Position numbers and translations under genes: made by a program | The notes under the pieces: model-generated | Databases searched by the model: none | Seen by the model: the letters and a program-made list of their open reading frames with translations, nothing else | What the model was told of the DNA's origin: nothing | Assembly: GCA_013336285.1 (NCBI GenBank) | Contig: JAAXTX010000002.1 | Location: 13,730 to 77,729 of the forward strand | Source of the DNA: Candidatus Moraniibacteriota bacterium | Lineage (GTDB): Bacteria > Patescibacteriota > Minisyncoccia > Moranbacterales > UBA1568 | Reading direction: 5' to 3' | Length of the DNA: 64,000 nucleotides | Shown: in pieces, positions 1 to 64,000 of the stretch | How positions within the stretch are numbered: the stretch's first letter is position 1 | Layout: every line of letters starts with the position of its first letter

Positions 1-253
1 CGTTCCAGAATCGTAGCACTCTCAATCCAAGCTGTTCAAAATATTTCGTCCGTTCCATATCATGCTCCGCTTGCTCATTATGTTGCCAACCGTCCAACTC
101 AACAACTAATCTCTTTTCAGAACAATAGAAATCGACGATATATGGCCCTATGGAATGTTGCCTTCGAAATTTACATCCTAACGCATTTCTTCGGAGCCGC
201 GACCAGAGTATGATTTCTTGCGGTGTCGCCGATTTCCGCAACATTTTTCTCAT
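1..253 (-). CDS. DUF559 (endonuclease-like) domain protein, 3'-partial at the window edge
   Basis: Minus-strand reading from the ATG at ~253 gives MRKMLRKSATPQEIILWSRLRRNALGCKFRRQHSIGPYIVDFYCSEKRLVVELDGWQHNEQAEHDMERTKYFEQLGLRVLRFWN..., which matches the DUF559 consensus (GPYIVDF...ELDG..H...VLRFWN). No stop before position 1, so it is absent from the ORF track. Confidence 0.6.
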   Translation of the reverse strand, partial: MRKMLRKSATPQEIILWSRLRRNALGCKFRRQHSIGPYIVDFYCSEKRLVVELDGWQHNEQAEHDMERTKYFEQLGLRVLRFWN

Positions 254-399
254 CGCCTCTCGTGATTTTGAATTGAATATGCGTTTCATACGACAATTAC
301 ACACCCCTCACCTTCGAAGACTCAGGAGCTCCCCTCCCCAAGGGGAGCAGGCCGATAGGCCGATCTCTCCATCTCCGTTCCCGTCTCACTTCTCACTCC

Positions 400-1758
400 T
401 CACTTCTGAATCCCAAGGTCGAGCAGCTTCTCAAGCTTCACCTTCTTTCGGGCATCATGCGGACCGACGATCGCGAGGTTCAACTTATCATTTCGGAAGA
501 GATCCTGTGCGACACGGAGCACATCGTCAGCCGTGACCCGCTCGATCGCGCGAACTTTGTCCTTGGGAAGGACGATCTCACCACGGAGAACTTCCTGCGA
601 AACAAGGTATTCCGCCACGTCGTCGGACCCTTCGAGTCCCATCGCGAGTCCGCCCTTGATGTATTCCTTAGCCTTGCGAAGCTCTTCCTTGCCGACCTTT
701 TCGGTCGCGATCTTCTTATACTCATCGAGGATGACTGCAATCGCCTTCTCAAGGTTCTCATGCTCGACGCCGCACTGCGTAGCGATATATCCGGCATCAT
801 GAAACGACTCCACCTCGGTACGGACCCTATAGGCCAGCCCACGCCGTTCGCGGACTTCGGTGAACAACCGGCTCGACATGCCACCGCCAAGAATGACCGA
901 CAGGATACCGAGCGCGAACCGGTCGGGATGATACATGTCGTACGCGCGCACTCCGAGAAGGAAATGCGTCTGATCGGTCTTCTTCTTATAGATGAAAACG
1001 GCAGGTGTCGACTGCCGGTCGGATGCCTTCTTGAATTCCGGACGTGCTCCCGCTTTTATGACCCCGAATCGCGATTGTACCCCGGCCATCACCTTCTTTT
1101 GATCGATATTCCCCGCGATACCCACGACCACGTTGCCGCCGACATAGCCGCGTTCCATATACTTCACGAAGTCGCGTCGATTGAGCGTACGGATATTCTC
1201 TTTCGGACCCGCGATGTCCCATCCGAGAGGCGTATCGCCATAAAGATGCTCCTCCCAGAGTTCCGCGACCTTGCGCATCGGCATATCCTCGTACATGTTG
1301 ATCTCCTGGATGATCGTCCCACGTTCGCGGTCGATCTCTTCCTGGTCGAGCTTCGCGTTGAGGAACATATCGGAAACCACGTCGAGCGCGGTCTCCCAGT
1401 GATGCGCCTCTACCTTGGCATAGTATCCGGTCCACTCCTTGCTCGTGAACGCGTTGTATTCCGCTCCGATCGAATCAAGCTCGCGTGAGATGTCGAACGC
1501 CGTCGGTCGCTTCTGCGTCCCCTTGAACATCATATGCTCAAGGAAGTGCGCGATACCGTTCTCCTTGCGTGACTCGAAGCGGGACCCGACTCCGGTCATG
1601 ACGAGCACGGTCGCCGTCCCCGTCTCCGTCATCGGGGCGAGTATCACGCGCAACCCGTTCTCCAGGGTGATTTTCTTGTATTTCATAACGTTACTGATGA
1701 ATGAGGAATTATGAATCAAGGTATCATACATCGGAATCACCGTCCCCGCCACCGTCAA
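400..1758 (-). CDS. M16 family zinc peptidase (pitrilysin/insulinase-like)
   Basis: 452-aa ORF with the inverted zinc motif HFLEHMMFKGT (HxxEH) near the N-terminus and a typical M16 two-domain length. Confidence 0.9.
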   Translation of the reverse strand: MTVAGTVIPMYDTLIHNSSFISNVMKYKKITLENGLRVILAPMTETGTATVLVMTGVGSRFESRKENGIAHFLEHMMFKGTQKRPTAFDISRELDSIGAEYNAFTSKEWTGYYAKVEAHHWETALDVVSDMFLNAKLDQEEIDRERGTIIQEINMYEDMPMRKVAELWEEHLYGDTPLGWDIAGPKENIRTLNRRDFVKYMERGYVGGNVVVGIAGNIDQKKVMAGVQSRFGVIKAGARPEFKKASDRQSTPAVFIYKKKTDQTHFLLGVRAYDMYHPDRFALGILSVILGGGMSSRLFTEVRERRGLAYRVRTEVESFHDAGYIATQCGVEHENLEKAIAVILDEYKKIATEKVGKEELRKAKEYIKGGLAMGLEGSDDVAEYLVSQEVLRGEIVLPKDKVRAIERVTADDVLRVAQDLFRNDKLNLAIVGPHDARKKVKLEKLLDLGIQK

Positions 1759-2285
1759 CCCTTCTCATACAACCACACCGCGCCTTCGTTCCGGACCGGC
1801 TGCCAATTCGGAAACCGGAATCCCACGGACACCACTGTCGCCCCGGCGGGCAGTTCCGAAAGGAGCTTTTTCTCCAGCCGTTCCATCATATATGAAATCC
1901 CGTAAACGCACACGGCATCATACTCCCCCAAGTCACAGTTCCAAAAGTTCCTCCGGAATATGCGCGTTTTTCCGGACAGGCCAGCTTTCCGCAATGTCGT
2001 CCGGCTTTTCCACACGAGAAAGGGGTTGATCTCGTACCCATGGACCGTTTCGTTCTCCGCAGCGAGATCCGCCACCACCCGCCCGTCCCCCGATCCGAGA
2101 TCGAGCACCCGCTTCTTCTCCCGGATCATCGTCCGGATCAGCTCACGGTTTTCCTCCTTGCACGGCACGTACGGCGCTCCCCACGGCATCACGAGAAGCG
2201 CGGAAAGTCGGATCATTAATACAAAGAGTAGTCCGACACCGACGAAGATCAAAATTATTGGGAGAATGTATATCACATTTGTCAT
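1755..2285 (-). CDS. Class I SAM-dependent methyltransferase with N-terminal transmembrane helix
   Basis: 176 aa with N-terminal hydrophobic segment and the glycine-rich motif VLDLGSGDGR. It overlaps the peptidase gene by 4 nt. Confidence 0.65.
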   Translation of the reverse strand: MTNVIYILPIILIFVGVGLLFVLMIRLSALLVMPWGAPYVPCKEENRELIRTMIREKKRVLDLGSGDGRVVADLAAENETVHGYEINPFLVWKSRTTLRKAGLSGKTRIFRRNFWNCDLGEYDAVCVYGISYMMERLEKKLLSELPAGATVVSVGFRFPNWQPVRNEGAVWLYEKG

Positions 2286-2305
2286 TCCGGGCTTGACCCG
2301 GAATC
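2283..2305. repeat. REP-like palindrome CATTCCGGG-CTTGA-CCCGGAATC (hairpin) at the GIY-YIG/methyltransferase junction
   Basis: Perfect 9-bp arms. Related copies are at 2688-2713, 2731-2754 and, in reverse complement, inside ileS at 14041-14066. Confidence 0.6.
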
Positions 2306-2354
2306 CATAGTTTCAAACCATCTGCGTCTGACTCAAACCAGTAGTGATAATTAT

Positions 2355-2663
2355 CTATGTTTCGGCATCCGACTCACCTACCATCCGCTCATACAGGTCA
2401 TCCCAGTTCGAATTCCCCCTTTCGATCAAATCGATCTTCCACTGTCGTTTCCAATTCTTCAATTGTTTCTCTCTCGAAAGAGCGCTCCGCACGTCTTCAG
2501 TCTGTTCGTAATAGACCAGACTACTGACGTCATATTTCTTTGTAAATCCGTCCACAGCCTTGTTTTTGTGCTGCCACACCCTTCCAAGCAAGTCCGATGT
2601 GATTCCGATATAGAGTGTCCCATTCTTTTTACTGGCCAGTATGTATACGAAATACTGTTTCAT
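2355..2663 (-). CDS. GIY-YIG nuclease family protein (UPF0213-like, stand-alone)
   Basis: 102 aa containing FVYILASKKNGTLYIGITSDLLGRVWQHK, the GIY...YIG motif with conserved R and downstream E. Confidence 0.8.
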   Translation of the reverse strand: MKQYFVYILASKKNGTLYIGITSDLLGRVWQHKNKAVDGFTKKYDVSSLVYYEQTEDVRSALSREKQLKNWKRQWKIDLIERGNSNWDDLYERMVGESDAET

Positions 2664-2687
2664 ATTTCATCGCTTTCCATTCCCTGT

Positions 2688-2754
2688 CATTCCGGCCTAC
2701 GAGCCGGAATCCGAAGAGTTAACTTTCTGGATCCCGGGTCAAGACCGGGATGAC
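2688..2754. repeat. Two adjacent REP-like palindromes (TCATTCCGGCC-N6-GCCGGAATCC and ATCCCGG-GTCAAGA-CCGGGAT) upstream of the GIY-YIG gene
   Basis: Variants of the 2283-2305 palindrome. They lie in a non-coding gap and probably act as hairpin terminators. Confidence 0.5.
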
Positions 2755-2762
2755 GCAGAGAA

Positions 2763-2830
2763 TTATTGCAAATTCTCCACCAGATACGCCCGCAATTCAG
2801 AAATCGGAATGCTGATTTTGTCCCGTAAAT
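2763..2830 (-). pseudogene. Orphan duplicate of the glyQS 3' terminus (encodes ...ISIPISELRAYLVENLQ*)
   Basis: About 55 bp similar to glyQS 3582-3650, with a 23-bp perfect core ATTCTCCACCAGATACGCCCGCA. It translates in frame to a variant of the GlyRS C-terminus (IRIPVSELRAYLVENLKK). Confidence 0.6.
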
Positions 2831-2859
2831 GCCATAACGTAGGCCAGGATGACAAAACC

Positions 2860-3567
2860 TCACTTTTCCAACTCCTTTAATATTTCCTCGACCTTCCCGA
2901 TCGCCTCGACCCGGATTCTTTCGGCTTCTTCTTTCGAAATGAGATCGTCCTCTTTCACATTTTCCAAAAAAGCCTCGACGGCCAGAGCGACGTTCGCATT
3001 ATCTTCACTTAGAACATGCAGGTCATTCGTCTTACTATTACATTCCTCTGCTTCCGCTTCCATTCCTATCATTCTATACAAGGCTGATGCGCCATGGACA
3101 AATTCTTCATTGTTATTGTACATCCCCTGACCCTCCTTTTGAGCTGCAAGAAACCAAATAAGAAGATCTCCGACTTTTTGCCATTTTTCACTCAGGTCGT
3201 CCTTTACCTTCTCATAGTCATTTAAATATGCGTAGGTCACATTATTCGCATGGCCTATCGAATCCACCCTTCCTGCTGTACCATCTTTCTTTTCCCCCTC
3301 AAGTATCATCCGGGCAGCTATAGAAAAACAGATTTGCTGATAATCACGCACGACATCTCTTAATACTAAGATATCTGCTTGTACAAGATAGAATAAAACA
3401 TTATATGGCTTATCATTTCGCAGCTCTACAAGTGCGCCTTCGAGATTTTCTTTTATTCGTTTCTTTTCGGGATCGATTTCGGTTTCTTTTAAATTCAAAG
3501 GTTCTCCCATTGGATTCTTGTTCGGCTTTTTCTCGTTTGAAGCAAGTCCATCAAATATTTCGGTCAT
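2860..3567 (-). CDS. Hypothetical acidic protein, cargo of the low-GC insert at the glyQS 3' end
   Basis: 235-aa ORF with visibly lower GC than its neighbours and no recognisable motif. It lies exactly between the two glyQS-terminus copies. Confidence 0.5.
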   Translation of the reverse strand: MTEIFDGLASNEKKPNKNPMGEPLNLKETEIDPEKKRIKENLEGALVELRNDKPYNVLFYLVQADILVLRDVVRDYQQICFSIAARMILEGEKKDGTAGRVDSIGHANNVTYAYLNDYEKVKDDLSEKWQKVGDLLIWFLAAQKEGQGMYNNNEEFVHGASALYRMIGMEAEAEECNSKTNDLHVLSEDNANVALAVEAFLENVKEDDLISKEEAERIRVEAIGKVEEILKELEK

Positions 3568-3581
3568 ATAATCGATGATGA

Positions 3582-4994
3582 TTATTTCTTCAGATTCTCC
3601 ACCAGATACGCCCGCAGTTCCGAGACTGGGATGCGGATCTGTTCCATCGTGTCACGATCACGGACGGTGACGGTGTCCTTGAGGGAAGCATCCTCGCCGA
3701 GGCCGACCGTGTCGAAGTCTATGGTGACACAGTACGGCGTGCCGATCTCGTCCTGCCGTCGATACCGCTTGCCGACGTTTCCGTTGTCGTCATACTCGGT
3801 CGCGAAGTCGCTCTTGAGAGAATCGAATATGCCACGTGCCGCAGCCACGAGTTCGGGCTTATTGCGCAGGAGCGGGAACACCGCGACCTTGACCGGGGCA
3901 AGCTTCTTCGGGAATTTGAGCACGACGCGCGTGTCGCCCTCCTTTACCTCTTCCTCGGCATACGCGTCAGTCAGCACCGCAAGGAACGTCCGATCGACAC
4001 CGACGGACGTCTCGACGATCCACGGGACGTACTTCTCCCCCGTCTGCGGATCTCGGTACGAGAGATCGACGCCGGAAAACTCTGAGTGCTGAGTCAGATC
4101 GTAATCGCTCCGATTATGGACGCCTTCGAGTTCCTTGAACCCGAACGGGAAGTTGTACTCGATGTCCCATGCCGCCTTCGCGTAAAACACGAGATTCTCG
4201 TGCTGGTGCCACTGCAGATTCTCCGGCTTGAGCCCGAGGTCGAGATAATACTGCCAGCGCTTTTCCCTCCACTGCTCATAATAATCGGTGGCCGTATCGG
4301 GATGGACGAAAAACTGCATCTCCATCTGTTCGAACTCACGCTTACGGAAGATGAACTGCCGAGCGGTGATTTCGTTTCGGAACGCCTTGCCGATCTGCGC
4401 GATACCGAACGGGACCTTCATCCGCGTCGAATCAAGCACGTTCTTGAAATTGACATAGATACCCTGACACGTCTCGCCGCGAAGGTATGTCGGTTCCTTG
4501 TCCCAGTCCCCGGTGAAGTTTCCGAGGTTGGATTTCACGAGCAGATTGAAGCTCTTCGCTTCGGTAAAATCATGCCCGCCGCACTTCGGACACACAACCT
4601 TGCCCTTGTGTTCGGAAAAGAGTGCGTTGATCTCCTCCTCGGTCATCTTCTCGTCGGCAAATATGCCGGCTTCCTCGAGAAGATGGTCCACGCGTACGCG
4701 CGAGTGGCACTTCCTGCATTCGGCCAAAGGGTCGCTGAACCCGCCGACATGACCGGACGCCTGCCAGACCTTCGGATGCATGAAAATCGCACTGTCGAGG
4801 CCGACGATGTTCTCGTGCTCGCGCACCATCGCCTGCCACCACGCCTCGCGGATATTGCGGGCGAGTTCGGCTCCGTACGGTCCGAAATCGTACACCGCCG
4901 CGAATCCACCGTAGATCTCCGAGCTCGGGAACACGAACCCACGCCGCTTCGAGAGCGAGATCAGCTTGTCCATCAGGTTTTCAACTTGTGCCAT
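3582..4994 (-). CDS. glyQS: Glycyl-tRNA synthetase, dimeric class II type
   Basis: 470 aa. The N-terminus FVFPSSEIYGGFAAVYDFGPYG and overall architecture are typical of alpha2 GlyRS, with class II motifs present. Confidence 0.9.
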   Translation of the reverse strand: MAQVENLMDKLISLSKRRGFVFPSSEIYGGFAAVYDFGPYGAELARNIREAWWQAMVREHENIVGLDSAIFMHPKVWQASGHVGGFSDPLAECRKCHSRVRVDHLLEEAGIFADEKMTEEEINALFSEHKGKVVCPKCGGHDFTEAKSFNLLVKSNLGNFTGDWDKEPTYLRGETCQGIYVNFKNVLDSTRMKVPFGIAQIGKAFRNEITARQFIFRKREFEQMEMQFFVHPDTATDYYEQWREKRWQYYLDLGLKPENLQWHQHENLVFYAKAAWDIEYNFPFGFKELEGVHNRSDYDLTQHSEFSGVDLSYRDPQTGEKYVPWIVETSVGVDRTFLAVLTDAYAEEEVKEGDTRVVLKFPKKLAPVKVAVFPLLRNKPELVAAARGIFDSLKSDFATEYDDNGNVGKRYRRQDEIGTPYCVTIDFDTVGLGEDASLKDTVTVRDRDTMEQIRIPVSELRAYLVENLKK

Positions 4995-5115
4995 AAAAGT
5001 GTCATTATTTCCCGAAAATCCGTGCGTTTCCCTTCAAATCTATCCCGTTTCAAGCCAAACGTCAAAGCCAGAATCATATCCTGGTCTTGATATCCGGTTT
5101 TCGGAAACGATTCCC

Positions 5116-7830
5116 TTACCGAAGTCGACGTTTCCGCGCCTCCTCAAAGAAGAAGACCAACGCGGTGAAGCACCATGCGACGACCCAGTCTATCCGTTCG
5201 ATCGGCGCCATACCGAGGGCACTCTGAAGAAACGGGATACGGGTGAAAGCGAACAACATTCCAATCGAGATCCCCATACCGACGAAGACCATCGGATTCG
5301 AAAAGAAGGGCATCCCGAAGAACGAACGGGATTCGCTTCTCGATTGCAAGAGGTTCGCCATCTGGGTCAAAGCGAGCGTTACGTACGTCGCGGTCGTCGC
5401 ATGCCGATACAGCGGACCGACAGGATCGAGCTCCTCTCCGTATGACCATCCTTCACGGATAAGCACCATGAGGAACGCGACGACTCCGCCGATCGCCATG
5501 ATCGCCCCGATGGAAAGTAATCGGATTACGCCGCGCATATCCATGATTTTCCTTCCCATGGCCGGCGAAGAATGACTCTTCGAATCCGGCTCTTCCGGCT
5601 CTACGCCGAGTGCGAACGATGGGAATACGTCCGTCGCAAGATCGATCGCAAGAATCTGTACCGCCGAGATCGGAGACGGTATGTGCAGGAGAAACCCGAG
5701 CAGGACCGTAAAGAGTTCGCTCGCATTCGAGGTGAAGACGTAGTGAGTGAACTTACGCAGGTTCTCGAAAATTCTTCGTCCTTCCCGGACCGCGCCGACG
5801 ATCGACGCAAAATGATCGTCCAAAAGAATCATGTCCGCCGCATCCTTGGACACGTCGGTGCCAGTAATGCCCATCGCTACCCCGATATCGGCCTTTTTAA
5901 GCGCCAATGCGTCATTCACTCCGTCTCCCGTCATCGCGACCACCTCCCCCCCGGACTGAAGGACCGTCGCTAGACGGAGCTTCTGTTCCGGTGCGATCCG
6001 TGCGAACACGGCGCCTTTTCTCGCAGCTGCCAGGACCGCCTCATCGGACAATGTTTCAAGGGTCGTCCCGTTCACCGCGATCGGATCCATGCGTTCGGAA
6101 AAAAATCCCGCCTTCTGCGCGATTGCCTTGGCCGTCGTCTCATAATCGCCCGTCACCATGACCACGGACACGCCGAGCTGTCGGCATTCCGCTATCGCCT
6201 CGCGAATACCCTCGCGCGGCGGATCGATCATCGCGGTCATTCCGACCCAAACGAGTTGTCGTTCGGCTTCCTCCGGATACGCGTTCTCCGTCACACCGTC
6301 CAGATCACGATATGCGAAGCCGAGCACGCGGAGCGCTTGCCCGGATAACTCATCATAGATGGCTTTCACACTTGCCTTATCCGCAGGAGTAAACGGTTTC
6401 CTGACGTCCCCGTCAAACCATTCCGTCGAAAGCTCGAGTAATACCTCGGGAGACCCCTTCACATACGATCGTGTTTCGGCATTGTCATAGATGACGCTCA
6501 TCCGACGACGTTCGGACTCGAACGGGTTCTCGGCGATCTTCCGATATCCGATCTCGAAGAAATCAGGGCGCGCGTTGAATTTTCTCGCGGCGACGATGAG
6601 AGCTCCCTCGGTGGGATCGCCGGTCACGATGAACCGTCCATCCGTTTTCGAAAGGGACGCGTCGTTACAGAGCGTGCAGATACGGAATAACATCTCGGCG
6701 CCGGGAATACCCGATGGATTCACGAGTTTGCCGTCGTGAGAGAAATCTCCTTTCGGTTCATAGCCGACCCCGGATATGTCATATCGATCCGTCCCTATGA
6801 CGACTTCGGTCACCGAAAGCTCGTTCTTGGTGATGGTGCCCGTCTTGTCGGTACAGACAAAAGACACGGAACCGAGCGTCTCTACCGCGGACAATTTCTT
6901 GGCAAGGACGTTTTTCTCGAGAAGCCGCTTCATACCGAGCGCGAACGAGACCGAGAGCGCCGCCGGGAGCCCCTCCGGAACGACCGACACCGAAAGGGCA
7001 AGCGCGAGCAGGAGCGACTGATACAGCGGCATATGCTGATAGTGGCCGATCATGATGACGATGCCGCCGATTGAAACGGAAAGAAGCGCCACGCCGTGGC
7101 CGAATCGTTCCATCTTCTTCTGCAAAGGAGTCTGGGCCTGTTTGATCCCGTGCGTAAGTTCCGCCATGTGGCCGAGTTCCGTCGCCGAGCCGGTCCCGAA
7201 TATCACGACACGGGCTTCACCCGACGAGACCGACTCCCCCATGAAGACGAGGTTCTCTATGTCGCTCCGCGCTACCGTTCCGGACATCGCTCCGGTAACG
7301 CGTTTCTCCGGCACGGATTCTCCCGTAAAAATAAAACTGTTCACCTTGAAGTTGTACGCTTCGAGCACATAAGCATCGGCAGGCACGCTCGAGCCGGCAT
7401 CAAGGAACACGATATCACCCGGAACGAGGTCGGTGACGGGAATCTCGTGTTTCTCTCCGTCACGAATGACCGTCGCGGTATCGGCGATGAATGTAGCAAG
7501 TTTCTCGATTATCCGCTCCGCCTTATATTCCTGAAAGAAACCGATCAGGGCGTTGGTGAGGATGATTATCGCGATAATATTCGCATCGCGCGTCTCGCCA
7601 AGCACGAGCGCCGCCACGCCGGCCACGGCGAGAATCCAGACGAATACGTCGTTGAACTGCTTCAGCAGAAGCTTGGATGCGACAAAACGGCGTTTTGTCT
7701 CGAGGGAATTCTTCCCATGCACCCTGAGCCGGGCTGCAGCTTCCGCGCCTGTGAGCCCGTTCGCGGATGTCCGCAATTTACCAAGCATTTCGACGGCGGA
7801 AAGCCGGTAGAAAGGTTTTTCTGCTTCCAT
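5116..7830 (-). CDS. Cation-transporting P-type ATPase (Ca2+/Mg2+-type, P2)
   Basis: 904 aa with the phosphorylation motif CTDKTGTIT, the hinge motif MTGDGVNDALALKKADIGVAMG and about 10 transmembrane segments. Confidence 0.9.
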   Translation of the reverse strand: MEAEKPFYRLSAVEMLGKLRTSANGLTGAEAAARLRVHGKNSLETKRRFVASKLLLKQFNDVFVWILAVAGVAALVLGETRDANIIAIIILTNALIGFFQEYKAERIIEKLATFIADTATVIRDGEKHEIPVTDLVPGDIVFLDAGSSVPADAYVLEAYNFKVNSFIFTGESVPEKRVTGAMSGTVARSDIENLVFMGESVSSGEARVVIFGTGSATELGHMAELTHGIKQAQTPLQKKMERFGHGVALLSVSIGGIVIMIGHYQHMPLYQSLLLALALSVSVVPEGLPAALSVSFALGMKRLLEKNVLAKKLSAVETLGSVSFVCTDKTGTITKNELSVTEVVIGTDRYDISGVGYEPKGDFSHDGKLVNPSGIPGAEMLFRICTLCNDASLSKTDGRFIVTGDPTEGALIVAARKFNARPDFFEIGYRKIAENPFESERRRMSVIYDNAETRSYVKGSPEVLLELSTEWFDGDVRKPFTPADKASVKAIYDELSGQALRVLGFAYRDLDGVTENAYPEEAERQLVWVGMTAMIDPPREGIREAIAECRQLGVSVVMVTGDYETTAKAIAQKAGFFSERMDPIAVNGTTLETLSDEAVLAAARKGAVFARIAPEQKLRLATVLQSGGEVVAMTGDGVNDALALKKADIGVAMGITGTDVSKDAADMILLDDHFASIVGAVREGRRIFENLRKFTHYVFTSNASELFTVLLGFLLHIPSPISAVQILAIDLATDVFPSFALGVEPEEPDSKSHSSPAMGRKIMDMRGVIRLLSIGAIMAIGGVVAFLMVLIREGWSYGEELDPVGPLYRHATTATYVTLALTQMANLLQSRSESRSFFGMPFFSNPMVFVGMGISIGMLFAFTRIPFLQSALGMAPIERIDWVVAWCFTALVFFFEEARKRRLR

Positions 7831-7895
7831 ATACCCAAGTCTATAAAGTCATTAAGTCCCTAAAGCCGAAAGTCGGAAACCTGAGGTGAAAAATG

Positions 7896-9029
7896 TCATG
7901 TTTTTTCTCCGCGAAGCGATTCCATGAGCCGGGCGTAGAAACGGAGATTGTGCGTCGACGCGAGCCGGCTGCCGAGCGGATCGTTCACACGGAACAGATG
8001 ATGGAGATAGGCCCGCGTATGGTCCATACAAAGCGGGCAGTCACAACCGGAATCGACCGCGGAAAAATCTTCCGCAAATCCCCCGTTATTGATATTGACC
8101 GTATTGTAAAAGTCCTCGACTTTCGACTTTCGATTTTCGATTTTCGGCTGCTCATTCCATACGAACAGTCTTCCATGCCGTCCCTCGCGCGTCGGTATGA
8201 CGCAGTCGAACATATCCCAACCGGCCGCATGGCAACGGACGATGTCTTCCGGTGTCCCGATACCGAGAGCGAACCGGATACTATCTTCGGGAATGACGGA
8301 TGCCGTATGCGATACGATGTCTTCGAGGAAATTCCCTTTCGAATCGACATGACGGCCACCGAACCCATATCCATCAAAACCGATAGCGATCAACCCTTCC
8401 GCACATCGCGTCCGCAGTTCCGGGAACATCCCTCCCTGCACGACACCGAACAGGAGCGGGCGCCGTTCGTCCGAAATCCCGCGATCGGCGATCTGCCTAT
8501 CGTATTCCTCGCGACACCGTTTCGCCCACCGGATCGTCCGCTCGACCGCATCCGATATCTCACTCTCCGGCACATCGTTCGGACGCGGGTCATCGAGAAC
8601 GACCATCATGTCGACACCGAGGTCGAATTGGATCGCGATCGCCCGTTCGGGCGTAAGCATTCGTTTCGATCCGTCGAGTACCGACTTGAATTCGGCACCC
8701 TCTTCCGTTATCTTTCCCATTTTCGCATCGCGGTGTATAAGCGAGTACACCTGATATCCGCCGGAATCGGAAAGAATCGGGCCGTTCCATCCCATAAACC
8801 GGTGAATACCACCGGACCGGGCGACGAGTCCTTCGCCGGGTTGAAGCATCAGATGATACGTGTTGACGACAAGTGCGCCGATGCCGACTTCCTTGATTTC
8901 CCTCGTCGTCGTCCCCCGTACCGCGGCACGCGTCGCATCCGGCATGAAGAACGGGGTGCGGATGTCCCCAGCCCCCGTCCGAACCGTCCCCGTCCTGCCT
9001 TGTCCTTCCCTTCCTTCGATCTGAAACAT
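7896..9029 (-). CDS. tgt: Queuine tRNA-ribosyltransferase (tRNA-guanine transglycosylase)
   Basis: 377 aa with LMLQPGEG...GGYQV core motifs and the zinc site CDCPLCMDHTRAYLHHL. Confidence 0.9.
   Translation of the reverse strand: MFQIEGREGQGRTGTVRTGAGDIRTPFFMPDATRAAVRGTTTREIKEVGIGALVVNTYHLMLQPGEGLVARSGGIHRFMGWNGPILSDSGGYQVYSLIHRDAKMGKITEEGAEFKSVLDGSKRMLTPERAIAIQFDLGVDMMVVLDDPRPNDVPESEISDAVERTIRWAKRCREEYDRQIADRGISDERRPLLFGVVQGGMFPELRTRCAEGLIAIGFDGYGFGGRHVDSKGNFLEDIVSHTASVIPEDSIRFALGIGTPEDIVRCHAAGWDMFDCVIPTREGRHGRLFVWNEQPKIENRKSKVEDFYNTVNINNGGFAEDFSAVDSGCDCPLCMDHTRAYLHHLFRVNDPLGSRLASTHNLRFYARLMESLRGEKT
8114..8146. repeat. Copy of the dispersed GACTTTCGACTTT minisatellite, in-frame inside tgt
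   Basis: CGACTTTCGACTTTCGATTTTCGATTTTCGG, which encodes ...KIENRKSKVED... within Tgt. Confidence 0.6.
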
Positions 9030-9040
9030 AACCTTTCTTT

Positions 9041-10957
9041 TCAGGGAACGACATTATATCCTTCGATCGGTATCCCCTTGTCCTCGATAAGCTGTGTCGT
9101 CTTTTCCGCTCGTTCGATTCGGACTCCCTTCCCGGTGAACGAGTCTTTTCCCTCGAGCATCGCGGAAAGAAGGATATTCGGAGATCTGTTCACCTGGTTC
9201 GGCGCCGGAACGATGGACACTTGCATCGAAAAATCGCGGGAACCCAACTCCGTAGCGGGCAGATTGCCGATATCCCATATCAGTTGACCGGTCCGGTCGT
9301 TGTAATTTACCGAGGCATTCTCCGGAAGGAACTTTCCGGTATACCGCACACCGGTCGGAAGGTTGATCGACACTTTGACGCCAGACAAGTCATTCAGATA
9401 ATTCTTCACGCTGAAACGAAGCATGTAGGTCGTCTCCTGACCGACCTTCGGTGGTATCGGGCCGGTATTGGGAATGGCGGTATCGGTATAAAACCCGAAC
9501 GTTTGGAAATTTACCACCGAAGAAACAAGGACATCAAGCGCGTTACTTGCGATGACCTTGTTCGCGCCGGTCGGAGTCGGCACATCGGGACTGTCGATCT
9601 TCGCGACTGTCCGGATCGAAAGCCGCTTCCCCGCGTTTGCGTCCGTCGCGATATCGCTCTTTATCGGAACGGAGAAGGTGAGAGTACCTCCTTCGTTCGG
9701 GCCGAGATGTGCCAGACCGGGAAAGTCGGCAGCAGTCCAAGTAATCATCCCACGCGCCATATCGAACGACCCCTGATATCCGAGCGCCAGTCTGGCCATA
9801 TCAATTTGAGTGGTATCCAGCTGAACTGTTATGATGACATCACGAAGAGAGAGAGTTCCACTATTCACATAATTCAGGTCATACTTAAGCAGATCACCCG
9901 GACTCGCCGTCAGGCCGGTCTGCCCGTTTACTGTCTGTGAAATCGAGAGCGGTGACGCAATCATCCGTGTCGAGCGTTCCTGTTGCTCGTAAGCGACAAA
10001 CGTGCCGTCCCCCTGAAGGACTCCGAGCGAGGCCCTGAGGACTTTTCCCTCATCCTTTCGGCCATTCAACGTCCCATGGATCCTTACCTCCCCGCTCGCT
10101 CCGGGAAGCAGGTTCCCTATCCGCCAAGTTCCCATCCCTTCGGTTGGGTTCGGTGTCGCCAAAACGAGATGAAAACCATCCGGATATTCGGCGACGAGTC
10201 TGATGTTCGAATATTCCAAATCGCTGTCGTTCTGATATCTGATGACGTAGTCGACGTCATTCCCGTCCGCAGCCTCGAGAGGAGCCGACGACTCCAAAAA
10301 GAGCGGCGAAGAGGCGATGGTGACCCCGACCTGATTTCCCGTTTCGAAAACGCTCGAAAGGCCGGCCGGTGCGAACCGGAGATTCGTTTTCAGATAGGAT
10401 AGCGAGCCTTTCGAACCGTAGAATTTCCCGGAGAATGTCATCTCACCGGATCCGTTCCTTCCGATATCCCCGACGGACGCCTTGGCGGAATTTCCCTGCA
10501 CCGAAAGACCGACTGCCTTTTCAAGCCGGAATGCCTCCGGAAAAATGACCTCCATTTCGGCATTTTTCGCGGCAAGTATGTTTCTGTTGTCCCAATGTAC
10601 GGTAAACGAGACTACCGCACCGCTTGCCACGTTGGCGGGACCGGTTATCGATACCGTCACCCGCTCATTCGCGAACAACATCGAGCGAAGTGCGGAAAAA
10701 TTTACAACGAATGCGCCGACTATCAGCACGACGATCCCGCCCACGTACCATTTCCAGTGTCTCCCGGAAAATTCCACGAAGCGACGCAGCATCGTCTTCC
10801 TGATCGGAATCTGCGATTCATCCCAATGCTCGGCATCGAATCCGACGCCTCCTTCCCCGTCCCGATGTGTCGCGCCCGGATCATAGACCGTCTTCATGTC
10901 ACGGTCACTCTTGAAATCGCGATGATGGATCCGCTCGTTGAGATCTTGCAGCCCCAT
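9041..10957 (-). CDS. Membrane-anchored protein with repeated DUF11-like beta-sandwich domains (cell-surface protein)
   Basis: 638 aa with an N-terminal transmembrane helix followed by repeated modules of the conserved-repeat-domain type (for example GDLLKYDLNYVNSGTLSLRDVIITVQLD and GVKVSINLPTGVRYTG). The true start is uncertain. Confidence 0.55.
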   Translation of the reverse strand: MGLQDLNERIHHRDFKSDRDMKTVYDPGATHRDGEGGVGFDAEHWDESQIPIRKTMLRRFVEFSGRHWKWYVGGIVVLIVGAFVVNFSALRSMLFANERVTVSITGPANVASGAVVSFTVHWDNRNILAAKNAEMEVIFPEAFRLEKAVGLSVQGNSAKASVGDIGRNGSGEMTFSGKFYGSKGSLSYLKTNLRFAPAGLSSVFETGNQVGVTIASSPLFLESSAPLEAADGNDVDYVIRYQNDSDLEYSNIRLVAEYPDGFHLVLATPNPTEGMGTWRIGNLLPGASGEVRIHGTLNGRKDEGKVLRASLGVLQGDGTFVAYEQQERSTRMIASPLSISQTVNGQTGLTASPGDLLKYDLNYVNSGTLSLRDVIITVQLDTTQIDMARLALGYQGSFDMARGMITWTAADFPGLAHLGPNEGGTLTFSVPIKSDIATDANAGKRLSIRTVAKIDSPDVPTPTGANKVIASNALDVLVSSVVNFQTFGFYTDTAIPNTGPIPPKVGQETTYMLRFSVKNYLNDLSGVKVSINLPTGVRYTGKFLPENASVNYNDRTGQLIWDIGNLPATELGSRDFSMQVSIVPAPNQVNRSPNILLSAMLEGKDSFTGKGVRIERAEKTTQLIEDKGIPIEGYNVVP

Positions 10958-11017
10958 ATGGTTTTACGTTGTGTTTTCCCTCACAGTATAGCAGAAAACC
11001 GATAGTGACAGAATGCG

Positions 11018-11734
11018 CTATCCGATGATGTGCGCGAGAAAGAGTTTCCGAATCCTGGTCAGTTCCGCGAGGTCCGATCCGCCGACGCGGACCTTGAGGA
11101 TCGACGGAAGCCGATTGCCGAGTATGAGACGGATAAGTTTCACGGCGTTCTCCCCGATCCGGACGGAATGTGAACCGGCATGTTCCTCGGTGACGATGCC
11201 GCCCATCTCGGGACTGAAGAAACAGCGATTCCCGGAACTGAGCGGTCCGCCGGACGCTGCGCACGCGTCGGCTTCGATCCGATATCCGAGTTCGTCGAAC
11301 AGCCGTATGAAGAACGCTTCGGTCAGCAGCGGCGTGAGAGGCATCTTCCCTTCGTGGACAAGACCGTCGAGCAACGAAAGGTATTCCGACAGCATGAAAA
11401 AAAGCCTTTCATCAGGCTGTTCCAATCCTACGAGACGATCGAACACCGAAGCCGTGTCAAGCCCCGTCGAAAGCGTCTCGTACTCACCCCGAAGCGCCAT
11501 GAACGACTCCTCGGCGATCGCGCCGGCCACCTTGCCGATCCCGCGGCCGCGCACGACCGTCACATCCGAAAGCGTGAGTGTCTCGAGCGCTGCGGCAAGT
11601 TTTGCGGCCGGCTTTCGTACGCCGATCGCCTTCGCCTGTACCTTGCCCATTTCTCGGGTAAAGAAAGTATACAGACGATCGGTCTCCCCGATCTCTTTTT
11701 TGCGCAGTACGATAGCGGTCAATCGAAGCTCCAT
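11018..11734 (-). CDS. recO: DNA repair protein RecO
   Basis: The N-terminal OB-fold region MELRLTAIVLRKKEIGETDRLYTFFTREMGKVQAKAIGVRK matches the RecO pattern. The longer listed ORF (to 11836) is probably an upstream artefact. Confidence 0.65.
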   Translation of the reverse strand: MELRLTAIVLRKKEIGETDRLYTFFTREMGKVQAKAIGVRKPAAKLAAALETLTLSDVTVVRGRGIGKVAGAIAEESFMALRGEYETLSTGLDTASVFDRLVGLEQPDERLFFMLSEYLSLLDGLVHEGKMPLTPLLTEAFFIRLFDELGYRIEADACAASGGPLSSGNRCFFSPEMGGIVTEEHAGSHSVRIGENAVKLIRLILGNRLPSILKVRVGGSDLAELTRIRKLFLAHIIG

Positions 11735-11808
11735 TTGGAGAGAAATGAAGAATTGGAAAGTATGAAGAAAAAATGTTGCGGTACCAATCGATACGATCTT
11801 ATGAATCC

Positions 11809-12321
11809 TTAATCTTCCAGAAAACTCAGGATGCACTCAACCGAATCTCCGATTGCCGTATCGGTATCGAGAAATAGCTTCGGATCCGACATGATGCGAT
11901 AATCGAAGTCATTTCTCATGAAACATCTCTCCGCATCGTGATGCGCCGGATGCCGCTCCCGCGACCGGAATCTCCGCTCCCGCTCCGGTTCATCGATCCG
12001 ACAAACGACGACGCGGACGACATGTCCACTCTCGGCGATATGGGCGATCCGATCCGCATTGCCAAGACGGTCAAACGTCGCATCACAAACGATATCATGT
12101 CCACTTTCCAAAGCCTCGTCGATAAACTGGAACAGACGAACGTTCACTTCTCTGCTGAAGCGGTCGCTCTCTTGAAGCGATGTGCCGCTTTTTTGACGAT
12201 ACAATTCAATCTTCACGTCATCCTCGCAGCATCGAACGATTCCCAAGCGTTCGGAGACAATTTCGGAAAGGGTCGTCTTTCCCGAACCAGGCAACCCGCA
12301 GAATATAATGGCCCTACTCAT
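11809..12321 (-). CDS. P-loop NTPase/kinase (AAA_33-like), paralog 1
   Basis: 170 aa with the Walker A motif GLPGSGKTT at residues 9-17. It is about 45% identical to the 12915-13424 product. Confidence 0.7.
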   Translation of the reverse strand: MSRAIIFCGLPGSGKTTLSEIVSERLGIVRCCEDDVKIELYRQKSGTSLQESDRFSREVNVRLFQFIDEALESGHDIVCDATFDRLGNADRIAHIAESGHVVRVVVCRIDEPERERRFRSRERHPAHHDAERCFMRNDFDYRIMSDPKLFLDTDTAIGDSVECILSFLED

Positions 12322-12329
12322 AGAAAATA

Positions 12330-12878
12330 CTACAGCAAGCCGAGATAATCGAGACCGAGATACCCGACATTGACGTCGGTCAACTGTCCTGAACGGAGAT
12401 GTGTGCGAAACTCCGACAATGTCATCAATACCGCCTCCACATTCTCCCCATTGTCTTCCAAGCGCGGCTCGGCAATTTTTTCACAATCCGTTACGACGAA
12501 CGCATGCCTCCGGGACGACGCGTATGCATCCACCAGCAATGTTGCGACATATTGAAGCGTACCTCGATATCCGGTCTCCTCCAATAGCTCACGCGCCACA
12601 GCGACCTCCGGAGTTTCCCCTTCCTTCGCGCTGCCGCCCGGAAGTTCACACACGACCTTGGCCGGACCGGGCCTGTATTGTCTCGCGAGAATGACTTTTC
12701 CGTCCTTCGTCATCGGCAGACAACAGATCGGGTCATGCCCTCCCTGCAGATAGAAATCCGTCTCTCTCCCATCAGGGAGTCGGAACATCACCTTCTCAAT
12801 CACCCGACTGTATTTCCGAAAGACCTCTTCCCGGGAAAGTTCTTTCCATGGTTGAACTTTATCCATATTGATATTCAC
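12330..12878 (-). CDS. NUDIX hydrolase (ADP-ribose pyrophosphatase-like)
   Basis: NUDIX box GGSAKEGETPEVAVARELLEETG. Confidence 0.85.
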   Translation of the reverse strand: MNINMDKVQPWKELSREEVFRKYSRVIEKVMFRLPDGRETDFYLQGGHDPICCLPMTKDGKVILARQYRPGPAKVVCELPGGSAKEGETPEVAVARELLEETGYRGTLQYVATLLVDAYASSRRHAFVVTDCEKIAEPRLEDNGENVEAVLMTLSEFRTHLRSGQLTDVNVGYLGLDYLGLL

Positions 12879-12914
12879 TACCGAATAAAATGATTCGGAA
12901 AGAAATTACTTTCC

Positions 12915-13424
12915 TCAATTGAGAAACTTTATAATTTTCTCAACTGACTCCCCTATCGGCTTTGCCGTATCTAACAAGAGTTTCTTTCCCGGCATCAATC
13001 CATAATCAAATATATCCTCGAAAAAAGTTCTCTCCGTGCCATGATATGCCTCATGCCGAGGACGGCTGACAAACCTCCGCTTTCGTTCTTCTTCGTCCAC
13101 CCGACACACAATCACTCTTACATCCCGCCCCTCAGTCACCCATTTTACGAATTGTTCTACATTGTCCGGATGATTGAACGTCGACTCGATGATAATATCG
13201 GTTCCGTTCTTCATTGCGTCATCCGCCAAAGCGATGAGGAGTCGTATCGAATGAAATCCGATCTTCCGACTATCATCAAGACTCATTCCGTTCAGATACC
13301 CATGCAAACGCTTCTTGACCGCATCCTTATGCAAGCAGAATATGTTCATCTGACACGAAACCTCGGTCGCGAGAGTCGTCTTCCCCGAACCGGGTAAACC
13401 ACAAAATACGATGACCCTGTTCAT
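12915..13424 (-). CDS. P-loop NTPase/kinase (AAA_33-like), paralog 2
   Basis: 169 aa with GLPGSGKTT and a conserved ...VCR(I/V)DE(P/E)ER(E/K)RRF.SR.RH.A.H..ER.F..DFDY..M block shared with paralog 1. It overlaps the ileS stop by 4 nt. Confidence 0.7.
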   Translation of the reverse strand: MNRVIVFCGLPGSGKTTLATEVSCQMNIFCLHKDAVKKRLHGYLNGMSLDDSRKIGFHSIRLLIALADDAMKNGTDIIIESTFNHPDNVEQFVKWVTEGRDVRVIVCRVDEEERKRRFVSRPRHEAYHGTERTFFEDIFDYGLMPGKKLLLDTAKPIGESVEKIIKFLN

Positions 13425-16400
13425 ACATTCCGTTTGAGTGCGAAGGAAAACATCCCCCCCTCTATCTTCGCGATCTCGCGATAGTCCGCATCCGCTATAT
13501 CGCCGCGAACGACTTCGGTCGCAAGTGTCTCGCGCGCGATCTCATCCCCGAATCCGTTCACCTCGACATCTCCGTCGAAGACCCGCTCCTTCCCCACGAT
13601 ACCGAGCGTGATCCTATCACTCACCTCGAATCCGGCTTTCTTGCGCCCTTCCTGGATCGCCCGAATGATTTCCCGTGCCTCGCCTTCGAGTGCGAGCTGT
13701 GGGGTGATTTCGGTATCCAATGCGATATCTTCGACCGTGGAACCGTCGAAACAGACTCCTTTAACATTGAGCTCCTCGAAAATGATCCGCTCCAAGAACA
13801 ATCTATCCTGAGAATCCGAGACGGCATCGAAAAGTTCCTGGTATTTCTCGCTTTTCAGCCGGATCTCGTTCAGAGGTTGCCGTACCTTGATTTTCGCCTC
13901 GGCACGTTTCTGAAGTCCTGAGCTGACAATCTCTCTCACCTGACTCATCATCACATTTAGCTTTTCATCAATTTTTCCTTCATCCGTTTCCGGCCACTCG
14001 GCAAGATGGACCGACCCGGGAACATCCTTAGATTCCGGGTCAAGCCCGGAATGACAATTCATAAGGTTCAGATAGATCTCCTCGGAAATGAACGGGGTGA
14101 ACGGTGCCATGAGCTTCGAGAGCGTGACGAGTACCTCGTAGAGCGTCGCATAGGCGGCGTCCTTGTCTCCGTCGTTCTCGTTCTTCCAGAAGCGCTTCCG
14201 ATTCCGGCGGATATACCAGTTCGACAGTTCATCGATGAACGATTCGATCTTGGCCGTCGGCGAATACAGGTCGTACGACGCGAGTGCCTCATCGACCTCG
14301 CGGACCAGCGCCTGCAGTTCGGACAAAATCCAGCGATCGAGGATATTCTCGGATTTCTTCGCATCCTTCCTTGGTTCCCACCCGTCGATCGACGCGTACG
14401 TCGTGAAGAACGAATACGAGTTCCAGAGCATCCGGAAGATGCGGTTCATCACGTCGCGCATCCCTTTCTCGTCGAACCGTTTCGGCAGTCCCGGCTGGTT
14501 GATGGAATACAGATACCACCGCAGCGCGTCCGCCCCGTATTTCTCGAACATCTCGAACGGATCCACGACGTTCCCCTTGGACTTGGACATCTTCTTTCCC
14601 TTCGCATCGAGGACGTGTCCCAGACAGACGACGTTCTGATACGCGTTTCCTTCGCGCACGACTCCCGCCTTGTGAAGCAAGGTCGCGATCGCGTGCAGCG
14701 TGTAGAACCACCCGCGGGTCTGATCGATCGCCTCACTGATATAATCAGCCGGGAAGTACTTCCCTTCGCCGATCCCGTTTTTCTCCTCGTCGGTCGCGCT
14801 TGCGGGAAATCCGAACTGCGCCAAGGGCATCGCTCCGGAATCGAACCACACGTCGAGCACCTCGGGTGTCCGTTTCATCGCCCCCTTCCCGCATTCGCAC
14901 GGCCACCATACTTCATCGATATACGGCTTGTGTAGGTCTTCCGGTTTCTTTCCGGACAGTTCCTTAAGTTTCGCTTTCGAATCGACAACCATCCTATGCC
15001 CACACCCGGTGCATTCCCATACCGGAATCGGCGTCCCCCAATATCGGTCGCGCGAGATCGCCCAATCCTTCGCCCCCTTGAGCCACTCCCCGAAACGGCC
15101 TTCCTTGATGTGCTCCGGCACCCAAGCTATCGACTCGGCATTCTGCGTAAGCTCCTCACGGACCGTGCTCATCGCGATAAACCACGACGGCTTCGCATAA
15201 TAAATCAAAGGCGTATCACACCGCCAGCAATGCGGATACTCATGCTCGTATACTTCTTCACGTAAGAGCAATCCGCGCTCACGGAGATCCGCGACGACGA
15301 GTTCGTCCACGGCAGACTTGTTCTTGTCATTCTTTTTCTTGACCGGCATACCGGCCCCGGGAAACCCTTTCAGCATCTTTCCCTCGAGGTCCACCGTGTG
15401 AAGTGTGGGAAGTCCGTTCGCCCGTGCAAGCTCCGCGTCATCCTCACCGAATGCCGGCGCGATATGCACGATGCCGGACCCGTCATCGGTCGTCACGAAG
15501 CCCGCCGCATATACTTTCCAGGCGTTCTCCAGGTTTTCATCCGCACCTTCAGCCGTTCCTTGGAACAATGGCTCATACGCGACTCCGACCAACTTCCCGC
15601 CAAGCACTGTCTCGTTCACTGTGAAAGCATCGGGTGATACGGCATCTTTCCGACCCGAGGCCATAATGAGATTTTCCGATACCGACTCGGCACCCTCGGC
15701 TGTGCCGGGCGCCGCGACCGTCCCCACCACGTATTCGATATCCCCGTTCACGGCAAGCGCGACATTCCCCGGAAGCGTCCACGGTGTCGTCGTCCACGCG
15801 ACGAGATACGTTCGGTCATCGGCAGTGAATGCGCCGATCTTCTGACCGGGCTTCACCCGGAATTTCACGAATGCGGAAGTATCCTTCACGGTCTGATATC
15901 CCTGAGCTACCTCGTGCGAGGAGAGCGCTGTCCCACACCGGTAGCAATACGGCACGACCTTATGCCCCCGATAGAGGAGATCGTTCCCGTTCGTATCCTT
16001 CTGTTCCGCGATCTTCGAGAACTGCCACCAGACCGATTCGATATAGCTATCCTCATAGGTGACATACGGATGTTCCATATCCACCCAGTACCCCATACGC
16101 TTCGTGAGCTTCTCCCACAGATCCCGATACTCCCAGACGGATTCTTTGCACTTACTATTGAACTCGATGACACTCGCGCGCGTATCGCCCGGCACGATGT
16201 TCTCGATATCCTGCTTATTCCTGAGTCCGAGCGCCTTTTCCACCTGGAGCTCGACCGGCAATCCGTGCGTGTCCCATCCGGCCTTGCGGCGAACACGATA
16301 ACCCTTCATCGTCTTGTAACGCGGCACGGCATCCTTGAACGATCGGGCAAGCACATGGTGCAAGCCCGGCTTCCCGTTGGCCGTCGGCGGTCCCTCATAA

Positions 16401-16528
16401 AAGACGAAGTCTCCTTTCGGCGCATCCTTCTCGACGGACTTCCTAAAGATATCGTTCGCGTCCCAATACGCGAGAATTTCTTCCTCCATCTTCGGGAAAT
16501 CGGATTTGGGGTCGATTTTTCTGATCAT
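13421..16528 (-). CDS. ileS: Isoleucyl-tRNA synthetase
   Basis: 1035 aa with the HIGH-type motif PPTANGKPGLHHV, KMSKS as KMSKSKGN, and editing and anticodon-binding regions. Confidence 0.95.
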   Translation of the reverse strand: MIRKIDPKSDFPKMEEEILAYWDANDIFRKSVEKDAPKGDFVFYEGPPTANGKPGLHHVLARSFKDAVPRYKTMKGYRVRRKAGWDTHGLPVELQVEKALGLRNKQDIENIVPGDTRASVIEFNSKCKESVWEYRDLWEKLTKRMGYWVDMEHPYVTYEDSYIESVWWQFSKIAEQKDTNGNDLLYRGHKVVPYCYRCGTALSSHEVAQGYQTVKDTSAFVKFRVKPGQKIGAFTADDRTYLVAWTTTPWTLPGNVALAVNGDIEYVVGTVAAPGTAEGAESVSENLIMASGRKDAVSPDAFTVNETVLGGKLVGVAYEPLFQGTAEGADENLENAWKVYAAGFVTTDDGSGIVHIAPAFGEDDAELARANGLPTLHTVDLEGKMLKGFPGAGMPVKKKNDKNKSAVDELVVADLRERGLLLREEVYEHEYPHCWRCDTPLIYYAKPSWFIAMSTVREELTQNAESIAWVPEHIKEGRFGEWLKGAKDWAISRDRYWGTPIPVWECTGCGHRMVVDSKAKLKELSGKKPEDLHKPYIDEVWWPCECGKGAMKRTPEVLDVWFDSGAMPLAQFGFPASATDEEKNGIGEGKYFPADYISEAIDQTRGWFYTLHAIATLLHKAGVVREGNAYQNVVCLGHVLDAKGKKMSKSKGNVVDPFEMFEKYGADALRWYLYSINQPGLPKRFDEKGMRDVMNRIFRMLWNSYSFFTTYASIDGWEPRKDAKKSENILDRWILSELQALVREVDEALASYDLYSPTAKIESFIDELSNWYIRRNRKRFWKNENDGDKDAAYATLYEVLVTLSKLMAPFTPFISEEIYLNLMNCHSGLDPESKDVPGSVHLAEWPETDEGKIDEKLNVMMSQVREIVSSGLQKRAEAKIKVRQPLNEIRLKSEKYQELFDAVSDSQDRLFLERIIFEELNVKGVCFDGSTVEDIALDTEITPQLALEGEAREIIRAIQEGRKKAGFEVSDRITLGIVGKERVFDGDVEVNGFGDEIARETLATEVVRGDIADADYREIAKIEGGMFSFALKRNV
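14041..14066. repeat. REP-like palindrome copy inside the ileS coding sequence (in-frame, encodes CHSGLDPE)
   Basis: GATTCCGGGTCAAGCCCGGAATGACA is the reverse complement of the 2283-2305 element. Confidence 0.55.
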
Positions 16529-16694
16529 ATGTTTGATATCAATAGAATTATATGACGATTGCTATGACACGAAAACCTCTCATTTCCCAAAGCTACGGAT
16601 GGCGCCACCCTTGATTATCACTCTCTTGCAAAATACCATCCCAACCACACATACAGCTTATTTCAAGAATAAGCATGCCCCTTCAAGCCTAACC

Positions 16695-16722
16695 TTGACT
16701 TTTCTTTATTTTCATGTATAAT
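16695..16722 (+). promoter_or_regulatory. Near-consensus sigma70-type promoter TTGACT-N16-TATAAT
   Basis: TTGACTtttctttattttcatgTATAAT, about 55 nt upstream of the small ORF at 16778. Confidence 0.5.
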
Positions 16723-16777
16723 AGAAGTAAGTTGAAAAACTGGCTTCTTAGCTTCTTAAAAATCATAAAAATCTACC

Positions 16778-16927
16778 ATGAAAAAATTTATCGTTTCCGC
16801 ACCCCTTGTGGGAATGCTCGCCTTCCTCGGCCTTGTAGTGGCGGCGGAAGGCAGCGAGGGTTTCTTGCGAGCGTTAAGCTCGCTTGGGACCGCTTTCTGC
16901 ACTGGTCCAATAATTTTTTTACACTAG
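16778..16927 (+). CDS. Small secreted or membrane peptide (49 aa) with N-terminal signal-like helix
   Basis: MKKFIVSAPLVGMLAFLGLVVAAEGSEGFLRALSSLGTAFCTGPIIFLH. It has its own promoter and a downstream hairpin plus T7, and lies in a low-GC insert. It is below the ORF-track size cutoff. Confidence 0.4.
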   Translation: MKKFIVSAPLVGMLAFLGLVVAAEGSEGFLRALSSLGTAFCTGPIIFLH

Positions 16928-17037
16928 GTTTGAAAACTTACGGCTGCTGGTCTATGATCGGCAGTTTTTTTATTCCAGTATCTTAAAAGGCAAGTCCTCT
17001 TTTGGAAATCCGTCTTCGGATCGATCTTTCTGATCAT
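16924..17037 (-). pseudogene. Orphan duplicate of the ileS 5' terminus (MIRKIDPKTDFQK... followed by out-of-context sequence)
   Basis: About 40 bp at 16998-17040 match the ileS start region 16488-16530 at about 82% identity, with shared TTTCTGATCATAT. The first 13 codons match IleRS MIRKIDPKSDFPK. Confidence 0.5.
16941..16971 (+). terminator. Intrinsic terminator (hairpin CGGCTGCTGG...CGGCAG followed by T7)
   Basis: Imperfect stem followed by TTTTTTT, immediately after the small ORF. Confidence 0.4.
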
Positions 17038-17048
17038 ATTCGATTCGA

Positions 17049-17468
17049 TTATTGATCTAATGAGGCTAGAAACGCCGCCTCATCCGGATACCGCTCCTCG
17101 AAAATGAGATAGAGCGTTTCCGGTTTTTCAGGTTCGCCGATCAGGATCAGATGTTTACCGAGCCCGTACGCGATCCCCGCCTCGATATGAGCGGCGTTCC
17201 CGCACGGCAGCAACATGATGACTTTCTCCGCATTCTTCAATCCGTCCAAGTCGCAACGGAACATATCGATGAAATGCGGGTTTGTATAAAAATTCTCGGT
17301 CGCTTCATGTATCGCCATCTGTTCCTCGGGACTTGCGTCCGGATTCTTCGGATCAGCCGGTATCTCGCAGAAATCATAGCAGGTCTTTCCCCGTTTACGC
17401 AGTTCGGCAACCAGCGCCTGCACCCGTTCCTTGTTTCGGAATTTCGAAATGATGGTGAAATCGGTCAT
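17049..17468 (-). CDS. Nucleoside 2-deoxyribosyltransferase-like (PF05014-like) protein
   Basis: The LPCGNAAHIEAGIAYGLGKHLILIG motif and a size of about 139 aa fit the NDT-like fold. The start is assigned to MTDFTIIS..., and the longer listed ORF would run over a terminator hairpin. Confidence 0.5.
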   Translation of the reverse strand: MTDFTIISKFRNKERVQALVAELRKRGKTCYDFCEIPADPKNPDASPEEQMAIHEATENFYTNPHFIDMFRCDLDGLKNAEKVIMLLPCGNAAHIEAGIAYGLGKHLILIGEPEKPETLYLIFEERYPDEAAFLASLDQ

Positions 17469-17717
17469 AGCGGTTGATACAAAAAATCCCTCCCCGAAAG
17501 ACAGGGAAGGACGGAAAGACCGTGGTACCACCTTCGTTCGCGACGACCGAACCGTCCGATCATCGCCTTCGTGTACGGCTGTCACGGGCCTACCCGTCGG
17601 ATTCTACCGCGCCAAGCCGAAGCGCTTCGCGAAGGCTGGCTGCCTTCTCACGTATGACTGACGTTTCTTTCCGAGGCGTACCCCGATACGGATCGGGGCT
17701 CCGGAGTGATGGCTCCG
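17469..17717 (-). promoter_or_regulatory. GC-rich structured leader with intrinsic terminator immediately upstream of the NDT-like gene (candidate riboswitch/attenuator)
   Basis: On the minus strand it has long-range complementary segments (GGACGG...CCGTCC). It ends with a CCTTCCCTG...GGGGAGGGA hairpin plus T6 about 10 nt before the ATG. No coding potential. Confidence 0.3.
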
Positions 17718-18209
17718 TTATCGCCGTTCCCTATTGTGAAGCCCGTCCCGGTTCCGGGAAAATATCTCCCATCCCTTGCGGATATCATCCCGTACTCCGG
17801 GAATGAAGTCAAATCCGGAAAGGTCTTCGATCGACTGCCAGCGACATTCGGAGTGTTCGTGTTCATCGCATACGGGCTCCGTCCGCCCTTCGCCATACCC
17901 CTCACAGAAACAGACGAACTTTATGCCCGGGATCTTTTTCTGCGACAGGTCCGGTACGGCGATCTCATACGTCGAGAACGGTATCGCTCCGCCGATACGG
18001 ATGTCGAATTCCTCGCGCATCTGCCGGACGACCGCTTCCTCGAAATTCTCACCGGCGTGTACCTGACCGCCACCGCATTCCCACTGCCCGGGATAGAGTG
18101 CCCGGGTCTCTTGCCGTTTCGCGATCAGCGCGACGATACCGGCCTCCGTCTCCCGGAGACAGATGCCTGCCACATGTACCTCGATGAGTTCACGATGATC
18201 TTCCCTCAT
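17718..18209 (-). CDS. NUDIX hydrolase (MutT-like)
   Basis: NUDIX box GGGQVHAGENFEEAVVRQMREEFDI. Confidence 0.8.
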   Translation of the reverse strand: MREDHRELIEVHVAGICLRETEAGIVALIAKRQETRALYPGQWECGGGQVHAGENFEEAVVRQMREEFDIRIGGAIPFSTYEIAVPDLSQKKIPGIKFVCFCEGYGEGRTEPVCDEHEHSECRWQSIEDLSGFDFIPGVRDDIRKGWEIFSRNRDGLHNRERR

Positions 18210-18226
18210 ATGTCGACAGTATAGCG

Positions 18227-18838
18227 CTATCGATTCTCGGACAACAGGTGTGCCCTGATCTCGGAGTCTATCTCGACTCGGGTCACCGACCCCGTCTCGG
18301 GATACCAGCTGTCTTTGCCCGCACTCTCACCGACAGTCTCTCCGAACAAGGCGCCGTGCAGCTGTTCAAGGGGATCGCCATGCGAAACGAGAGCAATCCG
18401 ACATCCGGCGAATTCACGAAGTACGTCCCGGACGGATTCGACCATCCGCTGCCGCATAGCCTGATACCCTTCGGTCCCCTCCTCGACATTGCCATCAATA
18501 TATGATGACAGGGCGGGGTGTCTTTCCCTGAACTCGTCGATGGGCCTCCCGTTCCATATGCCATTATCGGATTCCCGCAGTCGTTCGTCGAACCGTATCG
18601 ACAAGCCACCGCATGCCTCTGAAACGATTTCCGCCGTTTCGCGGGTACGCCTCATGGGCGACGAAAAAAGAGCATCGATTCCCTCTGCCGCAACCACTCC
18701 CGCAGACAGTGACACTTGCCGTCGTCCAATCTCTGTCAGGCCGAAAGCGGGATTTCCGGGGAACGAATCCAAAATGCCGCGGGTATTCGATTCCGCCTCT
18801 CCATGCCGTATAAGAAAAAAGACTGTCACACGTTCCAT
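18227..18838 (-). CDS. Histidine phosphatase family protein (phosphoglycerate mutase-like)
   Basis: The RHG motif FFLIRHGEAESN, a downstream RR and TAE; the start is probably MERVTVFF... Confidence 0.7.
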   Translation of the reverse strand: MERVTVFFLIRHGEAESNTRGILDSFPGNPAFGLTEIGRRQVSLSAGVVAAEGIDALFSSPMRRTRETAEIVSEACGGLSIRFDERLRESDNGIWNGRPIDEFRERHPALSSYIDGNVEEGTEGYQAMRQRMVESVRDVLREFAGCRIALVSHGDPLEQLHGALFGETVGESAGKDSWYPETGSVTRVEIDSEIRAHLLSENR

Positions 18839-18878
18839 ATCGTTAACAGTCCATAAATCGAAGGATGTAGAAGAAACT

Positions 18879-19049
18879 TCAATAGGACGCATGCGCCGTC
18901 TTCACCGCGGAAGCGAGCCCCTTGGCTCCCCCGTGCGCGGCTGACGATATGTCGATGCCTGCCGCTATTATAAGCGACAGCACGACCGGAACGACGATCT
19001 TCACCGCGAAGAACACCGTCTGCTCATCTTTTCCAAACTTCCGCGCCAT
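18879..19049 (-). CDS. Possible small membrane protein (56 aa)
   Basis: MARKFGKDEQTVFFAVKIVVPVVLSLIIAAGIDISS... has one predicted transmembrane helix, but there is no other support. Confidence 0.25.
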   Translation of the reverse strand: MARKFGKDEQTVFFAVKIVVPVVLSLIIAAGIDISSAAHGGAKGLASAVKTAHASY

Positions 19050-19154
19050 AGAAGTGAGATGAGAAAGGGTACAAAACAAACTGCACCGTCATCGTATCAT
19101 ACCGTCTTTTTTTTATCAAGCTGCACCGATAATCAGACAGCGAGACCTCACCTG

Positions 19155-20768
19155 TCACATCTTTTCCGGAGCGGAAACGCCGATAAGCCGGAGTGTTTCG
19201 GCAAGCACGACACGAACGGCCTCTACGAGCGCGAGTCTGGCCCCGGAAAGCTCCGGATTTCCCTCGTCGATCACGCGACAATCGGCATAAAAGGAGTGGA
19301 GTCGGTCAGCGAGCCGCATCGCGTACTGCGGGAGATGGTGAACGGCACCGGTTTCCGCCACCTCGACGCAAAGCTCCGGAAACATAAGCAGCTCACGAAA
19401 CAGGATCCGCTCTTTCGGATGAATAAGAAGCGATACATCGGCATCTTTCCCCGTCAATCCGGCCTCTTCGGCCTTTCGGAGGATACTTGAAAGCCGCGCA
19501 TGCGCGTACTGGACATAATAAACGGGGTTCTTCTCGGAACGTTCCTCGGCGAGACCGAGGTCAAAGTTCATGTGCGAATCAAGCGAAGACATGAGAAAAA
19601 AGAACCTCGCCACATCGTGACCCACCAGATCGACCAGTTCGTCGATGGTGACCACGTTTCCCGCGCGCTTGGACATACGGACCTCCTTGCCATCCTTCAC
19701 GAGCCGGACCAGCTGAACGATGAAAATATCGAATGGACCGGAAAATCCCAGTGCCTGAGCGGCCGCCTTGATACGGGTCACATATCCATGATGGTCGGCG
19801 CCCAAGGTCAGTACGAGCCGATCGGCACCGCGCTCCACCTTTGAGAGCAGATATCCGCAATCCGAAGCGAAGTACGTCCGATCCCCATCGGATTTCAGAA
19901 GCGCCCGATCCTTGTCATCGCCGAAATCGGTCGTCCGAAGCATCAAGGCCCCGTCCTGTTCATAGGTCAGTTCCCTTTCGCGGAGAATCGCGATAGCGCG
20001 ATCCACTAACCCTTTCTCGACGATATCCTTCAGCTCTGAAATGAACGAGTCATACCGGATATGCATCTTCTCATCAAGCGTCCTCCTGATATATTCCTTC
20101 ATGATGAAATCCGCCGCGGCGAGACCGACCGCCCGCACACGGACATCATCGACACCGGATTCATCTCCTATGTCAAGCGCCGTTCGGACCTCGTCGATAT
20201 ACTCCCCGCCGTACACGGCTTCCGAATCTCGCAAGACACTGTGTCCGAGCTTCATCACCTGTCCACCGCCGTCGTTCACATAATATTCGCTGGTCACATC
20301 GAAGCCGACCTTACGCAAGACGTTCGAAAAGGTGTCCCCAAAGAACCCCCCTCGCCCGTTCCCAAGATGCATCGGCCCCGTCGGATTCGCCGAAACGAAC
20401 TCATTGTTCACCGACACCCCTTCACCGATACCGCTGTCGCCATACTTTCCGCCACACTCGAGAATCTCGTTCACGACGGCGGCAAGCATCGACTGCGGAA
20501 GCGTGATGTTTATGTATCCCGGCGCGGCGACCTCGACCATCCCGTTCTCGACGGACGTCAGTTTCCCGACGATAAGCTCTGCCAGTTCCATCGGCGGTTT
20601 CTGCGCAAGTTTCGAAAGTGCGAGAGCAGCATTGGTCGCGAATTCCCCGTGACGTTCATCCCGGGTCCATTCGATGCGTATTTCGGGAACCTCAAAACGA
20701 GGAAGCAGATCTTCCGCCTGCAATTCCCCTATAGCCTCACGAATCTTGCCTTCCCATTGGGACTTCAT
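19155..20768 (-). CDS. argS: Arginyl-tRNA synthetase
   Basis: 537 aa with HIGH as PTGPMHLGNGRGG, an N-terminal Arg_tRNA_synt_N-like domain and a C-terminal DALR-type domain. Confidence 0.9.
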   Translation of the reverse strand: MKSQWEGKIREAIGELQAEDLLPRFEVPEIRIEWTRDERHGEFATNAALALSKLAQKPPMELAELIVGKLTSVENGMVEVAAPGYINITLPQSMLAAVVNEILECGGKYGDSGIGEGVSVNNEFVSANPTGPMHLGNGRGGFFGDTFSNVLRKVGFDVTSEYYVNDGGGQVMKLGHSVLRDSEAVYGGEYIDEVRTALDIGDESGVDDVRVRAVGLAAADFIMKEYIRRTLDEKMHIRYDSFISELKDIVEKGLVDRAIAILRERELTYEQDGALMLRTTDFGDDKDRALLKSDGDRTYFASDCGYLLSKVERGADRLVLTLGADHHGYVTRIKAAAQALGFSGPFDIFIVQLVRLVKDGKEVRMSKRAGNVVTIDELVDLVGHDVARFFFLMSSLDSHMNFDLGLAEERSEKNPVYYVQYAHARLSSILRKAEEAGLTGKDADVSLLIHPKERILFRELLMFPELCVEVAETGAVHHLPQYAMRLADRLHSFYADCRVIDEGNPELSGARLALVEAVRVVLAETLRLIGVSAPEKM

Positions 20769-20923
20769 GCCCTTATCCTACGGGAAAAATCCCCCGACGT
20801 GAAGACTTGCGCATTTTCATTCCTCATGTTATAAAATTCCGTGCGGACCCCCATTTTCATTAACATCATCAGGAATCAGTCACATCATCACAAGCGGCTG
20901 ATCCTGCTTCAACAGGAGCATCT

Positions 20924-21223
20924 ATGCCGAAGCGGAAACCGGGAGCCGGAAAGAAAGGATCGAAAAGAATCGTTCAGCCGGAAAAGAGTCATGGGAACAA
21001 GGGAAATTTACAGCATGAGATCGAAGACAGCCTTTCACGGCAGGTATCGGAAAAACGGAAAATCGTAAAAGCTGATAAATTTCAGGGTCTCATCGGAAAA
21101 TTACAGCGGGGAGAATCCATCCTCACCGATGAAGACTTCAAACGACTCGAGATCAACAGCGAAGCGAGCAAACGCAGTGACATCGAAGCGCAGGAACTGG
21201 CTCGGACCTACGTCGTCATGTGA
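20924..21223 (+). CDS. Hypothetical small basic protein
   Basis: 99 aa with a Lys/Arg-rich N-terminus. GGAG sits 6 nt upstream of the ATG, and a strong terminator follows. Confidence 0.5.
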   Translation: MPKRKPGAGKKGSKRIVQPEKSHGNKGNLQHEIEDSLSRQVSEKRKIVKADKFQGLIGKLQRGESILTDEDFKRLEINSEASKRSDIEAQELARTYVVM

Positions 21224-21242
21224 TTCAGCACCGATAAGCATC

Positions 21243-21278
21243 GCCGTCCGTCCCACGTGGGATCGGGCGGCTTTTTTT
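21243..21278 (+). terminator. Intrinsic terminator (TCCCACGTGGGA palindrome within a GC stem, followed by T7)
   Basis: GCCGTCCGTCCCACGTGGGATCGGGCGGCTTTTTTT. Confidence 0.6.
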
Positions 21279-21323
21279 CTTATCCGTCTTGTCGCGGACA
21301 TCGTATCGCGCTAGAGTGAAGCC

Positions 21324-21770
21324 ATGAAAACACTCTCCATAAACAGACGCGCCACGTTCGATTACGCCCTTACCGACCGGTATGAGGCGGGTTTGATGTT
21401 GACCGGTGCGGAGGTGAAATCAGCCAAGGCGGGTCATATGAGCCTCAAGGGAAGTTTCGTGGTCGCCCACGGGAACGAGCTCTTCCTGATGAACTCTCTC
21501 ATTTCGGCATACCCACTTGCACACAAGGACACCAGACACGAGGACCGACGTTCGCGGAAGCTTCTCCTCCGCCGTTCGGAAATTCGCTCGCTCATAGGAA
21601 AATCGCGCGTCGAAGGCTTGACTTTGGTCCCTGTTCGGGTGTACACTAAGAACCGACTCGTGAAGCTTGAGTTTGCCGTAGGTAAGGGGAAAAAACAGAT
21701 CGACAAACGGGAGACCATCAAGAAGCGCGAGGCCCGGAAAGACATCGGCCGTGCCATGCGGGAAAAGTGA
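21324..21770 (+). CDS. smpB: SsrA-binding protein SmpB
   Basis: 148 aa with FDYALTDRYEAGLMLTGAEVKS...VRVYTKNRLVKLEFAVGKGKK, the typical SmpB fold and a basic C-terminal tail. Confidence 0.9.
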   Translation: MKTLSINRRATFDYALTDRYEAGLMLTGAEVKSAKAGHMSLKGSFVVAHGNELFLMNSLISAYPLAHKDTRHEDRRSRKLLLRRSEIRSLIGKSRVEGLTLVPVRVYTKNRLVKLEFAVGKGKKQIDKRETIKKREARKDIGRAMREK

Positions 21771-21849
21771 AGTTCCCATACCCAAGCATCCGATCCCCGA
21801 TACGGGATCCGCGGCTTGGAACTTGGAATTTCCGTCAGGTGACGACAAT

Positions 21850-22246
21850 GGGGTTGTTTAGTTTCGACAGCGAGTTCATTCAGAACCTGCAAGCCGATGA
21901 TGGGGAGTCATCGTAAAAAATCCCCACACACGATATCTGCCAACATCGTATCAAAGGTGAAGATGGCGTTCGCTAACGCGTTCTCCCCGTCTTTCGCTTC
22001 AGCTCTCGCCTAAGGGCGTGAGCCATCGGACCCCCGATGTCTGATAGGGGTCATCCGGTGTCATATCATCAGACGGACCGACAGGAGTCTTTCCTCCATT
22101 CACTTCGTCGGCCCGGCATGAAAAGAGGCCCTGGGAAGGTTTCCGTCCGCCTTTCCGCTTTCCGGGGAACCAAAGGCTGACTATGCTTGTAGACGGTTTT
22201 GGAAAAACCCGTTTGGACATGGGTGCGATTCCCATCAACTCCACAC
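21850..22246 (+). ncRNA. ssrA: tmRNA (ssrA)
   Basis: The 5' end GGGGTTGTTTAGTTTCGACAGCG matches the tmRNA 5' consensus GGGGCUGAUUCUGGAUUCGACGGG. The 3' end has the T-arm GGGTGCGATTCCCAT and the acceptor strand CAACTCC+A pairing with GGGGUUG, including the G3:U pair. An internal in-frame tag reading frame ...AFANAFSPSFASALA* ends about 21960-22012. It sits immediately downstream of smpB. Confidence 0.7.
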
Positions 22247-22410
22247 AGAAGCTGTGAAAGCTTCAAAAGCTTCTCTAGCTGCAAAGCTTCTGAAGCCGAT
22301 GAGGCTTATCAGCACAGCAAAGGTAATAGCTCATGAAGCTTCCGAAGCTCATGAAGCTTGAAATTTAAAGCTTACGAAGCTATAGAAGCTTCCGGAGTTC
22401 ATGAAGCTAT
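22247..22410. repeat. Low-complexity tract dense in GAAGCTTC/AAGCTT (HindIII-site) palindromes between tmRNA and infC
   Basis: At least 8 AAGCTT hexamers and repeated CATGAAGCT/CGAAGCT units in about 160 bp. The first unit GAAGCTgtgaaAGCTTC forms a hairpin. Confidence 0.5.
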
Positions 22411-22416
22411 CACACT

Positions 22417-22965
22417 ATGAGACGCAGACGCAGCAGAAGGCCGAAACCGAAGCCGCAGATAAAGCAGAAGTTCCGGCATAACGAACAGATAACCGCTCCG
22501 GTCATTTTTCTGATCGGCGCGGACGGCGAATCGCTCGGCGAGATGCCGGTCAGCCAGGCGATAGAAATTGCGCGCGCCGACGACCTCGACCTGATCGAGG
22601 TGTCGCCTCAAGCGAATCCACCGGTGTGCAAGATTCTCGAATACGGCAAGTTCCAGTACCAGCAGACCAAGAAGGAACAGCAGGCGAAGAGCAATCAGAA
22701 GAAAGTCGATATCAAGGGCATCCGCATCGGACTCCGCGTCGACACGCACGATCTTCTCTTCAAGAAGGATCAGGCGGAGAAATTCCTTTCGAAAGGCCAC
22801 AAAGTGAAGATCGAACTCATCCTCCGCGGTCGGGAGAAGGCGATGCGAGACCGTGCCAAGGAAGCCATGAAGGAATTCCTTGCGATGCTCACCGTTCCCT
22901 ACAAGGTCGAGGAAGAGATCAAGGGGATGCGAAACGGGATCAGTATGGTCATCATTCCGGAATAA
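22417..22965 (+). CDS. infC: Translation initiation factor IF-3
   Basis: A basic N-terminal extension is followed by INEQITAPVIFLIGADGESLGEM and the IF3 N- and C-domains. It sits upstream of rpmI-rplT. Confidence 0.85.
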   Translation: MRRRRSRRPKPKPQIKQKFRHNEQITAPVIFLIGADGESLGEMPVSQAIEIARADDLDLIEVSPQANPPVCKILEYGKFQYQQTKKEQQAKSNQKKVDIKGIRIGLRVDTHDLLFKKDQAEKFLSKGHKVKIELILRGREKAMRDRAKEAMKEFLAMLTVPYKVEEEIKGMRNGISMVIIPE

Positions 22966-22992
22966 CAGCATATACAAGCATAAGACAACCGT

Positions 22993-23190
22993 ATGAAGCA
23001 GAAGACGAAGAAATCTGTCGCGAAGAAGATCATGGTAACCGGAAGCGGGAAACTCATGCGTCGCGCCACAGGACAGAACCACTACAATTCCCGCTACTCC
23101 GGGACCGAGATCAGCGCGAAGCGCCGCGATGTCGGATTCAAGCTCGCGAAGGAGGAACAGAACACGAAGCGGGCCCTTCCGTACGCGTAA
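22993..23190 (+). CDS. rpmI: 50S ribosomal protein L35
   Basis: 65 aa MKQKTKKSVAKKIMVTGSGKLMRR... Confidence 0.85.
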   Translation: MKQKTKKSVAKKIMVTGSGKLMRRATGQNHYNSRYSGTEISAKRRDVGFKLAKEEQNTKRALPYA

Positions 23191-23202
23191 GACACCGTCC
23201 GA

Positions 23203-23231
23203 TTGACTTTTCCCTCCGTCTCAATTAGAAT
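23203..23231 (+). promoter_or_regulatory. Internal promoter TTGACT-N17-TAGAAT upstream of rplT
   Basis: TTGACTtttccctccgtctcaatTAGAAT. Confidence 0.4.
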
Positions 23232-23268
23232 CCACAGACATTTCGTAATCAGGAATTCCTAGAATCTT

Positions 23269-23619
23269 ATGACCCGAGTGAAGCGCGGCGTAGCCGCCAA
23301 CAAACGACGCAAGAACGTCCTCGAGATGGCCAAGGGGTATCGCTGGGGTCGCAGTCGGCAGTATGCCGCGGCAAAACAGGCCGTCATGAAAGCCGGCGCC
23401 TATGCCTATCGCGATCGCCGCAACAAGAAGAGAACGTTCCGCTCGCTCTGGATCATCCGTCTCGGCAACGCACTCCGCGCCTTCGACACGAGTTACAGCG
23501 CGTTCATCGGAATCCTGAAGGCGAAGAGTATCGATCTCGATCGGAAGGCCCTCTCGGATCTCGCCGTACGCGACGCTGGAGCCTTCAAGGCCCTTTTCGA
23601 GAAGATCAAGAACACCTAG
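23269..23619 (+). CDS. rplT: 50S ribosomal protein L20
   Basis: 116 aa MTRVKRGVAANKRRKNVLEMAKGYRWGRSRQY... Confidence 0.9.
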   Translation: MTRVKRGVAANKRRKNVLEMAKGYRWGRSRQYAAAKQAVMKAGAYAYRDRRNKKRTFRSLWIIRLGNALRAFDTSYSAFIGILKAKSIDLDRKALSDLAVRDAGAFKALFEKIKNT

Positions 23620-23637
23620 TCCCAAATGGCCTCCCAC

Positions 23638-23671
23638 TGAAAATCCTCCGTTTGTACGGAGGATTTTTTTT
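23638..23671. terminator. Bidirectional intrinsic terminator (ATCCTCCG-TTTGTA-CGGAGGAT flanked by an A-run and T8)
   Basis: A perfect 8-bp stem with T8 on the plus strand and an A-tract on the other side. It ends both rplT and the convergent VanZ-like gene. Confidence 0.65.
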
Positions 23672-23691
23672 GATGAATGGATCACCGATCA

Positions 23692-24135
23692 TCACTTTTT
23701 CGGAAATACAGATGTAAAGAAATTCCCACCGGATTTTCGGACCGAAACGGCAACGATAAGAAGGATCCCGAGAAAGATACCGACCAGGTCGATACCGATA
23801 TCGGAGAGCTTCCCTTCGCGACCCGGAACGAAAAGTTGGTGTATCTCGTCCGAAAGGGCATAGAGAAGCGAGAGCGAGGCGATGAGAGCCATCTGCGCTC
23901 CGAGCCGTTCACGAATGAACGTCCGGCGAAGCACGTTGAAAACGAGCAGGGAGAGAACGAGATATTCGAAGACATGTGCGCCTTTCCTCTCCAGAAGGCT
24001 GTCGAAGGGTGCCAACGAAGCCGACGTCGTTCCGGACATCGAGGAAAAATAGAAAATGACACTCATCCAGAGAACGAGTGCCGTGACAGACCATCGGTTC
24101 ATATCAGTCTTGCGCATAGCGGAAAGCTTCGACAT
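23692..24135 (-). CDS. VanZ-like family membrane protein
   Basis: 147 aa with 4 transmembrane segments and the motifs AHVFEYLVLSLLV and SDEIHQLFVPGREGKLSDIGIDLVG. Confidence 0.55.
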   Translation of the reverse strand: MSKLSAMRKTDMNRWSVTALVLWMSVIFYFSSMSGTTSASLAPFDSLLERKGAHVFEYLVLSLLVFNVLRRTFIRERLGAQMALIASLSLLYALSDEIHQLFVPGREGKLSDIGIDLVGIFLGILLIVAVSVRKSGGNFFTSVFPKK

Positions 24136-24136
24136 T

Positions 24137-24280
24137 CACGCCCTCCCGGACATCTTCCGTATCTTATCCTTGGCGTTCCGGACAAGCGGGAACAGGATAT
24201 AGAACGGCAGCCAGAGCCAGAGCGTCGCATCCAAAAAATCCTCAAACCGCGTATTCAGGTCTTTCGTCACTTTTCCCATA
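24137..24280 (-). CDS. Possible small membrane protein (47 aa) translationally coupled to the VanZ-like gene
   Basis: MGKVTKDLNTRFEDFLDATLWLWLPFYILFPLVRNAKDKIRKMSGRA. Its TGA overlaps the VanZ ATG (TGAATG). Confidence 0.3.
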
Positions 24281-24326
24281 TATTTCTTCGAGTCTATTGA
24301 TTCTCCCCTTCATTTCGCACGGACCT

Positions 24327-25040
24327 TTATCGTCGACTGTCCGCGATCTCATATATGACGTCCTTCTTCTCGACGACGATCCGCCATCCCTCCTTTTCCG
24401 CGACCTTCTTCAGGTTCTGATTCGGATTGAACGCTATCGGATTCTCGACGATCTCCAGGATACTGATGTCAGACTCGGTATCGCCGATTCCGTACGATTC
24501 GTCGAGATCGAGTCCATGCTCACTCAGATAGGTCTTCAGGACCTCACCCTTCGCCTTGGACGGCTCGAATACCGTCTCACCCGTATAGAGGCCGTTATCA
24601 TCCTTCTCGTACACGCTTCCGAATACGAAATCAAACTTGAGATAATCCCGGTTGTATTCCTCTACGATCTCGATCGGAGATCCGGAAACCGCGATTATGT
24701 GATACCCCTCCGCACGGAACTTCCTGATAAGTTCCTCTGCGAAGATATACGTGCGCTTCATCTGGAACGGCACGACGATACGGCTCGCCTCGCGGGCCTT
24801 CTCCTCCGAGACGCCGCGGATATGCTCGGCGTAGAGCGCGACAAGCGCGCGACGGTAATCCTCGTAGGTCCCCTCATGTTCCAGCCAGTCCGTATAGATT
24901 TCCGTCAGCCGTTTACGGACCCCGGCCGGAAATGCGCCGATCCACGCGAGCTCGTTGATGAGTTCGAAATGTAGATTCTTTCTGAAAATGGTTCCGTCGA
25001 TGTCAAAAACCGCGATTTTCGTTCGGCCATTCTTATCCAT
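24327..25040 (-). CDS. HAD-superfamily hydrolase (subfamily IB, phosphoserine-phosphatase-like)
   Basis: Motif I is IAVFDIDGTI and motif IV is GDTESDISILE. Confidence 0.8.
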   Translation of the reverse strand: MDKNGRTKIAVFDIDGTIFRKNLHFELINELAWIGAFPAGVRKRLTEIYTDWLEHEGTYEDYRRALVALYAEHIRGVSEEKAREASRIVVPFQMKRTYIFAEELIRKFRAEGYHIIAVSGSPIEIVEEYNRDYLKFDFVFGSVYEKDDNGLYTGETVFEPSKAKGEVLKTYLSEHGLDLDESYGIGDTESDISILEIVENPIAFNPNQNLKKVAEKEGWRIVVEKKDVIYEIADSRR

Positions 25041-25056
25041 ATGGGTACATGCTGTA

Positions 25057-26391
25057 TTAGTTCATTCTTTTCAGGAAGAGACTGAAATGCGATCCGACAC
25101 CTTTTATGCTTTCTACCTCGAGGTCACCTTCCATCTTCCTCGCGATTTCCCGCGATATCCAAAGACCGAGCCCCGTCCCCGTGATTTGTTCAGTCTGTTC
25201 CGACTTCACCCGATAGAATTTCGAGAACAGATTCTTCAGATCCTCGGAAGATATACCCAGTCCGGTATCCGCAACCGTGACGATCACCCGGCCCGCACGT
25301 TCCTTGACCGTCACGGCGACCGTTCCTTTCGGGGTATATTTCACAGCATTGGATAAAAGGTTCACCAGTATCTGCTTCACGCGCTCGGGATCCGCATATA
25401 CGGCCGGAAAGGCCGCATCCTCGAAAAGAAACTTCAGCCCTTTCTCCTGGGCGATTATACCATAATCGACGATCAACGGCTTCAGAATTCCTCCGAGGTC
25501 CGTTTCCGTCATCCGCATCGGCAACCGACCCTGCTCAAGCCTGGACACGTCAAGAAGGTCGTCCACGAGAAGCGTCAACCTGTCCGCATTCATCGAAATT
25601 TTCCCGATATAGTCCTTCCTCTCCTCCGGACCGCACTCCGAACCGAGCAAATCGACGTATCCGCGAATTATTGTCATCGGGCTTTTCAATTCATGACTCG
25701 CCATGGAAATGAAATCGTCCTTCATCCGGTCCACCTCCTCCAGTTCAAGCGCCCGTATCGCGTATCGCGAAAATCGAAGATGATGCAGAAGCAACAGAAA
25801 CACCAGAAAAAGAGTGACGAAAGCGACACCGTAAACCCGGTCGATCGCGGACCGGACGAACGCATCGTTCTCAGCGAGAGAAAACCTGAAAAAGACAAGC
25901 CCTTTCCTTTCTCCGTCGGAATCGATGCGACGGAAGATATTCCAATATCTCACTCCCGAATCGTTGCTGATATATGCGGAACCCGCTTCCTCTTCCCACG
26001 CGAGAAAATACGGAAATTCCGACCGAATGTTTCCAACATCTTCCTGATCCGTAGATGCGATCGACCGGAAGCCTTCCCCGTTCTCAGATCGCACGTAGAC
26101 GATGATGGCGGCGATATCAGACTCCCCCAATTTCAACTCCTTCACTTTTTGCTGAAGGCGATCTGGATTTGAAAGCAGATCGGAAGAAAGCGTCCCAAAA
26201 ACCTCTTCGGCGAGTCTTGCCTTGCTCAAAAGCAACGCGTCGGTGCTCTCCTCGAATTTCTTCAGCGAATAGTAACTGTTCCAGAATATGACAGCCGTTA
26301 CCACAAGTATCAGGAAAATCGAATAGACGACAACTGATTGTTTTCGAATTAGGGGAAGCGGTTTCATGGGCGTAGATCGGTTATTTCTCAC
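25057..26391 (-). CDS. Sensor histidine kinase (two TM helices flanking a periplasmic sensor, HisKA plus HATPase_c)
   Basis: H-box SHELKSPMTIIRGYVDLL; N, G1 and G2 boxes (NLLSNAVKYT, DTGLGI, GTGLGL). No response regulator is adjacent. Confidence 0.85.
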   Translation of the reverse strand: MRNNRSTPMKPLPLIRKQSVVVYSIFLILVVTAVIFWNSYYSLKKFEESTDALLLSKARLAEEVFGTLSSDLLSNPDRLQQKVKELKLGESDIAAIIVYVRSENGEGFRSIASTDQEDVGNIRSEFPYFLAWEEEAGSAYISNDSGVRYWNIFRRIDSDGERKGLVFFRFSLAENDAFVRSAIDRVYGVAFVTLFLVFLLLLHHLRFSRYAIRALELEEVDRMKDDFISMASHELKSPMTIIRGYVDLLGSECGPEERKDYIGKISMNADRLTLLVDDLLDVSRLEQGRLPMRMTETDLGGILKPLIVDYGIIAQEKGLKFLFEDAAFPAVYADPERVKQILVNLLSNAVKYTPKGTVAVTVKERAGRVIVTVADTGLGISSEDLKNLFSKFYRVKSEQTEQITGTGLGLWISREIARKMEGDLEVESIKGVGSHFSLFLKRMN

Positions 26392-26392
26392 T

Positions 26393-27925
26393 TCAGCCCG
26401 TCGGCGGCATCCTCCTCCGGATAATCGTAAGGGAAAGAAGTACGAATAACACGGCGATTCCCGTACCGATAGCTACGTAGACGGGAAGTTCCCGTGACAG
26501 CGAAGACCGATTTCCCTCATCCGCGACTTGGACCGCGAACGTCTCCGGAGTCACGGTAACAGCCTCCGCCGTCTTGATGAACGGGAGTGACTTTGACTGA
26601 GCCGTAATACGTCCCATATTATCGGTCACGGCGACATATACTTCGTGATTTCCGTCTTCCAGGCTCCGATCAAGATCGTATTGCCAGTTGCCGCTACCAT
26701 CCGTCAGCACCGTGACGACGATCGGATCGCTGTAGATATAGAGCGTAAGATACGCGTTAGGAAGGCCCTTCCCTGAAATTACGGTCGTCCGCCTGTTCGT
26801 TTCCGGAGATATGCGATTCTCGACTTTGGTAACAGTATATCTGGTATCCTCCCTTTCCGTCTTCAATTCCGGAGCTGCGGCAATATCCTTCGCTGCCTGG
26901 AACTGAATCTTATCCCTCTTATCCCCGGGGGAATACTTCAGCGGATCGAATCCGCCCCGAACCTCCTCGCCATCCGAAAAACCGTCCCCGTCGGTGTCAC
27001 GTATGTTCAAATCGGTTCCCAAGCGCGCCTCTTCCGCATCGGACAATCCGTCCCCGTCGGCATCCATGAACACGGATTCCGGCACAGGGACGGTCCCGAC
27101 CGTCAATACGAAAGGCCTGTCCCTTGTCGCGTTCAGCTGTTCATTCTCCGTTGGAAGGAAAGCGGCCACTGATCCGCTCAGTCCTGAAACGTTTTTCTCA
27201 CTATCGATCGACTGAACGGCGTATTCATACCTCTTTCCCGGTTCCACGGCCGCGTCGTCAAAATACCTGTTTTCGGTATTTCCTATTGCCATACCGTTGC
27301 GAAAAATCCTATAACGCAAAGCCCCTATGCCGCCCGTCGATGACTGCCACTTCACTCGGACTATCGACTGACCTATAATTTCCGATCCGATATCCGTCGG
27401 AACGGTCGGCGACCGCAACGCCGTCTGCATCGATGTGCCCGTACTCAAGGTCATGCCGGTGCCTGTCGTACCCCCTCCTGAGGTCGTCTGCGAACTACCG
27501 ACGTTGGTCGCCGTGGAAGCCCCTCCGACCGAAGAGACATTGATCGCCGCAGACGTGCTCGTCGTCGAAGAAGATGCGCCGCCGGACACCGTCGTTGACG
27601 CGGAAGTCGCGGTAGGGACTGAGGTCTGATTGCTTGTCGACGTCGTACTTGTCACGTTCGACGTATTTCCAGTCGTTCTGTTGCTGACACTTCGTGTGCC
27701 GTTTGACGTGCCGGTGTTTGAAACCGATATATTCGTTCCAGAAGTAGTCGACGTACCCGTCGATATCTGCGTACTGCTACCGATAGTGCTTGTAATGGTC
27801 GAGGTGGACGATGATACGCTGTCGCCTAGCACCCTGTCGTCGTAATCATGGAATTGGATTCCGAAAAAAGCAATCCCGGCCGCAAGCAGTCCTATCGACA
27901 TGCAGGAGAAGATGATTTTTTTCAT
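26393..27925 (-). CDS. Cell-surface protein: signal peptide, Ser/Thr-rich linker, FN3-like domain, Ca-binding DxDGDG (TSP3-like) repeats, Ig-like domain and a C-terminal transmembrane anchor
   Basis: 510 aa with about 130 aa of S/T/G low complexity. It contains RVKWQ...YRIFRNG...YEYAVQSID (FN3-like), DADGDGLSDAEE/DTDGDGFSDGEE, and a C-terminal LPVYVAIGTGIAVLFVLLSLTIIRRR. Its stop is 1 nt from the HK start. Confidence 0.6.
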   Translation of the reverse strand: MKKIIFSCMSIGLLAAGIAFFGIQFHDYDDRVLGDSVSSSTSTITSTIGSSTQISTGTSTTSGTNISVSNTGTSNGTRSVSNRTTGNTSNVTSTTSTSNQTSVPTATSASTTVSGGASSSTTSTSAAINVSSVGGASTATNVGSSQTTSGGGTTGTGMTLSTGTSMQTALRSPTVPTDIGSEIIGQSIVRVKWQSSTGGIGALRYRIFRNGMAIGNTENRYFDDAAVEPGKRYEYAVQSIDSEKNVSGLSGSVAAFLPTENEQLNATRDRPFVLTVGTVPVPESVFMDADGDGLSDAEEARLGTDLNIRDTDGDGFSDGEEVRGGFDPLKYSPGDKRDKIQFQAAKDIAAAPELKTEREDTRYTVTKVENRISPETNRRTTVISGKGLPNAYLTLYIYSDPIVVTVLTDGSGNWQYDLDRSLEDGNHEVYVAVTDNMGRITAQSKSLPFIKTAEAVTVTPETFAVQVADEGNRSSLSRELPVYVAIGTGIAVLFVLLSLTIIRRRMPPTG

Positions 27926-27931
27926 ACCTCG

Positions 27932-28450
27932 TTATTCGGTTGTAACCACTGATTCCATTGTACTCGCGAGCGAGAAAAGGGCAATTCCCGTAGCTACGGA
28001 AACGTTGAGGGATTCCTTGGTACCGCGCATGGGAATTTCCAACAGGACGTCGCTTTCCCTAAGAATTTCCCCTGAAATCCCTTCCGTCTCATTACCGACG
28101 ACAAGCGCGACTCCCCGATCCGGAACGAAAGACCGATAGTCCGCACCGCCTTTTCCGCATTCAAGCGAAACGATCGCGAACCCTTCAGACCGGAGATGCT
28201 GCATAAGCGTATGAATATCATCCGCCCGTTCCCAGGGAACTGCATACTCCGCACCGAGAGCGGTCTTTGCGAGCGCCTTTTCCGCATTGGTTTTCCAGGA
28301 TCTCGCCGGATCAGCCGGAGTCTGCGTATAACCCGAAAGGAACACCTTCATGACACCGGCACCGTCCGCGGTGCGAAACATGGCGCCTACATTATGCGCG
28401 CTGCGGATGTCATGAAGAATGAGGATGATTTCCGGACCCATAGGACTCAT
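27932..28450 (-). CDS. TrmH/SpoU family RNA 2'-O-methyltransferase
   Basis: 172 aa containing HNVGAMFRTADGAGV and the SPOUT fold. Confidence 0.8.
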   Translation of the reverse strand: MSPMGPEIILILHDIRSAHNVGAMFRTADGAGVMKVFLSGYTQTPADPARSWKTNAEKALAKTALGAEYAVPWERADDIHTLMQHLRSEGFAIVSLECGKGGADYRSFVPDRGVALVVGNETEGISGEILRESDVLLEIPMRGTKESLNVSVATGIALFSLASTMESVVTTE

Positions 28451-29478
28451 TTGACCCCCGAGTCACGAAAAAGATCTTTGGCAACGTCCCAAACAGCCGG
28501 TTCCCCTTTCACTTCCTTCATCCAGTACCACCACTCCACGCCCCAGAGATACGCTTCAGGGAATCCGACCCGCTTCGCGTAATCGACGTATTCGCGAAGC
28601 AAATCGGGATTCATGGTCTTGTACTGTTCCTCGACAGATGCGTTCGCAACCCAACCGTTCGCCCACGGCTCGGCCTGTAATTCCGCGACCACGAACCGGT
28701 CCTTTCCCATTATTAGTCGGATAAGTGCCGCCTTAAGTCGATAATAATTGGGCCCGATCGGATACGTGACGTAGCCGCGGTCCGGGTTGTATACTTTCCG
28801 ATACATCGTCGACCCCAGGATATCGCCTCGGGCGGCGGCGGCGGTCCAGGTCGAAAATTCCCCACTGTCCGTTATCAGTATCGGTCGGGATGGATCAAGG
28901 GATTTTACGTACGCGATCTCGGAATCGAAAAAATCCCTGGAAAGCGTCGGACACTCACCGAAAAACGTCACGAACGGTTCGTTCTCGACCTGCCAGACTT
29001 TCAACTCGGGTCGATCGCGGTAACGGGTAACGACTTTCTCGATGAAATCCGTCAACCGCGCTTCCCGATAGGCGTCATTACCGTCGTCCTTAACCCAATT
29101 CGGAATATGACATTCCGGCCATCGCGGCGACCGTTGTCCCACGACCAGGATCACGTCCGCTCCCCGTTTTGCCGCCACGTCGAGCATCCAGTCCGTGTCG
29201 GAAAAATCATAGGTTCCCCGTTCATTCTCGACCAGATCCCAATAGATCGGAATGCGGATCTTCCGAACGCCGAGATCGTCGAGCACAGCGACATACGCCT
29301 CTTTCCAATCGACACCGAGATCCCGTGCGTACCGCGCGGAAAACGTGACCCCGAGCGAGACGTCGCTGCGCGGCGCGGGACCGGGCAAGTTGAGATACGC
29401 GAACAACCCTCCGGCCGACAAGAGCAGAACGAGTACGGCGATTCCGAAAACCTTGAGGATGAATATCCAGGATTTCAT
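28447..29478 (-). CDS. Membrane-anchored clan GH-A glycoside hydrolase (TIM barrel; family uncertain)
   Basis: An N-terminal transmembrane segment, then IPIYWDLVENERGTYDF... and the catalytic NEP in WQVENEP. It overlaps the TrmH stop by 4 nt. Confidence 0.55.
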   Translation of the reverse strand: MKSWIFILKVFGIAVLVLLLSAGGLFAYLNLPGPAPRSDVSLGVTFSARYARDLGVDWKEAYVAVLDDLGVRKIRIPIYWDLVENERGTYDFSDTDWMLDVAAKRGADVILVVGQRSPRWPECHIPNWVKDDGNDAYREARLTDFIEKVVTRYRDRPELKVWQVENEPFVTFFGECPTLSRDFFDSEIAYVKSLDPSRPILITDSGEFSTWTAAAARGDILGSTMYRKVYNPDRGYVTYPIGPNYYRLKAALIRLIMGKDRFVVAELQAEPWANGWVANASVEEQYKTMNPDLLREYVDYAKRVGFPEAYLWGVEWWYWMKEVKGEPAVWDVAKDLFRDSGVK

Positions 29479-29493
29479 AAACCTATCGATATA

Positions 29494-30435
29494 TCAGAGA
29501 AACCCGTCCGTACTTCCGCCGTACGCGATAAGCCATATCCCGAGTGACAACAGGATGATCGCGAAACATTTCCGAAGCATGCCGGATCGGCTGATGTGCT
29601 CACGAAATATGGAAGGGAAACGGATGGAAAGCGTCATAGCAAGCAGGAACACCAGACCGTACTGAGCACCGTTCATGCCCTGGATGAAAGTCGCCGGCCC
29701 GAGCGAGACCGCATAAGAGACAAGGATGGTCCCGGCACCTCCGAAACCCTGATTCAGAAGGAAAAATGCCGCGGTTCCGACCGTCCGTTTCGCAGAGCCT
29801 GAAAATCGTTCCTGACCGGAGAGGATAGACCTGCGCGATGAGGGCAGCAAGAGCAAGGCGATGCCACCGAGAAACATACCGAGTTTCGACCAGACAAAAC
29901 CAGTCGCGAAATCCGAAAGAAGATAGGATTCCTTGAGCATTATGTAAGAGGCGGCGAAGAGTGCGCCGGAAACGAGCACGTCCCGTGTGAAACCTGGACC
30001 ACGGATACCTTTTCCCCCGGTAGCGAGCAATACTCCGCCTGACACCAATAACGCAAGGGAGAGCACATCGACGGGAGCGACGGAACCGCCCGAGGAGAAA
30101 GAAGAAAAAGCGGAAAGAGCGAACAGGAACCCGGTCGTCGCTACGCCGACAAGCGGTGCCACACGAGAAACCTCACTTCGTTTTATGGCCCGATAAGACG
30201 AAAGCAGTCCGAACAGGAAAAGAAAACCTGAAAACGTGCCGAACGCGATAGCTGTCGGTATAAAAAAGACGAACCCGAACGGCACGAGTGCCAGAAACGG
30301 CAGGCTCGTCAAAGCCGTAAAGAACGCATACAGGGCGGGTGCTCCGATCCGTCGTTCCGAAAGAAGGAATTTGTCGGATATGGACGCGACCGCGAGGAGC
30401 GCATACCCCGTGAACGCAACGAGTAACCAGGACAT
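29494..30435 (-). CDS. Polytopic membrane protein, EamA/DMT-like transporter
   Basis: About 10 predicted transmembrane helices in two halves. The start is assigned to MSWLLVAF... Confidence 0.45.
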   Translation of the reverse strand: MSWLLVAFTGYALLAVASISDKFLLSERRIGAPALYAFFTALTSLPFLALVPFGFVFFIPTAIAFGTFSGFLFLFGLLSSYRAIKRSEVSRVAPLVGVATTGFLFALSAFSSFSSGGSVAPVDVLSLALLVSGGVLLATGGKGIRGPGFTRDVLVSGALFAASYIMLKESYLLSDFATGFVWSKLGMFLGGIALLLLPSSRRSILSGQERFSGSAKRTVGTAAFFLLNQGFGGAGTILVSYAVSLGPATFIQGMNGAQYGLVFLLAMTLSIRFPSIFREHISRSGMLRKCFAIILLSLGIWLIAYGGSTDGFL

Positions 30436-30519
30436 ATGTTCATTTTCTCCAGTATACCGTACGCAAGGAAAAAGAAAAAAGGGACCGGACATCTTCATGT
30501 TCCGGTCCCGTGTCTTCTT

Positions 30520-32061
30520 TCAGTGACTCTCGAGATAAAGCTTCTTTTTTTCCAAATCCTCCGCGATGAGTTCAAATCCCCGGAAACCGTCATCGGGACG
30601 GACCACGCCGGAGTACCGCGGAATCCCGTCCATCATGAAGAGATACGGATATCTCCTGTTCGGATCAAGCGTTCCCCAGTATGCCATCAGTTTTCCGTAA
30701 GCGTTATTCTTGACATTGCGGATCGATTGACCAACGGAACGACCACGACCGATCCGATACCGGACCGATGTCGCCCAAAACGGAGCCTGGTGAAACACAT
30801 CCTGCGCCTCTTTCGGACTCATCTTCTCGAACCAATCCCGACAGACATGCCGGAGATCATACTCGTTCGGATCAAACGTCAGCAGACTCCCGTCCTTTAC
30901 CGCATCCTCATAATCCCTTGACCCGGGAAGCGGCGTGACGCAGAACAGCGACGTCAAGTCCAGAATCCGATTAAAGCCCATGACCTGCTCCTTTATTTCT
31001 TGCCGGGTCTGAGTCGGAAAACCGAGCATGACACCGGAGTTGACAAGAACGCCGTACTGACGCCATTGACTGGCGATTTCCTGATACCGTTCCGGCTTAT
31101 TATGTGGTTTATTCACATCTTTCAGCGCCCCAGAATCAAGACTTTCCATGCCGGTAAACACATGGGTCACTCCCGCCAGTACCAAATCACGCATTTCGCG
31201 CTCGATTCCGGCAGCCGAATCGATCTGGATGAAAATATCCAACGGCCTACCGGTCGCTTTCAGAAGTTTCTGATTCAACCGGATGAGTCCCTCTTTCACG
31301 ATCTGATAATGATATGAGCGACGGAAATTATCATCCCCCAATATAATCCTGTGCCCGTTCCGATGTGTCCGCTCAATCCAATCGAGCACAACTTCCGGAT
31401 CGCGGGCACGACATGCGTCCACGTTGCCGCCACGAAGATTGATCACGCAGCAGTACGAGCATTTGAAGGGACAACCTTCGCTTGTGTTTATTCCCACCAT
31501 CGGGTTCAAACACCGCTCGTGCTCATGCGGCCCGGAAAGTGCAGGGAGCGGCGCGATACTGATATCGACATACTCCTTCTGCCAGTAGAACGGTTTCAGA
31601 CCGCCATTCAGAAAATCCTCGACGATCCGCCCGACCGTGATTTCGCCTTCGCCGACATTGAATACGATCCCATATCTGACCATGTAATCGTACGTTTTCC
31701 AATCGGCCAACGTCACGCCGGGACCGCCGATGACGACCGTATAGCCGTATCCTCTCATCCGTCTGGCGATATCGATAGCCCGTGCGAGCTCGTACGTCCG
31801 AGCCGTAATGAAGATCAACGAACTTCGCTTCGGCAGACGACGGATGTCCCCCACATAGCTCTCGCCGATTTCCAAACGTTCTTCCACAAGAATAACGTCA
31901 CACGCTACCCCGAGACCGGCGGCGGCGGCTTCCGCTATCGCCTGGAGCACTTTCGGTGCCGGAGATTTCATCAGGATATAGCGATATTGCAACAATCTTC
32001 CGCCATCATCGTAGGATGATGGGGAGATTATAACTACGTTTATCTTTTCCGCCATCATCAA
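30520..32061 (-). CDS. B12-binding-domain radical SAM protein (class B rSAM)
   Basis: 513 aa with an N-terminal Rossmann-like B12-binding region and the radical SAM motif CPFKCSYC (CxxxCxxC). Confidence 0.8.
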   Translation of the reverse strand: MMMAEKINVVIISPSSYDDGGRLLQYRYILMKSPAPKVLQAIAEAAAAGLGVACDVILVEERLEIGESYVGDIRRLPKRSSLIFITARTYELARAIDIARRMRGYGYTVVIGGPGVTLADWKTYDYMVRYGIVFNVGEGEITVGRIVEDFLNGGLKPFYWQKEYVDISIAPLPALSGPHEHERCLNPMVGINTSEGCPFKCSYCCVINLRGGNVDACRARDPEVVLDWIERTHRNGHRIILGDDNFRRSYHYQIVKEGLIRLNQKLLKATGRPLDIFIQIDSAAGIEREMRDLVLAGVTHVFTGMESLDSGALKDVNKPHNKPERYQEIASQWRQYGVLVNSGVMLGFPTQTRQEIKEQVMGFNRILDLTSLFCVTPLPGSRDYEDAVKDGSLLTFDPNEYDLRHVCRDWFEKMSPKEAQDVFHQAPFWATSVRYRIGRGRSVGQSIRNVKNNAYGKLMAYWGTLDPNRRYPYLFMMDGIPRYSGVVRPDDGFRGFELIAEDLEKKKLYLESH

Positions 32062-32214
32062 CCCTCCTTTTTTGGATCAAATTATTAACGGTACGCGTAT
32101 AGCGCCCTTTGCAGTGATGTCACTCAATCACAGATTGCGAAAACAGTCAAAGCTCGCGACCCCTCAGCGACATTTCATGTTCGAAAAACGACTATGTCGG
32201 TCATTTCGATCCCA

Positions 32215-32991
32215 TCAGCTTCGGGCTATCTTGTCGTAGTACATGCGAACACCGGAAATCCAACTTTGGACGCTCTCGGGACTGTGTCCCGCACACGTGT
32301 TTCCGCATTTCCACACGATCAGTTTCTCCGGACTGCTTGCCTGTCGTTTGGCGACAAGTTCCGCGATTCGATCCCCGACGGCATGCGCCGCCTCATCCGC
32401 TGAACCGAAGCACGCGTATCCCATAGCCATACCAAGACTTCCCGAACCTTTGAGTCCCCAATAGTTCCTGCAGTCTCTTCCGGCCAGTGTCGGGGCATGC
32501 TTCCCCCAATCCGATTCCTTCTTCGCGATACCGACTATGAGAGCAGCTATCTCGCGGTCGTACTCCGCTATGACTGGCGCCATTTCCTCGATAGGATATC
32601 CGAAAACAACGGCACGGACCTCATCTTCCAAACCGCTCGGATCACCTTCCTCGGGAATCCCGCCCGTAGCGAGCAACTCCTTGCAGTGGTCACGCTCAGT
32701 CGAGAAATTCTCAATCGTTTCCGCTTCGGCCCCGAACACATACCGGAATTCCTTTCCGGCAAGGACATTGCAGATACCGTTCCCATCGACCGAAACCGTT
32801 GCGGCAGGACTCATGTCGACCGTATCCTGTCTCGGTGAAATGGCAAGTACGGACATTCCTAGCACGAAAAAAATGGCAGAAAGAAAAACGGCCCGTTTAA
32901 GGCGTCGTACAAATACCTTTCTGTTTATTGCTTTTCCCCGACGTTTATTTTCCTCCGTCCCCTCCGAAACCACCGTTTCGGTTTTCGGCAT
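32215..32991 (-). CDS. Membrane-anchored protein with GH73-like (glucosaminidase-type) domain, paralog A
   Basis: An N-terminal transmembrane segment is followed by the candidate catalytic motif IAKKESDWGKH (compare GH73 A..ESGWG) and a C-terminal W.CG..CAGHS...WIS.V..YYDK block. Confidence 0.45.
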   Translation of the reverse strand: MPKTETVVSEGTEENKRRGKAINRKVFVRRLKRAVFLSAIFFVLGMSVLAISPRQDTVDMSPAATVSVDGNGICNVLAGKEFRYVFGAEAETIENFSTERDHCKELLATGGIPEEGDPSGLEDEVRAVVFGYPIEEMAPVIAEYDREIAALIVGIAKKESDWGKHAPTLAGRDCRNYWGLKGSGSLGMAMGYACFGSADEAAHAVGDRIAELVAKRQASSPEKLIVWKCGNTCAGHSPESVQSWISGVRMYYDKIARS

Positions 32992-33175
32992 AGTTATCCG
33001 TTAAGGATCGTTCTGCCCTCCATGCATTTTCCCTCCAGGAACGCCATCACAATATATCATGAAATAGTCTCTCGAAAAAGTATCAGCGATGACCTGTCAA
33101 GGCGCGGTTATACAGGTCGCTACCGGATATTCCTTCAAACAAGCCGGAGAATTGATATGAATAGGTCGCGGTCAT

Positions 33176-33202
33176 ACGATAAAACGGCCCGGAAAGCCGT
33201 TT
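33176..33202 (-). terminator. Intrinsic terminator after paralog B (AACGGC-CCGGAAA-GCCGTT followed by a T-run on the minus strand)
   Basis: Hairpin with an adjacent A/T run. Confidence 0.5.
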
Positions 33203-33228
33203 CATTCGAATCTCGACATGGCCAAGAT

Positions 33229-34368
33229 TTACTCCTCCGTCGGAGCGGAATCATTCAGCTTGTCATAATACAACTCCACGTCGGAAATCCATTTCTGAAC
33301 GCTGTAAGAGCTATGTGCCGCACATGAACTTCCGCATTTCCAAATGATAAGCTCTTGCGGCGTATCGATATGATTATTGACGATAAGCGTCTCAAGGCGC
33401 TTCCCTACGGTCGAGACGGCATCTTCACGACTATTGAAACAGGTATGCCCCCCCGTACCCATCAGTTTCCTAATTCCGCGATACCCCCAATAGTTGTAAC
33501 AATCCTGGCCGTCGAGTACCGGAACGCGCACTCCCCAGTTCGACTCCTTCTTCGCGATTGCGACGAGGAACATAGCGACGGTCCGATCCTGCTTGACGAT
33601 CTCAGGTACCATATCCTCAATCGGATACCCGGCGACCATTTTCCGGACGCGAGTCTCGAATTCCTTCGTATCCGGATCCTCCGCGGCAAGTTCCGCAAGC
33701 AGTTGTTCCGTATCGAATACCGAGGTACCCGAATCTACCAAGGGTTGTTGCGCCGGCTGTTGTACGTATACGATATTTGCCTCTTCAGCCTGTGCGCCGT
33801 TTCCAAAGGAATGTTGCAGAAGCAGAGCCGAAACCATGCCAAGTGCCATCGCTCCGACCAGCGGCACGTATGCCGCCTGTCCGGATGAAATGCCCAATCT
33901 GAAGCCGGACATTCCCGTAGCCAGATTGTCCCCGAAATCTCGTGACCGGTTCTCAAGCAATCGCCAAGCCGCTTCGACTCCCGAAAAATCAGGCAGTTCC
34001 GGAATGTTCGGGAGGGTAATGACAAACGGACGGCGATATTCCGTGACGCCGGAAAAACCGGGTTTCCGAAGCGCGTCAACAGTTCGGATGGGAGCGAAAA
34101 ACATGGGCTTCTCGCCGAGAACATCGATGGCGTGTGCGGGATACAGAATAGAATCACCCGAAAAGGAAGCGACCCGAAATCTCCTTCCGCGCGATATCAC
34201 CTCGGATCGGTATTCCCGAAGGGATGTCCGGCCCACGAAAGAAGACGCGACTAATGGTCGCTTGGAAGAAACACTGTCGATCGATGTCTGTTTTTGTTCT
34301 TTCAGAGGAAAGACGTTCGGGTGCATAGAAGGCTTTTGTTTTCTGCCGTCCATTCTCGGACGGGACAT
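33229..34368 (-). CDS. Membrane-anchored protein with GH73-like domain, paralog B (long cytoplasmic N-terminal region)
   Basis: 379 aa. The C-terminal 200 aa align with paralog A (MVAGYPIEDMVPEIV...AKKESNWG...IIWKCGSSCAAHS...WISDVELYYDK). A transmembrane helix lies near residue 185. Confidence 0.45.
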   Translation of the reverse strand: MSRPRMDGRKQKPSMHPNVFPLKEQKQTSIDSVSSKRPLVASSFVGRTSLREYRSEVISRGRRFRVASFSGDSILYPAHAIDVLGEKPMFFAPIRTVDALRKPGFSGVTEYRRPFVITLPNIPELPDFSGVEAAWRLLENRSRDFGDNLATGMSGFRLGISSGQAAYVPLVGAMALGMVSALLLQHSFGNGAQAEEANIVYVQQPAQQPLVDSGTSVFDTEQLLAELAAEDPDTKEFETRVRKMVAGYPIEDMVPEIVKQDRTVAMFLVAIAKKESNWGVRVPVLDGQDCYNYWGYRGIRKLMGTGGHTCFNSREDAVSTVGKRLETLIVNNHIDTPQELIIWKCGSSCAAHSSYSVQKWISDVELYYDKLNDSAPTEE

Positions 34369-34382
34369 CCCTGATCCGTTAT

Positions 34383-34787
34383 TTATTTCGTCGCTGCCGA
34401 CAGTCCCAGCTTATCGATGAAATATGCCTCCACATCCGGCGTACCGACATAGCATTTCCCTTCCGCATAGAGAAAAGGCACTCCGATTTCCTTTTCCTGC
34501 AAACCGCACGACTTCGCCTTCGCGGCCATCTCTGCCGAGTTAGCCTGGTCATGCCAGACTTCCTTCTTCGAAAAGCTCATTTTTTCCGATGCCTTGTTGT
34601 CATCGAGGAATTTCTCGACATCCTTGCAATGCGGACATTCGACGCCGTAGTAGAAAACGATTCCCGTAGAGGCGTCTGAGCTTGCGGAATCCGAAGTGAT
34701 ATTTTGAGACCGGTTCTGAAGCATGAAGCCCCCGACAAACACGGCCACTGCTAACAATGCGATCACCGCGATAGCCTTCTTATCCAT
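34383..34787 (-). CDS. Membrane-anchored thioredoxin-fold protein (CPHC active site)
   Basis: An N-terminal transmembrane segment, GVECPHCKD, and a second Cys pair later in the sequence. Confidence 0.6.
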   Translation of the reverse strand: MDKKAIAVIALLAVAVFVGGFMLQNRSQNITSDSASSDASTGIVFYYGVECPHCKDVEKFLDDNKASEKMSFSKKEVWHDQANSAEMAAKAKSCGLQEKEIGVPFLYAEGKCYVGTPDVEAYFIDKLGLSAATK

Positions 34788-34900
34788 ATAGAAACCTTTT
34801 ATTCCTGAAGACTCACTGCCGTATCATGATAGCACTTTTTTCGCATAAAAAAAAGCGCGGACTTTATTTCCGCCCCGGAAAAGCATTATCGTCAGCAGTT

Positions 34901-35752
34901 TCAGACTCCTGTCCGGCTTTCGGAACGGTTTCGCCACACGAAGATGACAACTAACGAGACAGCCACTGATAACATACCGAGTGACAAAGCCTGCCCCATG
35001 GTCATCCAACCGAAGAAAAGACCCGTCCCCGGATCCGGCTCACGGAAGAACTCCGCTATGAATCGAGCAACGGAATATCCGATAAGGAAAACAGCCGAAA
35101 CCGAACCGTCGGGAAGCTTTCGTTTCCTTAAGAAAGCCAGGAAAAGGAACAATACGACTCCCTCCAGCAGTGCTTCGTACAATACCGACGGATGACGCAA
35201 CTCCCAGGTTCCGCCAGTGGACGGGTCGGGCAGATATATGCCCCACGGCACGTCGGTTTTCCTACCGACAAGTTCCAGGTTCAAAAAATTTCCGATCCTA
35301 CCGAGAAACAGCGCCAACGGTACGCCGGATACGACGAAATCGGCGAATGCGAGCATTCCTAGCTTTCTGATCCGGACGAAGACAAGGAATACGATCCCCG
35401 AACCAATAAGCGCACCGAAGAAGCTCATCCCGTGGATGCCAGAATATGACCCGGTGCCGGAATCGATCGGCAAGAATAACGACATCGGCGTTGAAAGTAG
35501 CGACGGATCATACAGTAACGCGTATCCGAGTCGGCCGCCGAGAAGCGTTCCGAAAAATATTGAGAATGCGGCATCCCATACGGTCTCCGTGTCAAAACGG
35601 GAATCCGCCTTTCTTGCGCGACGGAGCAGGAAAGCCGTCGCCACAAGGAATCCGAGGATGAAGCAGATCGCATACCATCTGACAGTAAACGGCCCGGCCG
35701 TGAGAGCGACCGGGTCGATACATTCCGCAAAGTACCGCCATGACTCTGACAT
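34901..35752 (-). CDS. lgt: Prolipoprotein diacylglyceryl transferase
   Basis: The Lgt signature GRIGNFLNLELVGR and a 7-TM architecture. Confidence 0.85.
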   Translation of the reverse strand: MSESWRYFAECIDPVALTAGPFTVRWYAICFILGFLVATAFLLRRARKADSRFDTETVWDAAFSIFFGTLLGGRLGYALLYDPSLLSTPMSLFLPIDSGTGSYSGIHGMSFFGALIGSGIVFLVFVRIRKLGMLAFADFVVSGVPLALFLGRIGNFLNLELVGRKTDVPWGIYLPDPSTGGTWELRHPSVLYEALLEGVVLFLFLAFLRKRKLPDGSVSAVFLIGYSVARFIAEFFREPDPGTGLFFGWMTMGQALSLGMLSVAVSLVVIFVWRNRSESRTGV

Positions 35753-35764
35753 AGGAATTTCGCG

Positions 35765-36826
35765 TCAGGACGAGGAAGTCAAGGAGGCATTTCCATTATC
35801 AACTTTCGCTCCGTATCCCAAAGCGTAGATATCGGCAAGTGCGAAGAAGAGTGATACGACGACGGGTCCGATAAGCAACCCCGGAAAGCCAAAAAAGGTA
35901 ATCCCACCGAGCGTGGCGAAGAAAACGAGCAACGGATGCATCTCAGTATCCCGACCGACAAGTCTCGGTCGTAGGATGTTGTCGATTACGGATATCACCC
36001 CGAGTCCGAATGACAAGACGAATACTCCCTGCCAGACATCTCCTCCCACGAACAGGATGAGACCGGTCGGAATCCATACGAGCGCGGTACCTACACCGGG
36101 GATAAGTGAGGCAAGTGCGACGATTATACCGAGCACTGCAGGAGACGGGACACCGGCGATTGCGAACGCGAATCCGGCAAGCAATCCCTGTACCGCCCCG
36201 ACGACGAGCGTCCCCTTGATCATGGCGCGGCTGATGGAGGTAAACTTCTTGAACAGCAAGACGTCCTGTGCATCGTCCAGCGGAGAGAACCGCTTCAGCT
36301 GACGCAGGATTGACTCCCCGTCGAGCATAAAATAGAAGAGGGTGAAAAAAAAGACAAACAGCCAGAGGATAAACTGAACAACGCCCTGATAGGCTGCGCC
36401 GAGGGCCGTCACCGTGCTGGTCGAGACTGAGCGCAATGAATTCGAAAGTCGGTCGGCTAAATCTCCGCCCGGAAAGACGGAGCGAAGGAGAGGTGATTGA
36501 TCTACAAACTCCGCGGCCTTTCCGACAACTTCGGCACTCTGGCCGGAATGATAGAAGACGTTCGCCTCGTTCACAGCGAAAGCGACGACGATGGAAATCG
36601 GCGCGACAATGAGCAGGGCTACAATGAGACACAAGATCGCGGCGGCGGCAGGACGGTTTCCGAAAAGCACCTTCCGAAATCTCCGATTCATACCTCGCAG
36701 AAGAACCGCGAAAACTGCCGCCACGACGATTGCCGTCAGGAACGGCTGAAAGATAAAAAACACCGCCGCGCCGGCGACGAGCAGGAGAAGCAGGAATAGA
36801 TACATGTTGAAATCGTGCTTTTTCAT
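35765..36826 (-). CDS. AI-2E family transporter (PerM/UPF0118)
   Basis: 353 aa with 8 transmembrane helices in the typical AI-2E layout. Confidence 0.75.
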   Translation of the reverse strand: MKKHDFNMYLFLLLLLVAGAAVFFIFQPFLTAIVVAAVFAVLLRGMNRRFRKVLFGNRPAAAAILCLIVALLIVAPISIVVAFAVNEANVFYHSGQSAEVVGKAAEFVDQSPLLRSVFPGGDLADRLSNSLRSVSTSTVTALGAAYQGVVQFILWLFVFFFTLFYFMLDGESILRQLKRFSPLDDAQDVLLFKKFTSISRAMIKGTLVVGAVQGLLAGFAFAIAGVPSPAVLGIIVALASLIPGVGTALVWIPTGLILFVGGDVWQGVFVLSFGLGVISVIDNILRPRLVGRDTEMHPLLVFFATLGGITFFGFPGLLIGPVVVSLFFALADIYALGYGAKVDNGNASLTSSS

Positions 36827-36904
36827 CCCTTTTTAGAGCCATTTTCCCTATCATTATACAGGAAAAACGATTTGAAGGCAAGAAAAATTTCCTAGAAACG
36901 GGAT

Positions 36905-37966
36905 TCAACTCCGAGAAGACGGGCGTTCGGGGTATACGTCGCGGGATTTCTTGTCGAACGCGGCAAAGGTCGGCTCACCGAGAAGGACCTGCGCGTTGAC
37001 GAACAAAATCGGTTTCCCACCGATGATCGACTTCGCATACGGAGGACGGACGGCGAGTTCGAGACCGTACCGCTCATGAAACCAGTCCTTGATTCCGGCG
37101 CGGGAATTGTGCGATGCGGGAACGAGAAACGGTTCGTACGACTTTCTTTTCGCGGAGTAGTATGTCGTATGCTTCTCGTGCAGGAAGAGCATGACCTGCG
37201 CGTCCTTCCATCGTCCCCGTTCCAATTTTGAATTTTGTCCGCCATTTGACAGTACGACTTTAGACTTTTGACTTTCGACTTTTGACGTGAGAGCGGTCAG
37301 TTCACTTTTCCCCTTCTCTCGAAAATAACGACACCCGTCTCGGACAGGACATGCACCGCACTTCGGCCGGGCGACACAGATCGCGCTTCCGAAGTCCATA
37401 AGGGACGCGTTCAGCTCCTTCGCAGGCAGCGAAAACGCCGCTTCGAATTCCGGAAACGGGATATCCGCTTTTTTCGACCCGAAGAAAAACCGTCCGACGA
37501 CACGGCGGAGATTCGTATCCCACGCGACCGTATTCCTGCCATAGGCGAAGCTCGCGATCGCGGCAGCGGTATAGGGTCCCACACCGGGGAGCCCCTTAAG
37601 CGCTTCGACGACCTTTGGAAATTTCCCGCCGTGTTCCGAGACGACCACTCGCGCCGTCTTCAACATATTTCGCCCGCGCGCATAGTACCCGAGCCCCTGA
37701 TAATACGGCAGAAATTCCTCCCATGTCGCGATTGCAAGCGATTCGACCGTCGGAAATCGCCCAAGAAAACGCTCATAGTATCCGATCACGCGCGACACCT
37801 GCGTCTGTTGGAGCATGATCTCTGAGACCCAGACCTCGTAGGCGCCGATACGCGCCTTGCGCCACGGCAGGTGCTCCCGCCCAGCATGACGGAAGAAGTC
37901 GTCGAGCTTCCCTTCGAAGAATCTCAGTTTTTCGAGCTGACGTTTTTGCATAGAATCATGAATCAA
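36905..37966 (-). CDS. mutY: A/G-specific adenine DNA glycosylase MutY (HhH-GPD plus 4Fe-4S plus NUDIX-like C-domain)
   Basis: The HhH-GPD region LPGVGPYTAAAIASFAYG, the FeS loop CVARPKCGACPVRDGC, and a C-terminal MutT-like domain. Confidence 0.8.
   Translation of the reverse strand: MIHDSMQKRQLEKLRFFEGKLDDFFRHAGREHLPWRKARIGAYEVWVSEIMLQQTQVSRVIGYYERFLGRFPTVESLAIATWEEFLPYYQGLGYYARGRNMLKTARVVVSEHGGKFPKVVEALKGLPGVGPYTAAAIASFAYGRNTVAWDTNLRRVVGRFFFGSKKADIPFPEFEAAFSLPAKELNASLMDFGSAICVARPKCGACPVRDGCRYFREKGKSELTALTSKVESQKSKVVLSNGGQNSKLERGRWKDAQVMLFLHEKHTTYYSAKRKSYEPFLVPASHNSRAGIKDWFHERYGLELAVRPPYAKSIIGGKPILFVNAQVLLGEPTFAAFDKKSRDVYPERPSSRS
37254..37287. repeat. Copy of the dispersed GACTTTCGACTTT minisatellite, in-frame in the MutY interdomain linker
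   Basis: ACGACTTTAGACTTTTGACTTTCGACTTTTGACG, which encodes TSKVESQKSKVV. Confidence 0.6.
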
Positions 37967-38032
37967 GAAGAAAGAATCGTGCCGTGACCGCTCGCCTCCC
38001 CGTTTAAAACTCTTTTCTTGATTCCTTATTCT

Positions 38033-39097
38033 TTATTCTTCCTCGGAAATGATTCCACTTCCCAGGCACTCATCCCCGCGATAGAACGCGGCGATCTGCC
38101 CGGGAGCGACTCCGGTATCGCCTTCCGCAAGCATCACGCGCCCACGACCCCTATCCTGAATCACAAGATTGCACTCGGCCTCTTTCACCCCATGTCGAAG
38201 TTTCACTGTAAGCGTATCGTCGGACGAAGGCGCTTCCGCGATCCACGAAAGCCCCTCGACCGAAAATTCCGTCCGCGCCGTCTCCGCACTCCTATATGCG
38301 TTCGATATATAGACGATATTCTTGGTGGTATCCTTGCCCGTCACGTACCAGGGTCCCCCGGAAAGCCCTATTCCCTTGCGCTGGCCGATCGTATAGAACC
38401 AGAAGCCCTGGTGCTTCCCGAGCCTTGCTCCGGTCTTCTGGTCGACGATATCCCCTTCGCGGGTCCCAAGCTTCTCCTCGAGGAACTTGTCGAACGGAAC
38501 TTTCCCGAGGAAGCAGATCCCCTGACTATCCTTACGCGTGGCATTCGGAAGCGCGTACGTCACTGCGAGCTTCCGCACTTCCTCCTTGCGGTATCCGCCG
38601 ATCGGGAACATCGCCTTTTCTGCCTGCTCCGGCGTGAGCCTCGAGAGGAAATAGGTCTGGTCCTTCACCGGGTCGGATGAACGCAGCAGACGAGCCTTGC
38701 CGTCTCGAATTTCGGTGTGCGCATAGTGCCCCGTCGCCGCCCGATCGAATTCCGATCCGTACGCCTCGACGAACGCCCCGAACTTGATAAGCGTATTGCA
38801 GAACACGTCCGGATTCGGCGTCCGTCCCGCCGTCGCCTCGGCGATCACGTACGACACGATACGCTCGTGGTATTCCTTCTGGAACGGAACGATCTCGAGT
38901 GGTACCCCAGCCCCCTCGCATACCGAGCGGACATATTTCAGATCTTCCTCCCACGGGCATTCACCCAGGAACGACAACTCGTCCTCAAGCCATATCTTGA
39001 GGTAGAACGCGGACACCTCGTGCCCCGCGTCCTTCAAAAGACGCAGAGCGACCGAACTGTCCACCCCGCCGGAAATAAGCATCGCTATCTTCATGAT
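38033..39097 (-). CDS. mnmA: tRNA-specific 2-thiouridylase MnmA
   Basis: The PP-loop motif SGGVDSS and C-terminal Cys residues. The start is assigned to MKIAMLISGGVDSS. Confidence 0.85.
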   Translation of the reverse strand: MMKIAMLISGGVDSSVALRLLKDAGHEVSAFYLKIWLEDELSFLGECPWEEDLKYVRSVCEGAGVPLEIVPFQKEYHERIVSYVIAEATAGRTPNPDVFCNTLIKFGAFVEAYGSEFDRAATGHYAHTEIRDGKARLLRSSDPVKDQTYFLSRLTPEQAEKAMFPIGGYRKEEVRKLAVTYALPNATRKDSQGICFLGKVPFDKFLEEKLGTREGDIVDQKTGARLGKHQGFWFYTIGQRKGIGLSGGPWYVTGKDTTKNIVYISNAYRSAETARTEFSVEGLSWIAEAPSSDDTLTVKLRHGVKEAECNLVIQDRGRGRVMLAEGDTGVAPGQIAAFYRGDECLGSGIISEEE

Positions 39098-39460
39098 TCC
39101 TCTATAATCGGAAAGAAACGATAGCATGCGCAGAGAAAATTGTCATATACGACACTGTTTCAAAGAAATCGTCTTATCCGGTGTTTCGCCGTCGGTGAAG
39201 TTTTCCAAAAGCAGTCAACTCCCGTCTTCATTTTATAAATCATATGCGATCGTGAACACGATAGAGTGCGTCCCGAGAAATATAATAGGCGTTTAGTCAT
39301 TGTAAGAATTTTCGAAAAAAGTTCGCAGTTCGTTCACGAAATTATTCGCCATGGAATTGTGATGGTGGCGACCACTTCGTAGAAATGATTCTCCGTAAGC
39401 CTTTTATGTCATTGTCTTTTGTTTCTCCCAAGTGCGCGTTGTTTCTCATAGCTAATACAA

Positions 39461-42400
39461 TTAATCCCAGCGAAGATCGTAGAGATCAGACTCTACATCG
39501 TGTCCCTTCGCTTCGTGTTCGTAAGACTCCGCTATCGAGCGTAAAAGCGCAGCCGTGCGTGGCCATCTCACCTTCACTGCGTCGCTCAGCTTTTTATATT
39601 TCTCGACCAGTACTCGCTCCTGCTTGCCTCCGTCATTCAAGCCACGTGATGTCACGCCACGGCTGTTGTAAATCTCGTTCTGGATATGGTCGTCGATAGT
39701 TTGATTGTTGAGCTGTTCGATGACGTTGCGAACAGTGGTATGCGGCCATGTGCCGTCCGGGTCTGCTGGCGCATGCGCGAGGATAAAGCCAATTTGCAGA
39801 TCACAGCCGATGACGTGCTTCGTCTCCTCGCATCGCTTACGGGCCGCGGTGATCCAATCCATGAGGGCTTTTTCGTCCACACCCCCATCATCCTTGAGGC
39901 CCGGCAAGAGATACCAAGAATCCAACACCTCGCTTGTAACTCGCCACCTGCGCTCGCGTATCTCTTCGTCCACACCTTCCTCGCTCGGGTTTTCTGCGCG
40001 GTCGTCGCGCTTGTAAATAAAGCTGATCAGTTGGGCAAAGAAAGTAGGGTCGGTCTGCAACGCTCGGTGAAGTGCCATTGGCGCGGCAGTATACCGCTTG
40101 AGTTCGTCGAACAGAGCAGCAAAAGGCCATTCGAGCTTTGCCATTTCGTCTATTGAAAGTTCGTTTTTTTCGTACAACTGTCGGAATACATGCCCAAGAT
40201 GGAATTCGTCCATCACGTCGCCAAGCGTCTTTTTGTCCTGCGCGTTCAGAATCTCTTGGAGCAGACGCTGTAGCAGTCTGTTTGGAACATCAACGTCCGG
40301 GCTACCAGCAACATGAAGCGCAGCGAACGGCCGCTTGGCATCAAGGAGCTTCTCGACTGCGATCGGCACGTCGGTGTTTTTATCCGCGCGAGAATAACCG
40401 CTTGCTTGTTTCCAATACGCAACCTCTTCTTCCTTGCCTCGTGCCGCGACCGCACTCCACGTCTCAGCACCTTCTGGCAAACCGAAATAGAGAAGCGCAC
40501 ACGCTTCCGGCGAGTAATTGCCTTGTGTTTTCAAACGCTCAATGGACTTGTCTATCCACTCAGCACCTACGACCTCGACGCGACCCATTGCGTAGCCGCG
40601 CGTGAGCAACGGCATATCTTTGACGCGCGTGATGAGCAAATCTAAAACAGTGTTGTCCTCCTGCTCGTCGCGCACAGCCATCGCAAGAGCATGGCCGAGT
40701 ACGCCCTGATACTGAATCGTGCTCGAAAACTCCAAAACCTTTTCAAACGGAGTATTGTCCAAGACTTCCCGAGCTGCAGCCTTTTGAGCCTCTTTTACCG
40801 AAGTGTCCTTTGCGTCATATTCTTTCGACTCTCCCTGGGGCAAGCGCGGCCATGGCGTACTCAAAAGCCAACCGACGCGCTCAATAACATCCGTGGGAGC
40901 GAATTTCTGCAGTATTTGATTCAAATCTGGCACATGGACGCGCCTATCCGCTTCGCCGTAGCTGTTAATCCAATTGAGAGCCTCGCGTGTTTTCTGAAGC
41001 AGTAAGTCCCTCTCTTCTTTTGAAAAAGCATCAGGCTCCATTGCGAGTATTGTAGTTAGCAACCGCTCCCGCGTATCTGCAGGGATACGCGTAAACTCAT
41101 CCAGTGAAGCAACGGCGTTCTCTCGGGCACAGGCAAGGTCCTGCAGCATAGGTAACAACCCCCTTAAATACTCGTTGTATTCAGCGTTCGTCTCTTGCTC
41201 AAGACCACGGCGATAACCGCCCGTCTCGCGCCAGCGAAAGCGATGCGACTCGCTGATACTGCCACCGCCATAGTATCTTTCGGCGAATTTCCAGACCAAC
41301 TTAGGATACATAGTGATCAGCTTTTTCAATACTTCCAAACGCTCCTTCGGTTGTGCGTGCGTCTGCGGAAGCCCGGGCAAAAACACTTCGCCTAAACTAT
41401 TCGCTGGGCGATTGCTCCGGCCTCCTCCGAGATCAATATTCGCCAATTCAATAAGCACATATACTGCACGCGCGAAATATTCCGTGCTCCACGCGATGCC
41501 TTCGAGAGACCACAGCAGCCCAGAGTGGCGGCATTCTCCCACCACGCCTCGCACGTCATCTTTCATAAGGTCTTGGAAAATGCTCGGCTGCTTTGCGATC
41601 CATCCCTCAAGAGATTCCATGAACGCGTCCGGTGAAGCCTCAGAAAGCAAGGGAGATGCCTCCTTGAGCGATGACCATGCCTCCCATGTGCTCGCGTTCG
41701 TAAAGACAGTGCGGACGATGCGATCGGCAAACGCTTGCGCCGACGCGACGCTTGGAGACTGGCTGCCATGTACCGCGATCAATACGAGCGATTCGACAAG
41801 GCCGGTCTGCAGCCACTCGGAATATGGATTACCTTTGCCATAGATGGAAGCTGCCCACCGCTTCTCCGGTTCAAGTTCGTACTTTGGGTCGGTTTTAGTG
41901 AGCACTGATAGAAGCGCGGTCTCGAATAGTTTCAGCTGACCTTGCGTGAGATGCGGAGCGAGGAGATACCAAGCATCGAGCGGCGACTTGATCATCCATA
42001 CGCTGCCGACCTTCCGAACAGGCGCGTCATCAATCGATAAAAAAGGAGTAAGCTCTTTGATGAATGCGTCGTAGCCCATGCCGGTAAGAGCCTCGACAAT
42101 CTGACGGTCGCCATCCTTATGCTCATCCCATGCGTTTGCAATCAGCACTGGCAGGAGGATCTTCGCCGATTCAGCTTTAGCCCAGGCAGGCGCGCTGACG
42201 GCGTTCGATTGAAATAAATGGCGACGCAATACCGGAATGCTACGTCCCGAGTCCCGAGCGATTCTCAAAGCATCAGCTTCGGAGAGACCACCATCGTGTA
42301 AGAGCTTCTCGACCACACTGCGCTGCGGTCGCGCGAGCCGAAGCACACTGCGAATGCCGACAACGGTCGCGTCCATGCTTATGAAAACGTGATGGCCTTT

Positions 42401-43258
42401 GGCGATGGCAGCATGAGCGCCGTCCAAGCATTCCCCGGGGCCTGCAATGACGAGCGGATAGTTTGGAAACGCCTGAACGAGCTGACGCATCTCCGCCTTG
42501 TTCTCCACGACCACGCACCGCGCGAATGCCTGTGCCTTTTCCGTCTCAGGAAGCGTCGCGATTGCAGCGTACAGGAATGCATACGCTTCGTCGGGGTGAT
42601 CGCCCTGCACTTCAAGAATAGCCGGACGCTCGGCAATCCATTTCTTCACGGCCTCCGCGTCTCTCGTGCGCCCTCCGATGACAAGCTGCGGTGTCATCAC
42701 CGGCTTCGTTCCCACAGACCATTCCTCCCACACCGCCTCCAAATCACGTATACCATTCGAGACGACCTTGCCGATCTGACGCGCAAGCCATAGACCGACC
42801 GCCGGAGTGATGGCAATCCATTGCTCAAGCGTATCGGCAGCGATCACTTTGACGTCCTTCCATGCGCCGAGCGCCTTCTTCGCTGCTTGCCATGCGTTGC
42901 GCTTGGGGAATGAGCGCGGAGTCACAAAGACGAACGTCGTATCGGACGCGGTCATCCCAAGCGGATCGGCGGCACGCTTGGCATAGTCGGCTTCGGCTTT
43001 CGTCTGCGCCGACTTCTCGGTCCCTACCTCCCAGCCTGATGCGCCGGTCGGAAGGAATGGAGAGGTTACCGGCGTCTTGAGCCGTCCGTCCCATCCGCCA
43101 GTCGCTACGCTATTACCACTAGGAAAATCGAACTCCTCAACGGCATTGGCCGTGTGAGCTAGAATGAGGCGTCCCACAAGCTCCGGCAGGGTGTCCTGGC
43201 AGTGCCGCTGTTGCGTGTTGGCCCAGTTTGCGATGTCGGTTGCGGTAATCCACTTCAT
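39461..43258 (-). CDS. Large orphan hypothetical protein (1265 aa), no recognisable catalytic motifs
   Basis: A single long uninterrupted ORF with its own AT-rich 5' and 3' flanks and somewhat lower GC than its neighbours. It is Trp-rich and mostly alpha-helical by composition. The N-terminal ~110 aa have a D...GGWDG...GWEVGTEK pattern. Confidence 0.65.
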   Translation of the reverse strand: MKWITATDIANWANTQQRHCQDTLPELVGRLILAHTANAVEEFDFPSGNSVATGGWDGRLKTPVTSPFLPTGASGWEVGTEKSAQTKAEADYAKRAADPLGMTASDTTFVFVTPRSFPKRNAWQAAKKALGAWKDVKVIAADTLEQWIAITPAVGLWLARQIGKVVSNGIRDLEAVWEEWSVGTKPVMTPQLVIGGRTRDAEAVKKWIAERPAILEVQGDHPDEAYAFLYAAIATLPETEKAQAFARCVVVENKAEMRQLVQAFPNYPLVIAGPGECLDGAHAAIAKGHHVFISMDATVVGIRSVLRLARPQRSVVEKLLHDGGLSEADALRIARDSGRSIPVLRRHLFQSNAVSAPAWAKAESAKILLPVLIANAWDEHKDGDRQIVEALTGMGYDAFIKELTPFLSIDDAPVRKVGSVWMIKSPLDAWYLLAPHLTQGQLKLFETALLSVLTKTDPKYELEPEKRWAASIYGKGNPYSEWLQTGLVESLVLIAVHGSQSPSVASAQAFADRIVRTVFTNASTWEAWSSLKEASPLLSEASPDAFMESLEGWIAKQPSIFQDLMKDDVRGVVGECRHSGLLWSLEGIAWSTEYFARAVYVLIELANIDLGGGRSNRPANSLGEVFLPGLPQTHAQPKERLEVLKKLITMYPKLVWKFAERYYGGGSISESHRFRWRETGGYRRGLEQETNAEYNEYLRGLLPMLQDLACARENAVASLDEFTRIPADTRERLLTTILAMEPDAFSKEERDLLLQKTREALNWINSYGEADRRVHVPDLNQILQKFAPTDVIERVGWLLSTPWPRLPQGESKEYDAKDTSVKEAQKAAAREVLDNTPFEKVLEFSSTIQYQGVLGHALAMAVRDEQEDNTVLDLLITRVKDMPLLTRGYAMGRVEVVGAEWIDKSIERLKTQGNYSPEACALLYFGLPEGAETWSAVAARGKEEEVAYWKQASGYSRADKNTDVPIAVEKLLDAKRPFAALHVAGSPDVDVPNRLLQRLLQEILNAQDKKTLGDVMDEFHLGHVFRQLYEKNELSIDEMAKLEWPFAALFDELKRYTAAPMALHRALQTDPTFFAQLISFIYKRDDRAENPSEEGVDEEIRERRWRVTSEVLDSWYLLPGLKDDGGVDEKALMDWITAARKRCEETKHVIGCDLQIGFILAHAPADPDGTWPHTTVRNVIEQLNNQTIDDHIQNEIYNSRGVTSRGLNDGGKQERVLVEKYKKLSDAVKVRWPRTAALLRSIAESYEHEAKGHDVESDLYDLRWD

Positions 43259-43542
43259 AAAAACGGTGTCGTGTGAACGCGCTGTATAAGGCTCACATGG
43301 GCCAGAAAAGGGCTCAGGTTCCTTTTTTCAGAAATGAAAAAGTAACGTCTTTATCGTATCTAATACGACGGGAATATACAATAATTCCCTTTTCAAAGCC
43401 AATTTTCATGTTCCCTCAATCTTCCATCCCTAGCGCATCAGACCAACAATCAGCTTCAATAAATACAAGACCGAGGCTCGAATAAGCCTCTGTCAGTTCC
43501 GTGGATTGAAACCACTCAAACGATATCCAATATGTCATCGGC

Positions 43543-44531
43543 CTAAGGTTTCAGGCACGCTCCGTCCGCCGCGAGGTACTCCCTGACGATCCGCCTCACC
43601 TCGGCGACATCTCGTGCTTCCATGAGGGAGATACGGAGATCCTTCGCGTGGTCGAAACCGCTCACATAGGCCTTGGAGAACTTTCGCATGACCTCGAATT
43701 TCCTCCCCTCTCCGTAGAAACGCTCGAAGAGTTCCGCATGTTCGACGAGCGCGTGAAGCTTGTCCCCGATGGCGACATTCTTCTTTCGCGCATTGAACAC
43801 CCATGGATTTCCAAGACTCGCCCGGCCGATCATGATCCCATCGGCTCCGGTTTCCTTCGCTTTCGCTCGACCATCGGCAAGATCGGTCACATCACCGTTG
43901 CCGATGATAAGCACTCCGCTCCCCTTCGCTATCTCGACCGCGCGCGTCACGCGATCCCATTTCGCTGGCACTTTCGACATTTCCTTCCTCGTACGCGCAT
44001 GTATCGTGATCGCCGCGGGGTTCGTTTCAAGCAACACCGGAAGCCAGGTATCGAGTTCGTCCTTGTTCCATCCGATGCGCGTCTTCACCGATACGGGAAT
44101 CGGGTGATGATGTGATGAGACACCCTCTTTTGCGGCTATGACAAGTTCCGCCGAAAGCGATGGATCCTTGATGAGCGCCGCCCCCGCCCCCTGGTCATTG
44201 ATCGCCTTGTCCGGACATCCCATGTTGATATCCACCCCGTCGAACCCGAGGTCCGCGATAAGATACGCCGCCTGCCGTATCTTCTCCGGCGAAGCGGAAA
44301 AGATCTGTGCCACGATCGGTCGCTCGATCTCGCCGTCGTATTCAAGCTTCGGCAAAAGTGCCTGCCTCCCCACCGGATGCAGCAGTCCGTCCGCGGACAC
44401 GAACTCGGTCCACATCACATCGGGTTTGCCATGTCGCGCGAGCATCGTGCGGAACGGAAAATCCGTCACGTCGTCCATCGGCGCCAGCGCGAAAAAAGGT
44501 TTTTTCAGTTGTTCCCAGAAGTTTGATTCCA
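43543..44531 (-). CDS. tRNA-dihydrouridine synthase (Dus family)
   Basis: FALAPMDDVTDFPFR, the FMN-binding TIM-barrel motifs and GVDINMGCP. The start is assigned to MESNFWEQ..., and the longer listed N-terminus is unlikely. Confidence 0.8.
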
Positions 44532-44599
44532 TGAATGAATGGTACCGGGCAGATAGAAAAGAGGCAAGGAAGCTGCGAATCGGTCGGCGAATCCGTCGG

Positions 44600-44650
44600 T
44601 TGACAATATGCGATGTATCCATTATAAATAATGGTCGACAAGGTGTCGAC
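44600..44650 (+). promoter_or_regulatory. Consensus promoter TTGACA-N17-TATAAA followed by a GTCGAC-N5-GTCGAC operator-like repeat
   Basis: TTGACAatatgcgatgtatccatTATAAAtaatgGTCGACaaggtGTCGAC. Confidence 0.45.
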
Positions 44651-44695
44651 GCCTGGCGCAAGGGACTTGCGTAACGCTCCTTACAAGAATCCGAT

Positions 44696-44989
44696 ATGTT
44701 ATCACGCACCTTTTTCCCGCGAGACAAGAATACCGACGAGTTTTCCCTCTCGGATCTCGATGTCCTTGTTCCGGGATTGGGAACAGAGATTCTCAAGCAG
44801 ATCGACTCGGTCCAAGACCGCCATTCAATGAACGCGGCCAAGGAAACCATCTCCACCCTGCTCGAGCGACACGGTACACGCATGGAAGACATCTTCATCG
44901 ACCAAGGTGATTGTTCCGGACACAACCTGGAGATCGCCTTCGAGAGTACGGCTTATAACCACAAGCTTCAAGATAGGCTCCGTGGTTGA
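44696..44989 (+). CDS. Hypothetical small protein (97 aa)
   Basis: An ORF downstream of the consensus promoter with no recognisable motif. Confidence 0.3.
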   Translation: MLSRTFFPRDKNTDEFSLSDLDVLVPGLGTEILKQIDSVQDRHSMNAAKETISTLLERHGTRMEDIFIDQGDCSGHNLEIAFESTAYNHKLQDRLRG

Positions 44990-45267
44990 TACTAAAACTG
45001 ACGACTGTACCATATATCTCTCATTATATCTCTCATTTTTTTACAAAGATGGGAGTTTTTTATATACCGGTCCTGCACTCGTTTCCAAATACATTTCAGG
45101 AATTGCCGTTGCATGTCGGCGATCGCATGATCGGTGATGATGACCGCGACGAGATTCTCGAACGACACGAGAAACAGGCGATCTCCGGTCACCAGCAGGA
45201 CTGGTCGGCTTCGCCGACTTTACATATTTTCTTCCCTATGCTTAAATAGGACTAAATTAGTCTTACT

Positions 45268-45708
45268 TTGATGAAGATATCAAAAAAGGCATATTATGGC
45301 CTCAGGGCGACGGTCAGTCTCGCGGAGGCTGGCGGGCCTGTTTCGGCACGAGAGCTCGCGGAGCGTGAACGGATCCCCGAGGATTTCCTCGAGAAGATTC
45401 TTCAGAAACTCCGTAAAGCCGGAATCGTCGAATCGACCAAAGGCGTCGAGGGTGGCTATGCGCTGACGCGGAAAACGGTCTCCGCCTGGGACATACTCAA
45501 GGCGCTCGACGGGCCGGTCAGGACATTCTCCTCCCCCGGCGGCAAAGGCACCCTCCCCTGCGACTTCCCCTCCCACTGCCAGACGAACGACGTATTGCGA
45601 AGACTAGAGGATGCGATTGAAAAGACCTTATCAGGAATGACGATTGAAAAATTATCAAATCAGAATAAAGAATCAGGAATTAAGAATATTGTTTCGTCCG
45701 TTTCCTGA
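45268..45708 (+). CDS. Rrf2 family transcriptional regulator (IscR/SufR-like)
   Basis: An N-terminal wHTH (YGLRATVSLAEAGGPVSARELAERERIPEDFLEKILQKLRKAGIV) and Cys residues in LPCDFPSHC. It sits directly upstream of the suf genes. Confidence 0.8.
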   Translation: MMKISKKAYYGLRATVSLAEAGGPVSARELAERERIPEDFLEKILQKLRKAGIVESTKGVEGGYALTRKTVSAWDILKALDGPVRTFSSPGGKGTLPCDFPSHCQTNDVLRRLEDAIEKTLSGMTIEKLSNQNKESGIKNIVSSVS

Positions 45709-45731
45709 CTTTCGACTTTTACTTTCGACTC
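45707..45731. repeat. GACTTTCGACTTT minisatellite copy immediately upstream of sufC
   Basis: GACTTTCGACTTTTACTTTCGACTC, ending 6 nt before the sufC ATG. Confidence 0.6.
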
Positions 45732-45737
45732 AACCCT

Positions 45738-46454
45738 ATGCTTTCCATAAAAAATCTTTCGGCCGCGATCAGTGACAAGGAAATACTTCTCGGAATCACG
45801 CTCGATTTCGAACCGGGAAAGACGTACGTCGTCCTCGGACCGAACGGATCGGGCAAGTCGACATTGGCCGCAACGATCATGGGACGGCCGGATATCGCCG
45901 TTACCGACGCATCCGAACTCGCATGGAACGGAGAGAACCTGAAGGCCTTGTCGGCGGACAAGCGCGCGAGGCTCGGCATTTTCCTTTCCTTCCAGTCCCC
46001 GCTTCCGATTCCCGGCGTCTCGGTCGAGGAACTTCTCCGCTGCGCACTCGACGGAGAGAAGGATCTCGTCGCCCTTCACAAGGAACTCCGCGGGTTCGCG
46101 AAAGAAATCGGCCTCGACGAGGAATTCCTCTCCCGATCCATCCATGACGGTTTTTCCGGGGGCGAACGCAAGAAAGTCGAGGCGATCCAAGCCGCAGCAC
46201 TCGCGCCGTCGCTTGCGATTTTCGATGAGATCGACACCGGCACCGATACGGACGCCGTGAAGCGGATCGCGGAATTCCTTTCGGCTCATCTCCCACAGGA
46301 GGCGACAAAAATATTTATCACGCATTCCCCGAAGCTCATAGAGCTCCTGCGCCCCGATTCGGTCGTCATCCTGAAGGAAGGCCGTGTGGTGGCCGAGGGC
46401 GGGCGTGATCTTGCCGTGAAGACGATCAAGGAGGGATTCGAAGGGATCAAGTAA
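45738..46454 (+). CDS. sufC: FeS assembly ATPase SufC
   Basis: Walker A GPNGSGKST, the ABC signature FSGGERKK and a length of 238 aa. Confidence 0.9.
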   Translation: MLSIKNLSAAISDKEILLGITLDFEPGKTYVVLGPNGSGKSTLAATIMGRPDIAVTDASELAWNGENLKALSADKRARLGIFLSFQSPLPIPGVSVEELLRCALDGEKDLVALHKELRGFAKEIGLDEEFLSRSIHDGFSGGERKKVEAIQAAALAPSLAIFDEIDTGTDTDAVKRIAEFLSAHLPQEATKIFITHSPKLIELLRPDSVVILKEGRVVAEGGRDLAVKTIKEGFEGIK

Positions 46455-46544
46455 CAGATACCATGGAGCAGATAACGGCCGACGTGGACGACAAGACCCA
46501 TTTCAAAATTATGATTTTCGGTCTCGTCCCCTTTCGAAATATTA

Positions 46545-46650
46545 AATTCGAAATTCGAAATTTTTTCGGACTTGATGAACTTTATAGACTTTCGACTTTA
46601 CGGACTTTATAGACTTTCTAGCCTTTATGGACATTACGGACTCTGACGAC
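46545..46650. repeat. Tandem degenerate array of the GACTTTCGACTTT / TTATAGACTTT / TTACGGAC minisatellite spanning the sufC-sufB gap and the sufB start
   Basis: AAATTCGAAATTCGAAA...TTTATAGACTTTCGACTTTACGGACTTTATAGACTTTCTAGCCTTTATGGACATTACGGACTC. This is the largest copy in the window. Confidence 0.65.
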
Positions 46651-48018
46651 TACAAATACGGATTCTCCATGCCCGAGCGAACGATCCATGGGACCGGTCG
46701 CGGACTTTCTGCGTCAGTCGTCCGTCAGATTTCCGAGATCAAGGACGAGCCCGAATGGATGCTCGATTTTCGGCTGAAGTCATACGAACTCTTTACGAAA
46801 GCGTCGAGACCGAAGTGGGGACCCGATCTCTCTGCGCTCGATTACGATTCCATCACCTATTTCAGGAAATCCACCGAGTCCGCCGTGAAGAGCTGGGACG
46901 ACCTCCCGCCGGAAATCCGCGAGACGTACGACCGCATCGGCGTTCCCGAGGCGGAAAAGGATTTTCTTGCGGGAGTATCCGCACAGTACGAAAGCGAGGT
47001 CGTCTACGAAAGCGTCCAGAAGGAACTGACCAAACAGGGCGTCATCTTCTGCGATATGGATACCGCGGTCCGGAAACATCCCGATATCGTGCGAGAATAT
47101 TTCGGTACGCTCGTGCCGCCCGGAGACAATTTCTCCGCCGCGCTCAACTCCGCGACCTGGTCCGGCGGCTCGTTCGTGTACGTCCCGAAGGGCGTCCATG
47201 TCACGCTCCCGCTACAGGCGTATTTCCGCATCAATTCCGAATCGTTCGGACAGTTCGAACGGACGCTCATTGTCGCCGACCAGGGCAGTTTCGTCCACTA
47301 CCTCGAAGGCTGCACCGCCCCGATCTACCGCACCGATTCGCTCCACTCCGCTGTGGTCGAGATCTTCGTAAAAAAAGGCGCTCGTGTCCGCTACACTACC
47401 GTCCAGAACTGGAGCGGTAACATCTATAACCTGGTTACCAAACGTGCGAAGGCCGAGGAAGACGCGATAATGGAATGGGTCGACTGCAATCTCGGCTCCA
47501 AGGTCACCATGAAATACCCGGCGGTCATCCTTGCGGGTCGCGGCGCGCGCGGCGAGATGCTTTCGCTCGCCCTCGCAGGCAAAGGCCAGCATCAAGATAC
47601 CGGCGCGCGCATGATCCACCTCGCCCCCGACACGCACTCGCGTATCGTCTCGAAATCGATATCCAAAGATGGTGGCCGTTCATCCTTTCGCGGCGACATC
47701 CGTGTCGCCAAGAACGCCTCGGGCTGTTCTTCCTCGAGCGTCTGCGACGCACTCATACTCGACAAGGACTCCCGATCGGATACGTACCCATCGCTTCGGA
47801 CCGATGTCTCGGATGCCCGGCTCGCGCACGAGGCAACCGTCGAGAAAATCGGAGAGGAAAAACTCTTCTACCTCGCTTCCCGCGGCATCGGCACGGACGC
47901 TGCGGAAGGTCTTCTCGTCAACGGATTCATCGAACCGGTGGTGAAGGATCTTCCCATGGAATATTCACTTGAGCTCAACCGGCTGATCAATCTCGAGATG
48001 GAAGGAAGCGTGGGATAA
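46627..48018 (+). CDS. sufB: FeS cluster assembly protein SufB
   Basis: 463 aa with the conserved SufB beta-helix and C-terminal region. The annotated ATG lies inside the minisatellite, so the true start may be downstream. Confidence 0.9.
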   Translation: MDITDSDDYKYGFSMPERTIHGTGRGLSASVVRQISEIKDEPEWMLDFRLKSYELFTKASRPKWGPDLSALDYDSITYFRKSTESAVKSWDDLPPEIRETYDRIGVPEAEKDFLAGVSAQYESEVVYESVQKELTKQGVIFCDMDTAVRKHPDIVREYFGTLVPPGDNFSAALNSATWSGGSFVYVPKGVHVTLPLQAYFRINSESFGQFERTLIVADQGSFVHYLEGCTAPIYRTDSLHSAVVEIFVKKGARVRYTTVQNWSGNIYNLVTKRAKAEEDAIMEWVDCNLGSKVTMKYPAVILAGRGARGEMLSLALAGKGQHQDTGARMIHLAPDTHSRIVSKSISKDGGRSSFRGDIRVAKNASGCSSSSVCDALILDKDSRSDTYPSLRTDVSDARLAHEATVEKIGEEKLFYLASRGIGTDAAEGLLVNGFIEPVVKDLPMEYSLELNRLINLEMEGSVG

Positions 48019-48068
48019 AAAAAGAACCATCGATATGCATCGTATCGATGGCCCATCACGTTCCGAAA

Positions 48069-48416
48069 TCACCTCAAAACCATGACAGAGAAAAGAACAT
48101 GCGGTTTCGAATCCGCTCCGATAAGACCGGCTTGCAGCCTCCCCTTCTCACACGGGACGACCTGGACATGCCGTGTCACCTGAAATCCGCCGAAGGAAAA
48201 GATAGCCAGAAGTGCTACCGCGGTAGCAAAACGAAAAGCGGGATACGGCTGAACCGGAACAAAGGATATCCGTTTCCGCACGGCCTTCCAAGCCCATGAA
48301 AAAAATTCGACCATCGGATACCACAACAGGATAGAAAGACCGGCTACGACCGGTATCCCGATGACGGTCAACAACAAGGCAAGACAGTGGCTTAACTGAA
48401 GCATAGATGCCTCCAT
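48069..48416 (-). CDS. Possible antisense-encoded membrane protein (about 115 aa, 3 TM) inside the suf cluster
   Basis: It has a TTGACA-N17-TAGTAT promoter on the minus strand, a 9-bp-stem hairpin plus T-run just after its stop (48015-48052), and a hydrophobic product MEASMLQLSHCLALLLTVIGIPVVAG... Confidence 0.35.
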   Translation of the reverse strand: MEASMLQLSHCLALLLTVIGIPVVAGLSILLWYPMVEFFSWAWKAVRKRISFVPVQPYPAFRFATAVALLAIFSFGGFQVTRHVQVVPCEKGRLQAGLIGADSKPHVLFSVMVLR

Positions 48417-48484
48417 GGTTTGATTATTGGAAATGAACGTCTGATACACTGGAATCGGAAATATACTACTATATTATAAGTATA

Positions 48485-49054
48485 ATGTCAATACTAGAGT
48501 CTATGAGATTAATCGATATATCAAGAGACAACGAAACGACCTACCGACTCAGGGAAAACGAGCGGGCTATTTTCATGATGAACAATCGTGACGGAAAGAT
48601 AACGTTCGAACTCGCCGGGCACGGTGCCACGGCCCATGTCTTCGCGTTCTATGAGGGAACGGATGCCGAACGGTTCGCGCCCCGTATCATACAAAGGCAC
48701 CTCGCGTCGGGAACGGTTTCCTCATCGACCGTGCGGGCGCGACTCGACGGTTCATCCTTACTTCGTTTCCGAGGTCTCGTGGATATCGCGAAGGACGCGA
48801 CCGGATCGGACGCGCGGCAGAACTGCCGGATACTTCTTCTCTCCCCAGACGCCACAGCCCATGCCGGACCGGAACTCGAAATCTCGACGGATGATGTGAC
48901 ATGCTCCCACGCCGCCTCGATCGCGCCGCCCGATCCGGACCAACTGTATTTCCTCGCCACACGCGGACTGGAAACCGACAAGGCGACAGCGCTGCTTGCC
49001 GACGGATTCTTCCGAGACGCCCGCGACGAGATGGAAAGACTCTCCCAATCATAA
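48485..49054 (+). CDS. sufD: Short SufD-like protein (C-terminal SufBD core only)
   Basis: 189 aa matching the SufB/D C-terminal region (...LLLSPDATAHAGPELEISTDDVTCSHAASIAPPDPDQLYFLATRGL...). The N-terminal beta-helix half present in canonical SufD is missing. Confidence 0.6.
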   Translation: MSILESMRLIDISRDNETTYRLRENERAIFMMNNRDGKITFELAGHGATAHVFAFYEGTDAERFAPRIIQRHLASGTVSSSTVRARLDGSSLLRFRGLVDIAKDATGSDARQNCRILLLSPDATAHAGPELEISTDDVTCSHAASIAPPDPDQLYFLATRGLETDKATALLADGFFRDARDEMERLSQS

Positions 49055-49064
49055 TTCCGCTTCT

Positions 49065-50282
49065 ATGATTCCAGAAAACATCCGAAAAGAATTTCCCATT
49101 TTTGATAACCGACCGGAAATGACCTACCTCGATTCCGCGGCGACCGCACTGACACCGGCGCCTGTCATAGAGGCCGTTTCGACATACTATCGCGAGCTCT
49201 CGGCGAATGTCGGGCGAGGACTCTACCCGACCGCGGAGGAAACCACTGCCCGATTCGAATCGGTACGGGAACGAATATCCCGATTTCTCAATACCTCATC
49301 CGATGAGATCGTCTTCACCCGAAACTCGACCGAAGGCCTTAATCTACTCGCAGCCACCCTCGCGGACCGGATCGAGGAAGGCGACAATATCGTCATAACC
49401 GCGCTCGAACACCATTCGAATTTCCTTCCCTGGAAACGGCTCACGAAGCGATGTGGGGCCGAACTCCGCATCGTTCCCTTCGAGAAGGACGGCTCCATAC
49501 ATCCGGACACGGCGAGGTCCTTCGTCGACTCAAGAACAAAAATCTTCGCTTTCTCCGCCATTTCAAACGTATTCGGAACACCGAACGATGTCTCGACTAT
49601 CGTACGAACTGCAAAAGCCCTCAATCCCGATATCCTGACCGTCATTGATGCCGCGCAAGCTATCGGCCACATGCAAGTCGATATTCAAGAGTGGAATTGT
49701 GATTTTCTCGCGTTCTCCGGACATAAATGTTTCGGCCCGACGGGGGTCGGTATCCTTTTCGGAAAACACGACATACTCTCATCGCTTCCACCTTATCAGG
49801 TCGGCGGAGGTATGGTACTTGATTCGACTGCGGACGAACCGACCTATATGGATGTTCCGCACCGATTCGAAGCGGGTACACCCGATATCGCTTCCGTCTT
49901 CGGCCTCGATGCCGCGCTCGACTTCATCGATTCGATCGGTGTCGATGCCATACATGCATACGAATCCGAACTCGCGACACAGGCAGTGTCGAAACTCAAA
50001 AAAGCATTCGGTGATTCGATTCATATTCTCGGTTTTAATGATCGACGCGAAAGCGGCATCGTTTCCTTCACACTCGAAGGCATCCATCCACACGACATCG
50101 CGCAGATTCTCGGTGAACGCGATATCTGTATCCGTGCCGGCGAACACTGTGCTACGCCGCTTCACCACGTTCTCTCCCTCCCCGCCACTGCCCGCGTCAG
50201 TTTCTCGGTATATAATACGGAAGAAGATATCGACCGCCTCATCGAAGGATTGAAGGAAGTGAGAAGTCTTTTTGAGAATTAA
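49065..50282 (+). CDS. sufS: Cysteine desulfurase SufS (class V aminotransferase)
   Basis: The PLP lysine region FSGHKCFGPTGVGILFG and the catalytic Cys loop RAGEHCATP. The start is taken at MIPENIRKEF. Confidence 0.85.
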   Translation: MIPENIRKEFPIFDNRPEMTYLDSAATALTPAPVIEAVSTYYRELSANVGRGLYPTAEETTARFESVRERISRFLNTSSDEIVFTRNSTEGLNLLAATLADRIEEGDNIVITALEHHSNFLPWKRLTKRCGAELRIVPFEKDGSIHPDTARSFVDSRTKIFAFSAISNVFGTPNDVSTIVRTAKALNPDILTVIDAAQAIGHMQVDIQEWNCDFLAFSGHKCFGPTGVGILFGKHDILSSLPPYQVGGGMVLDSTADEPTYMDVPHRFEAGTPDIASVFGLDAALDFIDSIGVDAIHAYESELATQAVSKLKKAFGDSIHILGFNDRRESGIVSFTLEGIHPHDIAQILGERDICIRAGEHCATPLHHVLSLPATARVSFSVYNTEEDIDRLIEGLKEVRSLFEN

Positions 50283-50421
50283 CTATTCTCCCACCCCTCA
50301 CCCGGCATACGCGGGTCAAGAGTCTCGAAGACTTGACAGCTCCCCTCTGGCAGGGGAGCAGGAAACTCACTCAACTCCCCGTTTTTTTGTTTACTGTTAA
50401 TCGCTATCTGTTCACTGTCGT

Positions 50422-50790
50422 ATGTCCTCCCTCTACCAGGCGATCATCCTCGATCATTCGAAACATCCACGCAACTGCGGTGAACTTGAACATGCCAATC
50501 ATCACGGGGAAGCGAAGAATCCGACCTGCGGAGACTCGCTCTCGATGGATATCCTCACCGAAAACGGCATCATCGAGGACATCCGCTTCGACGGGGCCGG
50601 ATGCGCCATATCCCAGGCAAGTGCTTCGCTTCTCACCGAAGCGGTCAAAGAAAAGACTATCGAGGAAGCGCTCGCGCTCGAGCGGGACGACATCCTCGCA
50701 CTCCTCGGCGTGACCCTCACCCCGAACCGCCTCAAATGCGCTCTTCTCGCGCTCGAGACCCTAAAGAAAGCGCTCAGGCCCAAACATTGA
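50422..50790 (+). CDS. sufU: SufU/IscU-like sulfur acceptor or scaffold
   Basis: Three conserved Cys residues (NPTCGD, GAGCAIS, KCALL) and a length of 122 aa. Confidence 0.8.
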   Translation: MSSLYQAIILDHSKHPRNCGELEHANHHGEAKNPTCGDSLSMDILTENGIIEDIRFDGAGCAISQASASLLTEAVKEKTIEEALALERDDILALLGVTLTPNRLKCALLALETLKKALRPKH

Positions 50791-50862
50791 CGGCCGCGAC
50801 ATTTTCGGGTACTCTCCAGATGCGAATAGAATCCTTTTAAAACATAATATTTGGGAGCATGC

Positions 50863-51351
50863 ATGGACAAAACAAAAAGAACAGCCATCCTACTCAAAAT
50901 AGCTGCATCGATTATCGGTATTCACGGCATTGTTTTGCTTATTTCATTTTTCCGAGACGGAGCATACCTGAATAGTCTGAGTTCCAATGCCTTTCTCATT
51001 TTCAGTTATCTCGTTTTTAACGAGAGTCGTCGAGTTATTCCTGAGAGACTGAGACTACTCGGAGACACGTTTGGATTGGCTATCATCTCATTTCTCGGTA
51101 TAAAGGTAATATTGGAACTGCTGGCACTGGGAACTATCATCCCGCACGAGACGGCTGACGCGTACCTGACATGGAATCAGAAGACGGACGGTTCAATGAT
51201 AGATTTCACCTTACAGCTTGTCGGAAATATTATCGTTTTTCTCTCGTTAATACTTTTTGTGTTACTGCCCCTTGCCGGGTGGTGCGCGGGAAAATTAAAC
51301 GATTTCATAAGGGAAACACCTGTCTCCAAAGCGAGGCTTCCAAAAAACTGA
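50863..51351 (+). CDS. Hypothetical 4-TM membrane protein on a low-GC islet
   Basis: Markedly AT-richer than the flanking suf genes. GGGAG sits 6 nt before the ATG, and a hairpin plus T-run terminator lies at about 51385-51420. Confidence 0.5.
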   Translation: MDKTKRTAILLKIAASIIGIHGIVLLISFFRDGAYLNSLSSNAFLIFSYLVFNESRRVIPERLRLLGDTFGLAIISFLGIKVILELLALGTIIPHETADAYLTWNQKTDGSMIDFTLQLVGNIIVFLSLILFVLLPLAGWCAGKLNDFIRETPVSKARLPKN

Positions 51352-51541
51352 ATATCGAACGAACACATCCGTTACAGCGGATTGCGATAGAATACAACGC
51401 GATCCGCTTTTTATTATCAAATTCCAGTAGAAGGAGAGAGCGAAGACCATATGATGCCACCTTGGATACGGATCATAACGCCTGGAAAAATATTCCAAAA
51501 TCAGCTATCATGGGAAGGAAATAACTTCTAAGGAAAATCCT

Positions 51542-51781
51542 ATGGATTTCAAGGATGCCTCCAAGCCGAGCGGACCGGTCACGCTCGCAAGCGGACAGAC
51601 GGTAGCGGTGAATCGTGACGCGTGTATCGGTTGCGGCGGCTGCACGGCCATCGCCCCGAATACTTTCGGGATCGACGAAGAAGGTAAGTCGACTATTCTC
51701 GCCTCCGCGGACGCGGACTCGAAAGAGACGATCACGAGCGCGAAGGACGGTTGCCCCGTTGCCGCGATCAGTGTCGACTAA
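51542..51781 (+). CDS. 4Fe-4S ferredoxin (single cluster)
   Basis: CIGCGGC...CP cysteine pattern, 79 aa. Confidence 0.8.
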   Translation: MDFKDASKPSGPVTLASGQTVAVNRDACIGCGGCTAIAPNTFGIDEEGKSTILASADADSKETITSAKDGCPVAAISVD

Positions 51782-51889
51782 GCTACGGCTTTTTTTAAGA
51801 CGGACATCAACGATACGATGTCCGTTTTCGTTTTCCTTTGCCAAAAGGGGGAAATTTTTATACTATGAAGGTCCTAAGCGATACATGAT

Positions 51890-52207
51890 ATGACTGACGC
51901 CGCAACCACGGCTAAAGAATCGGCGATGGAGAAACTCAGTGCCGTACTCGACCCCGAGCTCGGCGTGTCCATCGTGGACCTCGGCCTCGTCTACGGAGTG
52001 GAAATCTCCCCCGCTGGCGTCGCGACGGTTTCCATGACCCTTACGACCATCGGCTGCCCGCTCTTCTCCGTCATTCAAAAGGATATCGAGGACCGGCTCC
52101 TCGAGCTTCCGGAAATCGAGGACGTGAAGATCGATCTCACCTTCGACCCGCCCTGGTCCCCCGACCGCATGACCAAGGAAACGAAAATCAGGCTCGGATT
52201 CGCATAA
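51890..52207 (+). CDS. sufT: FeS assembly protein SufT / DUF59 (MIP18 family)
   Basis: LDPELGVSIVDLGLVYGVEI...TLTTIGCPL is the DUF59 signature; 105 aa. Confidence 0.8.
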   Translation: MTDAATTAKESAMEKLSAVLDPELGVSIVDLGLVYGVEISPAGVATVSMTLTTIGCPLFSVIQKDIEDRLLELPEIEDVKIDLTFDPPWSPDRMTKETKIRLGFA

Positions 52208-52457
52208 ATATAAAAACCTCCCCGATTTTTTCGAGGAGGTTTATGTCACACCGACACGATGCGACGCAGAAATCGCAGTCACTGGCATAGTCTTCATCCC
52301 ATTCCGCAAATTCGGGACAACAGCAAAGTTCTTTTCTGATTTGTCCTTCTTCGCTCACAATCCTTCTGAGCTCTTCCTCGGCGGCATGGGTTTCTCTCTT
52401 GCTGTCACTTCCAAGTTGCCGGAACAATTCCCGTATTTGCTCTTCCGAGGTCTTCAC
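52188..52457 (-). CDS. Possible Cys-rich small protein (89 aa)
   Basis: CCCPEFAEWDEDYASDCDFCVASCRC with GGAG 6 nt upstream of the ATG. Its 3' end overlaps the sufT terminator hairpin. Confidence 0.3.
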   Translation of the reverse strand: MKTSEEQIRELFRQLGSDSKRETHAAEEELRRIVSEEGQIRKELCCCPEFAEWDEDYASDCDFCVASCRCDINLLEKIGEVFIFMRIRA

Positions 52458-52633
52458 GGTCTTCTCCGTTTTATTTAAGTATTTTCATTACATCCGTATA
52501 TATCATCTGAACGTTATTCCGAAAGAAGCCGCATCGGTAAGAACGCGGATTATCGCCGTTATTTTCCGAGCCCTCGAAAAAATCACCGACAAACGGTTCG
52601 CTCGAACCAAACGACTCGATTCCGTCTCCTCAT

Positions 52634-52669
52634 CCAAAAAAACAAGGGAAACGATTTCGTCTCCCTTGT
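52634..52669 (-). terminator. Intrinsic terminator for the methyltransferase gene (CAAGGGA...TCCCTTG followed by T7 on the minus strand)
   Basis: A 7-bp stem with an adjacent U-tract. Confidence 0.55.
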
Positions 52670-52679
52670 CATGAACCGC

Positions 52680-53459
52680 CTATCCCCTGCTCGCGACGAA
52701 GCCGATATATGGGCAGTCTTCTTCGTACCCTGCCCAGTAGTCGGTTCCATATTTTTCGATACCCGCCGGATCAATCTTCAGTGCCTCCCAGCGTACGTTC
52801 GCGAATCCGGCCTTCCGTGCCGCACGCTCCACATCGGTCATTGAAAAATACGTGTCGATGATGGACATATATTTTTTTCCGCCGTCGTCGAGAAAGTCGA
52901 TACCGATCCGTCCATCAGCCCTTCTGCTGAAAATCCTCCCGTTCACAACTTCCCCGAATCGGCTGAAATCCGGATTCAGCGTTACGGCGACAAGTTTACC
53001 CTCCATTTTTAGAAACTTGCTGGAACGGGTGAAAATCTCTTCCAGCTGTCTTGAAGTCACCGCCGGAAAGACCATGATTACGGTCACCAGATCGAACCTT
53101 TTTCCGGTCGGTATTTGCGAATAGTCAGATACGTATCGTATACCCAAGGGCCTTTCCGCTTCTTCGTTTCTCGCGTCGGTCAGTTCATTTTCAGACGGAT
53201 CGAAACCGATAATTTCACCCGCACCGGCACACCGCATCATCCGCGTGAAAGTTCCGTTCGCGCAGCCGATATCGAGAATGACTGCTCCGCCCGGATCCCC
53301 TATCATTCGAAGCGATTCTGGATACTGCACGTACCGCTTGTTCGGGTCGATGCGTGTAGCCAAAGCATACTGAGAACTGATTATATCGAACTGACGTAGC
53401 AGCCTCTGTTCTTCGGCTTCATCGTTATATACCTTTTTTCTCGAATCCTTATCATTCAT
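52680..53459 (-). CDS. Class I SAM-dependent methyltransferase
   Basis: VILDIGCANGTFT (motif I) and a 259-aa Rossmann-fold layout. Confidence 0.8.
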   Translation of the reverse strand: MNDKDSRKKVYNDEAEEQRLLRQFDIISSQYALATRIDPNKRYVQYPESLRMIGDPGGAVILDIGCANGTFTRMMRCAGAGEIIGFDPSENELTDARNEEAERPLGIRYVSDYSQIPTGKRFDLVTVIMVFPAVTSRQLEEIFTRSSKFLKMEGKLVAVTLNPDFSRFGEVVNGRIFSRRADGRIGIDFLDDGGKKYMSIIDTYFSMTDVERAARKAGFANVRWEALKIDPAGIEKYGTDYWAGYEEDCPYIGFVASRG

Positions 53460-53530
53460 TTTTCACCTCATTTTTATATTATTGGAACGGGAAAGAAATA
53501 TTCTCTCCCGCTCCATCGTTTCAAACGGCC

Positions 53531-54199
53531 TTACAGCATAAGCTTGAATCCCACGCTGCCATAGACCACGTCGTCTTTCTTTTGGATGAGCCCGTGCTGG
53601 ACGTTTCCCTGCACGCTAAGCGAGATATTCTTGCGTACCGGATACTCTGCCCGCACTCTTCCCGTCACATGTGCCCACCCGTTGGTCGCGTAAAAACCGT
53701 CGAGATACGCGATCGCTATCGATGGTGTCACAGTCAACCCTTCGAAGACAGCCTGCTTGCCAAGTTCGACATACAGTCGGTTCTTTTCGGAAGCTATACC
53801 GGTCGTGACCTGCTTGGTCCATATCACGGAACCGCATACGGGACCATTTTGTTTCAGGACCAGTTCGAGCATATTCTCGGATGATCCCGCTACGCACCAG
53901 CGTTGGATGCTTAGGTCGGCGGAGAATCTTCCATACGAATGGTCGACGGTTACCCGTTTTCCGATAACATAGTCAATTTCGCTGACGACCCGTTTCTCGA
54001 GATCGACATTGTTCCAGACGCTTGCATACCAGCCGTCCGATTCGATGCCGATCATCGTCTGACCGACAGGGACTCCGCCATGACTCCCCGACTTGTTGAC
54101 GCAATCGGACAAGACAGCCTGACTGACGATGATATCGGCCGCCCGACATTCAATCGCCAATCCCATAAACAACGCCATCGCCATAAGTATGTGTTTCAT
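53531..54199 (-). CDS. Secreted hypothetical protein (signal peptide; beta-rich)
   Basis: MKHILMAMALFMGLAIECRAAD signal-like N-terminus, 221 aa, no motif recognised. Confidence 0.45.
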   Translation of the reverse strand: MKHILMAMALFMGLAIECRAADIIVSQAVLSDCVNKSGSHGGVPVGQTMIGIESDGWYASVWNNVDLEKRVVSEIDYVIGKRVTVDHSYGRFSADLSIQRWCVAGSSENMLELVLKQNGPVCGSVIWTKQVTTGIASEKNRLYVELGKQAVFEGLTVTPSIAIAYLDGFYATNGWAHVTGRVRAEYPVRKNISLSVQGNVQHGLIQKKDDVVYGSVGFKLML

Positions 54200-54448
54200 G
54201 ATTTCCCCTTTGTTTTGGTTTGGTTGGTATTGTATTTGTGAAGAAGCACTTGTATTGCGTTTCGACTTGTCAACGCATCATAACGGAATAGTATAGCGCC
54301 AAATCAACTCTTTGTCATCTATGGTGTCAATGTATTAGAGTTTAACTTTCGTCGTATTCATAATTTTGCTTTAATTTTGCCATTATATTGAATATATGCT
54401 ATACTTATATTGTCGCCATTTCTGATGACAAACGAATGCTTTTGATTT

Positions 54449-55180
54449 ATGCTCCACAAACGACTCCAAAATGCCGGATTGAACGAAACCGAAGCGAAGA
54501 TCTACCTCGCCGTGCTTGAACTCGGCCAGACATCCGTCAGTCGTATCGCACTGAAAGCAGGCATCAAGCGAACGACGGTCTATCTTTCCCTTGAAAACCT
54601 GATGAAAAAAGGTCTTATCAGCGCCATTAAAAAGGGCAGCAAAGCATATTACTACGCCGAAGACCCGAGAAATCTGGAGCGCATGATGGAAGTTCGAAAA
54701 AATGAAGTATCGGACATCATCCCCCGGTTGCTTGCCTTCACGAATCTCATCGACAACAAGCCGGAAATACGCTATTTCGAGGGAGAAGAAGGAATCAAGG
54801 AAGTCCTCATGAAATCACTCGAGCAACCGGGCAAGGAAATACTGATGATGTTTTCCGAGTCGTACTTTTCGGACTTCGGCGACGAGTTTTTCGAAAAAAC
54901 GTATCGACCGGAAAGGATCAGACGAAAAATCCTTTCACGGACGCTGATGCCGGATAACGAACAGATGCGTGCCTTTTCGGGAAAAAGCGTTCAACACTTG
55001 CGTCAGGCGAAATTCCTTCCGCCAGACCTGTTCAAGATCGATATCGAGGTATTGATGTATGAAAGAAATCAGATAGCCATAATTTCCTTCAAGGAGGGGT
55101 TCGCTTTCATTATTAACAGCCCCGCGATTCACTCCAGTTTCAAAAGCATCTTCGAGACCCTCTGGGCCGTGGCGAAATAG
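54449..55180 (+). CDS. TrmB family transcriptional regulator (archaeal-type sugar regulator-like)
   Basis: An N-terminal HTH (ETEAKIYLAVLELGQTSVSRIALKAGIKRTTVYLSLENLMKKGLI) plus a C-terminal effector domain. It lies on a low-GC islet. Confidence 0.7.
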   Translation: MLHKRLQNAGLNETEAKIYLAVLELGQTSVSRIALKAGIKRTTVYLSLENLMKKGLISAIKKGSKAYYYAEDPRNLERMMEVRKNEVSDIIPRLLAFTNLIDNKPEIRYFEGEEGIKEVLMKSLEQPGKEILMMFSESYFSDFGDEFFEKTYRPERIRRKILSRTLMPDNEQMRAFSGKSVQHLRQAKFLPPDLFKIDIEVLMYERNQIAIISFKEGFAFIINSPAIHSSFKSIFETLWAVAK

Positions 55181-55190
55181 AACATTTTAT

Positions 55191-55227
55191 AAAAAAGAAA
55201 GTTCCCACTCGTACGGGAACTTTTTTA
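55191..55227. terminator. Bidirectional terminator (GTTCCC-ACTCGTAC-GGGAAC flanked by A6 and T6)
   Basis: It separates the convergent TrmB-like and 55238-55651 genes. Confidence 0.6.
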
Positions 55228-55237
55228 ATCGATAACA

Positions 55238-55651
55238 TCAGGATTCGTTTGGGTACCGACCGGTCAGTCTCTTGAACTCTTCACGGTCATACGTGGTGAA
55301 TTGCATCGACTCGGGCTTAATAACCACTTGACCGATAAATCTTTGATCCTGAACGGGAGCATATCTGACCGTACGCCTGTCGTTAATATCGTTCGAATTA
55401 TCTTGCACGATTCCCTCATCATGACGCTCCACGATTACCGCTTCGTCCGTATAGGTTACCGTGGCAATATGCCTGTCCGACATACCCTCAGCCGTTCTTT
55501 CGCGGCCGAGTGTGAGCGGCAGTTTTGCCGCCCTGCAAAAGGAAAGCCAGTCCATGTATTTCCGATGTGGATCGGCGTCATAATCATAGATGCACATGCC
55601 CCATCTCCGTTTTCTGGATTGATAAGAAACCACTCCACATAAAAGTACCAT
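55238..55651 (-). CDS. Hypothetical protein
   Basis: 137-aa ORF ending at the bidirectional terminator, with no motif recognised. Confidence 0.4.
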   Translation of the reverse strand: MVLLCGVVSYQSRKRRWGMCIYDYDADPHRKYMDWLSFCRAAKLPLTLGRERTAEGMSDRHIATVTYTDEAVIVERHDEGIVQDNSNDINDRRTVRYAPVQDQRFIGQVVIKPESMQFTTYDREEFKRLTGRYPNES

Positions 55652-55729
55652 CCATTCGGACCCATGGTCAATTCAGCTCACGAAAAAGAGGCCTCTTCAA
55701 GCCCCTTTATTACGATATTACGAAATCGT

Positions 55730-56578
55730 TTATCTATACCCCGCCAGGACTTCCTGGAACGCCTCTTCGGAAAATTCCCGTTTATAGGGCGGAACCTCGC
55801 CGATACCAAGGCGATCCTCGTACAGCTCGCGCGAATCGTTGCGATAGATGACACCGAGCGGAAGCTTGTCGGTCTCGAGCGCAAGCTGAAACGCCGCCAC
55901 GCGATCGGTCGGATCGTAGTTCTCCGATACCGGATGCGTGTGTTCCTTGAACCACTGATAGGTATTCGTCTTGTTGAACACGACGCACGGCACGAAAAGA
56001 TCAACCATCGAGAATCCCTTGAAAGAAATCGCCTGTTTGATGATATCCTTTGCCTGGGCGACATCACTCACGTTCGCGCGTGCGACGAACGGCACGTCGA
56101 CCGAAATGGCGACCGCCATGGGATTGAACGGTTCGACGATCACCCCGTCCGGCTGGATCGGGTTCTTCATCCCTTCCTCCGATGTCGGTGATGCCTGCCC
56201 CTTCGTGAGACCGTACACCATGTTGTTGTGCACGAGGACGGTAATATCGGGATTGCGACGCGCGACATGTAACAGATGATTGCCGCCCTCCCCGTAAATA
56301 TCGCCATCACCCGATTCCGCGATGACGGTCAGGCTCCGGTTCGCAAGCTTGATTCCCATCGCCGTTGGAATGGAACGTCCATGCAGTCCGTTGAACATGT
56401 GCGCATCGACATACTGCGGCATCTTGGCCGCCTGGCCGATGCCGGACGCGATGACGACTTCCTTCGGGTCCTTACCGAGGTCACGAAGCGCCATCTTGAG
56501 GATATTGAGAAGCGGAAAATTTCCGCATCCCGGACACCAGGCGATGTCAGTATCCTGAGGCATATCGAAGGGAAGCAT
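55730..56578 (-). CDS. korB: 2-oxoacid:ferredoxin oxidoreductase beta subunit (TPP-binding)
   Basis: DIAWCPGCGNF and the TPP motif GDGD....GGNH. The start is assigned to MLPFDMPQ..., and the longer listed ORF reads through the minisatellite. Confidence 0.85.
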   Translation of the reverse strand: MLPFDMPQDTDIAWCPGCGNFPLLNILKMALRDLGKDPKEVVIASGIGQAAKMPQYVDAHMFNGLHGRSIPTAMGIKLANRSLTVIAESGDGDIYGEGGNHLLHVARRNPDITVLVHNNMVYGLTKGQASPTSEEGMKNPIQPDGVIVEPFNPMAVAISVDVPFVARANVSDVAQAKDIIKQAISFKGFSMVDLFVPCVVFNKTNTYQWFKEHTHPVSENYDPTDRVAAFQLALETDKLPLGVIYRNDSRELYEDRLGIGEVPPYKREFSEEAFQEVLAGYR

Positions 56579-56590
56579 AGGGTTATGAGT

Positions 56591-56622
56591 CAAAAGTGAA
56601 AAGTCGAAAGTCCATCGAGTCC
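56591..56622. repeat. GACTTTCGACTTT minisatellite copy in the korA-korB junction
   Basis: CAAAAGTGAAAAGTCGAAAGTCCATCGAGTCC. Confidence 0.6.
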
Positions 56623-56636
56623 GTATCATCAAACGT

Positions 56637-58349
56637 CTACGCTTCGGGTTCGAGCTCGTCCATAAGTTCCTCGACACAGAACGGTTCCCCGGTCGACTTG
56701 AGAATGCGCCGCGAGACCTTCACGCCCAATTCACGGACCAGCAGATCGGCGAACTGTCCCGAATGATTGTTCTCGACGACTATGATCCGTTTTCCCGAGA
56801 GTAACGTTTCCACGGCCGGATTGATCGGAAAGACCTGTGAGAAATGCAGTCCGCCGAGCTTGCGGCTTCCAAGTCTGGTGAGCGATTCCTCCACCACGCC
56901 ACGATTGGAACCCCAGGATACGACAGCCGTCTCGGCCCCTTCTAAATTATCAAATGCGTGCGGAATCACCGCCTCATCGCGAAGCGCGTCGAGCCTCCGG
57001 GACCGCTTGTCCATCATCGCGCGACGCACCTCGAAACTCTCTGTGATATGTCCGCTCTCGTCGTGCTCGTCCGAATCCACACAGACCAGCCCATCCCCGT
57101 ATCCGGGTACACCGCGTGGTGAAAGCCCGTCCGTAGTCAGCGCGTAGCGGAGATATTCCGCCTGAGTCTTCACGATGTTGCGGCGTATCGGCAAACGGAC
57201 GATTTCTTTCGAATCGATCGTTGAAACCGCATCGAGGAAATACTGGTCCGACAAGATGAAAACCGGAATCTGATACGCGTCCGCCGTATCGAACGCCCGC
57301 TCCATGGACCCGATCGCCTCAGCCGGATTTCCCGGCGCGAATATCGCGCGGGAAAATTCCCCGTGCCCCGAGTAGAGCGCGAGATTGAGATCCCCCTGTT
57401 CCGTCCGTGTCGGAAGTCCGGTCGCGGGTCCCGGCCGCTGTCCGATATGGATCACGATAGGCGTCTCTATCATGCCGGCCAGACTCACTCCTTCCTGCAT
57501 GAGATCGAATCCGCCACCGGATGTCGTCACCATGGCCCGTGCACCCGCATACGAAGCACCGAGCCCCGCGTTAATGGCGGAAATTTCGTCCTCCGCCTGA
57601 TCAACCACTATGCCGCAACGTTTCGCGTTCTGCGCAAGAAATGCCAACACGCCCGTAGCGGGCGACATTGGATATGAGGAAATGAAATCACACCCGCCCG
57701 CAATCGCCCCGATGCCGAGTGCCGTCGTTCCATCCACCAGGAGATCGTCTTTCTTGCCGTCATCCGGAACGAGCGGTACTTCTATATTCTCCGCGTACGC
57801 CGCGTGTTTCCCGAACGCGTGCCCTTTCCGGAGTGCCTCGATATTTTTTTCGACAATGTCGTCACCTTTTCTCGAAAAGACTTTCGTAAGATACGTTTCC
57901 GCCTCCTCGGACGGTATTCCTATCACTCCGAGTATCACTCCGAGCGCCGCCGAATTCGCGTAGATGGGATTTCCACCCGCTTCCATCGCGAACCGAAGCA
58001 TGGGCGTATCGATGAATCTGCATATCCCGCCCATATCAGCGCTCGCTTTCTCGGCAAAAACGGTAGTTCCCTCGCCGATACGCCACCGCAGGTGTTCGAG
58101 CGCCGGCGCGTCCAGTGCGAGCAGAAAATCGATTCGGCGGATATAGGCCCTGCGCGGGACCCTGGCAGAGGAGAGTCGGATTTGCACGGAATTACTGCCT
58201 CCACGGACCCGGGACATATACTCCTTGCACGCGGACACGCCATATCCGGCGTCTTTCAGGATACGGACCAATGCAGCCTCGACGGTCTGAACCCCCTGCC
58301 CGGCAGCTCCCCCGACAACTATTGAAATATCTTTGGAAAACTTCGGCAT
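56637..58349 (-). CDS. korA: 2-oxoacid:ferredoxin oxidoreductase alpha subunit with fused N-terminal gamma domain
   Basis: 570 aa with the N-terminal GGAAGQGV gamma-type motif followed by alpha-subunit domains. Confidence 0.85.
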   Translation of the reverse strand: MPKFSKDISIVVGGAAGQGVQTVEAALVRILKDAGYGVSACKEYMSRVRGGSNSVQIRLSSARVPRRAYIRRIDFLLALDAPALEHLRWRIGEGTTVFAEKASADMGGICRFIDTPMLRFAMEAGGNPIYANSAALGVILGVIGIPSEEAETYLTKVFSRKGDDIVEKNIEALRKGHAFGKHAAYAENIEVPLVPDDGKKDDLLVDGTTALGIGAIAGGCDFISSYPMSPATGVLAFLAQNAKRCGIVVDQAEDEISAINAGLGASYAGARAMVTTSGGGFDLMQEGVSLAGMIETPIVIHIGQRPGPATGLPTRTEQGDLNLALYSGHGEFSRAIFAPGNPAEAIGSMERAFDTADAYQIPVFILSDQYFLDAVSTIDSKEIVRLPIRRNIVKTQAEYLRYALTTDGLSPRGVPGYGDGLVCVDSDEHDESGHITESFEVRRAMMDKRSRRLDALRDEAVIPHAFDNLEGAETAVVSWGSNRGVVEESLTRLGSRKLGGLHFSQVFPINPAVETLLSGKRIIVVENNHSGQFADLLVRELGVKVSRRILKSTGEPFCVEELMDELEPEA

Positions 58350-58530
58350 ACTTTATATTCATTCGGTATTTTATACAGTATACCACGGGAAGGAATCATC
58401 CGGACGACAAAAGATACGAACAAGCGGTCGATAGTCATGCCAGGATGAAATTGCGAAAAAACGACAAGCGATCAACCCCGTCAACGGCATCCCTTACGCC
58501 TTCGATGACTTGCGAAACCACAGACGCTCA

Positions 58531-58607
58531 AAAAATGTTGTCCTCGCTTTCCAGTTTTTTCTTCACGATCTCGAACTCATTCTCGGCTTCCTTGAGTTTC
58601 TCAAAAT
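58531..58607 (-). pseudogene. Orphan duplicate of the xseB 3' terminus (encodes ...EKLKEAENEFEIVKKKLESEDNIF*)
   Basis: About 57 bp match 60024-60085 with 4 mismatches, with perfect cores ATCTCGAACTCATTCTCGGC and TCCTTGAGTTTCTC. It is in frame with a diverged XseB C-terminus. Confidence 0.6.
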
Positions 58608-58625
58608 GAAATGGCAACTACTCTT

Positions 58626-59732
58626 CTACTTCGATATGGCCATACCGCCTTCTTCAACTTCCGAAGAAATTACCTCATACGTTTCCGGATTGTAGTAGAT
58701 CCGATCATATATCTCAAACGGACGGCCGATAAATCCTCCGTTCTTTTCTGTCGCGATATTCAGATCCCACTTATCATAATACGATATGTAATGCCCTTTC
58801 TTATCTTCTCCGAGAGTGATCGTGAAACGCCCCATTACCCTAGAGAAATCGTCGACGAACAACTCATTTCCACCACCCTCTTTCAGTTCTGATACCAAGT
58901 CGCTTACCGTTTGTTTTTCAAACAGTTTTGGAAAAAAATCAACGATTTTGTAATAATATTTATCCACGTCAGATCGAGCCGGTTTGTGATCCGAGATCCC
59001 GAAAGTTCCATGTTTCTGAGAAAGACCAAGGTAGAGCCTCCACGCATCATAGCGTTCCGGTCCCTGCTTTTCATAGAATGTCGACGCGCCCATTACCAAA
59101 TTATCGAGAAACAACATAGAATGAGCTTCGCTAAAATAGGTTACCGGGCGAATACTTCTCTCAACCAGTTCACTGAGACCGAACTTGTATACCGACCGCT
59201 GTTCCTCTGTTATCCCTTCTTCAAACATTTCCGATCTCGCACGATCGCGCTCAGCGAACTTTCCATCCGCTTTCTGCATAACGTTCACACCAGTGAAATA
59301 TGCCCCGTAGAGAGGAAAAAGACTCACGAATCCGACCATGACCCGATTCATGATTCGATCAACCTTCTCTCGGTGTTTCTTGATTTCTTTTCCATAGAGC
59401 CTCGCTCGCGCTTCAATTAACTCCCGCTCTTCCTGAACTTCAGGATGCCTCTCGAGTTCGGAAATCTGAAATTCGACAACATCGGAAAGTCGGCTGGCGG
59501 GATGCCTCTCAAGCCATGAGACAAGATTAGCTCTGAGTGTCGCGACCTGGTTCGAATCATCCGAAGATGGCACACAATCATCGAGCTCTCGCCAGTCCCC
59601 GATTACCTTCGCCGCTTCCAGCATCCTTTCACTGATTTTCTTATCAAAATTCTCTTGCCGTTCCGGAAAATCCTCCTGCGGAACACTGGGTTTTTCCGGT
59701 ACAGCAAGAGACGGCATAAACGATTCCTTCAT
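58626..59732 (-). CDS. Hypothetical protein, cargo of the low-GC insert at the xseB 3' end
   Basis: 368 aa, lower GC than neighbours, no motif recognised. Confidence 0.5.
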   Translation of the reverse strand: MKESFMPSLAVPEKPSVPQEDFPERQENFDKKISERMLEAAKVIGDWRELDDCVPSSDDSNQVATLRANLVSWLERHPASRLSDVVEFQISELERHPEVQEERELIEARARLYGKEIKKHREKVDRIMNRVMVGFVSLFPLYGAYFTGVNVMQKADGKFAERDRARSEMFEEGITEEQRSVYKFGLSELVERSIRPVTYFSEAHSMLFLDNLVMGASTFYEKQGPERYDAWRLYLGLSQKHGTFGISDHKPARSDVDKYYYKIVDFFPKLFEKQTVSDLVSELKEGGGNELFVDDFSRVMGRFTITLGEDKKGHYISYYDKWDLNIATEKNGGFIGRPFEIYDRIYYNPETYEVISSEVEEGGMAISK

Positions 59733-59734
59733 AC

Positions 59735-59890
59735 TTATTCCTTATCATTCGTTTCCTCAGTGCTATCACGACACGCCTCCCTAAAATCGGTCTCAACCTC
59801 TGCGATAGATTCTTCAAATTCGGAAAAAAGGTCTCGTATTTTTTGCTCTGCCTCTTTCCGTTCTTTGTCCGTGAGTTCCGATTTGTTCAT
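59735..59890 (-). CDS. Possible small acidic protein (51 aa) coupled to the 368-aa cargo gene
   Basis: MNKSELTDKERKEAEQKIRDLFSEFEESIAEVETDFREACRDSTEETNDKE. Its stop is 2 nt before the next ATG. Confidence 0.3.
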   Translation of the reverse strand: MNKSELTDKERKEAEQKIRDLFSEFEESIAEVETDFREACRDSTEETNDKE

Positions 59891-60008
59891 AAAACACGTA
59901 GTATCTTCTTCGCAAAACTTATTTCCACACTCACTTATTCTGATCCTTCCTTTGGCAAGAAAGAAAAACTAATCTTTGCACTACCCTCTCCTTTCTACCT
60001 CCTACTCC

Positions 60009-60221
60009 CTATTCCTCCCCTTCCAGTTCCTTCTTCACTATCTCGAACTCATTCTCGGCCTCCTTGAGTTTCTCGCGGCTTTCCTTCACGAGTACCGCAC
60101 CTGCTTTCACCTTCGCGAGCCCCTCCTCGACATCTACCTCCTCTTGACTCTCGAACCAGGCGACGATTTCCTCCAATTTCTTCAGCGACTCCCCAAGCGA
60201 CTGCTTCTTTTCCTGTGGCAT
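60009..60221 (-). CDS. xseB: Exodeoxyribonuclease VII small subunit
   Basis: 70 aa with LEEIVAWFESQEEVDVEEGLAKVKAGAVLVKESREKLKEAE, the XseB coiled-coil pattern. Confidence 0.8.
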   Translation of the reverse strand: MPQEKKQSLGESLKKLEEIVAWFESQEEVDVEEGLAKVKAGAVLVKESREKLKEAENEFEIVKKELEGEE

Positions 60222-60291
60222 ATATTTTTTATTACATGGTTATATTGATGAATTGTTTCATTGTCTCCTGTTCCAGGATAACTGTTAACTG

Positions 60292-61836
60292 CTATCTGTT
60301 CACTGACTTCACTTCCGCTGAAAGCGATCCGTCCGACAACCTGATATTCAGTTCTTCCCCGACGGAGACATCGCCGACCTTCGAGAGCACCTTTCCTCCG
60401 GCCCGAACAATGGCGTAGCCGAGGGAAAGCACTCGGTTAGGGTCATACTGACGAAGCGCTCCTTCTGCCCTAGAAAGCCGTTCCCGAACATCTTTGGCAG
60501 CACTCTTCCAGCCATCGCCGATCCGTCGTGTCGAGTCCTCAAGAAGAGACGAGGACTCTCGCAGCCGGTACTCGATGACCGATAATTTCGAATAAAGCGC
60601 GTTCGTTACCCGCTCGAACCGGTCGGAAACGCCCTCAAGAAAGGCAAGAAAAGTCGAGACACTTTTTTCGAGCCGATCGGAGGATTCGGAAAGCGCGCGT
60701 TCGAAAGAAGAAACAATGGCTCGCTCGCTTTGGACGAGCGTCTGACGTGCCGAATCCCACGGCTCCCGGATAGTACGTGCGACCGCGGTCGGAGTCGAGA
60801 CCATTCGGTCCGCCACGAGTGCGGCCAGGGTCACGTCCTTCTCATGACCTATGCCGGCGATTACCGGCATCTCGCATTCGGAAATTTCACGGACAAGCGA
60901 CTCCGTATTGAACGCCTGCAGACTTTCGATACTTCCGCCGCCGCGAATGATGACCAGGATATCGTATGAATCCGCCTTCGACCGGAAATATCGGATTGCT
61001 TTCAACACGTCGAACACGGCTCTTTTCCCCTCGACACTCGACGGATAAAGGTCGATCCGGATACCCAGCCTTCCGAGATTCGTCAGGAAATCGCCGATTG
61101 CGGCACCCTGTTCCGAAGTGATAAGAGCGATACACTCTGGAAATTCCGGGAGCTTCCGCTTCCGTTCCGGCGCGAAGATACCTTCCGATTCGAGCTTTCG
61201 ATACAGCGCGTCGTAAGCCTTCTTAAGCGCGCCCTCTCCCGCGATCTCAATGACACCGACCTTGAGTGACAGCCTGCCCATCGGCTTCCATATTTCCGGA
61301 ACGCCCTCGACGATCACGTCATCCCCTTCCTTGAGACGCACTCCGGAGACGTCGTATTGCCATCGGAACATGAGGCAGTTGATCATGCTCTGATCTTCCG
61401 GATCCTTAAGGGAAAAGTATACGACCCGTTCGCGCTCATCCACTGAAGATACTTCCCCGCGGATTCGGGCGGCCATACCGGAAAGCTCCGTATTGAGTCC
61501 GTCGAGGAATCGGCTCACGGACAATATGTCGTCTTCAGTCGGTGAAACCGTTTCCGACATATTCGAAAAATCAGATCGCATCCCGACGGGCTCCGACACA
61601 GGCATCATTCCGGTTCCAGATCCGGCACGCGCGACGATTTCCAGAATCGCCTTCCCATACTGGCGACACTTCGCATCCTTGATTCCCTTCACCTCCATGA
61701 GCTCACCCGATGTCGACGGCTTCCTTGCGGCTATGCCGTCGAGCGCGGCATTCGTAAGCACGCGAAACGGCTCAACGCCTTCTTTCGAAGCCTGTTTCGC
61801 CCGCCACATCCGTAACAAAGAGGAAAGATCCGCCAT
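60292..61836 (-). CDS. xseA: Exodeoxyribonuclease VII large subunit with an N-terminal HRDC-like extension
   Basis: The OB-fold and catalytic core (...IALITSEQGAAIGDF...IIRGGGSIESL...AGIGHEKD...) are preceded by about 70 aa resembling an HRDC domain (EPFRVLTNAALDGIAARKPSTSGELMEVKGIKDAKCRQYGKAILEIV). Confidence 0.8.
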   Translation of the reverse strand: MADLSSLLRMWRAKQASKEGVEPFRVLTNAALDGIAARKPSTSGELMEVKGIKDAKCRQYGKAILEIVARAGSGTGMMPVSEPVGMRSDFSNMSETVSPTEDDILSVSRFLDGLNTELSGMAARIRGEVSSVDERERVVYFSLKDPEDQSMINCLMFRWQYDVSGVRLKEGDDVIVEGVPEIWKPMGRLSLKVGVIEIAGEGALKKAYDALYRKLESEGIFAPERKRKLPEFPECIALITSEQGAAIGDFLTNLGRLGIRIDLYPSSVEGKRAVFDVLKAIRYFRSKADSYDILVIIRGGGSIESLQAFNTESLVREISECEMPVIAGIGHEKDVTLAALVADRMVSTPTAVARTIREPWDSARQTLVQSERAIVSSFERALSESSDRLEKSVSTFLAFLEGVSDRFERVTNALYSKLSVIEYRLRESSSLLEDSTRRIGDGWKSAAKDVRERLSRAEGALRQYDPNRVLSLGYAIVRAGGKVLSKVGDVSVGEELNIRLSDGSLSAEVKSVNR

Positions 61837-61867
61837 AGAAAAGAGAAATTTAAATTGACAATCACGG

Positions 61868-61930
61868 ATTACGGACACGCTACATTGCCGAACGACTTAA
61901 TATACTTTCGACTTTCGGACTTGGGGACTC
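61868..61930. repeat. GACTTTCGACTTT / TTACGGAC minisatellite copy upstream of xseA
   Basis: ATTACGGACACGC...ATACTTTCGACTTTCGGACTTGGGGACTC. Confidence 0.6.
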
Positions 61931-63155
61931 AAAATAACAACGTGTCCGGTTTGAAAATGAGCAGCAATCCGAGCATAACCATAAGTGCTCCACCGAACAG
62001 ATTGCACCATTTCACATAGCCTTCGGTCATTTGCAACCTCCCCGCACCCCACAACGCGAGTGCGAACACGACGAGATCGTCGACCATGTAAAAGAGCATG
62101 TAGATGAGCATGTATCCCTGGGTCCGGAAGAACCCGAGACGGTTCATCTCGATAATCTTCGTGAATGTCTGCGGGATGCCTATCGAACAGGCGAATTCGA
62201 TAACGTTAACGGAAAGGGCGAGGGTCACCACGCCGGTCGCCGTGATCCAGGTGAATGGCTGCGCGACGAGTTTCTTGATCTGTCCCGATATGCCGGCCCG
62301 CTTCTTCACGTCCGTCACGAGACACGTCCCGTCGCCGCGATACCATTCATAGATAAAAAAGATTCCTCCACCAATCGCGATCAACCCGACGATCGGAGTC
62401 ACGATACGGTCAAGTCCGATAAAATCCCACGCCTTGAACCAGACGTTCAGGATGAGATAGTACATGATCGTCTCTGCCAGAAGGAACAGTCCTGCCACGA
62501 GAATAATCTTCTTCCGATCGCCGAACTGGATGAGCACCAGAAGGAATGTGACGAGAACCCACATCGCGCAAGGATTGAACCCGTCCACGAAGCCGAGAAT
62601 GGCGGACAATGCCGGCAGCGAATATCTCGATACGTCAACCGTACCCGCCACCGGCACCGAAACGTAGGCGGGATCGTTTCCGAAAGTCCTACACACGTTT
62701 CCATCCTCGCAGGTTCCCCCGGACGACTTTTCCACGTTTCCGCCTTTACCGGAGGAAAGGATCGAATCGAACCCAGTCGCATCAGAAGTCGGATTGTCGA
62801 GGAGCTCCTCGATCCGTCTTCCCGTCGTATCGGAAGATTCGAAACCCTGAATGACGATCCCCCCGACCGCCGTGATCGGAGTCGATTTCGAAAGTTCCTC
62901 GAACACCGTCACGCGGTCGAAAAGCGCCTTTCCTTCCGTTGTTCCCAAATCGTACGTCACGACATCCACATCGTTTCTCCGCGCCGAAAGGTCACGAAGA
63001 AACGCTTCTTCTTCCTGACAATGGGCGCAATCGGTCCGCCCGATGATTTCCACGGTCTTCTTCTCCTTTGCAAAGACCGATACCGGAGCAAAAAAAGACA
63101 GTATCGATAGAAAAAGGAGAAAAATGATCGACATTTTTTTCATAAGGTTTACCAA
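61929..63155 (-). CDS. Membrane protein with N-terminal thioredoxin-like CxxC domain and polytopic C-terminal domain (DsbD/CcdA-like?)
   Basis: A signal/TM segment, then CAHCQ, then about 6 transmembrane helices with a Cys pair (NPCAMW...CSIG). Confidence 0.45.
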   Translation of the reverse strand: MVNLMKKMSIIFLLFLSILSFFAPVSVFAKEKKTVEIIGRTDCAHCQEEEAFLRDLSARRNDVDVVTYDLGTTEGKALFDRVTVFEELSKSTPITAVGGIVIQGFESSDTTGRRIEELLDNPTSDATGFDSILSSGKGGNVEKSSGGTCEDGNVCRTFGNDPAYVSVPVAGTVDVSRYSLPALSAILGFVDGFNPCAMWVLVTFLLVLIQFGDRKKIILVAGLFLLAETIMYYLILNVWFKAWDFIGLDRIVTPIVGLIAIGGGIFFIYEWYRGDGTCLVTDVKKRAGISGQIKKLVAQPFTWITATGVVTLALSVNVIEFACSIGIPQTFTKIIEMNRLGFFRTQGYMLIYMLFYMVDDLVVFALALWGAGRLQMTEGYVKWCNLFGGALMVMLGLLLIFKPDTLLF

Positions 63156-63239
63156 ATATGGTACCCCTCATTGTACCCTGGAAGCGAAAATATCCCAAAA
63201 ATATGGTACTATGGTGGAAAAGAAACAATATCCGTTTCC

Positions 63240-64000
63240 ATGGAACCGCTCATATCCATCGATAAACTCCGGGTCATCTACAACCAGGGGAAATCAAACG
63301 AATCCCGTGCGCTCGAGGAGACGACCCTCGAGATTTTTCCGAAGGAGTATGTCATCATCTACGGCCCATCCGGGTGCGGGAAATCGACGCTCCTGTATTC
63401 GATTGCCGGGCTCCAGAAGCCGACCTACGGAGATATCACGATAAACGGAAGGTCCTTCTCAAAGATGTCAAAGAAAGAGCAGCTGGAGCTACATCAGACC
63501 GGGATCGGGCTCGTTTTCCAGGCCTTCTACCTTATTCCCTCCCTTACCATTCTCGACAACGTCTGTCTGCCGCGCGTTTTCCGCGGCGAACGGCATTCGG
63601 ACCGCGAAAGAGACGGTATCCAGGCTCTCCGCCGCTTCGGTATCGTAGAACAGGCAGACAAATACCCGAGTCAGCTCTCCGGAGGCCAGAAACAACGTGT
63701 CGCCATAGCCCGAGCCCTTATAAACCAACCGAAAATCATCCTTGCCGACGAACCGGTCGGAAACCTGGACAGCGAATCGGCGCGCAACGTACTTCAGATA
63801 CTAAAAGAGCTGAACGAGGTCGATCAACAGACCATCATCATGGTTACGCACAATCCGGAACACCTCGCCTATGCGGACCGAGTCATCCATATGCGTGACG
63901 GCCGAGTCATAAAAGAAGACGTAAACAAGGACAAGCGCCCTGTCGAAGCCAAGAAAGATGTGGTCATGGTCAAGGAAGAATCGCCGGAAACCCAGGAACT
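63240..64000 (+). CDS. ABC transporter ATP-binding protein (FtsE/LolD/MacB-like), 3'-partial
   Basis: Translation from the ATG at ~63240 gives [11 protein letters not shown] (Walker A), the signature [15 protein letters not shown], and Walker B ILADEP. The ORF runs off the window, so it is absent from the ORF track. Confidence 0.8.

Follow-up and report, generated by a model that had tools for sequence, protein, structure and literature searches.

The window analysed here is a 64,000-nucleotide stretch of DNA from a Candidatus Moranbacteria MAG (CPR/Patescibacteria). On its minus strand a radical SAM gene lies among genes for a transporter-like protein, two paralogous membrane-anchored proteins, a thioredoxin-fold protein and lgt, which raises the question whether these genes work together. 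A sequence-only reading had taken their co-localisation to indicate a cell-envelope modification module. All the open reading frames it described were found on the minus strand with the coordinates it had assigned, and the observation is confirmed in that its parts are present; its interpretation is partly supported. We consider it probable (approximately 70%) that the region comprises two separate things, an inherited backbone containing a GH73-like pair and a single-gene radical SAM insertion. The features concerned are the following.

27932–28450, minus strand: SpoU/TrmH RNA methyltransferase, an unrelated housekeeping gene (PF00588, E = 4e-32)
28447–29478, minus strand: glycoside hydrolase of clan GH-A (TIM barrel) with a membrane anchor, weakly similar to GH42, GH10 and GH5
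29494–30435, minus strand: divergent DMT/EamA-superfamily membrane protein, 313 aa (PF00892 via homologs)
30470–30520, minus strand: intrinsic terminator directly after the radical SAM stop codon; stem GGGACCGGA / TCCGGTCCC, then TTTTTTCTTTTT
30520–32058, minus strand: orphan radical SAM enzyme of class-B architecture (PF04055, E = 2.4e-18)
32059–32214, minus strand: 153-bp intergenic leader of the radical SAM gene, with AAGGAGG 5–8 nt upstream of the ATG
32215–32991, minus strand: paralog A; short basic N-terminus, transmembrane segment 31–54, linker with two conserved cysteines, GH73-like C-domain (~118–258)
33229–34368, minus strand: paralog B; N-terminal region of ~150–165 aa, transmembrane segment 165–186, GH73-like C-domain
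34383–34787, minus strand: small thioredoxin-fold protein with a membrane anchor and the DsbA-type active-site motif CPHC
34901–35752, minus strand: lgt, prolipoprotein diacylglyceryl transferase (PF01790, E = 3.2e-63; TIGR00544, 201 bits, cut-off 119)

Gene order was compared across the loci of the paralog family in 80 species-representative genomes. The recurring order is MnmA-MutY-AI2E-Lgt-(CPHC thioredoxin-like)-paralog B-paralog A-DMT-GH clan A-SpoU. In 63 of 65 loci paralog B is the gene immediately preceding paralog A. The lgt gene is found upstream of the pair in 57 of these 65 and the CPHC thioredoxin-like gene in 42 (detection at E ≤ 1e-5). Downstream of paralog A, the DMT gene and the clan GH-A gene are each present in 54 of 66 loci and SpoU in 47 of 66. 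The backbone from MnmA to SpoU is probably inherited vertically in Moranbacteria. Since the string also contains the unrelated housekeeping genes MnmA, MutY and SpoU, adjacency at this locus reflects backbone synteny and is weak evidence of shared function in such compact genomes.

The radical SAM gene does not take part in this conservation: no homolog was present within 8 kb in any of the 80 loci (0/80). The junction where paralog A meets the DMT gene is a variable slot, in which other species hold different, unrelated cargo. In 47 of 54 loci the gap measures 12–214 bp; larger gaps contain GH1-like, TrmB, 957-aa and other cargo. More distant homologs of the radical SAM protein (29–55% identical) occur in six unrelated contexts, beside integrase, Obg, RelA/SpoT, UvrD or PCMT genes and with neither a DMT nor a GH73-like neighbour.

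The terminator between the radical SAM gene and the DMT gene is strong (RNA fold of −27.2 kcal/mol, z = −5.7, 0 of 200 shuffles as stable) and was also picked up as an inverted repeat. Because terminators may leak, transcripts could extend into the DMT gene. The gene has a Shine-Dalgarno sequence of its own. No riboswitch was found in its leader, which had no Rfam match at the gathering or E ≤ 1 thresholds. We propose that the radical SAM gene is a lineage-specific single-gene insertion between paralog A and the DMT gene, forming its own transcription unit, and that its substrate is probably unrelated to the neighbouring genes.

These data bear directly on the proposal that the radical SAM enzyme, the DMT protein, the GH73-like pair and the thioredoxin-like protein form one module in which a B12-dependent radical SAM enzyme modifies a glycan or lipid. 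The genes are close together on the same strand and envelope-related functions are concentrated in the region. Moreover, in the two closest relatives the radical SAM gene (80–87% identical) again occupies this slot or a place beside it, with DMT and GH downstream, and in the relative L003 it is downstream of paralog A. A local functional link within this subclade is therefore possible. Nevertheless, the absence from 80 loci with the conserved string, the unrelated contexts of the distant homologs, the terminator and the changing cargo of the slot all speak against the module. As the paralogs sit in a conserved string and the radical SAM gene is a rare gene in a variable slot, there is no evidence for a shared envelope pathway; the module is largely refuted by synteny and we regard it as highly improbable.

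The radical SAM reading frame had been given as 30520–32061; its most likely ATG start is at 32058 or 32055. The protein contains the sequence GCPFKCSYCC and is laid out as a Rossmann-like N-domain, a CxxxCxxC TIM barrel and a helical C-domain. Its AF2 model (pLDDT 95.2) matched AprD4 (best), CysS, MgmA, TsrM, TokK and OxsB in a Foldseek search, which bears out the class-B architecture assigned earlier. In the proposed N-terminal cobalamin-binding domain the Rossmann-like fold is present, but cobalamin use is not established: the PF02310 match is weak (17.4 bits against a cut-off of 32.1) and AprD4 does not bind cobalamin (PMC12931638). This is a further point against a B12-dependent module. 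In the classification by family models PF04055 was matched, whereas all NCBIfam subfamily models stayed far under their cut-offs (best HpnJ, 51 against 578 bits). Judged by these models, the protein belongs to no characterised subfamily. It probably generates a 5'-deoxyadenosyl radical from SAM on a [4Fe-4S] cluster.

Only ~9 full-length clusters of this protein exist among 1.84 billion representatives. Such a sporadic and very rare distribution, together with the location in a variable slot, would also suit a mobile accessory or anti-phage gene in a genomic hot spot instead of a metabolic enzyme. A phage-type integrase is found two genes away from one homolog, and toxin-antitoxin pairs occur near others. 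PADLOC gave a weak match to PDC-M51A (E = 1.4e-4, 18.9 bits), and a second insertion in the backbone, a 1265-aa ORF, weakly matched PD-Lambda-4_A. The PADLOC matches, however, are very weak and do not extend beyond the generic Rossmann/CxxxCxxC region, the GC content is not deviant, and there are no flanking repeats, phage matches or conserved partner genes. Furthermore, the 80–87% identity to the closest relatives exceeds that of their flanking genes (60–77%), which fits vertical inheritance under constraint. We thus consider a mobile or anti-phage gene very unlikely and retain the single-gene insertion of an orphan enzyme.

The DMT, CPHC and lgt genes largely agree with their earlier description. 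The DMT protein is identical to NCBI HGA31_00610, and its most likely start at 30435 agrees with that entry and its homologs. It has multiple hydrophobic segments and no direct Pfam hit. The EamA/DMT-like assignment holds by transitive homology, since homologs that align over 97% of the length, at 28–36% identity, contain PF00892 or bear DMT/EamA names. The clan GH-A gene is separated from the DMT gene by 15 bp and shares 4 bp with SpoU; its product has a hydrophobic segment at the N-terminus and matches PF02449 (E = 1.5e-8), PF00331 (1e-7) and PF00150 (1e-6). Upstream of the paralogs both the lgt gene and the membrane-anchored CPHC thioredoxin-fold protein are present as described. The latter begins with a hydrophobic segment (residues 1–26) and has, besides its active site, the cis-Pro loop GVPF and a further pair of conserved cysteines; CPHC, C94, C112 and GVPF are invariant among 4 orthologs. 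Its Pfam matches to Glutaredoxin, Thioredoxin_4 and DSBA are all weak and below threshold.

Paralogs A and B are 48% identical across 145 aa (BLASTP, E = 1e-49), a similarity that by sequence comparison is far beyond chance. The C-terminal domain they were said to share is indeed common to both, at a length of ~141–145 aa and not ~200, and the motifs AKKES(D/N)WG and W.CG..C..HS...WIS.V..YY.K were found in each. Identities within the ortholog groups are 59–76% for A and 66–85% for B (in the C-domain), and 45–55% between B and A-type proteins; by this measure A and B are distinct orthologous groups. Paralog A is identical to NCBI HGA31_00620, with 1379 homologs. Across 112 homologs E159, C174, C194, C229 and C233 (paralog A numbering) are invariant, the catalytic-type E159 being located in KKESDWG.

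Several lines of evidence support the GH73-like character of this domain. The AF2 model of the paralog A C-domain (pLDDT >94 at residues 118–258) has GH73 structures as its five best PDB matches in Foldseek: 8yxk_A, 3vwo, 5dn4, 2zyc and 3k3t. Their probabilities are 0.93–1.0, with a best E-value of only 8.7e-3; 8yxk_A superimposes with a TMt of 0.65 and an rmsd of 3.2 Å over 149 columns. The family profile KKESdWGkr..NYWGyKG aligns with ALESGWGQR..NVFGVK of FlgJ, placing the invariant glutamate over the GH73 catalytic glutamate. NCBIfam FlgJ models match 20 of 30 relatives below threshold (best E = 1.7e-5), PF01832 matches 3 of 30 weakly, and two family members bear the NCBI name 'glucosaminidase domain-containing protein'. 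The window paralogs themselves had no HMM match, Pfam included.

The paralogs could also be lysozyme-fold proteins other than GH73 glucosaminidases, namely lytic transglycosylases or muramidases, or they could be catalytically inactive and serve in peptidoglycan binding or regulation. Family-1 lytic transglycosylases typically carry the Glu-Ser dipeptide, the E-S motif also resembles SLT/GH23 proteins, and the SLT structures Cj0843 and SltB appear further down the Foldseek list. Their probabilities of 0.03–0.21 contrast with those of the five GH73 matches, and the sequence-level matches are specifically to the FlgJ GH73 domain. No family member reaches the PF01832 gathering threshold and no second catalytic carboxylate was identified in the paralogs. 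GH73 is defined by an invariant glutamate on the central helix and a β-hairpin lobe, and the second carboxylate is absent from some of its enzymes as well (PMC4752226). A glutamate invariant in 112 sequences argues against inactivity. Sequence does not distinguish whether the activity is that of a glucosaminidase, a muramidase or a lytic transglycosylase. We regard a non-GH73 assignment as unlikely.

We therefore continue with the GH73-type reading. Each paralog has a single hydrophobic segment, in agreement with the membrane anchoring reported earlier. Eight K/R residues flank the anchor of paralog A on its N-terminal side, which by the positive-inside rule places its C-domain outside the cell. 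The same location is presumed for paralog B from the shared domain. The additional cytoplasmic N-terminal region of paralog B is present; the protein likely starts at M15 (34326), and the region therefore comprises ~150 aa and not ~180. It may couple activity to a cytoplasmic partner. Every cysteine of both paralogs is C-terminal to the anchor, and paralog B contains exactly four, all invariant.

Taken together, the paralogs would be two single-pass membrane proteins derived from an ancient duplication, each ending in a divergent GH73-type domain of lysozyme fold that is stabilised by cysteines. They most likely cleave the glycan strands of peptidoglycan, with the invariant glutamate of KKES(D/N)WG as general acid, and likely help the wall to grow and daughter cells to separate. 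The four invariant cysteines most likely form two disulfides, for which the neighbouring CPHC protein is a plausible oxidase; together with H236 they could instead constitute a metal site.

The components were compared with known systems. Like EamA/DMT transporters (PF00892), the DMT protein has ~310 aa, multiple transmembrane segments and 28–36% identity to PF00892 carriers, but neither it nor its close relatives match PF00892 directly. The CPHC protein shares its active-site motif, cis-Pro loop and N-terminal anchor with DsbA-type and small membrane-anchored oxidoreductases of Gram-positive-type envelopes, and its gene likewise adjoins genes for cysteine-rich exported proteins. It differs from DsbA in having only 134 aa, no helical insertion domain and sub-threshold Pfam matches of glutaredoxin- and thioredoxin-like type; neither DsbB nor VKOR turned up as a partner in the window ORFs scanned. 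With the class B radical SAM enzymes (AprD4, CysS, MgmA/QCMT, TsrM, TokK, OxsB; COG1032) the radical SAM protein has in common the Rossmann-like N-domain with GG/GEGE motifs, the CxxxCxxC TIM-barrel core and the helical C-domain (Foldseek E = 1e-17 to 1e-11). Its identity to these enzymes is only 12–17%, it has no auxiliary-cluster cysteines and, as noted in the sequence-only reading, no partner biosynthetic genes.

The GH73 N-acetylglucosaminidases were represented by the FlgJ C-domain, Auto, LytB, AtlA and the Ecd09610 glucosaminidase domain (PF01832). The paralog C-domains share with them the lysozyme-like α+β fold, the invariant glutamate ending the central helix in an (L/K)ES(G/D/N)WG motif, a β lobe after the glutamate and a C-terminal aromatic-rich helix. 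The paralogs differ in being too divergent for PF01832; to our knowledge, their four invariant cysteines and the WKCGxxCxxHS block have no counterpart in characterised GH73 enzymes. They are, moreover, tethered by an N-terminal transmembrane helix instead of wall-binding repeats, and they form a fixed tandem pair (B then A) near lgt and the CPHC oxidoreductase across Moranbacteria.

All open reading frames named in the sequence-only reading are present, although their coordinates needed small corrections. Every gene between ~25 and 45 kb of the window lies on the minus strand. The genes around the radical SAM gene (referred to as rSAM) and the two membrane-anchored paralogs (A and B) are arranged as follows:

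27932–28450 (−), SpoU methyltransferase, on the downstream side
28447–29478 (−), membrane-anchored clan GH-A glycosidase (GH), on the downstream side
29494–30498 (−), 334-codon reading frame of the DMT-superfamily protein (DMT); likeliest start at 30435, giving 313 aa
30520–32061 (−), rSAM, with the motif GCPFKCSYCC and a PF04055 match (E = 2.4e-18)
32215–32991 (−), paralog A, 258 aa, identical to HGA31_00620
33229–34368 (−), paralog B, 379 aa
34383–34787 (−), thioredoxin-like protein with a CPHC motif (CPHC protein, Trx), 134 aa
34901–35752 (−), lgt (PF01790, E = 3e-63)

The 313-aa version of DMT is identical to the NCBI entry HGA31_00610 from a Candidatus Moranbacteria MAG. Upstream of lgt the window contains genes for an AI-2E family transporter, a MutY-like protein and MnmA. 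On the downstream side DMT and GH are 15 bp apart and GH overlaps SpoU by 4 bp, so close packing in this region joins functionally unrelated genes.

On three contigs from other Moranbacteria we found the gene order Dus-MnmA-MutY-AI2E-Lgt-Trx-B-A-DMT-GH-SpoU-HAD-VanZ-L20, with a Trx protein of 134–138 aa and without rSAM; L008, one of the three, had no DMT gene call. For a wider scan we used the 338 matches to the paralog family among the GTDB species representatives, from which 80 loci were kept. All proteins of the window were compared with these loci by tblastn, and genes were counted in loci with enough flanking sequence (65 or 66). Upstream of A, B was present in 63 of 65 loci, lgt in 57 and the AI-2E gene in 55, and the small Trx-like protein was found in 42 (E ≤ 1e-5). 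Downstream, DMT and GH were each present in 54 of 66 loci and SpoU in 47. A homolog of rSAM occurred in none of the 80. The gene string proposed as a cluster is hence conserved in relatives, and rSAM is not part of it. The idea of an envelope-modification module centred on rSAM fails on this missing co-occurrence, on the six unrelated contexts in which distant homologs of rSAM reside, and on a terminator that separates it from DMT (see below for both).

The TPA records of L017, L024–L027 and many other loci bearing the string are titled 'uncultured Bdellovibrionales bacterium'. The Moranbacteria-specific string MnmA-MutY-AI2E-lgt-Trx-B-A-DMT-GH-SpoU in these loci suggests that the titles are taxonomic mislabels.

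The distance between A and DMT is 12–214 bp in 47 of 54 loci and 0.6–3.2 kb in the remaining ones. Five of the larger gaps were inspected, plus that of L012, which lies on the same contig as L006. The genes in them are unrelated to one another: they encode a 957-aa protein in one species, a TrmB regulator accompanied by small reading frames or a GH1-like β-glucosidase (signature FPKDFLWG..SSYQIEGN) in others, and further cargo. The insertions between A and DMT are located at these positions of the respective contigs:

L078, 8577–9779
L089, 7399–8583
L074, 8503–11376
L015, 8811–11903
L022, 9128–10703
L006, 3259–5846

The A/DMT junction is a recurrent insertion slot across species. In the window the slot measures 1.78 kb and rSAM is its sole content. 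In the two closest relatives, whose rSAM proteins are 87% and 80% identical to that of the window, the gene is in or beside this slot and is accompanied by additional genes for a 671-aa protein, TrmB and a patatin-like protein. In the closest one, L003, the gene for the 671-aa protein (697–2712; no Pfam match) separates the paralog A homolog from rSAM. Between the window and L003, rSAM is 87% identical, whereas the flanking genes reach 60–77% (A 62%, DMT 60%, GH 77%). This difference could reflect either a stronger constraint on rSAM or a more recent exchange. Homologs at 29–55% identity reside in six unrelated contexts: they neighbour an integrase and hypothetical genes, follow Obg, RelA/SpoT or an intein-containing UvrD, or are located between PCMT and a Methyltransf_21 gene.

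rSAM has its own Shine-Dalgarno sequence (AAGGAGG). Directly 3' of its stop codon a 9-bp GC stem is followed by TTTTTTCTTTTT. This terminator, located between rSAM and DMT, was read from the sequence and confirmed by folding (−27.2 kcal/mol, z = −5.7, none of 200 shuffled sequences as stable); the standard terminator scan had missed it because of its 11-nt loop. With both signals, rSAM looks like an autonomous transcription unit. Its 153-bp leader, when read by eye, contains merely reading frames of 4–9 codons and no RiPP-like precursor. No cobalamin or SAM riboswitch was found ahead of the gene in an Rfam search, the sole match in the region being a sub-threshold traJ-II inside the coding sequence. 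A repeat search yielded no direct repeats flanking the insertion, rSAM had no match in the phage collection, and its GC content shows no anomaly. No relevant papers emerged from a literature search covering Moranbacteria together with peptidoglycan and radical SAM enzymes.

A 1265-aa reading frame without a Pfam match is located between MnmA and Dus (39461–43258, minus strand). Since MnmA and Dus adjoin each other in other Moranbacteria (L007, L008), it represents, besides rSAM, another insertion into the conserved gene string that is specific to this lineage. It has a very weak match to the PADLOC profile PD-Lambda-4_A (E = 5e-4, 15.7 bits), which at 1283 positions is of similar length, and may be a defence gene.

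Beyond SpoU, a 510-aa protein (26393–27925, minus strand) combines bacterial TSP3 repeats and a Big_13 domain with a long region rich in Ser and Thr, and has hydrophobic segments at both termini. The gene for a histidine kinase (25057–26391) comes next, and in several related loci the two genes again occur together downstream of SpoU. A tmRNA gene was identified at 21850–22246 on the plus strand (RF00023, 122 bits, full-length). SmpB was found in the corresponding conserved region of related loci.

As to the identity of rSAM, the radical SAM core is evident from the CPFKCSYC motif and from the PF04055 match, and Cys195, Cys199 and Cys202 are invariant in 59 sequences. These three cluster cysteines are the only conserved ones, which speaks against an auxiliary cluster. 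The family also shares GG and GEGE motifs. The AlphaFold2 model (mean pLDDT 95.2, pTM 0.94) comprises an N-terminal Rossmann-like domain with β-α repeats (residues 4–158, pLDDT ~97), a TIM-barrel core and a helical C-terminal domain. Full-length Foldseek matches were AprD4, CysS, MgmA, TsrM, TokK and OxsB, the best being AprD4 with E = 1.7e-17 and TM-scores of 0.65 (query) and 0.72 (target). Classification with Pfam and NCBIfam, proposed from the sequence alone, placed rSAM in no characterized class-B subfamily: among HpnJ, HpnR, BchE, PhpK, MgmA, AprD4, the ladderane rSAM and others no NCBIfam cut-off was reached. The best scores were 51.4 bits for HpnJ (cut-off 577.6), 49.9 for TIGR04072 (360), 33.2 for BchE (481) and 23.2 for AprD4 (500).

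The protein had been described as cobalamin-binding. Its class-B architecture is borne out by the model, whereas the cobalamin-binding family PF02310 scores 17.4 bits against a curated threshold of 32.1, and close homologs carry PF04055 alone in precomputed annotation. Moreover, AprD4 has a Rossmann-like domain and yet does not bind cobalamin (PMC12931638). The label thus denotes an architecture rather than an established property. A scan of ~30 reading frames of the window revealed no cobalamin-related genes. At 46627–48018 and 48996–50282 (both plus strand) the window encodes SufB/D and a cysteine desulfurase of the SufS type, and thus a capacity to assemble the Fe-S clusters of radical SAM enzymes. 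An exhaustive search of 1.84 billion representative sequences gave 6539 matches at E ≤ 1e-3, of which 65 reached E ≤ 1e-30; only ~9 clusters matched along the entire protein, C-terminal domain included. Some 25 genomes carry rSAM. Judged by sequence and model, rSAM is a very rare orphan family with a predicted class-B architecture, and none of its contexts provides a lead to its substrate.

The C-terminal 145 residues of the paralogs are 48% identical between A and B (E = 1e-49). Their family is large, with at least 1379 clusters (90% identity, E ≤ 1e-3), nearly all from Moranbacteria. In an alignment of 112 sequences Pro133, Lys157, Lys158, Glu159, Ser160, Gly163, Cys174, Asn176, Cys194, Trp227, Lys228, Cys229, Gly230, Cys233, Trp244 and Tyr251 (numbering of A) are invariant.

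Direct searches with Pfam, including the GH73 family PF01832, and with NCBIfam did not recognize the paralogs of the window. Among 30 diverse relatives, three matched PF01832 (best E = 0.08) and 20 matched NCBIfam FlgJ models, all below cut-off (best E = 1.7e-5). Two family members carry the NCBI name 'glucosaminidase domain-containing protein'. A profile search of the PDB reached FlgJ at E = 0.43 only, so evidence from the fold was needed. A sigma-H match in this search was spurious, arising from the low-complexity N-terminal part, and chymotrypsin matches in a single-sequence PDB search were dismissed as chance. The PHROGs search gave a single weak endolysin match, and the GH73-like domain had no match in the phage collection.

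An AlphaFold2 model of A, built on the 112-sequence alignment, has pLDDT values above 94 over residues ~118–258. In a Foldseek search of the PDB with this domain, the five best matches were all glucosaminidase domains of family GH73 (probabilities 0.93–1.0). The best was the C. difficile Ecd09610 domain (PDB entry 8yxk; target TM-score 0.65, r.m.s.d. 3.2 Å, 149 columns), followed by FlgJ from Sphingomonas (3vwo, 2zyc, 3k3t) and Salmonella (5dn4), whereas lytic transglycosylases reached probabilities of at most 0.21. The model accordingly displays the lysozyme-like GH73 fold with its central helix and β-hairpin lobe. GH73 enzymes are characterized by a mobile β-hairpin lobe and by an invariant glutamate of the central helix that acts as general acid (PMC4752226). 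The family profile aligns KKESdWGkr...NYWGyKG with ALESGWGQR...NVFGVK of FlgJ. In this alignment the invariant Glu159 of A (Glu275 of B) coincides with the glutamate of the FlgJ motif ALESGWG, i.e. with the general acid Glu184 of PMC4752226. A second catalytic carboxylate on the β-hairpin is present in FlgJ, Auto and TM0633, and some GH73 enzymes lack it (PMC4752226). Candidates for this residue in the paralog family are Asp173 and Glu200, both nearly invariant. The suggested GH73-like nature of the C-domains is hence upheld by fold, glutamate and FlgJ alignment and falls short of formal membership at the Pfam threshold. Together, sequence and model support the paralogs as GH73-like putative hydrolases that may cleave the GlcNAc-β-1,4-MurNAc linkage of peptidoglycan.

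Each paralog contains one hydrophobic segment (residues 31–54 in A, 165–186 in B). This single anchor, flanked in A by eight Lys/Arg residues on its N-terminal side, places the domain of A outside the membrane, and we infer the same for B. All cysteines of both paralogs are C-terminal to the anchor, and those of B are just the four invariant ones. The simplest reading of this pattern is two disulfides. The cysteines could alternatively form a metal site including the nearly invariant His236. C-domains are 59–76% identical among A-type and 66–85% among B-type sequences; between the types they share only 45–55%, which makes the A/B duplication an old one.

The neighbouring CPHC protein is a plausible oxidase for both paralogs, since its gene keeps a fixed place just ahead of theirs and both are exported proteins whose cysteines are invariant. 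It possesses an N-terminal hydrophobic anchor, an invariant CPHC motif and GVPF cis-Pro loop, and a second cysteine pair, as expected for an extracytoplasmic thioredoxin-fold oxidoreductase. Its Pfam matches are below threshold (glutaredoxin 19 versus 22.9 bits, DSBA 13 versus 25.6 bits, and also thioredoxin). The DMT protein of the window has no direct match to the EamA model PF00892 even at E ≤ 10. Its homologs (E = 1e-40 to 1e-15, 28–36% identity over 97% of the length) match PF00892 or are named DMT/EamA, so the assignment to this superfamily is supported transitively only. The sequence-only interpretation is borne out in part, in that it named the individual parts correctly: GH73-like putative hydrolases, a probable member of the DMT superfamily, a thioredoxin-fold protein of the membrane and an rSAM of class-B architecture.

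That genes are neighbours on one strand says little about their function in the compact genomes of CPR bacteria unless synteny in relatives is examined; here such a check splits a conserved backbone from a single-gene insertion. Annotation of the paralog family would improve models of cell-wall metabolism in CPR bacteria, and rSAM is a clean, rare target with a high-confidence model for enzyme discovery. The CPHC oxidoreductase, B with its cytoplasmic domain, and A could constitute a CPR-lineage-specific, redox-matured and transmembrane-regulated machine for peptidoglycan remodelling, in which the four invariant cysteines and the histidine would define a new disulfide- or metal-stabilized GH73 subfamily. 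The orphan rSAM, for its part, might represent a novel branch of the radical SAM enzymes with class-B architecture, very rare and possibly cobalamin-independent, in organisms thought to lack cobalamin synthesis. We consider these two proposals, taken together, rather unlikely.

Neither the GH73 relative nor the orphan rSAM is categorically new. The former is a cysteine-rich relative invisible to Pfam, whose B-A pair beside lgt and the CPHC oxidoreductase is almost fixed across Moranbacteria. The paralogs are probably among the main peptidoglycan hydrolases of this lineage.

Follow-up and report, generated by a model that had tools for sequence, protein, structure and literature searches.

A variable segment between dus and mnmA

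The window analysed here is a stretch of 64,000 nucleotides from Candidatus Moraniibacteriota bacterium (contig JAAXTX010000002.1), to which all positions refer. In blastn comparisons of the window with three related Moranbacteria contigs (L026, L027, and L028), DNA homology ends at 43586 and comes back at 39145, delimiting a segment that nearly coincides with the islet of the original prediction (39128–43542). The neighbouring genes are those named there, mnmA (38033–39127) on one side and the Dus gene on the other; the description of the surroundings as a run of tRNA-modification genes holds for these two and was overstated for the rest, which comprises a HhH-GPD glycosylase and Suf genes. 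The segment has the following features.

39146–43585, no strand: variable segment (islet) between the conserved dus and mnmA genes, from blastn and synteny tables
43473–43490, minus strand: terminator-like hairpin 3′ of dus, consensus match only
43371–43402, minus strand: promoter-like site, the sole one upstream of the large ORF (−35 TTGGCT, 43402–43397; −10 TATATT, 43378–43373), consensus match only
39461–43258, minus strand: ORF of 1265 aa, stop codon included, a putative Avs8-like sensor-nuclease without a P-loop
39146–39432, minus strand: pseudogene remnant of a 190-aa downstream gene (residues 7–105), from tblastn with L020:7861-8430 and three-frame translation

The flanks of the ORF measure 333 and 284 bp (GC, 0.405 and 0.423), in agreement with the sizes first given, and the 3′ flank, formerly taken as non-coding, holds the frameshifted, truncated gene remnant at 39146–39432 (tblastn, E=4e-21). 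A palindrome (GGGAAT-N8-ATTCCC, 43371–43390) overlaps the promoter-like site upstream of the ORF. Promoter- and terminator-like sites are no more numerous than in shuffled sequences, which takes the weight from the promoter-like sequences once noted in the flanks. Flanking direct or inverted repeats and tRNA genes were sought in the window as marks of mobile-element ends, and none were found; in locus L019, ARAGORN called no tRNA at a tRNA-like sequence.

Around the nearest mnmA orthologues (79–91% identity), synteny is retained and the slot is filled by other cargo: a match to PDC-S01 (306 bits) in one type of relative, a Fic gene matching PDC-S04 and SoFic (130 and 97 bits) in another, and a 215-aa protein without known identity in a third. 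In the presence-or-absence comparison proposed earlier, the 1265-aa gene is missing from the slot in these relatives, with unrelated cargo in its place. The dus–mnmA junction is a variable defence hotspot in Moranbacteria.

The 1265-aa ORF and its composition

The ORF was confirmed with its limits, strand, and length as predicted, and its start is backed by a near-invariant MKWI N-terminus among homologues. Trp accounts for 2.9% of the residues, in line with the Trp-rich product described at the outset. The gene is not low in GC, as had been claimed, with GC and GC3 of 0.551 and 0.603 against 0.539±0.034 and 0.627±0.070 for the other genes; its compositional distinctness, absent from base composition, appears in tetranucleotides, for which it is the top outlier in the window (z=9.3). 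Of conservation in place with native composition, named earlier as a finding that would tell against a defence or mobile-element origin, the native composition is seen for GC only; the closest relatives lack the gene at this position, and the tetranucleotides are foreign. The tetranucleotide outlier, together with the other cargo in the relatives' slot, points to horizontal acquisition of the gene.

Scans of Pfam and NCBIfam with the ORF gave nothing meaningful; KdsB-like NCBIfam matches at residues 181–258 (~15.5 bits against cut-offs of 193–255) were rejected as reflecting merely a Rossmann-like α/β region. Sequence searches of the PDB gave no real match, either with the single protein or with the family profile. 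The ORF is no orphan, as it had been called, for it matches PHROG 18693 over its full length (E=2.6e-173) and belongs to a large family.

Domain architecture

The protein is composed of three parts, the second of which contains the site of a lost nucleotide-binding motif.

42764–43258, minus strand: PD-(D/E)xK restriction-endonuclease-fold domain, residues 1–165, with D57, E77, and K87 invariant
41849–42706, minus strand: STAND/NB-ARC-like NBD-HD-WHD module without nucleotide-binding motifs, residues ~185–470, with R197, E224, H289, and R346 invariant
42578–42619, minus strand: former Walker A site, residues 214–227 (ILEVQGDHPDEAYA), placed by secondary structure and the Avs8A alignment
39464–41821, minus strand: HEAT/ARM-like α-solenoid, presumed ligand sensor, residues ~480–1265

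The N-terminal ~130–165 residues form a restriction-endonuclease-like α/β core, which bears out the PD-(D/E)xK core that was at first proposed as speculation. The nearest nuclease folds are the restriction enzymes FokI, MspJI, AspBHI, and N.BspD6I. In alignments made with hhalign, D57 and E77 correspond to an Asp and to Q82 of Avs8A, respectively. The canonical (D/E)xK Lys position (residue 79) is occupied by Gly, Ser, or Thr throughout the family, and an invariant Lys (K87) lies in the helix after the motif, 10 residues downstream of E77; with the canonical Lys thus replaced, catalysis would hinge on K87, migrated to the next helix.

The central module has the NBD-HD-WHD three-domain fold of STAND NTPases without their P-loop nucleotide-binding site, no Walker A or B having been found in the members tested. 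Residues 214–227 comprise strand β1 followed by the position of the Avs8A Walker A (GLSGVGKT), here replaced or deleted; the spacing between β1 and the Walker-B-like strand falls ~26 aa short of that in Avs8A, and the family's VVVEN aligns there with the Avs8A Walker B (ILVIDN) in hhalign. The early remark that the ORF shows no Walker motif extends to the family, with Walker A present in 0 of 119 diverse relatives. In these 119 members, the loss of the P-loop goes alongside purifying selection, with D57, E77, K87, R197, E224, H289, and R346 invariant. The motifs VIGGR197xxDAE and G338RSIP342 are also conserved, and SGRSIP aligns with SGGNARIA of Avs8A; in our own reading, the two may represent auxiliary STAND motifs (the Arg of 'hhGRxxE' and the GxP of the helical domain).

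The C-terminal two thirds are all-α, in keeping with the mostly α-helical product foreseen. The HEAT-like solenoid contains no DNA-binding fold; its first part, to approximately residue 890, is homologous to Avs8A, and the last ~360 residues are family-specific. For a sensor in an arms race the solenoid is unusually conserved, with a mean column identity of 61–64%.

A large and mobile protein family

At 90% identity the family falls into more than 439 clusters, and at 50% identity it has 3,749 representatives; the proteins are uniformly ~1260 aa long. Members with 57–89% identity occur in Moranbacteria, Parcubacteria, Saccharibacteria, Elusimicrobia, Gammaproteobacteria, Margulisbacteria, and Acidobacteria. 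Plasmids carry at least 20 full-length copies, and 12 of the 25 matching plasmids are conjugative. One identical protein (P0004) was found in at least three contexts, namely with an integrase and HsdR, with an AlwI restriction–modification system and a transposase, and with an SNase gene. Other copies adjoin serine recombinases, type I restriction–modification, Abi and Sie genes, or sit in a split comM-like gene, and neighbours elsewhere also include Avs8A, PDC-S01, integrases, and transposases. If anti-phage defence genes are defined operationally by variable presence in hotspots together with known defence or mobile-element neighbours, the family, including its copy in the dus–mnmA slot, has the genomic setting of such genes. 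An N-terminal Xre HTH is present in 39 of the 118 full-length representatives, the window ORF being among the two thirds without it, and HTH-bearing members are named 'HTH transcriptional regulator' or 'HigA family antitoxin' in RefSeq. Broken copies also occur: one is frameshifted (L007), one in Buttiauxella (H23) is truncated beside a group II intron, and one in Salmonella (H26) is a 110-aa remnant.

IMG/VR scans revealed no relatives, and the phage database contained a divergent member on one 'UNVERIFIED' 6.6-kb scaffold; on these grounds, the label of phage gene was rejected despite the PHROG match. A DNA-level search of E. coli genomes with a gammaproteobacterial member gave no match, and neither a Klebsiella nor an E. 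coli member was found on plasmids. Literature searches found no experimental results on the family, phage protection included.

Profile-level kinship with Avs8A

Avs8A (PD-lambda-4A) is an antiviral STAND protein (Vassallo et al. 2022, PMC9519451; Nature 2026, PMC13581612). Against the PADLOC PD-Lambda-4_A profile, three family members gave weak collinear matches; relatives scored 18–22 bits or nothing, below the level of a family assignment, and the window ORF matched PDLC03991 over residues 582–649 only (15.7 bits, E=5.4e-4). Locus L004 encodes a true Avs8A at a distance of 2.6 kb from its family member, and this protein, which matches the PD-Lambda-4_A profile over its full length at 1051.7 bits, served as the validated comparator. 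BLASTP between a family member and Avs8A was not significant, and the kinship is seen by profile–profile comparison only: when the family was compared with an Avs8A alignment in hhalign, the probability was 96.5%, not above 99%, with E=8e-10 over 793 collinear columns. The match takes in the nuclease and NOD as well as the sensor's first half (residues ~1–890), showing shared ancestry with a common order of domains.

The remnant of a 190-aa downstream gene

The remnant in the 3′ flank is 59–68% identical to the 190-aa gene of L020 (tblastn, E=3.9e-21) and is disrupted by in-frame stops and by a frameshift near 39358; it is cut off where the islet ends. In L020 and L001 the 190-aa gene lies 12 nt downstream of the large gene, the L020 copy being intact, and in L015–L019 it is shortened to 37 codons. 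It occurs solely in the closest clade, and tblastn did not find it beside the other family members examined (L002–L006, L009, L012, L014, and plasmids). Its identification as Avs8B or HEPN was rejected, as the protein has neither a Pfam nor a PD-Lambda-4_B match, its sole PADLOC match being DzbB at 16 bits; an Rx4H motif may be discerned in it by our own reading. It is conceivable that the adjacent remnant represents a lost partner at the window locus.

Interpretation and alternative explanations

Altogether, the ORF probably (we estimate roughly 0.6) belongs to a P-loop-less sister family of Avs8A, was acquired horizontally as a single gene, resides in a dus–mnmA defence hotspot, and acts as a sensor-nuclease against phages or mobile elements; the original suggestion of a defence or mobile-element function is thereby supported in part. 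By likeness to Avs proteins, we infer that the solenoid would bind a conserved protein of the invader, be it a phage or a mobile element, and that binding would free the switch module; as with Avs8, the bound protein could be an HK97-fold capsid protein. STAND oligomerisation normally requires NTP binding; here it would proceed without nucleotide hydrolysis and gather the N-terminal nuclease domains, with cutting of DNA and abortion of the infection as the presumed outcome.

The strongest competitor, in our judgement unlikely, holds that the protein serves a mobile element as a DNA-directed or regulatory module and does not sense phage proteins. It could, for instance, be a restriction-like (type IV/Mrr-like) nuclease joined to a large regulatory scaffold, or a factor for addiction or exclusion in the competition between plasmids or ICEs, and the Xre HTH fused to many relatives would then provide targeting or autoregulation. 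The HTH-bearing third with its regulator and antitoxin names, the many copies on conjugative plasmids, the restriction enzymes as nearest nuclease folds, and the high conservation of the solenoid all suit such a module. However, most members, that of the window included, lack the HTH, the solenoid has no DNA-binding fold, and the homology and domain order fit Avs8A, for which protein sensing has been demonstrated; defence genes, too, commonly have an Xre regulator fused to them or next to them. A two-gene origin is less probable still. PD-lambda-4/Avs8 was originally defined as a two-gene operon of A and B (bioRxiv 10.1101/2025.07.02.662641), and the ORF could be the surviving half of such a system, inactive here since its downstream partner, adjacent to the large gene in L020/L001, has decayed in the window and in L015–L019. 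Yet tblastn did not find the 190-aa gene beside the other members examined, the large ORF is intact and conserved without it, and its product does not match PD-Lambda-4_B.

The absence of Walker A and Walker B and the broken copies in L007, Buttiauxella, and Salmonella might instead indicate an inactivated, decaying relic of an Avs8-type NTPase, in which loss of the P-loop equals loss of function. This is quite improbable, as thousands of clusters of uniform length, in which dozens of residues are invariant (among them the nuclease triad and some at the former nucleotide site), and an inter-phylum spread at high identity indicate strong purifying selection, incompatible with a relic. A housekeeping protein tied functionally to the neighbouring tRNA-modification genes, for which the position between mnmA and dus is the sole support, is scarcely credible; it is refuted by the empty-site comparison with the closest relatives, and homologues elsewhere are never in a dus–mnmA context, while the gene itself carries a foreign oligonucleotide signature.

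Returning to the P-loop-less sister family of Avs8A, a bolder and more tentative proposal, which we consider possible but would not favour, is that it constitutes a distinct group of immune receptors derived from STAND proteins, in which nucleotide binding has been given up altogether; with at least 3,700 clusters, it is very widespread, ranging from CPR bacteria to the plasmids of rhizobia. R197, E224, H289, and R346 might then replace the nucleotide as a conformational latch, and the family-specific, highly conserved C-terminal lobe might see a ligand other than that of Avs8. If so, it would be a nucleotide-independent, NLR-like switch that present Avs classifications, built from NTP-binding domains as seeds, do not cover. 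P-loop-free action, if true, would offer a natural experiment on nucleotide-independent switching and oligomerisation of NLR/STAND-type receptors, and would imply that NTPase-seeded searches undercount antiviral STAND relatives. The analysis offers a likely function, with a mechanism open to testing, for a very large family that has no family-level assignment in Pfam, NCBIfam, or PADLOC and is misnamed in RefSeq as regulator or antitoxin, and identifies a dus–mnmA hotspot in Moranbacteria, whose genomes are tiny and whose defence content is poorly known.

Comparison with known systems

In comparison with the Mrr/FokI-type PD-(D/E)xK domains (AF1548, 1y88; FokI, 2fok; MspJI, 4f0p; AspBHI, 4oc8; Can2, 7bdv), the N-terminal domain shows only 6–16% identity and differs in that the Lys of (D/E)xK is replaced, with the invariant Lys 10 residues past E77. 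Avs3 and Avs4 (PDB entry 8dgf for Avs4) are reportedly, among others, pattern-recognition receptors of nuclease–STAND–TPR organisation (Gao et al. 2022). Such receptors have functional P-loops, in contrast to the family described here, which also has no sequence-profile relation to any PDB chain.

The resemblance to Avs8A extends to the total length (~1260–1270 aa), the succession of an Mrr-type PD-(D/E)xK nuclease, a STAND NBD-HD-WHD, and a helical-repeat sensor, and the occurrence on mobile or defence islands. Unlike Avs8A, with its invariant GxSGxGKT (G246/S248/G249/G251/K252/T253) and D306/N307, no family member tested has a Walker A or Walker B; where the Avs8A nuclease has D..QxK, that of the family has D..ExG plus K87, one third of its members carry the Xre HTH, and no conserved B partner is shared across its loci, in contrast to the two-gene Avs8 operon. 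The ligand sensed by Avs8 is the major capsid protein (PMC13581612; bioRxiv 10.1101/2025.07.02.662641); since the last ~360 residues of the family are unrelated at the profile level and do not align with Avs8A, this ligand is not transferable to the family. According to the legends of Extended Data Fig. 11 (PMC13581612) and Supplementary Fig. 16 (bioRxiv 10.64898/2026.01.04.697583), nucleotide-binding residues are naturally absent from KpAvs8, a protein included in the anti-phage plaque-assay panel and target-binding models of these sources. By this description, KpAvs8, a reported exception among Avs8 proteins, would provide a precedent for an Avs8-type receptor without ATPase motifs.

The islet between dus and mnmA

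The 1265-aa ORF and its neighbours are placed as follows (window coordinates):

39461–43258, minus strand: 1265-aa ORF
38033–39127: mnmA (MnmA; Pfam)
About 43543–44523, minus strand: dus, Dus-family dihydrouridine synthase (Pfam and orthologue lengths)

The extent of dus follows from its orthologues (325–327 aa) and from the DNA homology with related contigs, which stops near 44569; the 460-aa Dus-containing ORF at 43543–44925 (minus strand) was over-extended by the ORF finder. The 1265-aa gene had been described as low in GC and compositionally distinct. Its GC and GC3 (0.551 and 0.603) are no lower than the range of the 36 other long window ORFs (0.539±0.034 and 0.627±0.070, respectively), and in synonymous-codon likelihood it falls only some 1.3 SD under the mean. 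It is, however, the top tetranucleotide outlier of the window (L1 distance, 0.345 vs 0.173±0.018 for 106 non-overlapping same-size window chunks; z = 9.3), and the distinctness thus holds for the oligonucleotide signature and fails for GC. The product is Trp-rich, as predicted (37 Trp, 2.9%).

The flanks are AT-rich (GC, 0.405 for 39128–39460 and 0.423 for 43259–43542), but the 3′ flank is not the non-coding spacer originally assumed, being a pseudogene remnant at 39146–39432 (minus strand) that matches residues 7–105 of a 190-aa ORF (59–68% identity, E = 3.9e-21). The intact ORF (L020:7861–8430) starts 12 nt after the family member in the comparison loci L020 and L001; the window copy is truncated and has a frameshift and in-frame stops. 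Intact only in L020/L001 and reduced to 37 codons in L015–L019, the 190-aa gene is lacking in every other locus examined. Its protein has no Pfam match, the sole PADLOC hit being DzbB with 16 bits; by eye, 'EWRNVIAHR' in the intact protein reads as an Rx4H HEPN-like motif. Promoter-like and terminator-like sites in the flanks do not exceed their frequency in shuffled sequence, and a search of the window for repeats flanking the gene found none. A palindrome (GGGAAT-N8-ATTCCC, 43371–43390) overlapping the −10 of the sole promoter-like site upstream of the ORF could be an operator, though the islet contains no HTH gene. Elsewhere in the 64-kb window, a tmRNA gene (21850–22244, plus strand) encodes the tag peptide ANIVSKVKMAFANAFSPSFASALA, zero tRNA genes were called, and other ORFs of clearly lower GC (2860–3567, minus strand, 0.412; 58626–59732, minus strand, 0.463; 54449–55180, plus strand, 0.475) could be further acquired genes.

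The contigs with the closest MnmA orthologues (L026, L027, and L028) share with the window the gene order Rrf2–dus–slot X–mnmA–HhH-GPD glycosylase–AI-2E transporter–lgt. DNA homology of the window to related contigs ends at 43586 and restarts at 39145, which delimits the variable segment to 39146–43585.

Content of slot X, with mnmA identity and PADLOC result
Window: 1265-aa gene; PD-Lambda-4_A, 15.7 bits
L026 (7957–9000; 91%): 215-aa unknown gene; no match
L027 (7632–9000; 84%): Fic gene and 44-aa ORF; PDC-S04, 130 bits, and SoFic, 97 bits
L028 (5690–9000; 79%): NUDIX, 164-aa ORF, and AAA_14/DUF4143 ATPase; ATPase as PDC-S01, 306 bits

The slot content differs in every one of these contigs; related Moranbacteria contigs thus have a variable hotspot at the dus–mnmA junction, and these relatives lack the gene in this position. 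In L028, 45 bp of the mnmA 5′ end recur (7277–7321; 97.8% to window 39095–39051) upstream of the PDC-S01 gene, and repeated stretches of the dus 5′ region (2503–2614 and 3610–3672) stand on both sides of an AbiEii/DUF6922 pair; these duplicates look like integration footprints.

Distribution and mobility of the family

Far from being an orphan, the protein has a full-length match in PHROG 18693 (E = 2.6e-173), and a word-indexed search gave at least 439 homologue clusters at 90% identity, nearly all of 1255–1279 aa. Exhaustive HMMER with aa 1–450 as the query found 3,749 representatives of 50%-identity clusters at E ≤ 1e-3 (1,723 at E ≤ 1e-30). An identical entry comes from a Candidatus Moranbacteria MAG (HGA31_00655); relatives at 57–89% identity are labelled Parcubacteria, Margulisbacteria, and Bryobacteraceae in the cluster search, and genome contigs extend the range to Saccharibacteria, Elusimicrobia, Gammaproteobacteria, Acidobacteriaceae, Nitrospirae, and Rhizobiales. 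At least 20 full-length copies (25–33% identity) are plasmid-borne, in Rhizobium, Shewanella, Cupriavidus, Ralstonia, and other hosts, and 12 of the 25 matching plasmids are conjugative. These copies owe their annotation as 'HTH transcriptional regulator' or 'HigA family antitoxin' solely to an extra ~96-aa N-terminal Xre HTH (PF01381); such an extension occurs in 39/118 full-length representatives, and in none of the members tested did the ~1260-aa core match a Pfam domain. The sole match in the phage collection is an 'UNVERIFIED Bacteriophage sp.' scaffold from human faeces (L029, MT837561.1), with a divergent member at 1723–5373 (plus strand; HMM 4–862 and 1155–1257). Broken copies were found in Rhizobium sp. 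P32RR-XVIII (L007:8001–11752; frameshifted, 49 in-frame stops, longest ORF 963 aa), a Buttiauxella plasmid (L024:4875–7643; 922-aa truncation adjoining a group II intron reverse transcriptase), and a Salmonella plasmid (L023:6013–6345; 110-aa remnant).

Genes adjoining family members, which lie in unrelated places in the comparison loci
L009, L020, L006: serine recombinases
L012: member within an insertion splitting a Mg-chelatase/comM-like gene (5073–5315 and 12047–13567)
L014, L015, L016: tyrosine integrase and type I R-M system
L017: AlwI-type R-M system and DDE transposase
L025 (Shewanella baltica OS117 plasmid): Abi-family gene, superinfection-exclusion protein B (Sie), and recombinase
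L005: PDC-S01

An identical protein (P0004) recurs in three or more of these contexts, and the DNA common to the window and the closest loci comprises the ORF, a leader of ≤~40–50 nt, and a 3′ tail of 122–222 nt. We read the window gene as acquired. The original prediction of a mobile or defence function is supported, and we regard mobility and a defence-hotspot location as established. The L012 insertion is ~6.7 kb in a 4.28-Mb genome, with two HTH genes upstream of the homologue. In L019, '...GGTTCGAATCCTACCCGCGGAGCC' (about 2440–2490, just upstream of the gene at 2537) directly precedes the leader common to L015, L017, and L019; its sequence resembles a tRNA 3′ end and is a possible att site, and ARAGORN called no tRNA in this region.

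Predicted structure

AlphaFold2 models built from a 79-sequence family alignment were confident, with pLDDT 92.2 and pTM 0.88 for aa 1–560, and pLDDT 90.7 and pTM 0.75 for aa 500–1265. The predicted alpha-helical character is borne out by the C-terminal model, an all-alpha solenoid; aa 1–165 have an alpha/beta-type PD-(D/E)xK nuclease fold. The only structural resemblance of the solenoid is to HEAT/ARM repeats of a generic kind (condensin Ycg1, 9.4; symplekin, 8.2; TOG domains, importins, and PP2A-A). We accept these module folds as modelled. In relatives with as little as 26% identity, D57, E77, K87, R95, R197, E224, H289, and R346 stay invariant or almost invariant. As the original prediction had it, no Walker motif is present: GxxxxGK[ST] occurs nowhere in 119 diverse full-length members (0/119), and, judged from the alignments, we take this loss under strong conservation to be real. 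In the Shewanella relative (L025), the family HMM matches only from position 354, and the first 290 aa (L025:4125–4994) form a different module ('GSGGPRFE...DDLIVFVEN...GQVKN') in place of the nuclease and NBD. This exchange is a kind of effector swapping, which is typical of Avs-like proteins.

Relationship to Avs8A

PD-lambda-4A, renamed Avs8A, is described as a fusion of an Mrr nuclease with a STAND NTPase, sensing the major capsid proteins of the HK97 fold (PMC13581612; bioRxiv 10.1101/2025.07.02.662641). The PADLOC model PD-Lambda-4_A (1283 positions) matches three family members weakly (16–22 bits) in the same collinear place, whereas a genuine Avs8A (L004:14373–18167, minus strand; 1265 aa), with 'DGGIDV...GFQVKQ', Walker A 'GLSGVGKT', and Walker B 'ILVVDN', scores 1051.7 bits over positions 3–1283 of 1283. 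On these scores we call the family a sister family, not a member, of Avs8A. In the Acidobacteriaceae MAG of L004, this Avs8A lies 2.6 kb from a family member (L004:8001–11789, plus strand), with a 490-aa ORF between them (11889–13358) that has no family match.

BLASTP between these two proteins was not significant; a comparison of a profile with a single sequence reached E = 5.5e-4 (278 columns), and hhalign against a 55-sequence Avs8A alignment gave a probability of 96.5% (E = 8e-10) in one collinear block of 793 columns (family ~aa 1–890, Avs8A 5–922). D57 stands opposite the Avs8A Asp, E77 opposite the invariant Q82, and G79 opposite K84; the original guess of an N-terminal nuclease is supported. 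'ILEVQG' aligns with 'VVRLVG' and is followed by a gap in the family opposite the Avs8A P-loop, 'VVVEN' aligns with Walker B 'ILVIDN', 'SGRSIP' with 'SGGNARIA', and 'PQTHA.PEERL' with 'SGTHATIEQRL'. In the family, beta1 and the Walker-B-like strand lie about 26 residues closer together than in Avs8A. We take the homology as shown at the profile level, and conclude that the family shares ancestry and architecture with Avs8A and has lost the nucleotide-binding motifs.

By analogy, the solenoid would bind a conserved protein of a phage or mobile element; ligand binding would free the NOD-like module for oligomerisation without nucleotide, the clustered nuclease domains would be switched on for DNA cleavage, and infection would be aborted. 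The weak points of this scheme are the nuclease motif without the canonical Lys, for which K87 may substitute, the switch without nucleotide, a solenoid conserved to an unusual degree, and the HTH in one third of the family.

The original observation is partly confirmed, and the window gene is an Avs8-like, P-loop-less variant. KpAvs8 is reported to lack conserved nucleotide-binding residues naturally (PMC13581612), so Walker-degenerate Avs8-type proteins are already known. The previously undescribed system once proposed is not supported. The family is like Avs8A in ancestry and collinear architecture, and unlike it in lacking nucleotide-binding motifs, in its last ~360 residues, which hhalign did not align with Avs8A, and in its nuclease motif, with E77 and G79 where Avs8A has Q82 and K84.

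Follow-up and report, generated by a model that had tools for sequence, protein, structure and literature searches.

The gap between sufC and sufB holds a degenerate tandem repeat that runs into the sufB start, and this locus raises the question of what the repeat is, where else it occurs, and whether its position beside Fe–S genes reflects a regulatory link. The first-pass annotation described a genome-specific minisatellite with units of 12–25 bp, dispersed at six or more loci, mostly next to FeS-related genes. We analyzed the whole 64-kb stretch of DNA (hereafter, the window), which comes from an uncultured, Moranbacteria-like Patescibacterium. Exact-protein searches with SufB, SufC, and TGT had no hits, and the window was compared with its syntenic relatives (loci L001, L081–L086, and L207–L209). 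The flagged repeats are real: they represent one family of short 7-base tandem repeats.

The repeat unit is the heptamer GACTTTN, with 8–9-nt variants in two arrays (7837–7876 and 46579–46653). Instead of the 12–25-bp units annotated earlier, TRF returned period 7 at 8116–8146, 37256–37286, 45707–45730, and 56588–56612; the 13-mer previously taken for a core corresponds to two GACTTTN units. Periods of 9, 18, and 25 nt were confined to the array upstream of sufB, where most of the units are 9-nt TTTAYRGAC, and to the ATPase leader, where the units are 8–9 nt long. The units follow each other head to tail and contiguously, as in tandem heptanucleotide repeats of the STRR/LSSR class. All six loci named earlier were found again, and a seventh was added at 7837–7876 on the minus strand, before the P-type ATPase ATG. 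The seven GACTTTN loci of the window adjoin the genes of P-type ATPase, tgt, mutY, sufC, sufB, korB, and xseA, and both orientations occur, as was stated from the beginning. The GACTTT-type arrays are as follows:

Positions 7837–7876, minus strand: GACTTT-type array with 8–9-nt spacing in the 65-nt tgt–ATPase spacer; the minus strand reads CCGACTTTCGGCTTTAGGGACTTAATGACTTTATAGACTT, the mRNA is U-rich, and 6 nt separate the end of the array from the ATG (7830) of the P-type ATPase gene.
Positions 8113–8150, plus strand: 4.4 units of GACTTTC/GATTTTC inside tgt (7896–9029, minus strand), TRF period 7, 95% matches; in the tgt mRNA, GAAAGUC/GAAAAUC units encode PKIENRKSKVED, which belongs to an insertion of 16 residues in a TGT loop as compared with the Z. 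mobilis TGT.
Positions 37253–37289, plus strand: 4.4 units of GACTTTN inside mutY (36905–37951, minus strand); the purine-rich form is translated, giving TSKVESQKSKVV in the linker that follows the catalytic domain.
Positions 45707–45731, plus strand: GACTTTC GACTTTT ACTTTC GACTC upstream of sufC, U-rich in the mRNA; the array starts within the Rrf2 stop TGA (45706–45708) and stops 6 nt before the sufC ATG (45738).
Positions 46579–46653, plus strand: the longest GACTTT-type array, sufC–sufB, with 7-nt GACTTTC and 9-nt TTTAYRGAC units; it crosses the sufB ATG (46627) and supplies the first codons (MDITDSDD).
Positions 56587–56614, minus strand: GACTTTC GACTTTT CACTTTT GACTC in the 58-nt korA–korB spacer, stopping 8 nt before the likely korB start, ATG 56578.
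Positions 61894–61925, plus strand: ACTTTCGACTTTCGGACTTGGGGACTC, purine-rich in the minus-strand mRNA (GAGUCCCCAAGUCCGAAAGUCGAAAGU), 4 nt after the stop of gene 61929–63143 and upstream of xseA.

The start context of korB (GACTCATAACCCTATGCTTCCC) resembles that of sufC (GACTCAACCCTATGCTTTCC). The segment 46545–46650, given as the longest in the first-pass annotation, comprises two different arrays, the GACTTT-type one at 46579–46653 and one of another heptamer family, TTCGAAA, at 46536–46565. GACTTTN was the commonest family in the window, where TGATTCT/AGAATCA, AAGTGAG, TTCGAAA, and TAACTGT families were also present:

Positions 46536–46565, no strand assigned: TTCGAAA (self-complementary) in the sufC–sufB spacer, separate from the GACTTT array.
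Positions 378–411, minus strand: three AAGTGAG units, the first of which gives the TGA stop (402–400) of the M16 peptidase gene; purine-rich in the mRNA.
Positions 1686–1716, minus strand: TGATTCA/AATTCCT-type, U-rich, directly upstream of the M16 peptidase ATG (1685).
Positions 37952–37977, minus strand: TTCTTGA TTCATGA TTCT, U-rich, directly upstream of the mutY ATG (37951).
Positions 38014–38043, minus strand: AGAATAA AGAATAA GGAATCA, purine-rich, straddling the stop of gene 38033–39127.
Positions 45662–45687, plus strand: AGAATAA AGAATCA GGAATTA, encoding the Rrf2 C-terminal tail (NQNKESGIKN).
Positions 50375–50404, plus strand: TTACTGT TAATCGC TATCTGT TCACTGT, located beyond the stop codon of gene 50404–50760 (minus strand) and purine-rich on the sense strand of this gene.
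Positions 60277–60300, minus strand: ACAGATA GCAGTTA ACAGTTA, straddling the xseA stop (60292).

The array at 38014–38043 is the inverted partner of that at 37952–37977, and the minimum-free-energy fold pairs both. Arrays of the TTCGAAA unit also occurred in a Roizmanbacteria locus (L010), a Gottesmanbacteria locus (L030), and the L209 TGT loop.

The non-random character of the copies was confirmed by counting: GACTTTCGACTTT with up to two mismatches had 17 matches in the window versus 2.66 ± 1.62 expected, and none of 100 shuffles reached 17. Period-7 arrays numbered nine versus 0.23 expected under an order-3 Markov model (maximum of 1 in 30 simulations); no other period was comparable, and periods 5, 8, 10, and 11 were at background. 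Sixteen arrays were present in the 64 kb, with approximately 69% of array bases being intergenic versus approximately 15% of the window. The tracts are short and imperfect (3–5 units, 77–95% matches according to TRF). A set of 376 arrays contained 180 distinct units. GACTTTC is not self-complementary.

The orientation of the arrays tracks the gene strand, on both DNA strands. Where same-strand genes meet, the U-rich form, GACUUUY, precedes by 0–10 nt the starts of four genes (the ATPase gene, sufC, sufB, and korB); the purine-rich form either follows stop codons or is translated, giving K/E/S-rich insertions (the TGT loop and the MutY linker). In the window lineage, 13 start-proximal arrays were U-rich versus 1 purine-rich (binomial p = 0.002) and 11 stop-proximal arrays were purine-rich versus 2 U-rich (binomial p = 0.02), these counts including irregular arrays added by hand and gene starts set by inspection, and the p-values being optimistic because orthologous arrays of related loci are not independent. 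Among the unrelated metagenome contigs listed, GACTTT arrays before ORFs were U-rich in a ratio of 18:6, and those spanned by ORFs were purine-rich in a ratio of 47:21. Heptamers other than GACTTT in the contigs listed demonstrated no U-rich preference before starts (15 against 23); a U-rich rule for all heptamer families was rejected on this basis, the preference being confined to GACTTT arrays and the window lineage.

SD motifs were found upstream of 14% of the window genes, which is about chance level, the value for heptamer-free loci being 34%; GGAG, GAGG, and AGGA were absent between the arrays and ATG. Array-free leaders of this genome are not pyrimidine-rich (mean purine fraction of 0.52), so U-richness is not required of leaders in general. 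The structure predicted for array leaders is weak (−3 to −13 kcal/mol per 80 nt; z-scores of +0.6, +1.0, −0.6, and +1.0). We failed to find Rfam matches with E ≤ 1 in the region 45200–46750, and only tmRNA was detected in the whole window at the gathering score; with fold z-scores also not significant, a structured RNA was rejected.

The comparison of orthologous regions, suggested earlier as a check for presence or absence of the repeat, demonstrated that the unit family or the copy number at a given site differs between relatives. Upstream of sufC, the window has GACTTTC, whereas its nearest relative L001 (93% SufB identity) has TGATTCA; before the same sufB ATG, only GACTTTCGACTTGATAGAACTT is present in L001. 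Downstream of gene 50404–50760, TxxCTGT in the window is matched by a GACTTT array in L001, while the Rrf2-tail array (45662–45687) has a homologue there. The stop of the M16 peptidase gene is occupied by AAGTGAG in the window and L084 versus ACAGATA in L085 and L208, the flanks being conserved, and the M16 leader array varies from about 0 to 6 units across relatives. The site of the ATPase-leader array (7837–7876) carries degenerate TTTTCGA units in relatives. The TGT loop was hypervariable among 60 homologues, containing GAAAGTC, CTCACAA, AATTTCG, a palindromic insert, or nothing; an intermediate unit of this loop, AGTCACA, was found in L081. Near-identical strain pairs were few: L081 and L083 were identical, and L085 and L086 had no indels in the arrays.

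GACTTTN arrays are not genome-specific, contrary to the initial description: the GACTTTNGACTTTNGACTTT pattern was found in at least 120 unrelated metagenome contigs (GC of 33–73% among the matches listed), and the closest relatives also carry GACTTT-type or other heptamer arrays. A prevalence of FeS-related neighbors was not supported either: the loci of the window adjoin the ATPase gene, tgt, and xseA as well, and the genes downstream elsewhere are functionally diverse (cobalamin adenosyltransferase, HisA-family, TrkA, polyprenyl synthetase, MazG, MerR, UbiE, M20 peptidase, DUF1003, and lyase).

Among known systems, the heptamers of cyanobacterial STRRs reportedly include CCCCAGT, TTGGTCA, and CAACAGT. 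These STRRs and the LSSRs of Mrazek et al. 2007 are, like the arrays studied here, short tandem heptanucleotide arrays, mostly intergenic and over-represented in comparison with other periods; polymerase slippage has been put forward as their source. They differ in units and lineage, cyanobacterial arrays can be much longer, and start/stop strand polarity does not appear in those descriptions as far as the literature examined states. TAACTGA direct repeats occur in marine Beggiatoaceae, some Cyanobacteria, and Bacteroidetes (MacGregor 2015, PMC4679880). They resemble our arrays in the 7-nt unit and 2–6 copies per set, in the location of most sets a few nt upstream of starts in one “forward” orientation with spacers devoid of SD, in the tolerance of “reverse” copies in ORFs at peripheral positions, in the functional diversity of downstream genes, and in the patchy phylogenetic distribution. 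The start-proximal position in one orientation and the absence of SD are thus common to both, but the unit sequence is not: the unit here is GACTTTN, and only the degenerate TAACTGT-like arrays at 60277–60300 and 50375–50404 resemble TAACTGA. Other differences are the host, here a Patescibacterium, the coexistence of several families, whereas related heptamers are rare in BOGUAY, and the stop codon of forward TAACTGA, whereas GACTTTC has none in any frame. Inverted pairs also occur among the GGGAATC repeats of Xanthomonas and GGGGAYT repeats of Nostoc (Rehm et al. 2015, PMC4692102); these are, however, G-rich and quadruplex-capable, while GACTTTN, with a single G in each unit, is predicted to lack structure.

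With REP/BIME elements, CRISPR arrays, and Rrf2/IscR operators, the arrays share the feature of short repeats in intergenic DNA, but palindromic units, fixed-size unique spacers, cas context, and operator-like palindromes are absent here. This agrees with the early statement that the element is neither a known REP/BIME nor a CRISPR repeat; its contiguous 7–9-nt units also fall outside the 23–47-nt range of CRISPR repeats. Rickettsia palindromic elements are 100–150-bp palindromic mobile elements, which, like the arrays in tgt and mutY, lie in frame in housekeeping proteins and form hydrophilic or disordered segments at permissive sites. The same likeness extends to the tandem repeats of Borg elements (PMC9879509), in which the in-gene units are divisible by three, whereas here the unit is 7 nt and the frame is kept by the total length only. 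Within the limited literature covered, nothing relevant was found on heptamer repeats in bacteria of the candidate phyla radiation.

The explanation that we prefer, at about an even chance of being correct, is that GACTTTN is one sequence family of short tandem heptanucleotide arrays, born by slippage and filtered by translation-level constraints. Its class is that of cyanobacterial STRRs, the “long simple sequence repeats” of Mrazek et al., and the TAACTGA repeats of Beggiatoaceae, which is known and still unexplained. Slipped-strand replication or unequal exchange would generate the arrays and reshape them in situ at sites where the sequence is free to vary, i.e., same-strand spacers, the surroundings of stop codons, and permissive protein loops or linkers. 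Unit variants would then spread or decay within an array, probably resulting in the divergence of units and copy numbers between relatives at a given site, and selection at the level of expression would decide which strand is tolerated where. Just before a start codon, only the U-rich, G-poor GACUUUY would persist, providing a weakly structured initiation region without SD in a bacterium that makes little use of SD; translated or stop-abutting arrays would keep only the purine-rich GAAAGUC because it encodes a hydrophilic K/E/S/R-rich peptide. Every element of this picture has a precedent in the literature (PMC4679880, PMC4692102, bioRxiv 10.1101/2022.06.06.494920). Of the three candidates offered by the first-pass annotation, namely, a protein-binding array, a small mobile mini-repeat, and a slippage-prone satellite, the last is the best supported as the origin; the copies, being short and imperfect, are probably not very unstable now, and they do not demonstrate ongoing slippage. 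Slippage alone is opposed by the recurrence of GACTTTN at seven loci per 64 kb and in the numerous contigs differing widely in GC, so some sequence preference, selective or mechanistic, remains beyond it.

The same unit in genomes of very different GC suggests selection on sequence, and this would be consistent with a phased landing pad for an OB-fold RNA-binding protein (S1 or cold-shock, one domain per ~7 nt), the U-rich arrays then serving as SD-independent translational enhancers or a post-transcriptional regulon and the 7-nt period being the protein footprint, not the trace of polymerase slippage. The preferred heptamer of B. subtilis CspB, GTCTTTG/T, resembles GACTTTY. The arrays end 0–10 nt from starts in one orientation at same-strand junctions, SD usage is at chance level, and the leaders are predicted to be unstructured, all of which fits such a pad; moreover, S1, Csp, or CsrA were proposed for TAACTGA repeats with reference to one CspB per heptamer (MacGregor 2015, PMC4679880), and Nostoc heptamer repeats near starts affect expression (bioRxiv 10.1101/2022.06.06.494920). 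At the same time, unrelated families occupy equivalent positions and are swapped at orthologous sites between relatives with ~80% nucleotide identity, which argues against a sequence-specific reader; the number of distinct units also speaks against the landing pad. The purine-rich copies after stops and inside genes would require a separate explanation, and no cold-shock-domain gene was found in the window, whose 64 kb are a fraction of the genome. We consider this reading rather unlikely. Equally tentative is its extension by analogy, according to which oriented arrays may be a widespread functional substitute for SD in SD-lacking lineages (Patescibacteria and, by analogy, Cyanobacteria, Bacteroidetes, and Beggiatoaceae): phased structure-free pads with the period of an OB-fold footprint would recruit or hand over ribosomes at operon-internal junctions, and the purine-rich copies would be a by-product of the same expansion.

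A role of the arrays as arms of RNA stem-loops, in which a purine-rich array that follows a stop codon base-pairs with a U-rich one preceding the next start, within a spacer or at long range, and acts in translational coupling, RNA processing, or stability, seems improbable. Same-family inverted pairs flank spacers at 38043–37953 of the window, 2012–2088 and 4425–4560 of L001, and 18291–18378 of L209, and minimum-free-energy folds pair their arms; however, these folds reach z-scores of only −0.2 to −1.0, the majority of GACTTT arrays lack a partner, and two opposite-strand copies of one family will be complementary in any case. The long-range pairing of the tgt GAAAGUC array with the complementary GACUUUC array of the ATPase leader, attractive in the window and L081, failed in covariation, since L207 and L208, carrying CTCACAA in the tgt loop, have tgt–ATPase spacers of 7 and 21 nt without a complementary array. 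Slightly less credible still is a small non-autonomous mobile element, similar to MITEs or Rickettsia palindromic elements and inserting at junctions and in frame in genes. The dispersal over seven loci in both orientations, the in-frame insertions in TGT and MutY, and the occurrence of GACTTTN in many genomes are compatible with it; against the mini-repeat proposed earlier, an inverted-repeat search around the arrays did not reveal terminal inverted repeats, target-site duplications, or defined ends, association with transposases was not seen, each locus has its own copy number and unit spacing, and orthologous flanks are fixed while units drift by point changes via intermediates. Phase-variable contingency loci, where gain or loss of a 7-nt unit switches downstream expression, would explain tandem repeats beside starts and the different unit numbers at orthologous sites, but we give them very little credence: known switches are far longer and purer than tracts of 3–5 imperfect units, the genes that follow the arrays have housekeeping functions (suf, kor, tgt, and mutY), and no length polymorphism was found between the few near-identical strains. 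The least probable alternative is an operator array for the adjacent Rrf2 or another transcription factor of an Fe–S/redox regulon, as envisaged in the first-pass annotation. It is favored by three of the seven loci adjoining sufC, sufB, and korB, by MutY also being an Fe–S protein, by the Rrf2 gene directly upstream of sufC, and by the fact that heptad repeats can be operators, TTTTGAT of the V. cholerae ctx promoter reportedly being one case. Known Rrf2/IscR sites, however, are imperfect palindromes of roughly 25–30 bp and not direct heptamers; rather than promoter regions, the arrays occupy coding sequences or the spacers of same-strand genes, their orientation is tied to the transcribed strand, the GACTTT array is absent upstream of sufC in L001, and downstream genes elsewhere are functionally unrelated. 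The arrays are very unlikely to be a DNA operator and show no specific link to Fe–S genes; the Fe–S regulon was rejected on position, non-conservation, and diversity of downstream genes. A promoter role, with TTGACT as −35, was rejected as well: promoter-like sites overlapping the arrays were not found, the arrays end too near ATG, and all of them are inside same-strand gene pairs.

The slippage-and-filter reading, like its competitors, has to account for two new constraints, the start/stop strand polarity and the replacement of unit families at fixed orthologous sites. The unexplained class of heptanucleotide arrays is hereby extended to bacteria of the candidate phyla radiation. If the arrays act in SD-independent initiation, they would help to explain how translation starts in SD-lacking bacteria; if they are neutral products of slippage, they would be a useful marker of the mutational regime and strain divergence. 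The arrays add lineage-specific low-complexity insertions to conserved enzymes (TGT and MutY). They also hold reading frames open, leading to mis-called starts and false overlaps (korB, the M16 peptidase gene, and an antisense shadow ORF over tgt), so the early warning about start-site calling was justified. The frame of korB is open through the array to GTG 56677, overlapping korA, while the likely start is ATG 56578. Likewise, the start of the M16 peptidase gene is ATG 1685, just after the TGATTCA-type array.

The repeats flagged by the first-pass annotation are built on a heptamer. The described sequence was found at each of its coordinates (46545–46650 and five others), and all six listed GACTTT loci were present, a seventh (7837–7876, minus strand) having been overlooked. 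The proposed 12–25-bp unit had to be revised: Tandem Repeats Finder resolved a 7-nt unit, GACTTTN, two copies of which make up the 13-nt core; periods of 9, 18, and 25 nt did occur, solely in the array upstream of sufB, a mix of GACTTTC and 9-nt TTTAYRGAC units. The span 46545–46650 contained this array and also part of a separate TTCGAAA array. With up to two mismatches, the core GACTTTCGACTTT was found 17 times in the window versus 2.66 ± 1.62 expected from 100 dinucleotide-preserving shuffles of the window, none of which reached 17; the pattern is non-random here. A census of windows self-matching at a given offset counted nine period-7 arrays, where order-3 Markov simulations predict 0.23. 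Periods 5, 8, 10, and 11 were at background level in the window, and besides period 7 only multiples of three showed a mild, coding-related excess. Approximately 69% of array bases were intergenic, versus approximately 15% of the window. GACTTTN is one of several heptamer families in the window.

Heptamer arrays in the window
7837–7876, minus strand: GACTTT array ending 6 nt before the ATG of the P-type ATPase gene
8116–8146: GACTTT array in tgt, period 7, 4.4 copies, 95% matches (Tandem Repeats Finder)
37256–37286: GACTTT array in mutY, period 7 (Tandem Repeats Finder)
45707–45730: GACTTT array before sufC, period 7 (Tandem Repeats Finder)
56588–56612: GACTTT array at korA–korB, period 7 (Tandem Repeats Finder)
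378–411: AAGTGAG array
1686–1716 and 37952–37977: TGATTCA/TGATTCT arrays
38014–38043 and 45662–45687: AGAATMA arrays (complement of TGATTCA/TGATTCT)
46536–46565: TTCGAAA array
50375–50404 and 60277–60300: TAACTGT-like arrays

Array composition followed a clean polarity rule. Every start-proximal array in the window lay at a same-strand gene junction:

Spacers at junctions with start-proximal arrays
tgt–ATPase: 65 nt
Rrf2–sufC: 29 nt
sufC–sufB: 172 nt
korA–korB: 58 nt
upstream gene–mutY: 81 nt
upstream gene–M16 peptidase: 69 nt

All six were pyrimidine-rich (GACUUUY or UGAUUCU) on the mRNA-sense strand and ended 0–10 nt before the ATG. Arrays straddling or following stop codons were purine-rich (378–411, 38014–38043, 45662–45687, 50375–50404, 60277–60300, and 61894–61925), as were both intragenic GACTTT arrays on the mRNA: that of tgt codes for PKIENRKSKVED within a 16-residue insertion relative to the Z. 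mobilis TGT, and that of mutY for TSKVESQKSKVV in a linker beyond the catalytic domain. Whether a gene was on the plus strand (sufC and sufB) or the minus strand (the others), array orientation matched that gene's direction and is therefore tied to expression, not to replication direction. In the window and seven syntenic relatives together, start-proximal arrays were pyrimidine-rich in 13 cases and purine-rich in 1 (binomial p = 0.002), and stop-proximal arrays purine-rich in 11 and pyrimidine-rich in 2 (p = 0.02); these counts combine an automated result with irregular arrays added by hand, and the p-values are optimistic because orthologous arrays are not independent.

The Shine–Dalgarno (SD) motif was detected at 5 of 37 window genes (14%), which is about chance level, versus 34% by the same crude measure at loci without heptamer arrays. 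The claim that arrays affect start-site calling proved correct: the most likely start codons, ATG 56578 for korB and ATG 1685 for the M16 peptidase gene, both come immediately behind an array. The start contexts of sufC (45731–45745) and korB (56571–56586) were nearly identical (GACTCAACCCTATGCTTTCC and GACTCATAACCCTATGCTTCCC), and in relatives the ATPase gene was preceded by CAATCCCTATG; the shared C-rich ACCCTATG may serve as an initiation context particular to this lineage. Antisense to tgt runs a 464-residue ORF (7893–9287, plus strand) that exceeds the real gene (377 residues) and could be mis-annotated; it had no Pfam match and is a shadow ORF.

The SufB and TGT relatives belong to Patescibacteria (candidate phyla radiation), most being labelled Moranbacteria or Moraniibacteriota. 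The closest genome, DATMYW01 (GCA_035560715.1; 93% SufB identity; source of loci L001 and L084), carries the label "Candidatus Fimivivens sp." (Oscillospiraceae, Bacillota), probably a taxonomy-label error, since its TGT, SufB, and gene order fit Moranbacteria-like Patescibacteria. Proteins identical to the window's SufB, SufC, and TGT were absent from the assemblies indexed for the search.

Units turned over at fixed sites. Locus L001 is syntenic with window positions 45218–52208, its genes being approximately 80% identical at the nucleotide level; it has, at the start of sufC, TGATTCA TGATTCA TAATTCT where the window has GACTTTC units, and before the sufB ATG it carries GACTTTCGACTTGATAGAACTT only. 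Downstream of gene 50404–50760, the window has TxxCTGT units and the L001 homologue a four-unit GACTTT array. At the M16 peptidase stop, AAGTGAG units (window and L084) were replaced by ACAGATA units in two other relatives (L085 and L208), with a conserved GC-rich hairpin behind both versions alike. Ahead of the M16 start codon, the number of TGATTCN units varied from approximately 0 to 6 across seven orthologues. The TGT loop after GRHGRLF.W was hypervariable among 60 homologues, and the relative L081 had an intermediate loop unit, AGTCACA, between AGTCGAA and ACTCACA.

Inserts in the TGT loop
GAAAGTC-type: peptides SKVESEKSQV and SKGESKKSKVE
CTCACAA-type: peptide LTTHSSQLTT
AATTTCG-type: peptide ISNFEFRIS
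palindromic GAGACGGGGCATGCCCCGTCTC: peptide ETGHAPSL
no insert: some homologues

No indels were found in arrays of near-identical strains (few pairs compared). The in-frame GAGACGGGGCATGCCCCGTCTC, a perfect 22-nt palindrome (homologues P0001, P0005, P0008, and P0024; loci L084, L085, and L209), appears to be a second kind of small repeat colonising coding loops in Moranbacteria. The GC-rich hairpin, GCTCCCCTTGGGGAGGGGAGC (window ~318–350, minus strand; downstream of the M16 peptidase gene in L084, L085, and L208), has a similar form, GCTCCCCTCTGGCAGGGGAGC, elsewhere and recurs in the window at 50335–50360; a REP-like element and a terminator are both possible identities.

The exact 13-mer was absent from 80 SufB loci, among which period-7 arrays were frequent in Patescibacteria and Anaerolineae and rare in Paenibacillus, Actinomycetota, and others. 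Contrary to the first-pass annotation, the repeat is not genome-specific: three GACTTTN units occurred in at least 120 metagenome contigs, with GC contents of 33–73% among the matches listed. Many of the contigs among these matches also contained other types of heptamer array, as many as 12 per contig, and 180 distinct units were counted in 376 arrays. In the same contigs, GACTTT arrays were pyrimidine-rich ahead of long open reading frames (18:6) and purine-rich where spanned by them (47:21); other families were purine-rich at stops (64:27) and showed no pyrimidine-rich preference at starts (15:23). One contig, L195, packed 10 arrays into 3.3 kb, and at 2931–3279 blocks of GACTTTG, GTCATTS, and GACGTTC/GATGTTC type alternated; L114, L137, and L200 also carried very dense or long arrays, and contigs other than L195 reached 14 GACTTTN units. 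Expansion of the class far past the sizes seen in the window is therefore possible.

In most prokaryotic genomes, heptanucleotides outnumber all other long simple-sequence repeats, an abundance for which polymerase slippage was suggested (Mrazek et al. 2007, as cited in PMC4679880 and PMC4692102). STRR heptamers are known in Cyanobacteria; GGGAATC-type arrays of Xanthomonas and Nostoc are flanked by the same genes in related species and vary in length and sequence (PMC4692102), and a Nostoc preprint reports effects of heptamer repeats on recF and recO expression (bioRxiv 10.1101/2022.06.06.494920). One Beggiatoaceae genome has 169 sets of TAACTGA repeats, most of them in SD-free spacers and only a few nucleotides ahead of a start codon, with reverse copies at peripheral positions inside open reading frames; the proposed readers were S1, Csp, or CsrA (MacGregor 2015, PMC4679880). 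The window arrays are a genuine member of this class and extend it to Patescibacteria; the literature searched contained no description of heptamer arrays in the candidate phyla radiation.

Among the origins first suggested, the slippage-prone satellite is the best supported: sites stay put and their flanks are conserved as units and copy numbers drift, a pattern that in-place microsatellite-like evolution predicts and insertion of a mobile element does not. No inverted repeats flanked the arrays, and a mobile element is not supported. An Fe–S or Rrf2 operator array would fit some of the adjoining genes, which by Pfam encode a P-type ATPase, TGT, a MutY-like glycosylase, Rrf2, SufC, SufB, a KorB-like beta subunit, and XseA; it is not supported, as ten proteins encoded downstream of metagenome GACTTT arrays had Pfam functions unrelated to each other or to Fe–S metabolism. 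Most likely, slippage creates and remodels arrays where the sequence is free to vary, and location tolerance then filters them. Before start codons, U-rich, G-poor, unstructured RNA would be tolerated in a host with SD motifs near chance level; in translated or stop-abutting positions, purine-rich units coding for hydrophilic peptides would be. Reading of the arrays by an OB-fold RNA-binding protein is a possibility kept alive by the recurrence of particular units, such as GACTTTN, across very different genomes.

Four GACUUU leaders were weakly structured (−3 to −13 kcal/mol per 80 nt; z-scores +0.6, +1.0, −0.6, and +1.0), and the long imperfect hairpins predicted for inverted AGAAUMA...UGAUUCU pairs had z-scores of just −0.2 to −1.0. 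No Rfam family matched in the array region, and no promoter-like sites overlapped the arrays. In both the window and L081, the tgt array could pair with the complementary ATPase-leader array; relatives with other tgt-loop units lack a partner array, so the two do not covary.

A divergent T-box leader (17504–17730, minus strand; 30.5 bits, E = 6e-5, full model covered) precedes a small ORF and the IleRS gene (13421–16528) and is missed at the Rfam curated gathering score of 93; L081 and L085 have a similar sequence, containing GGTGGTACCACGG, ahead of IleRS. A tmRNA gene (21850–22246, plus strand; 122 bits; tag peptide ANIVSKVKMAFANAFSPSFASALA) is directly followed at 22257–22408 by tandem repeats of 9 and 18 nt (AAAGCTTCT and AGCTCATGAAGCTTCCGA, 4.7 copies) reaching ATG 22417.
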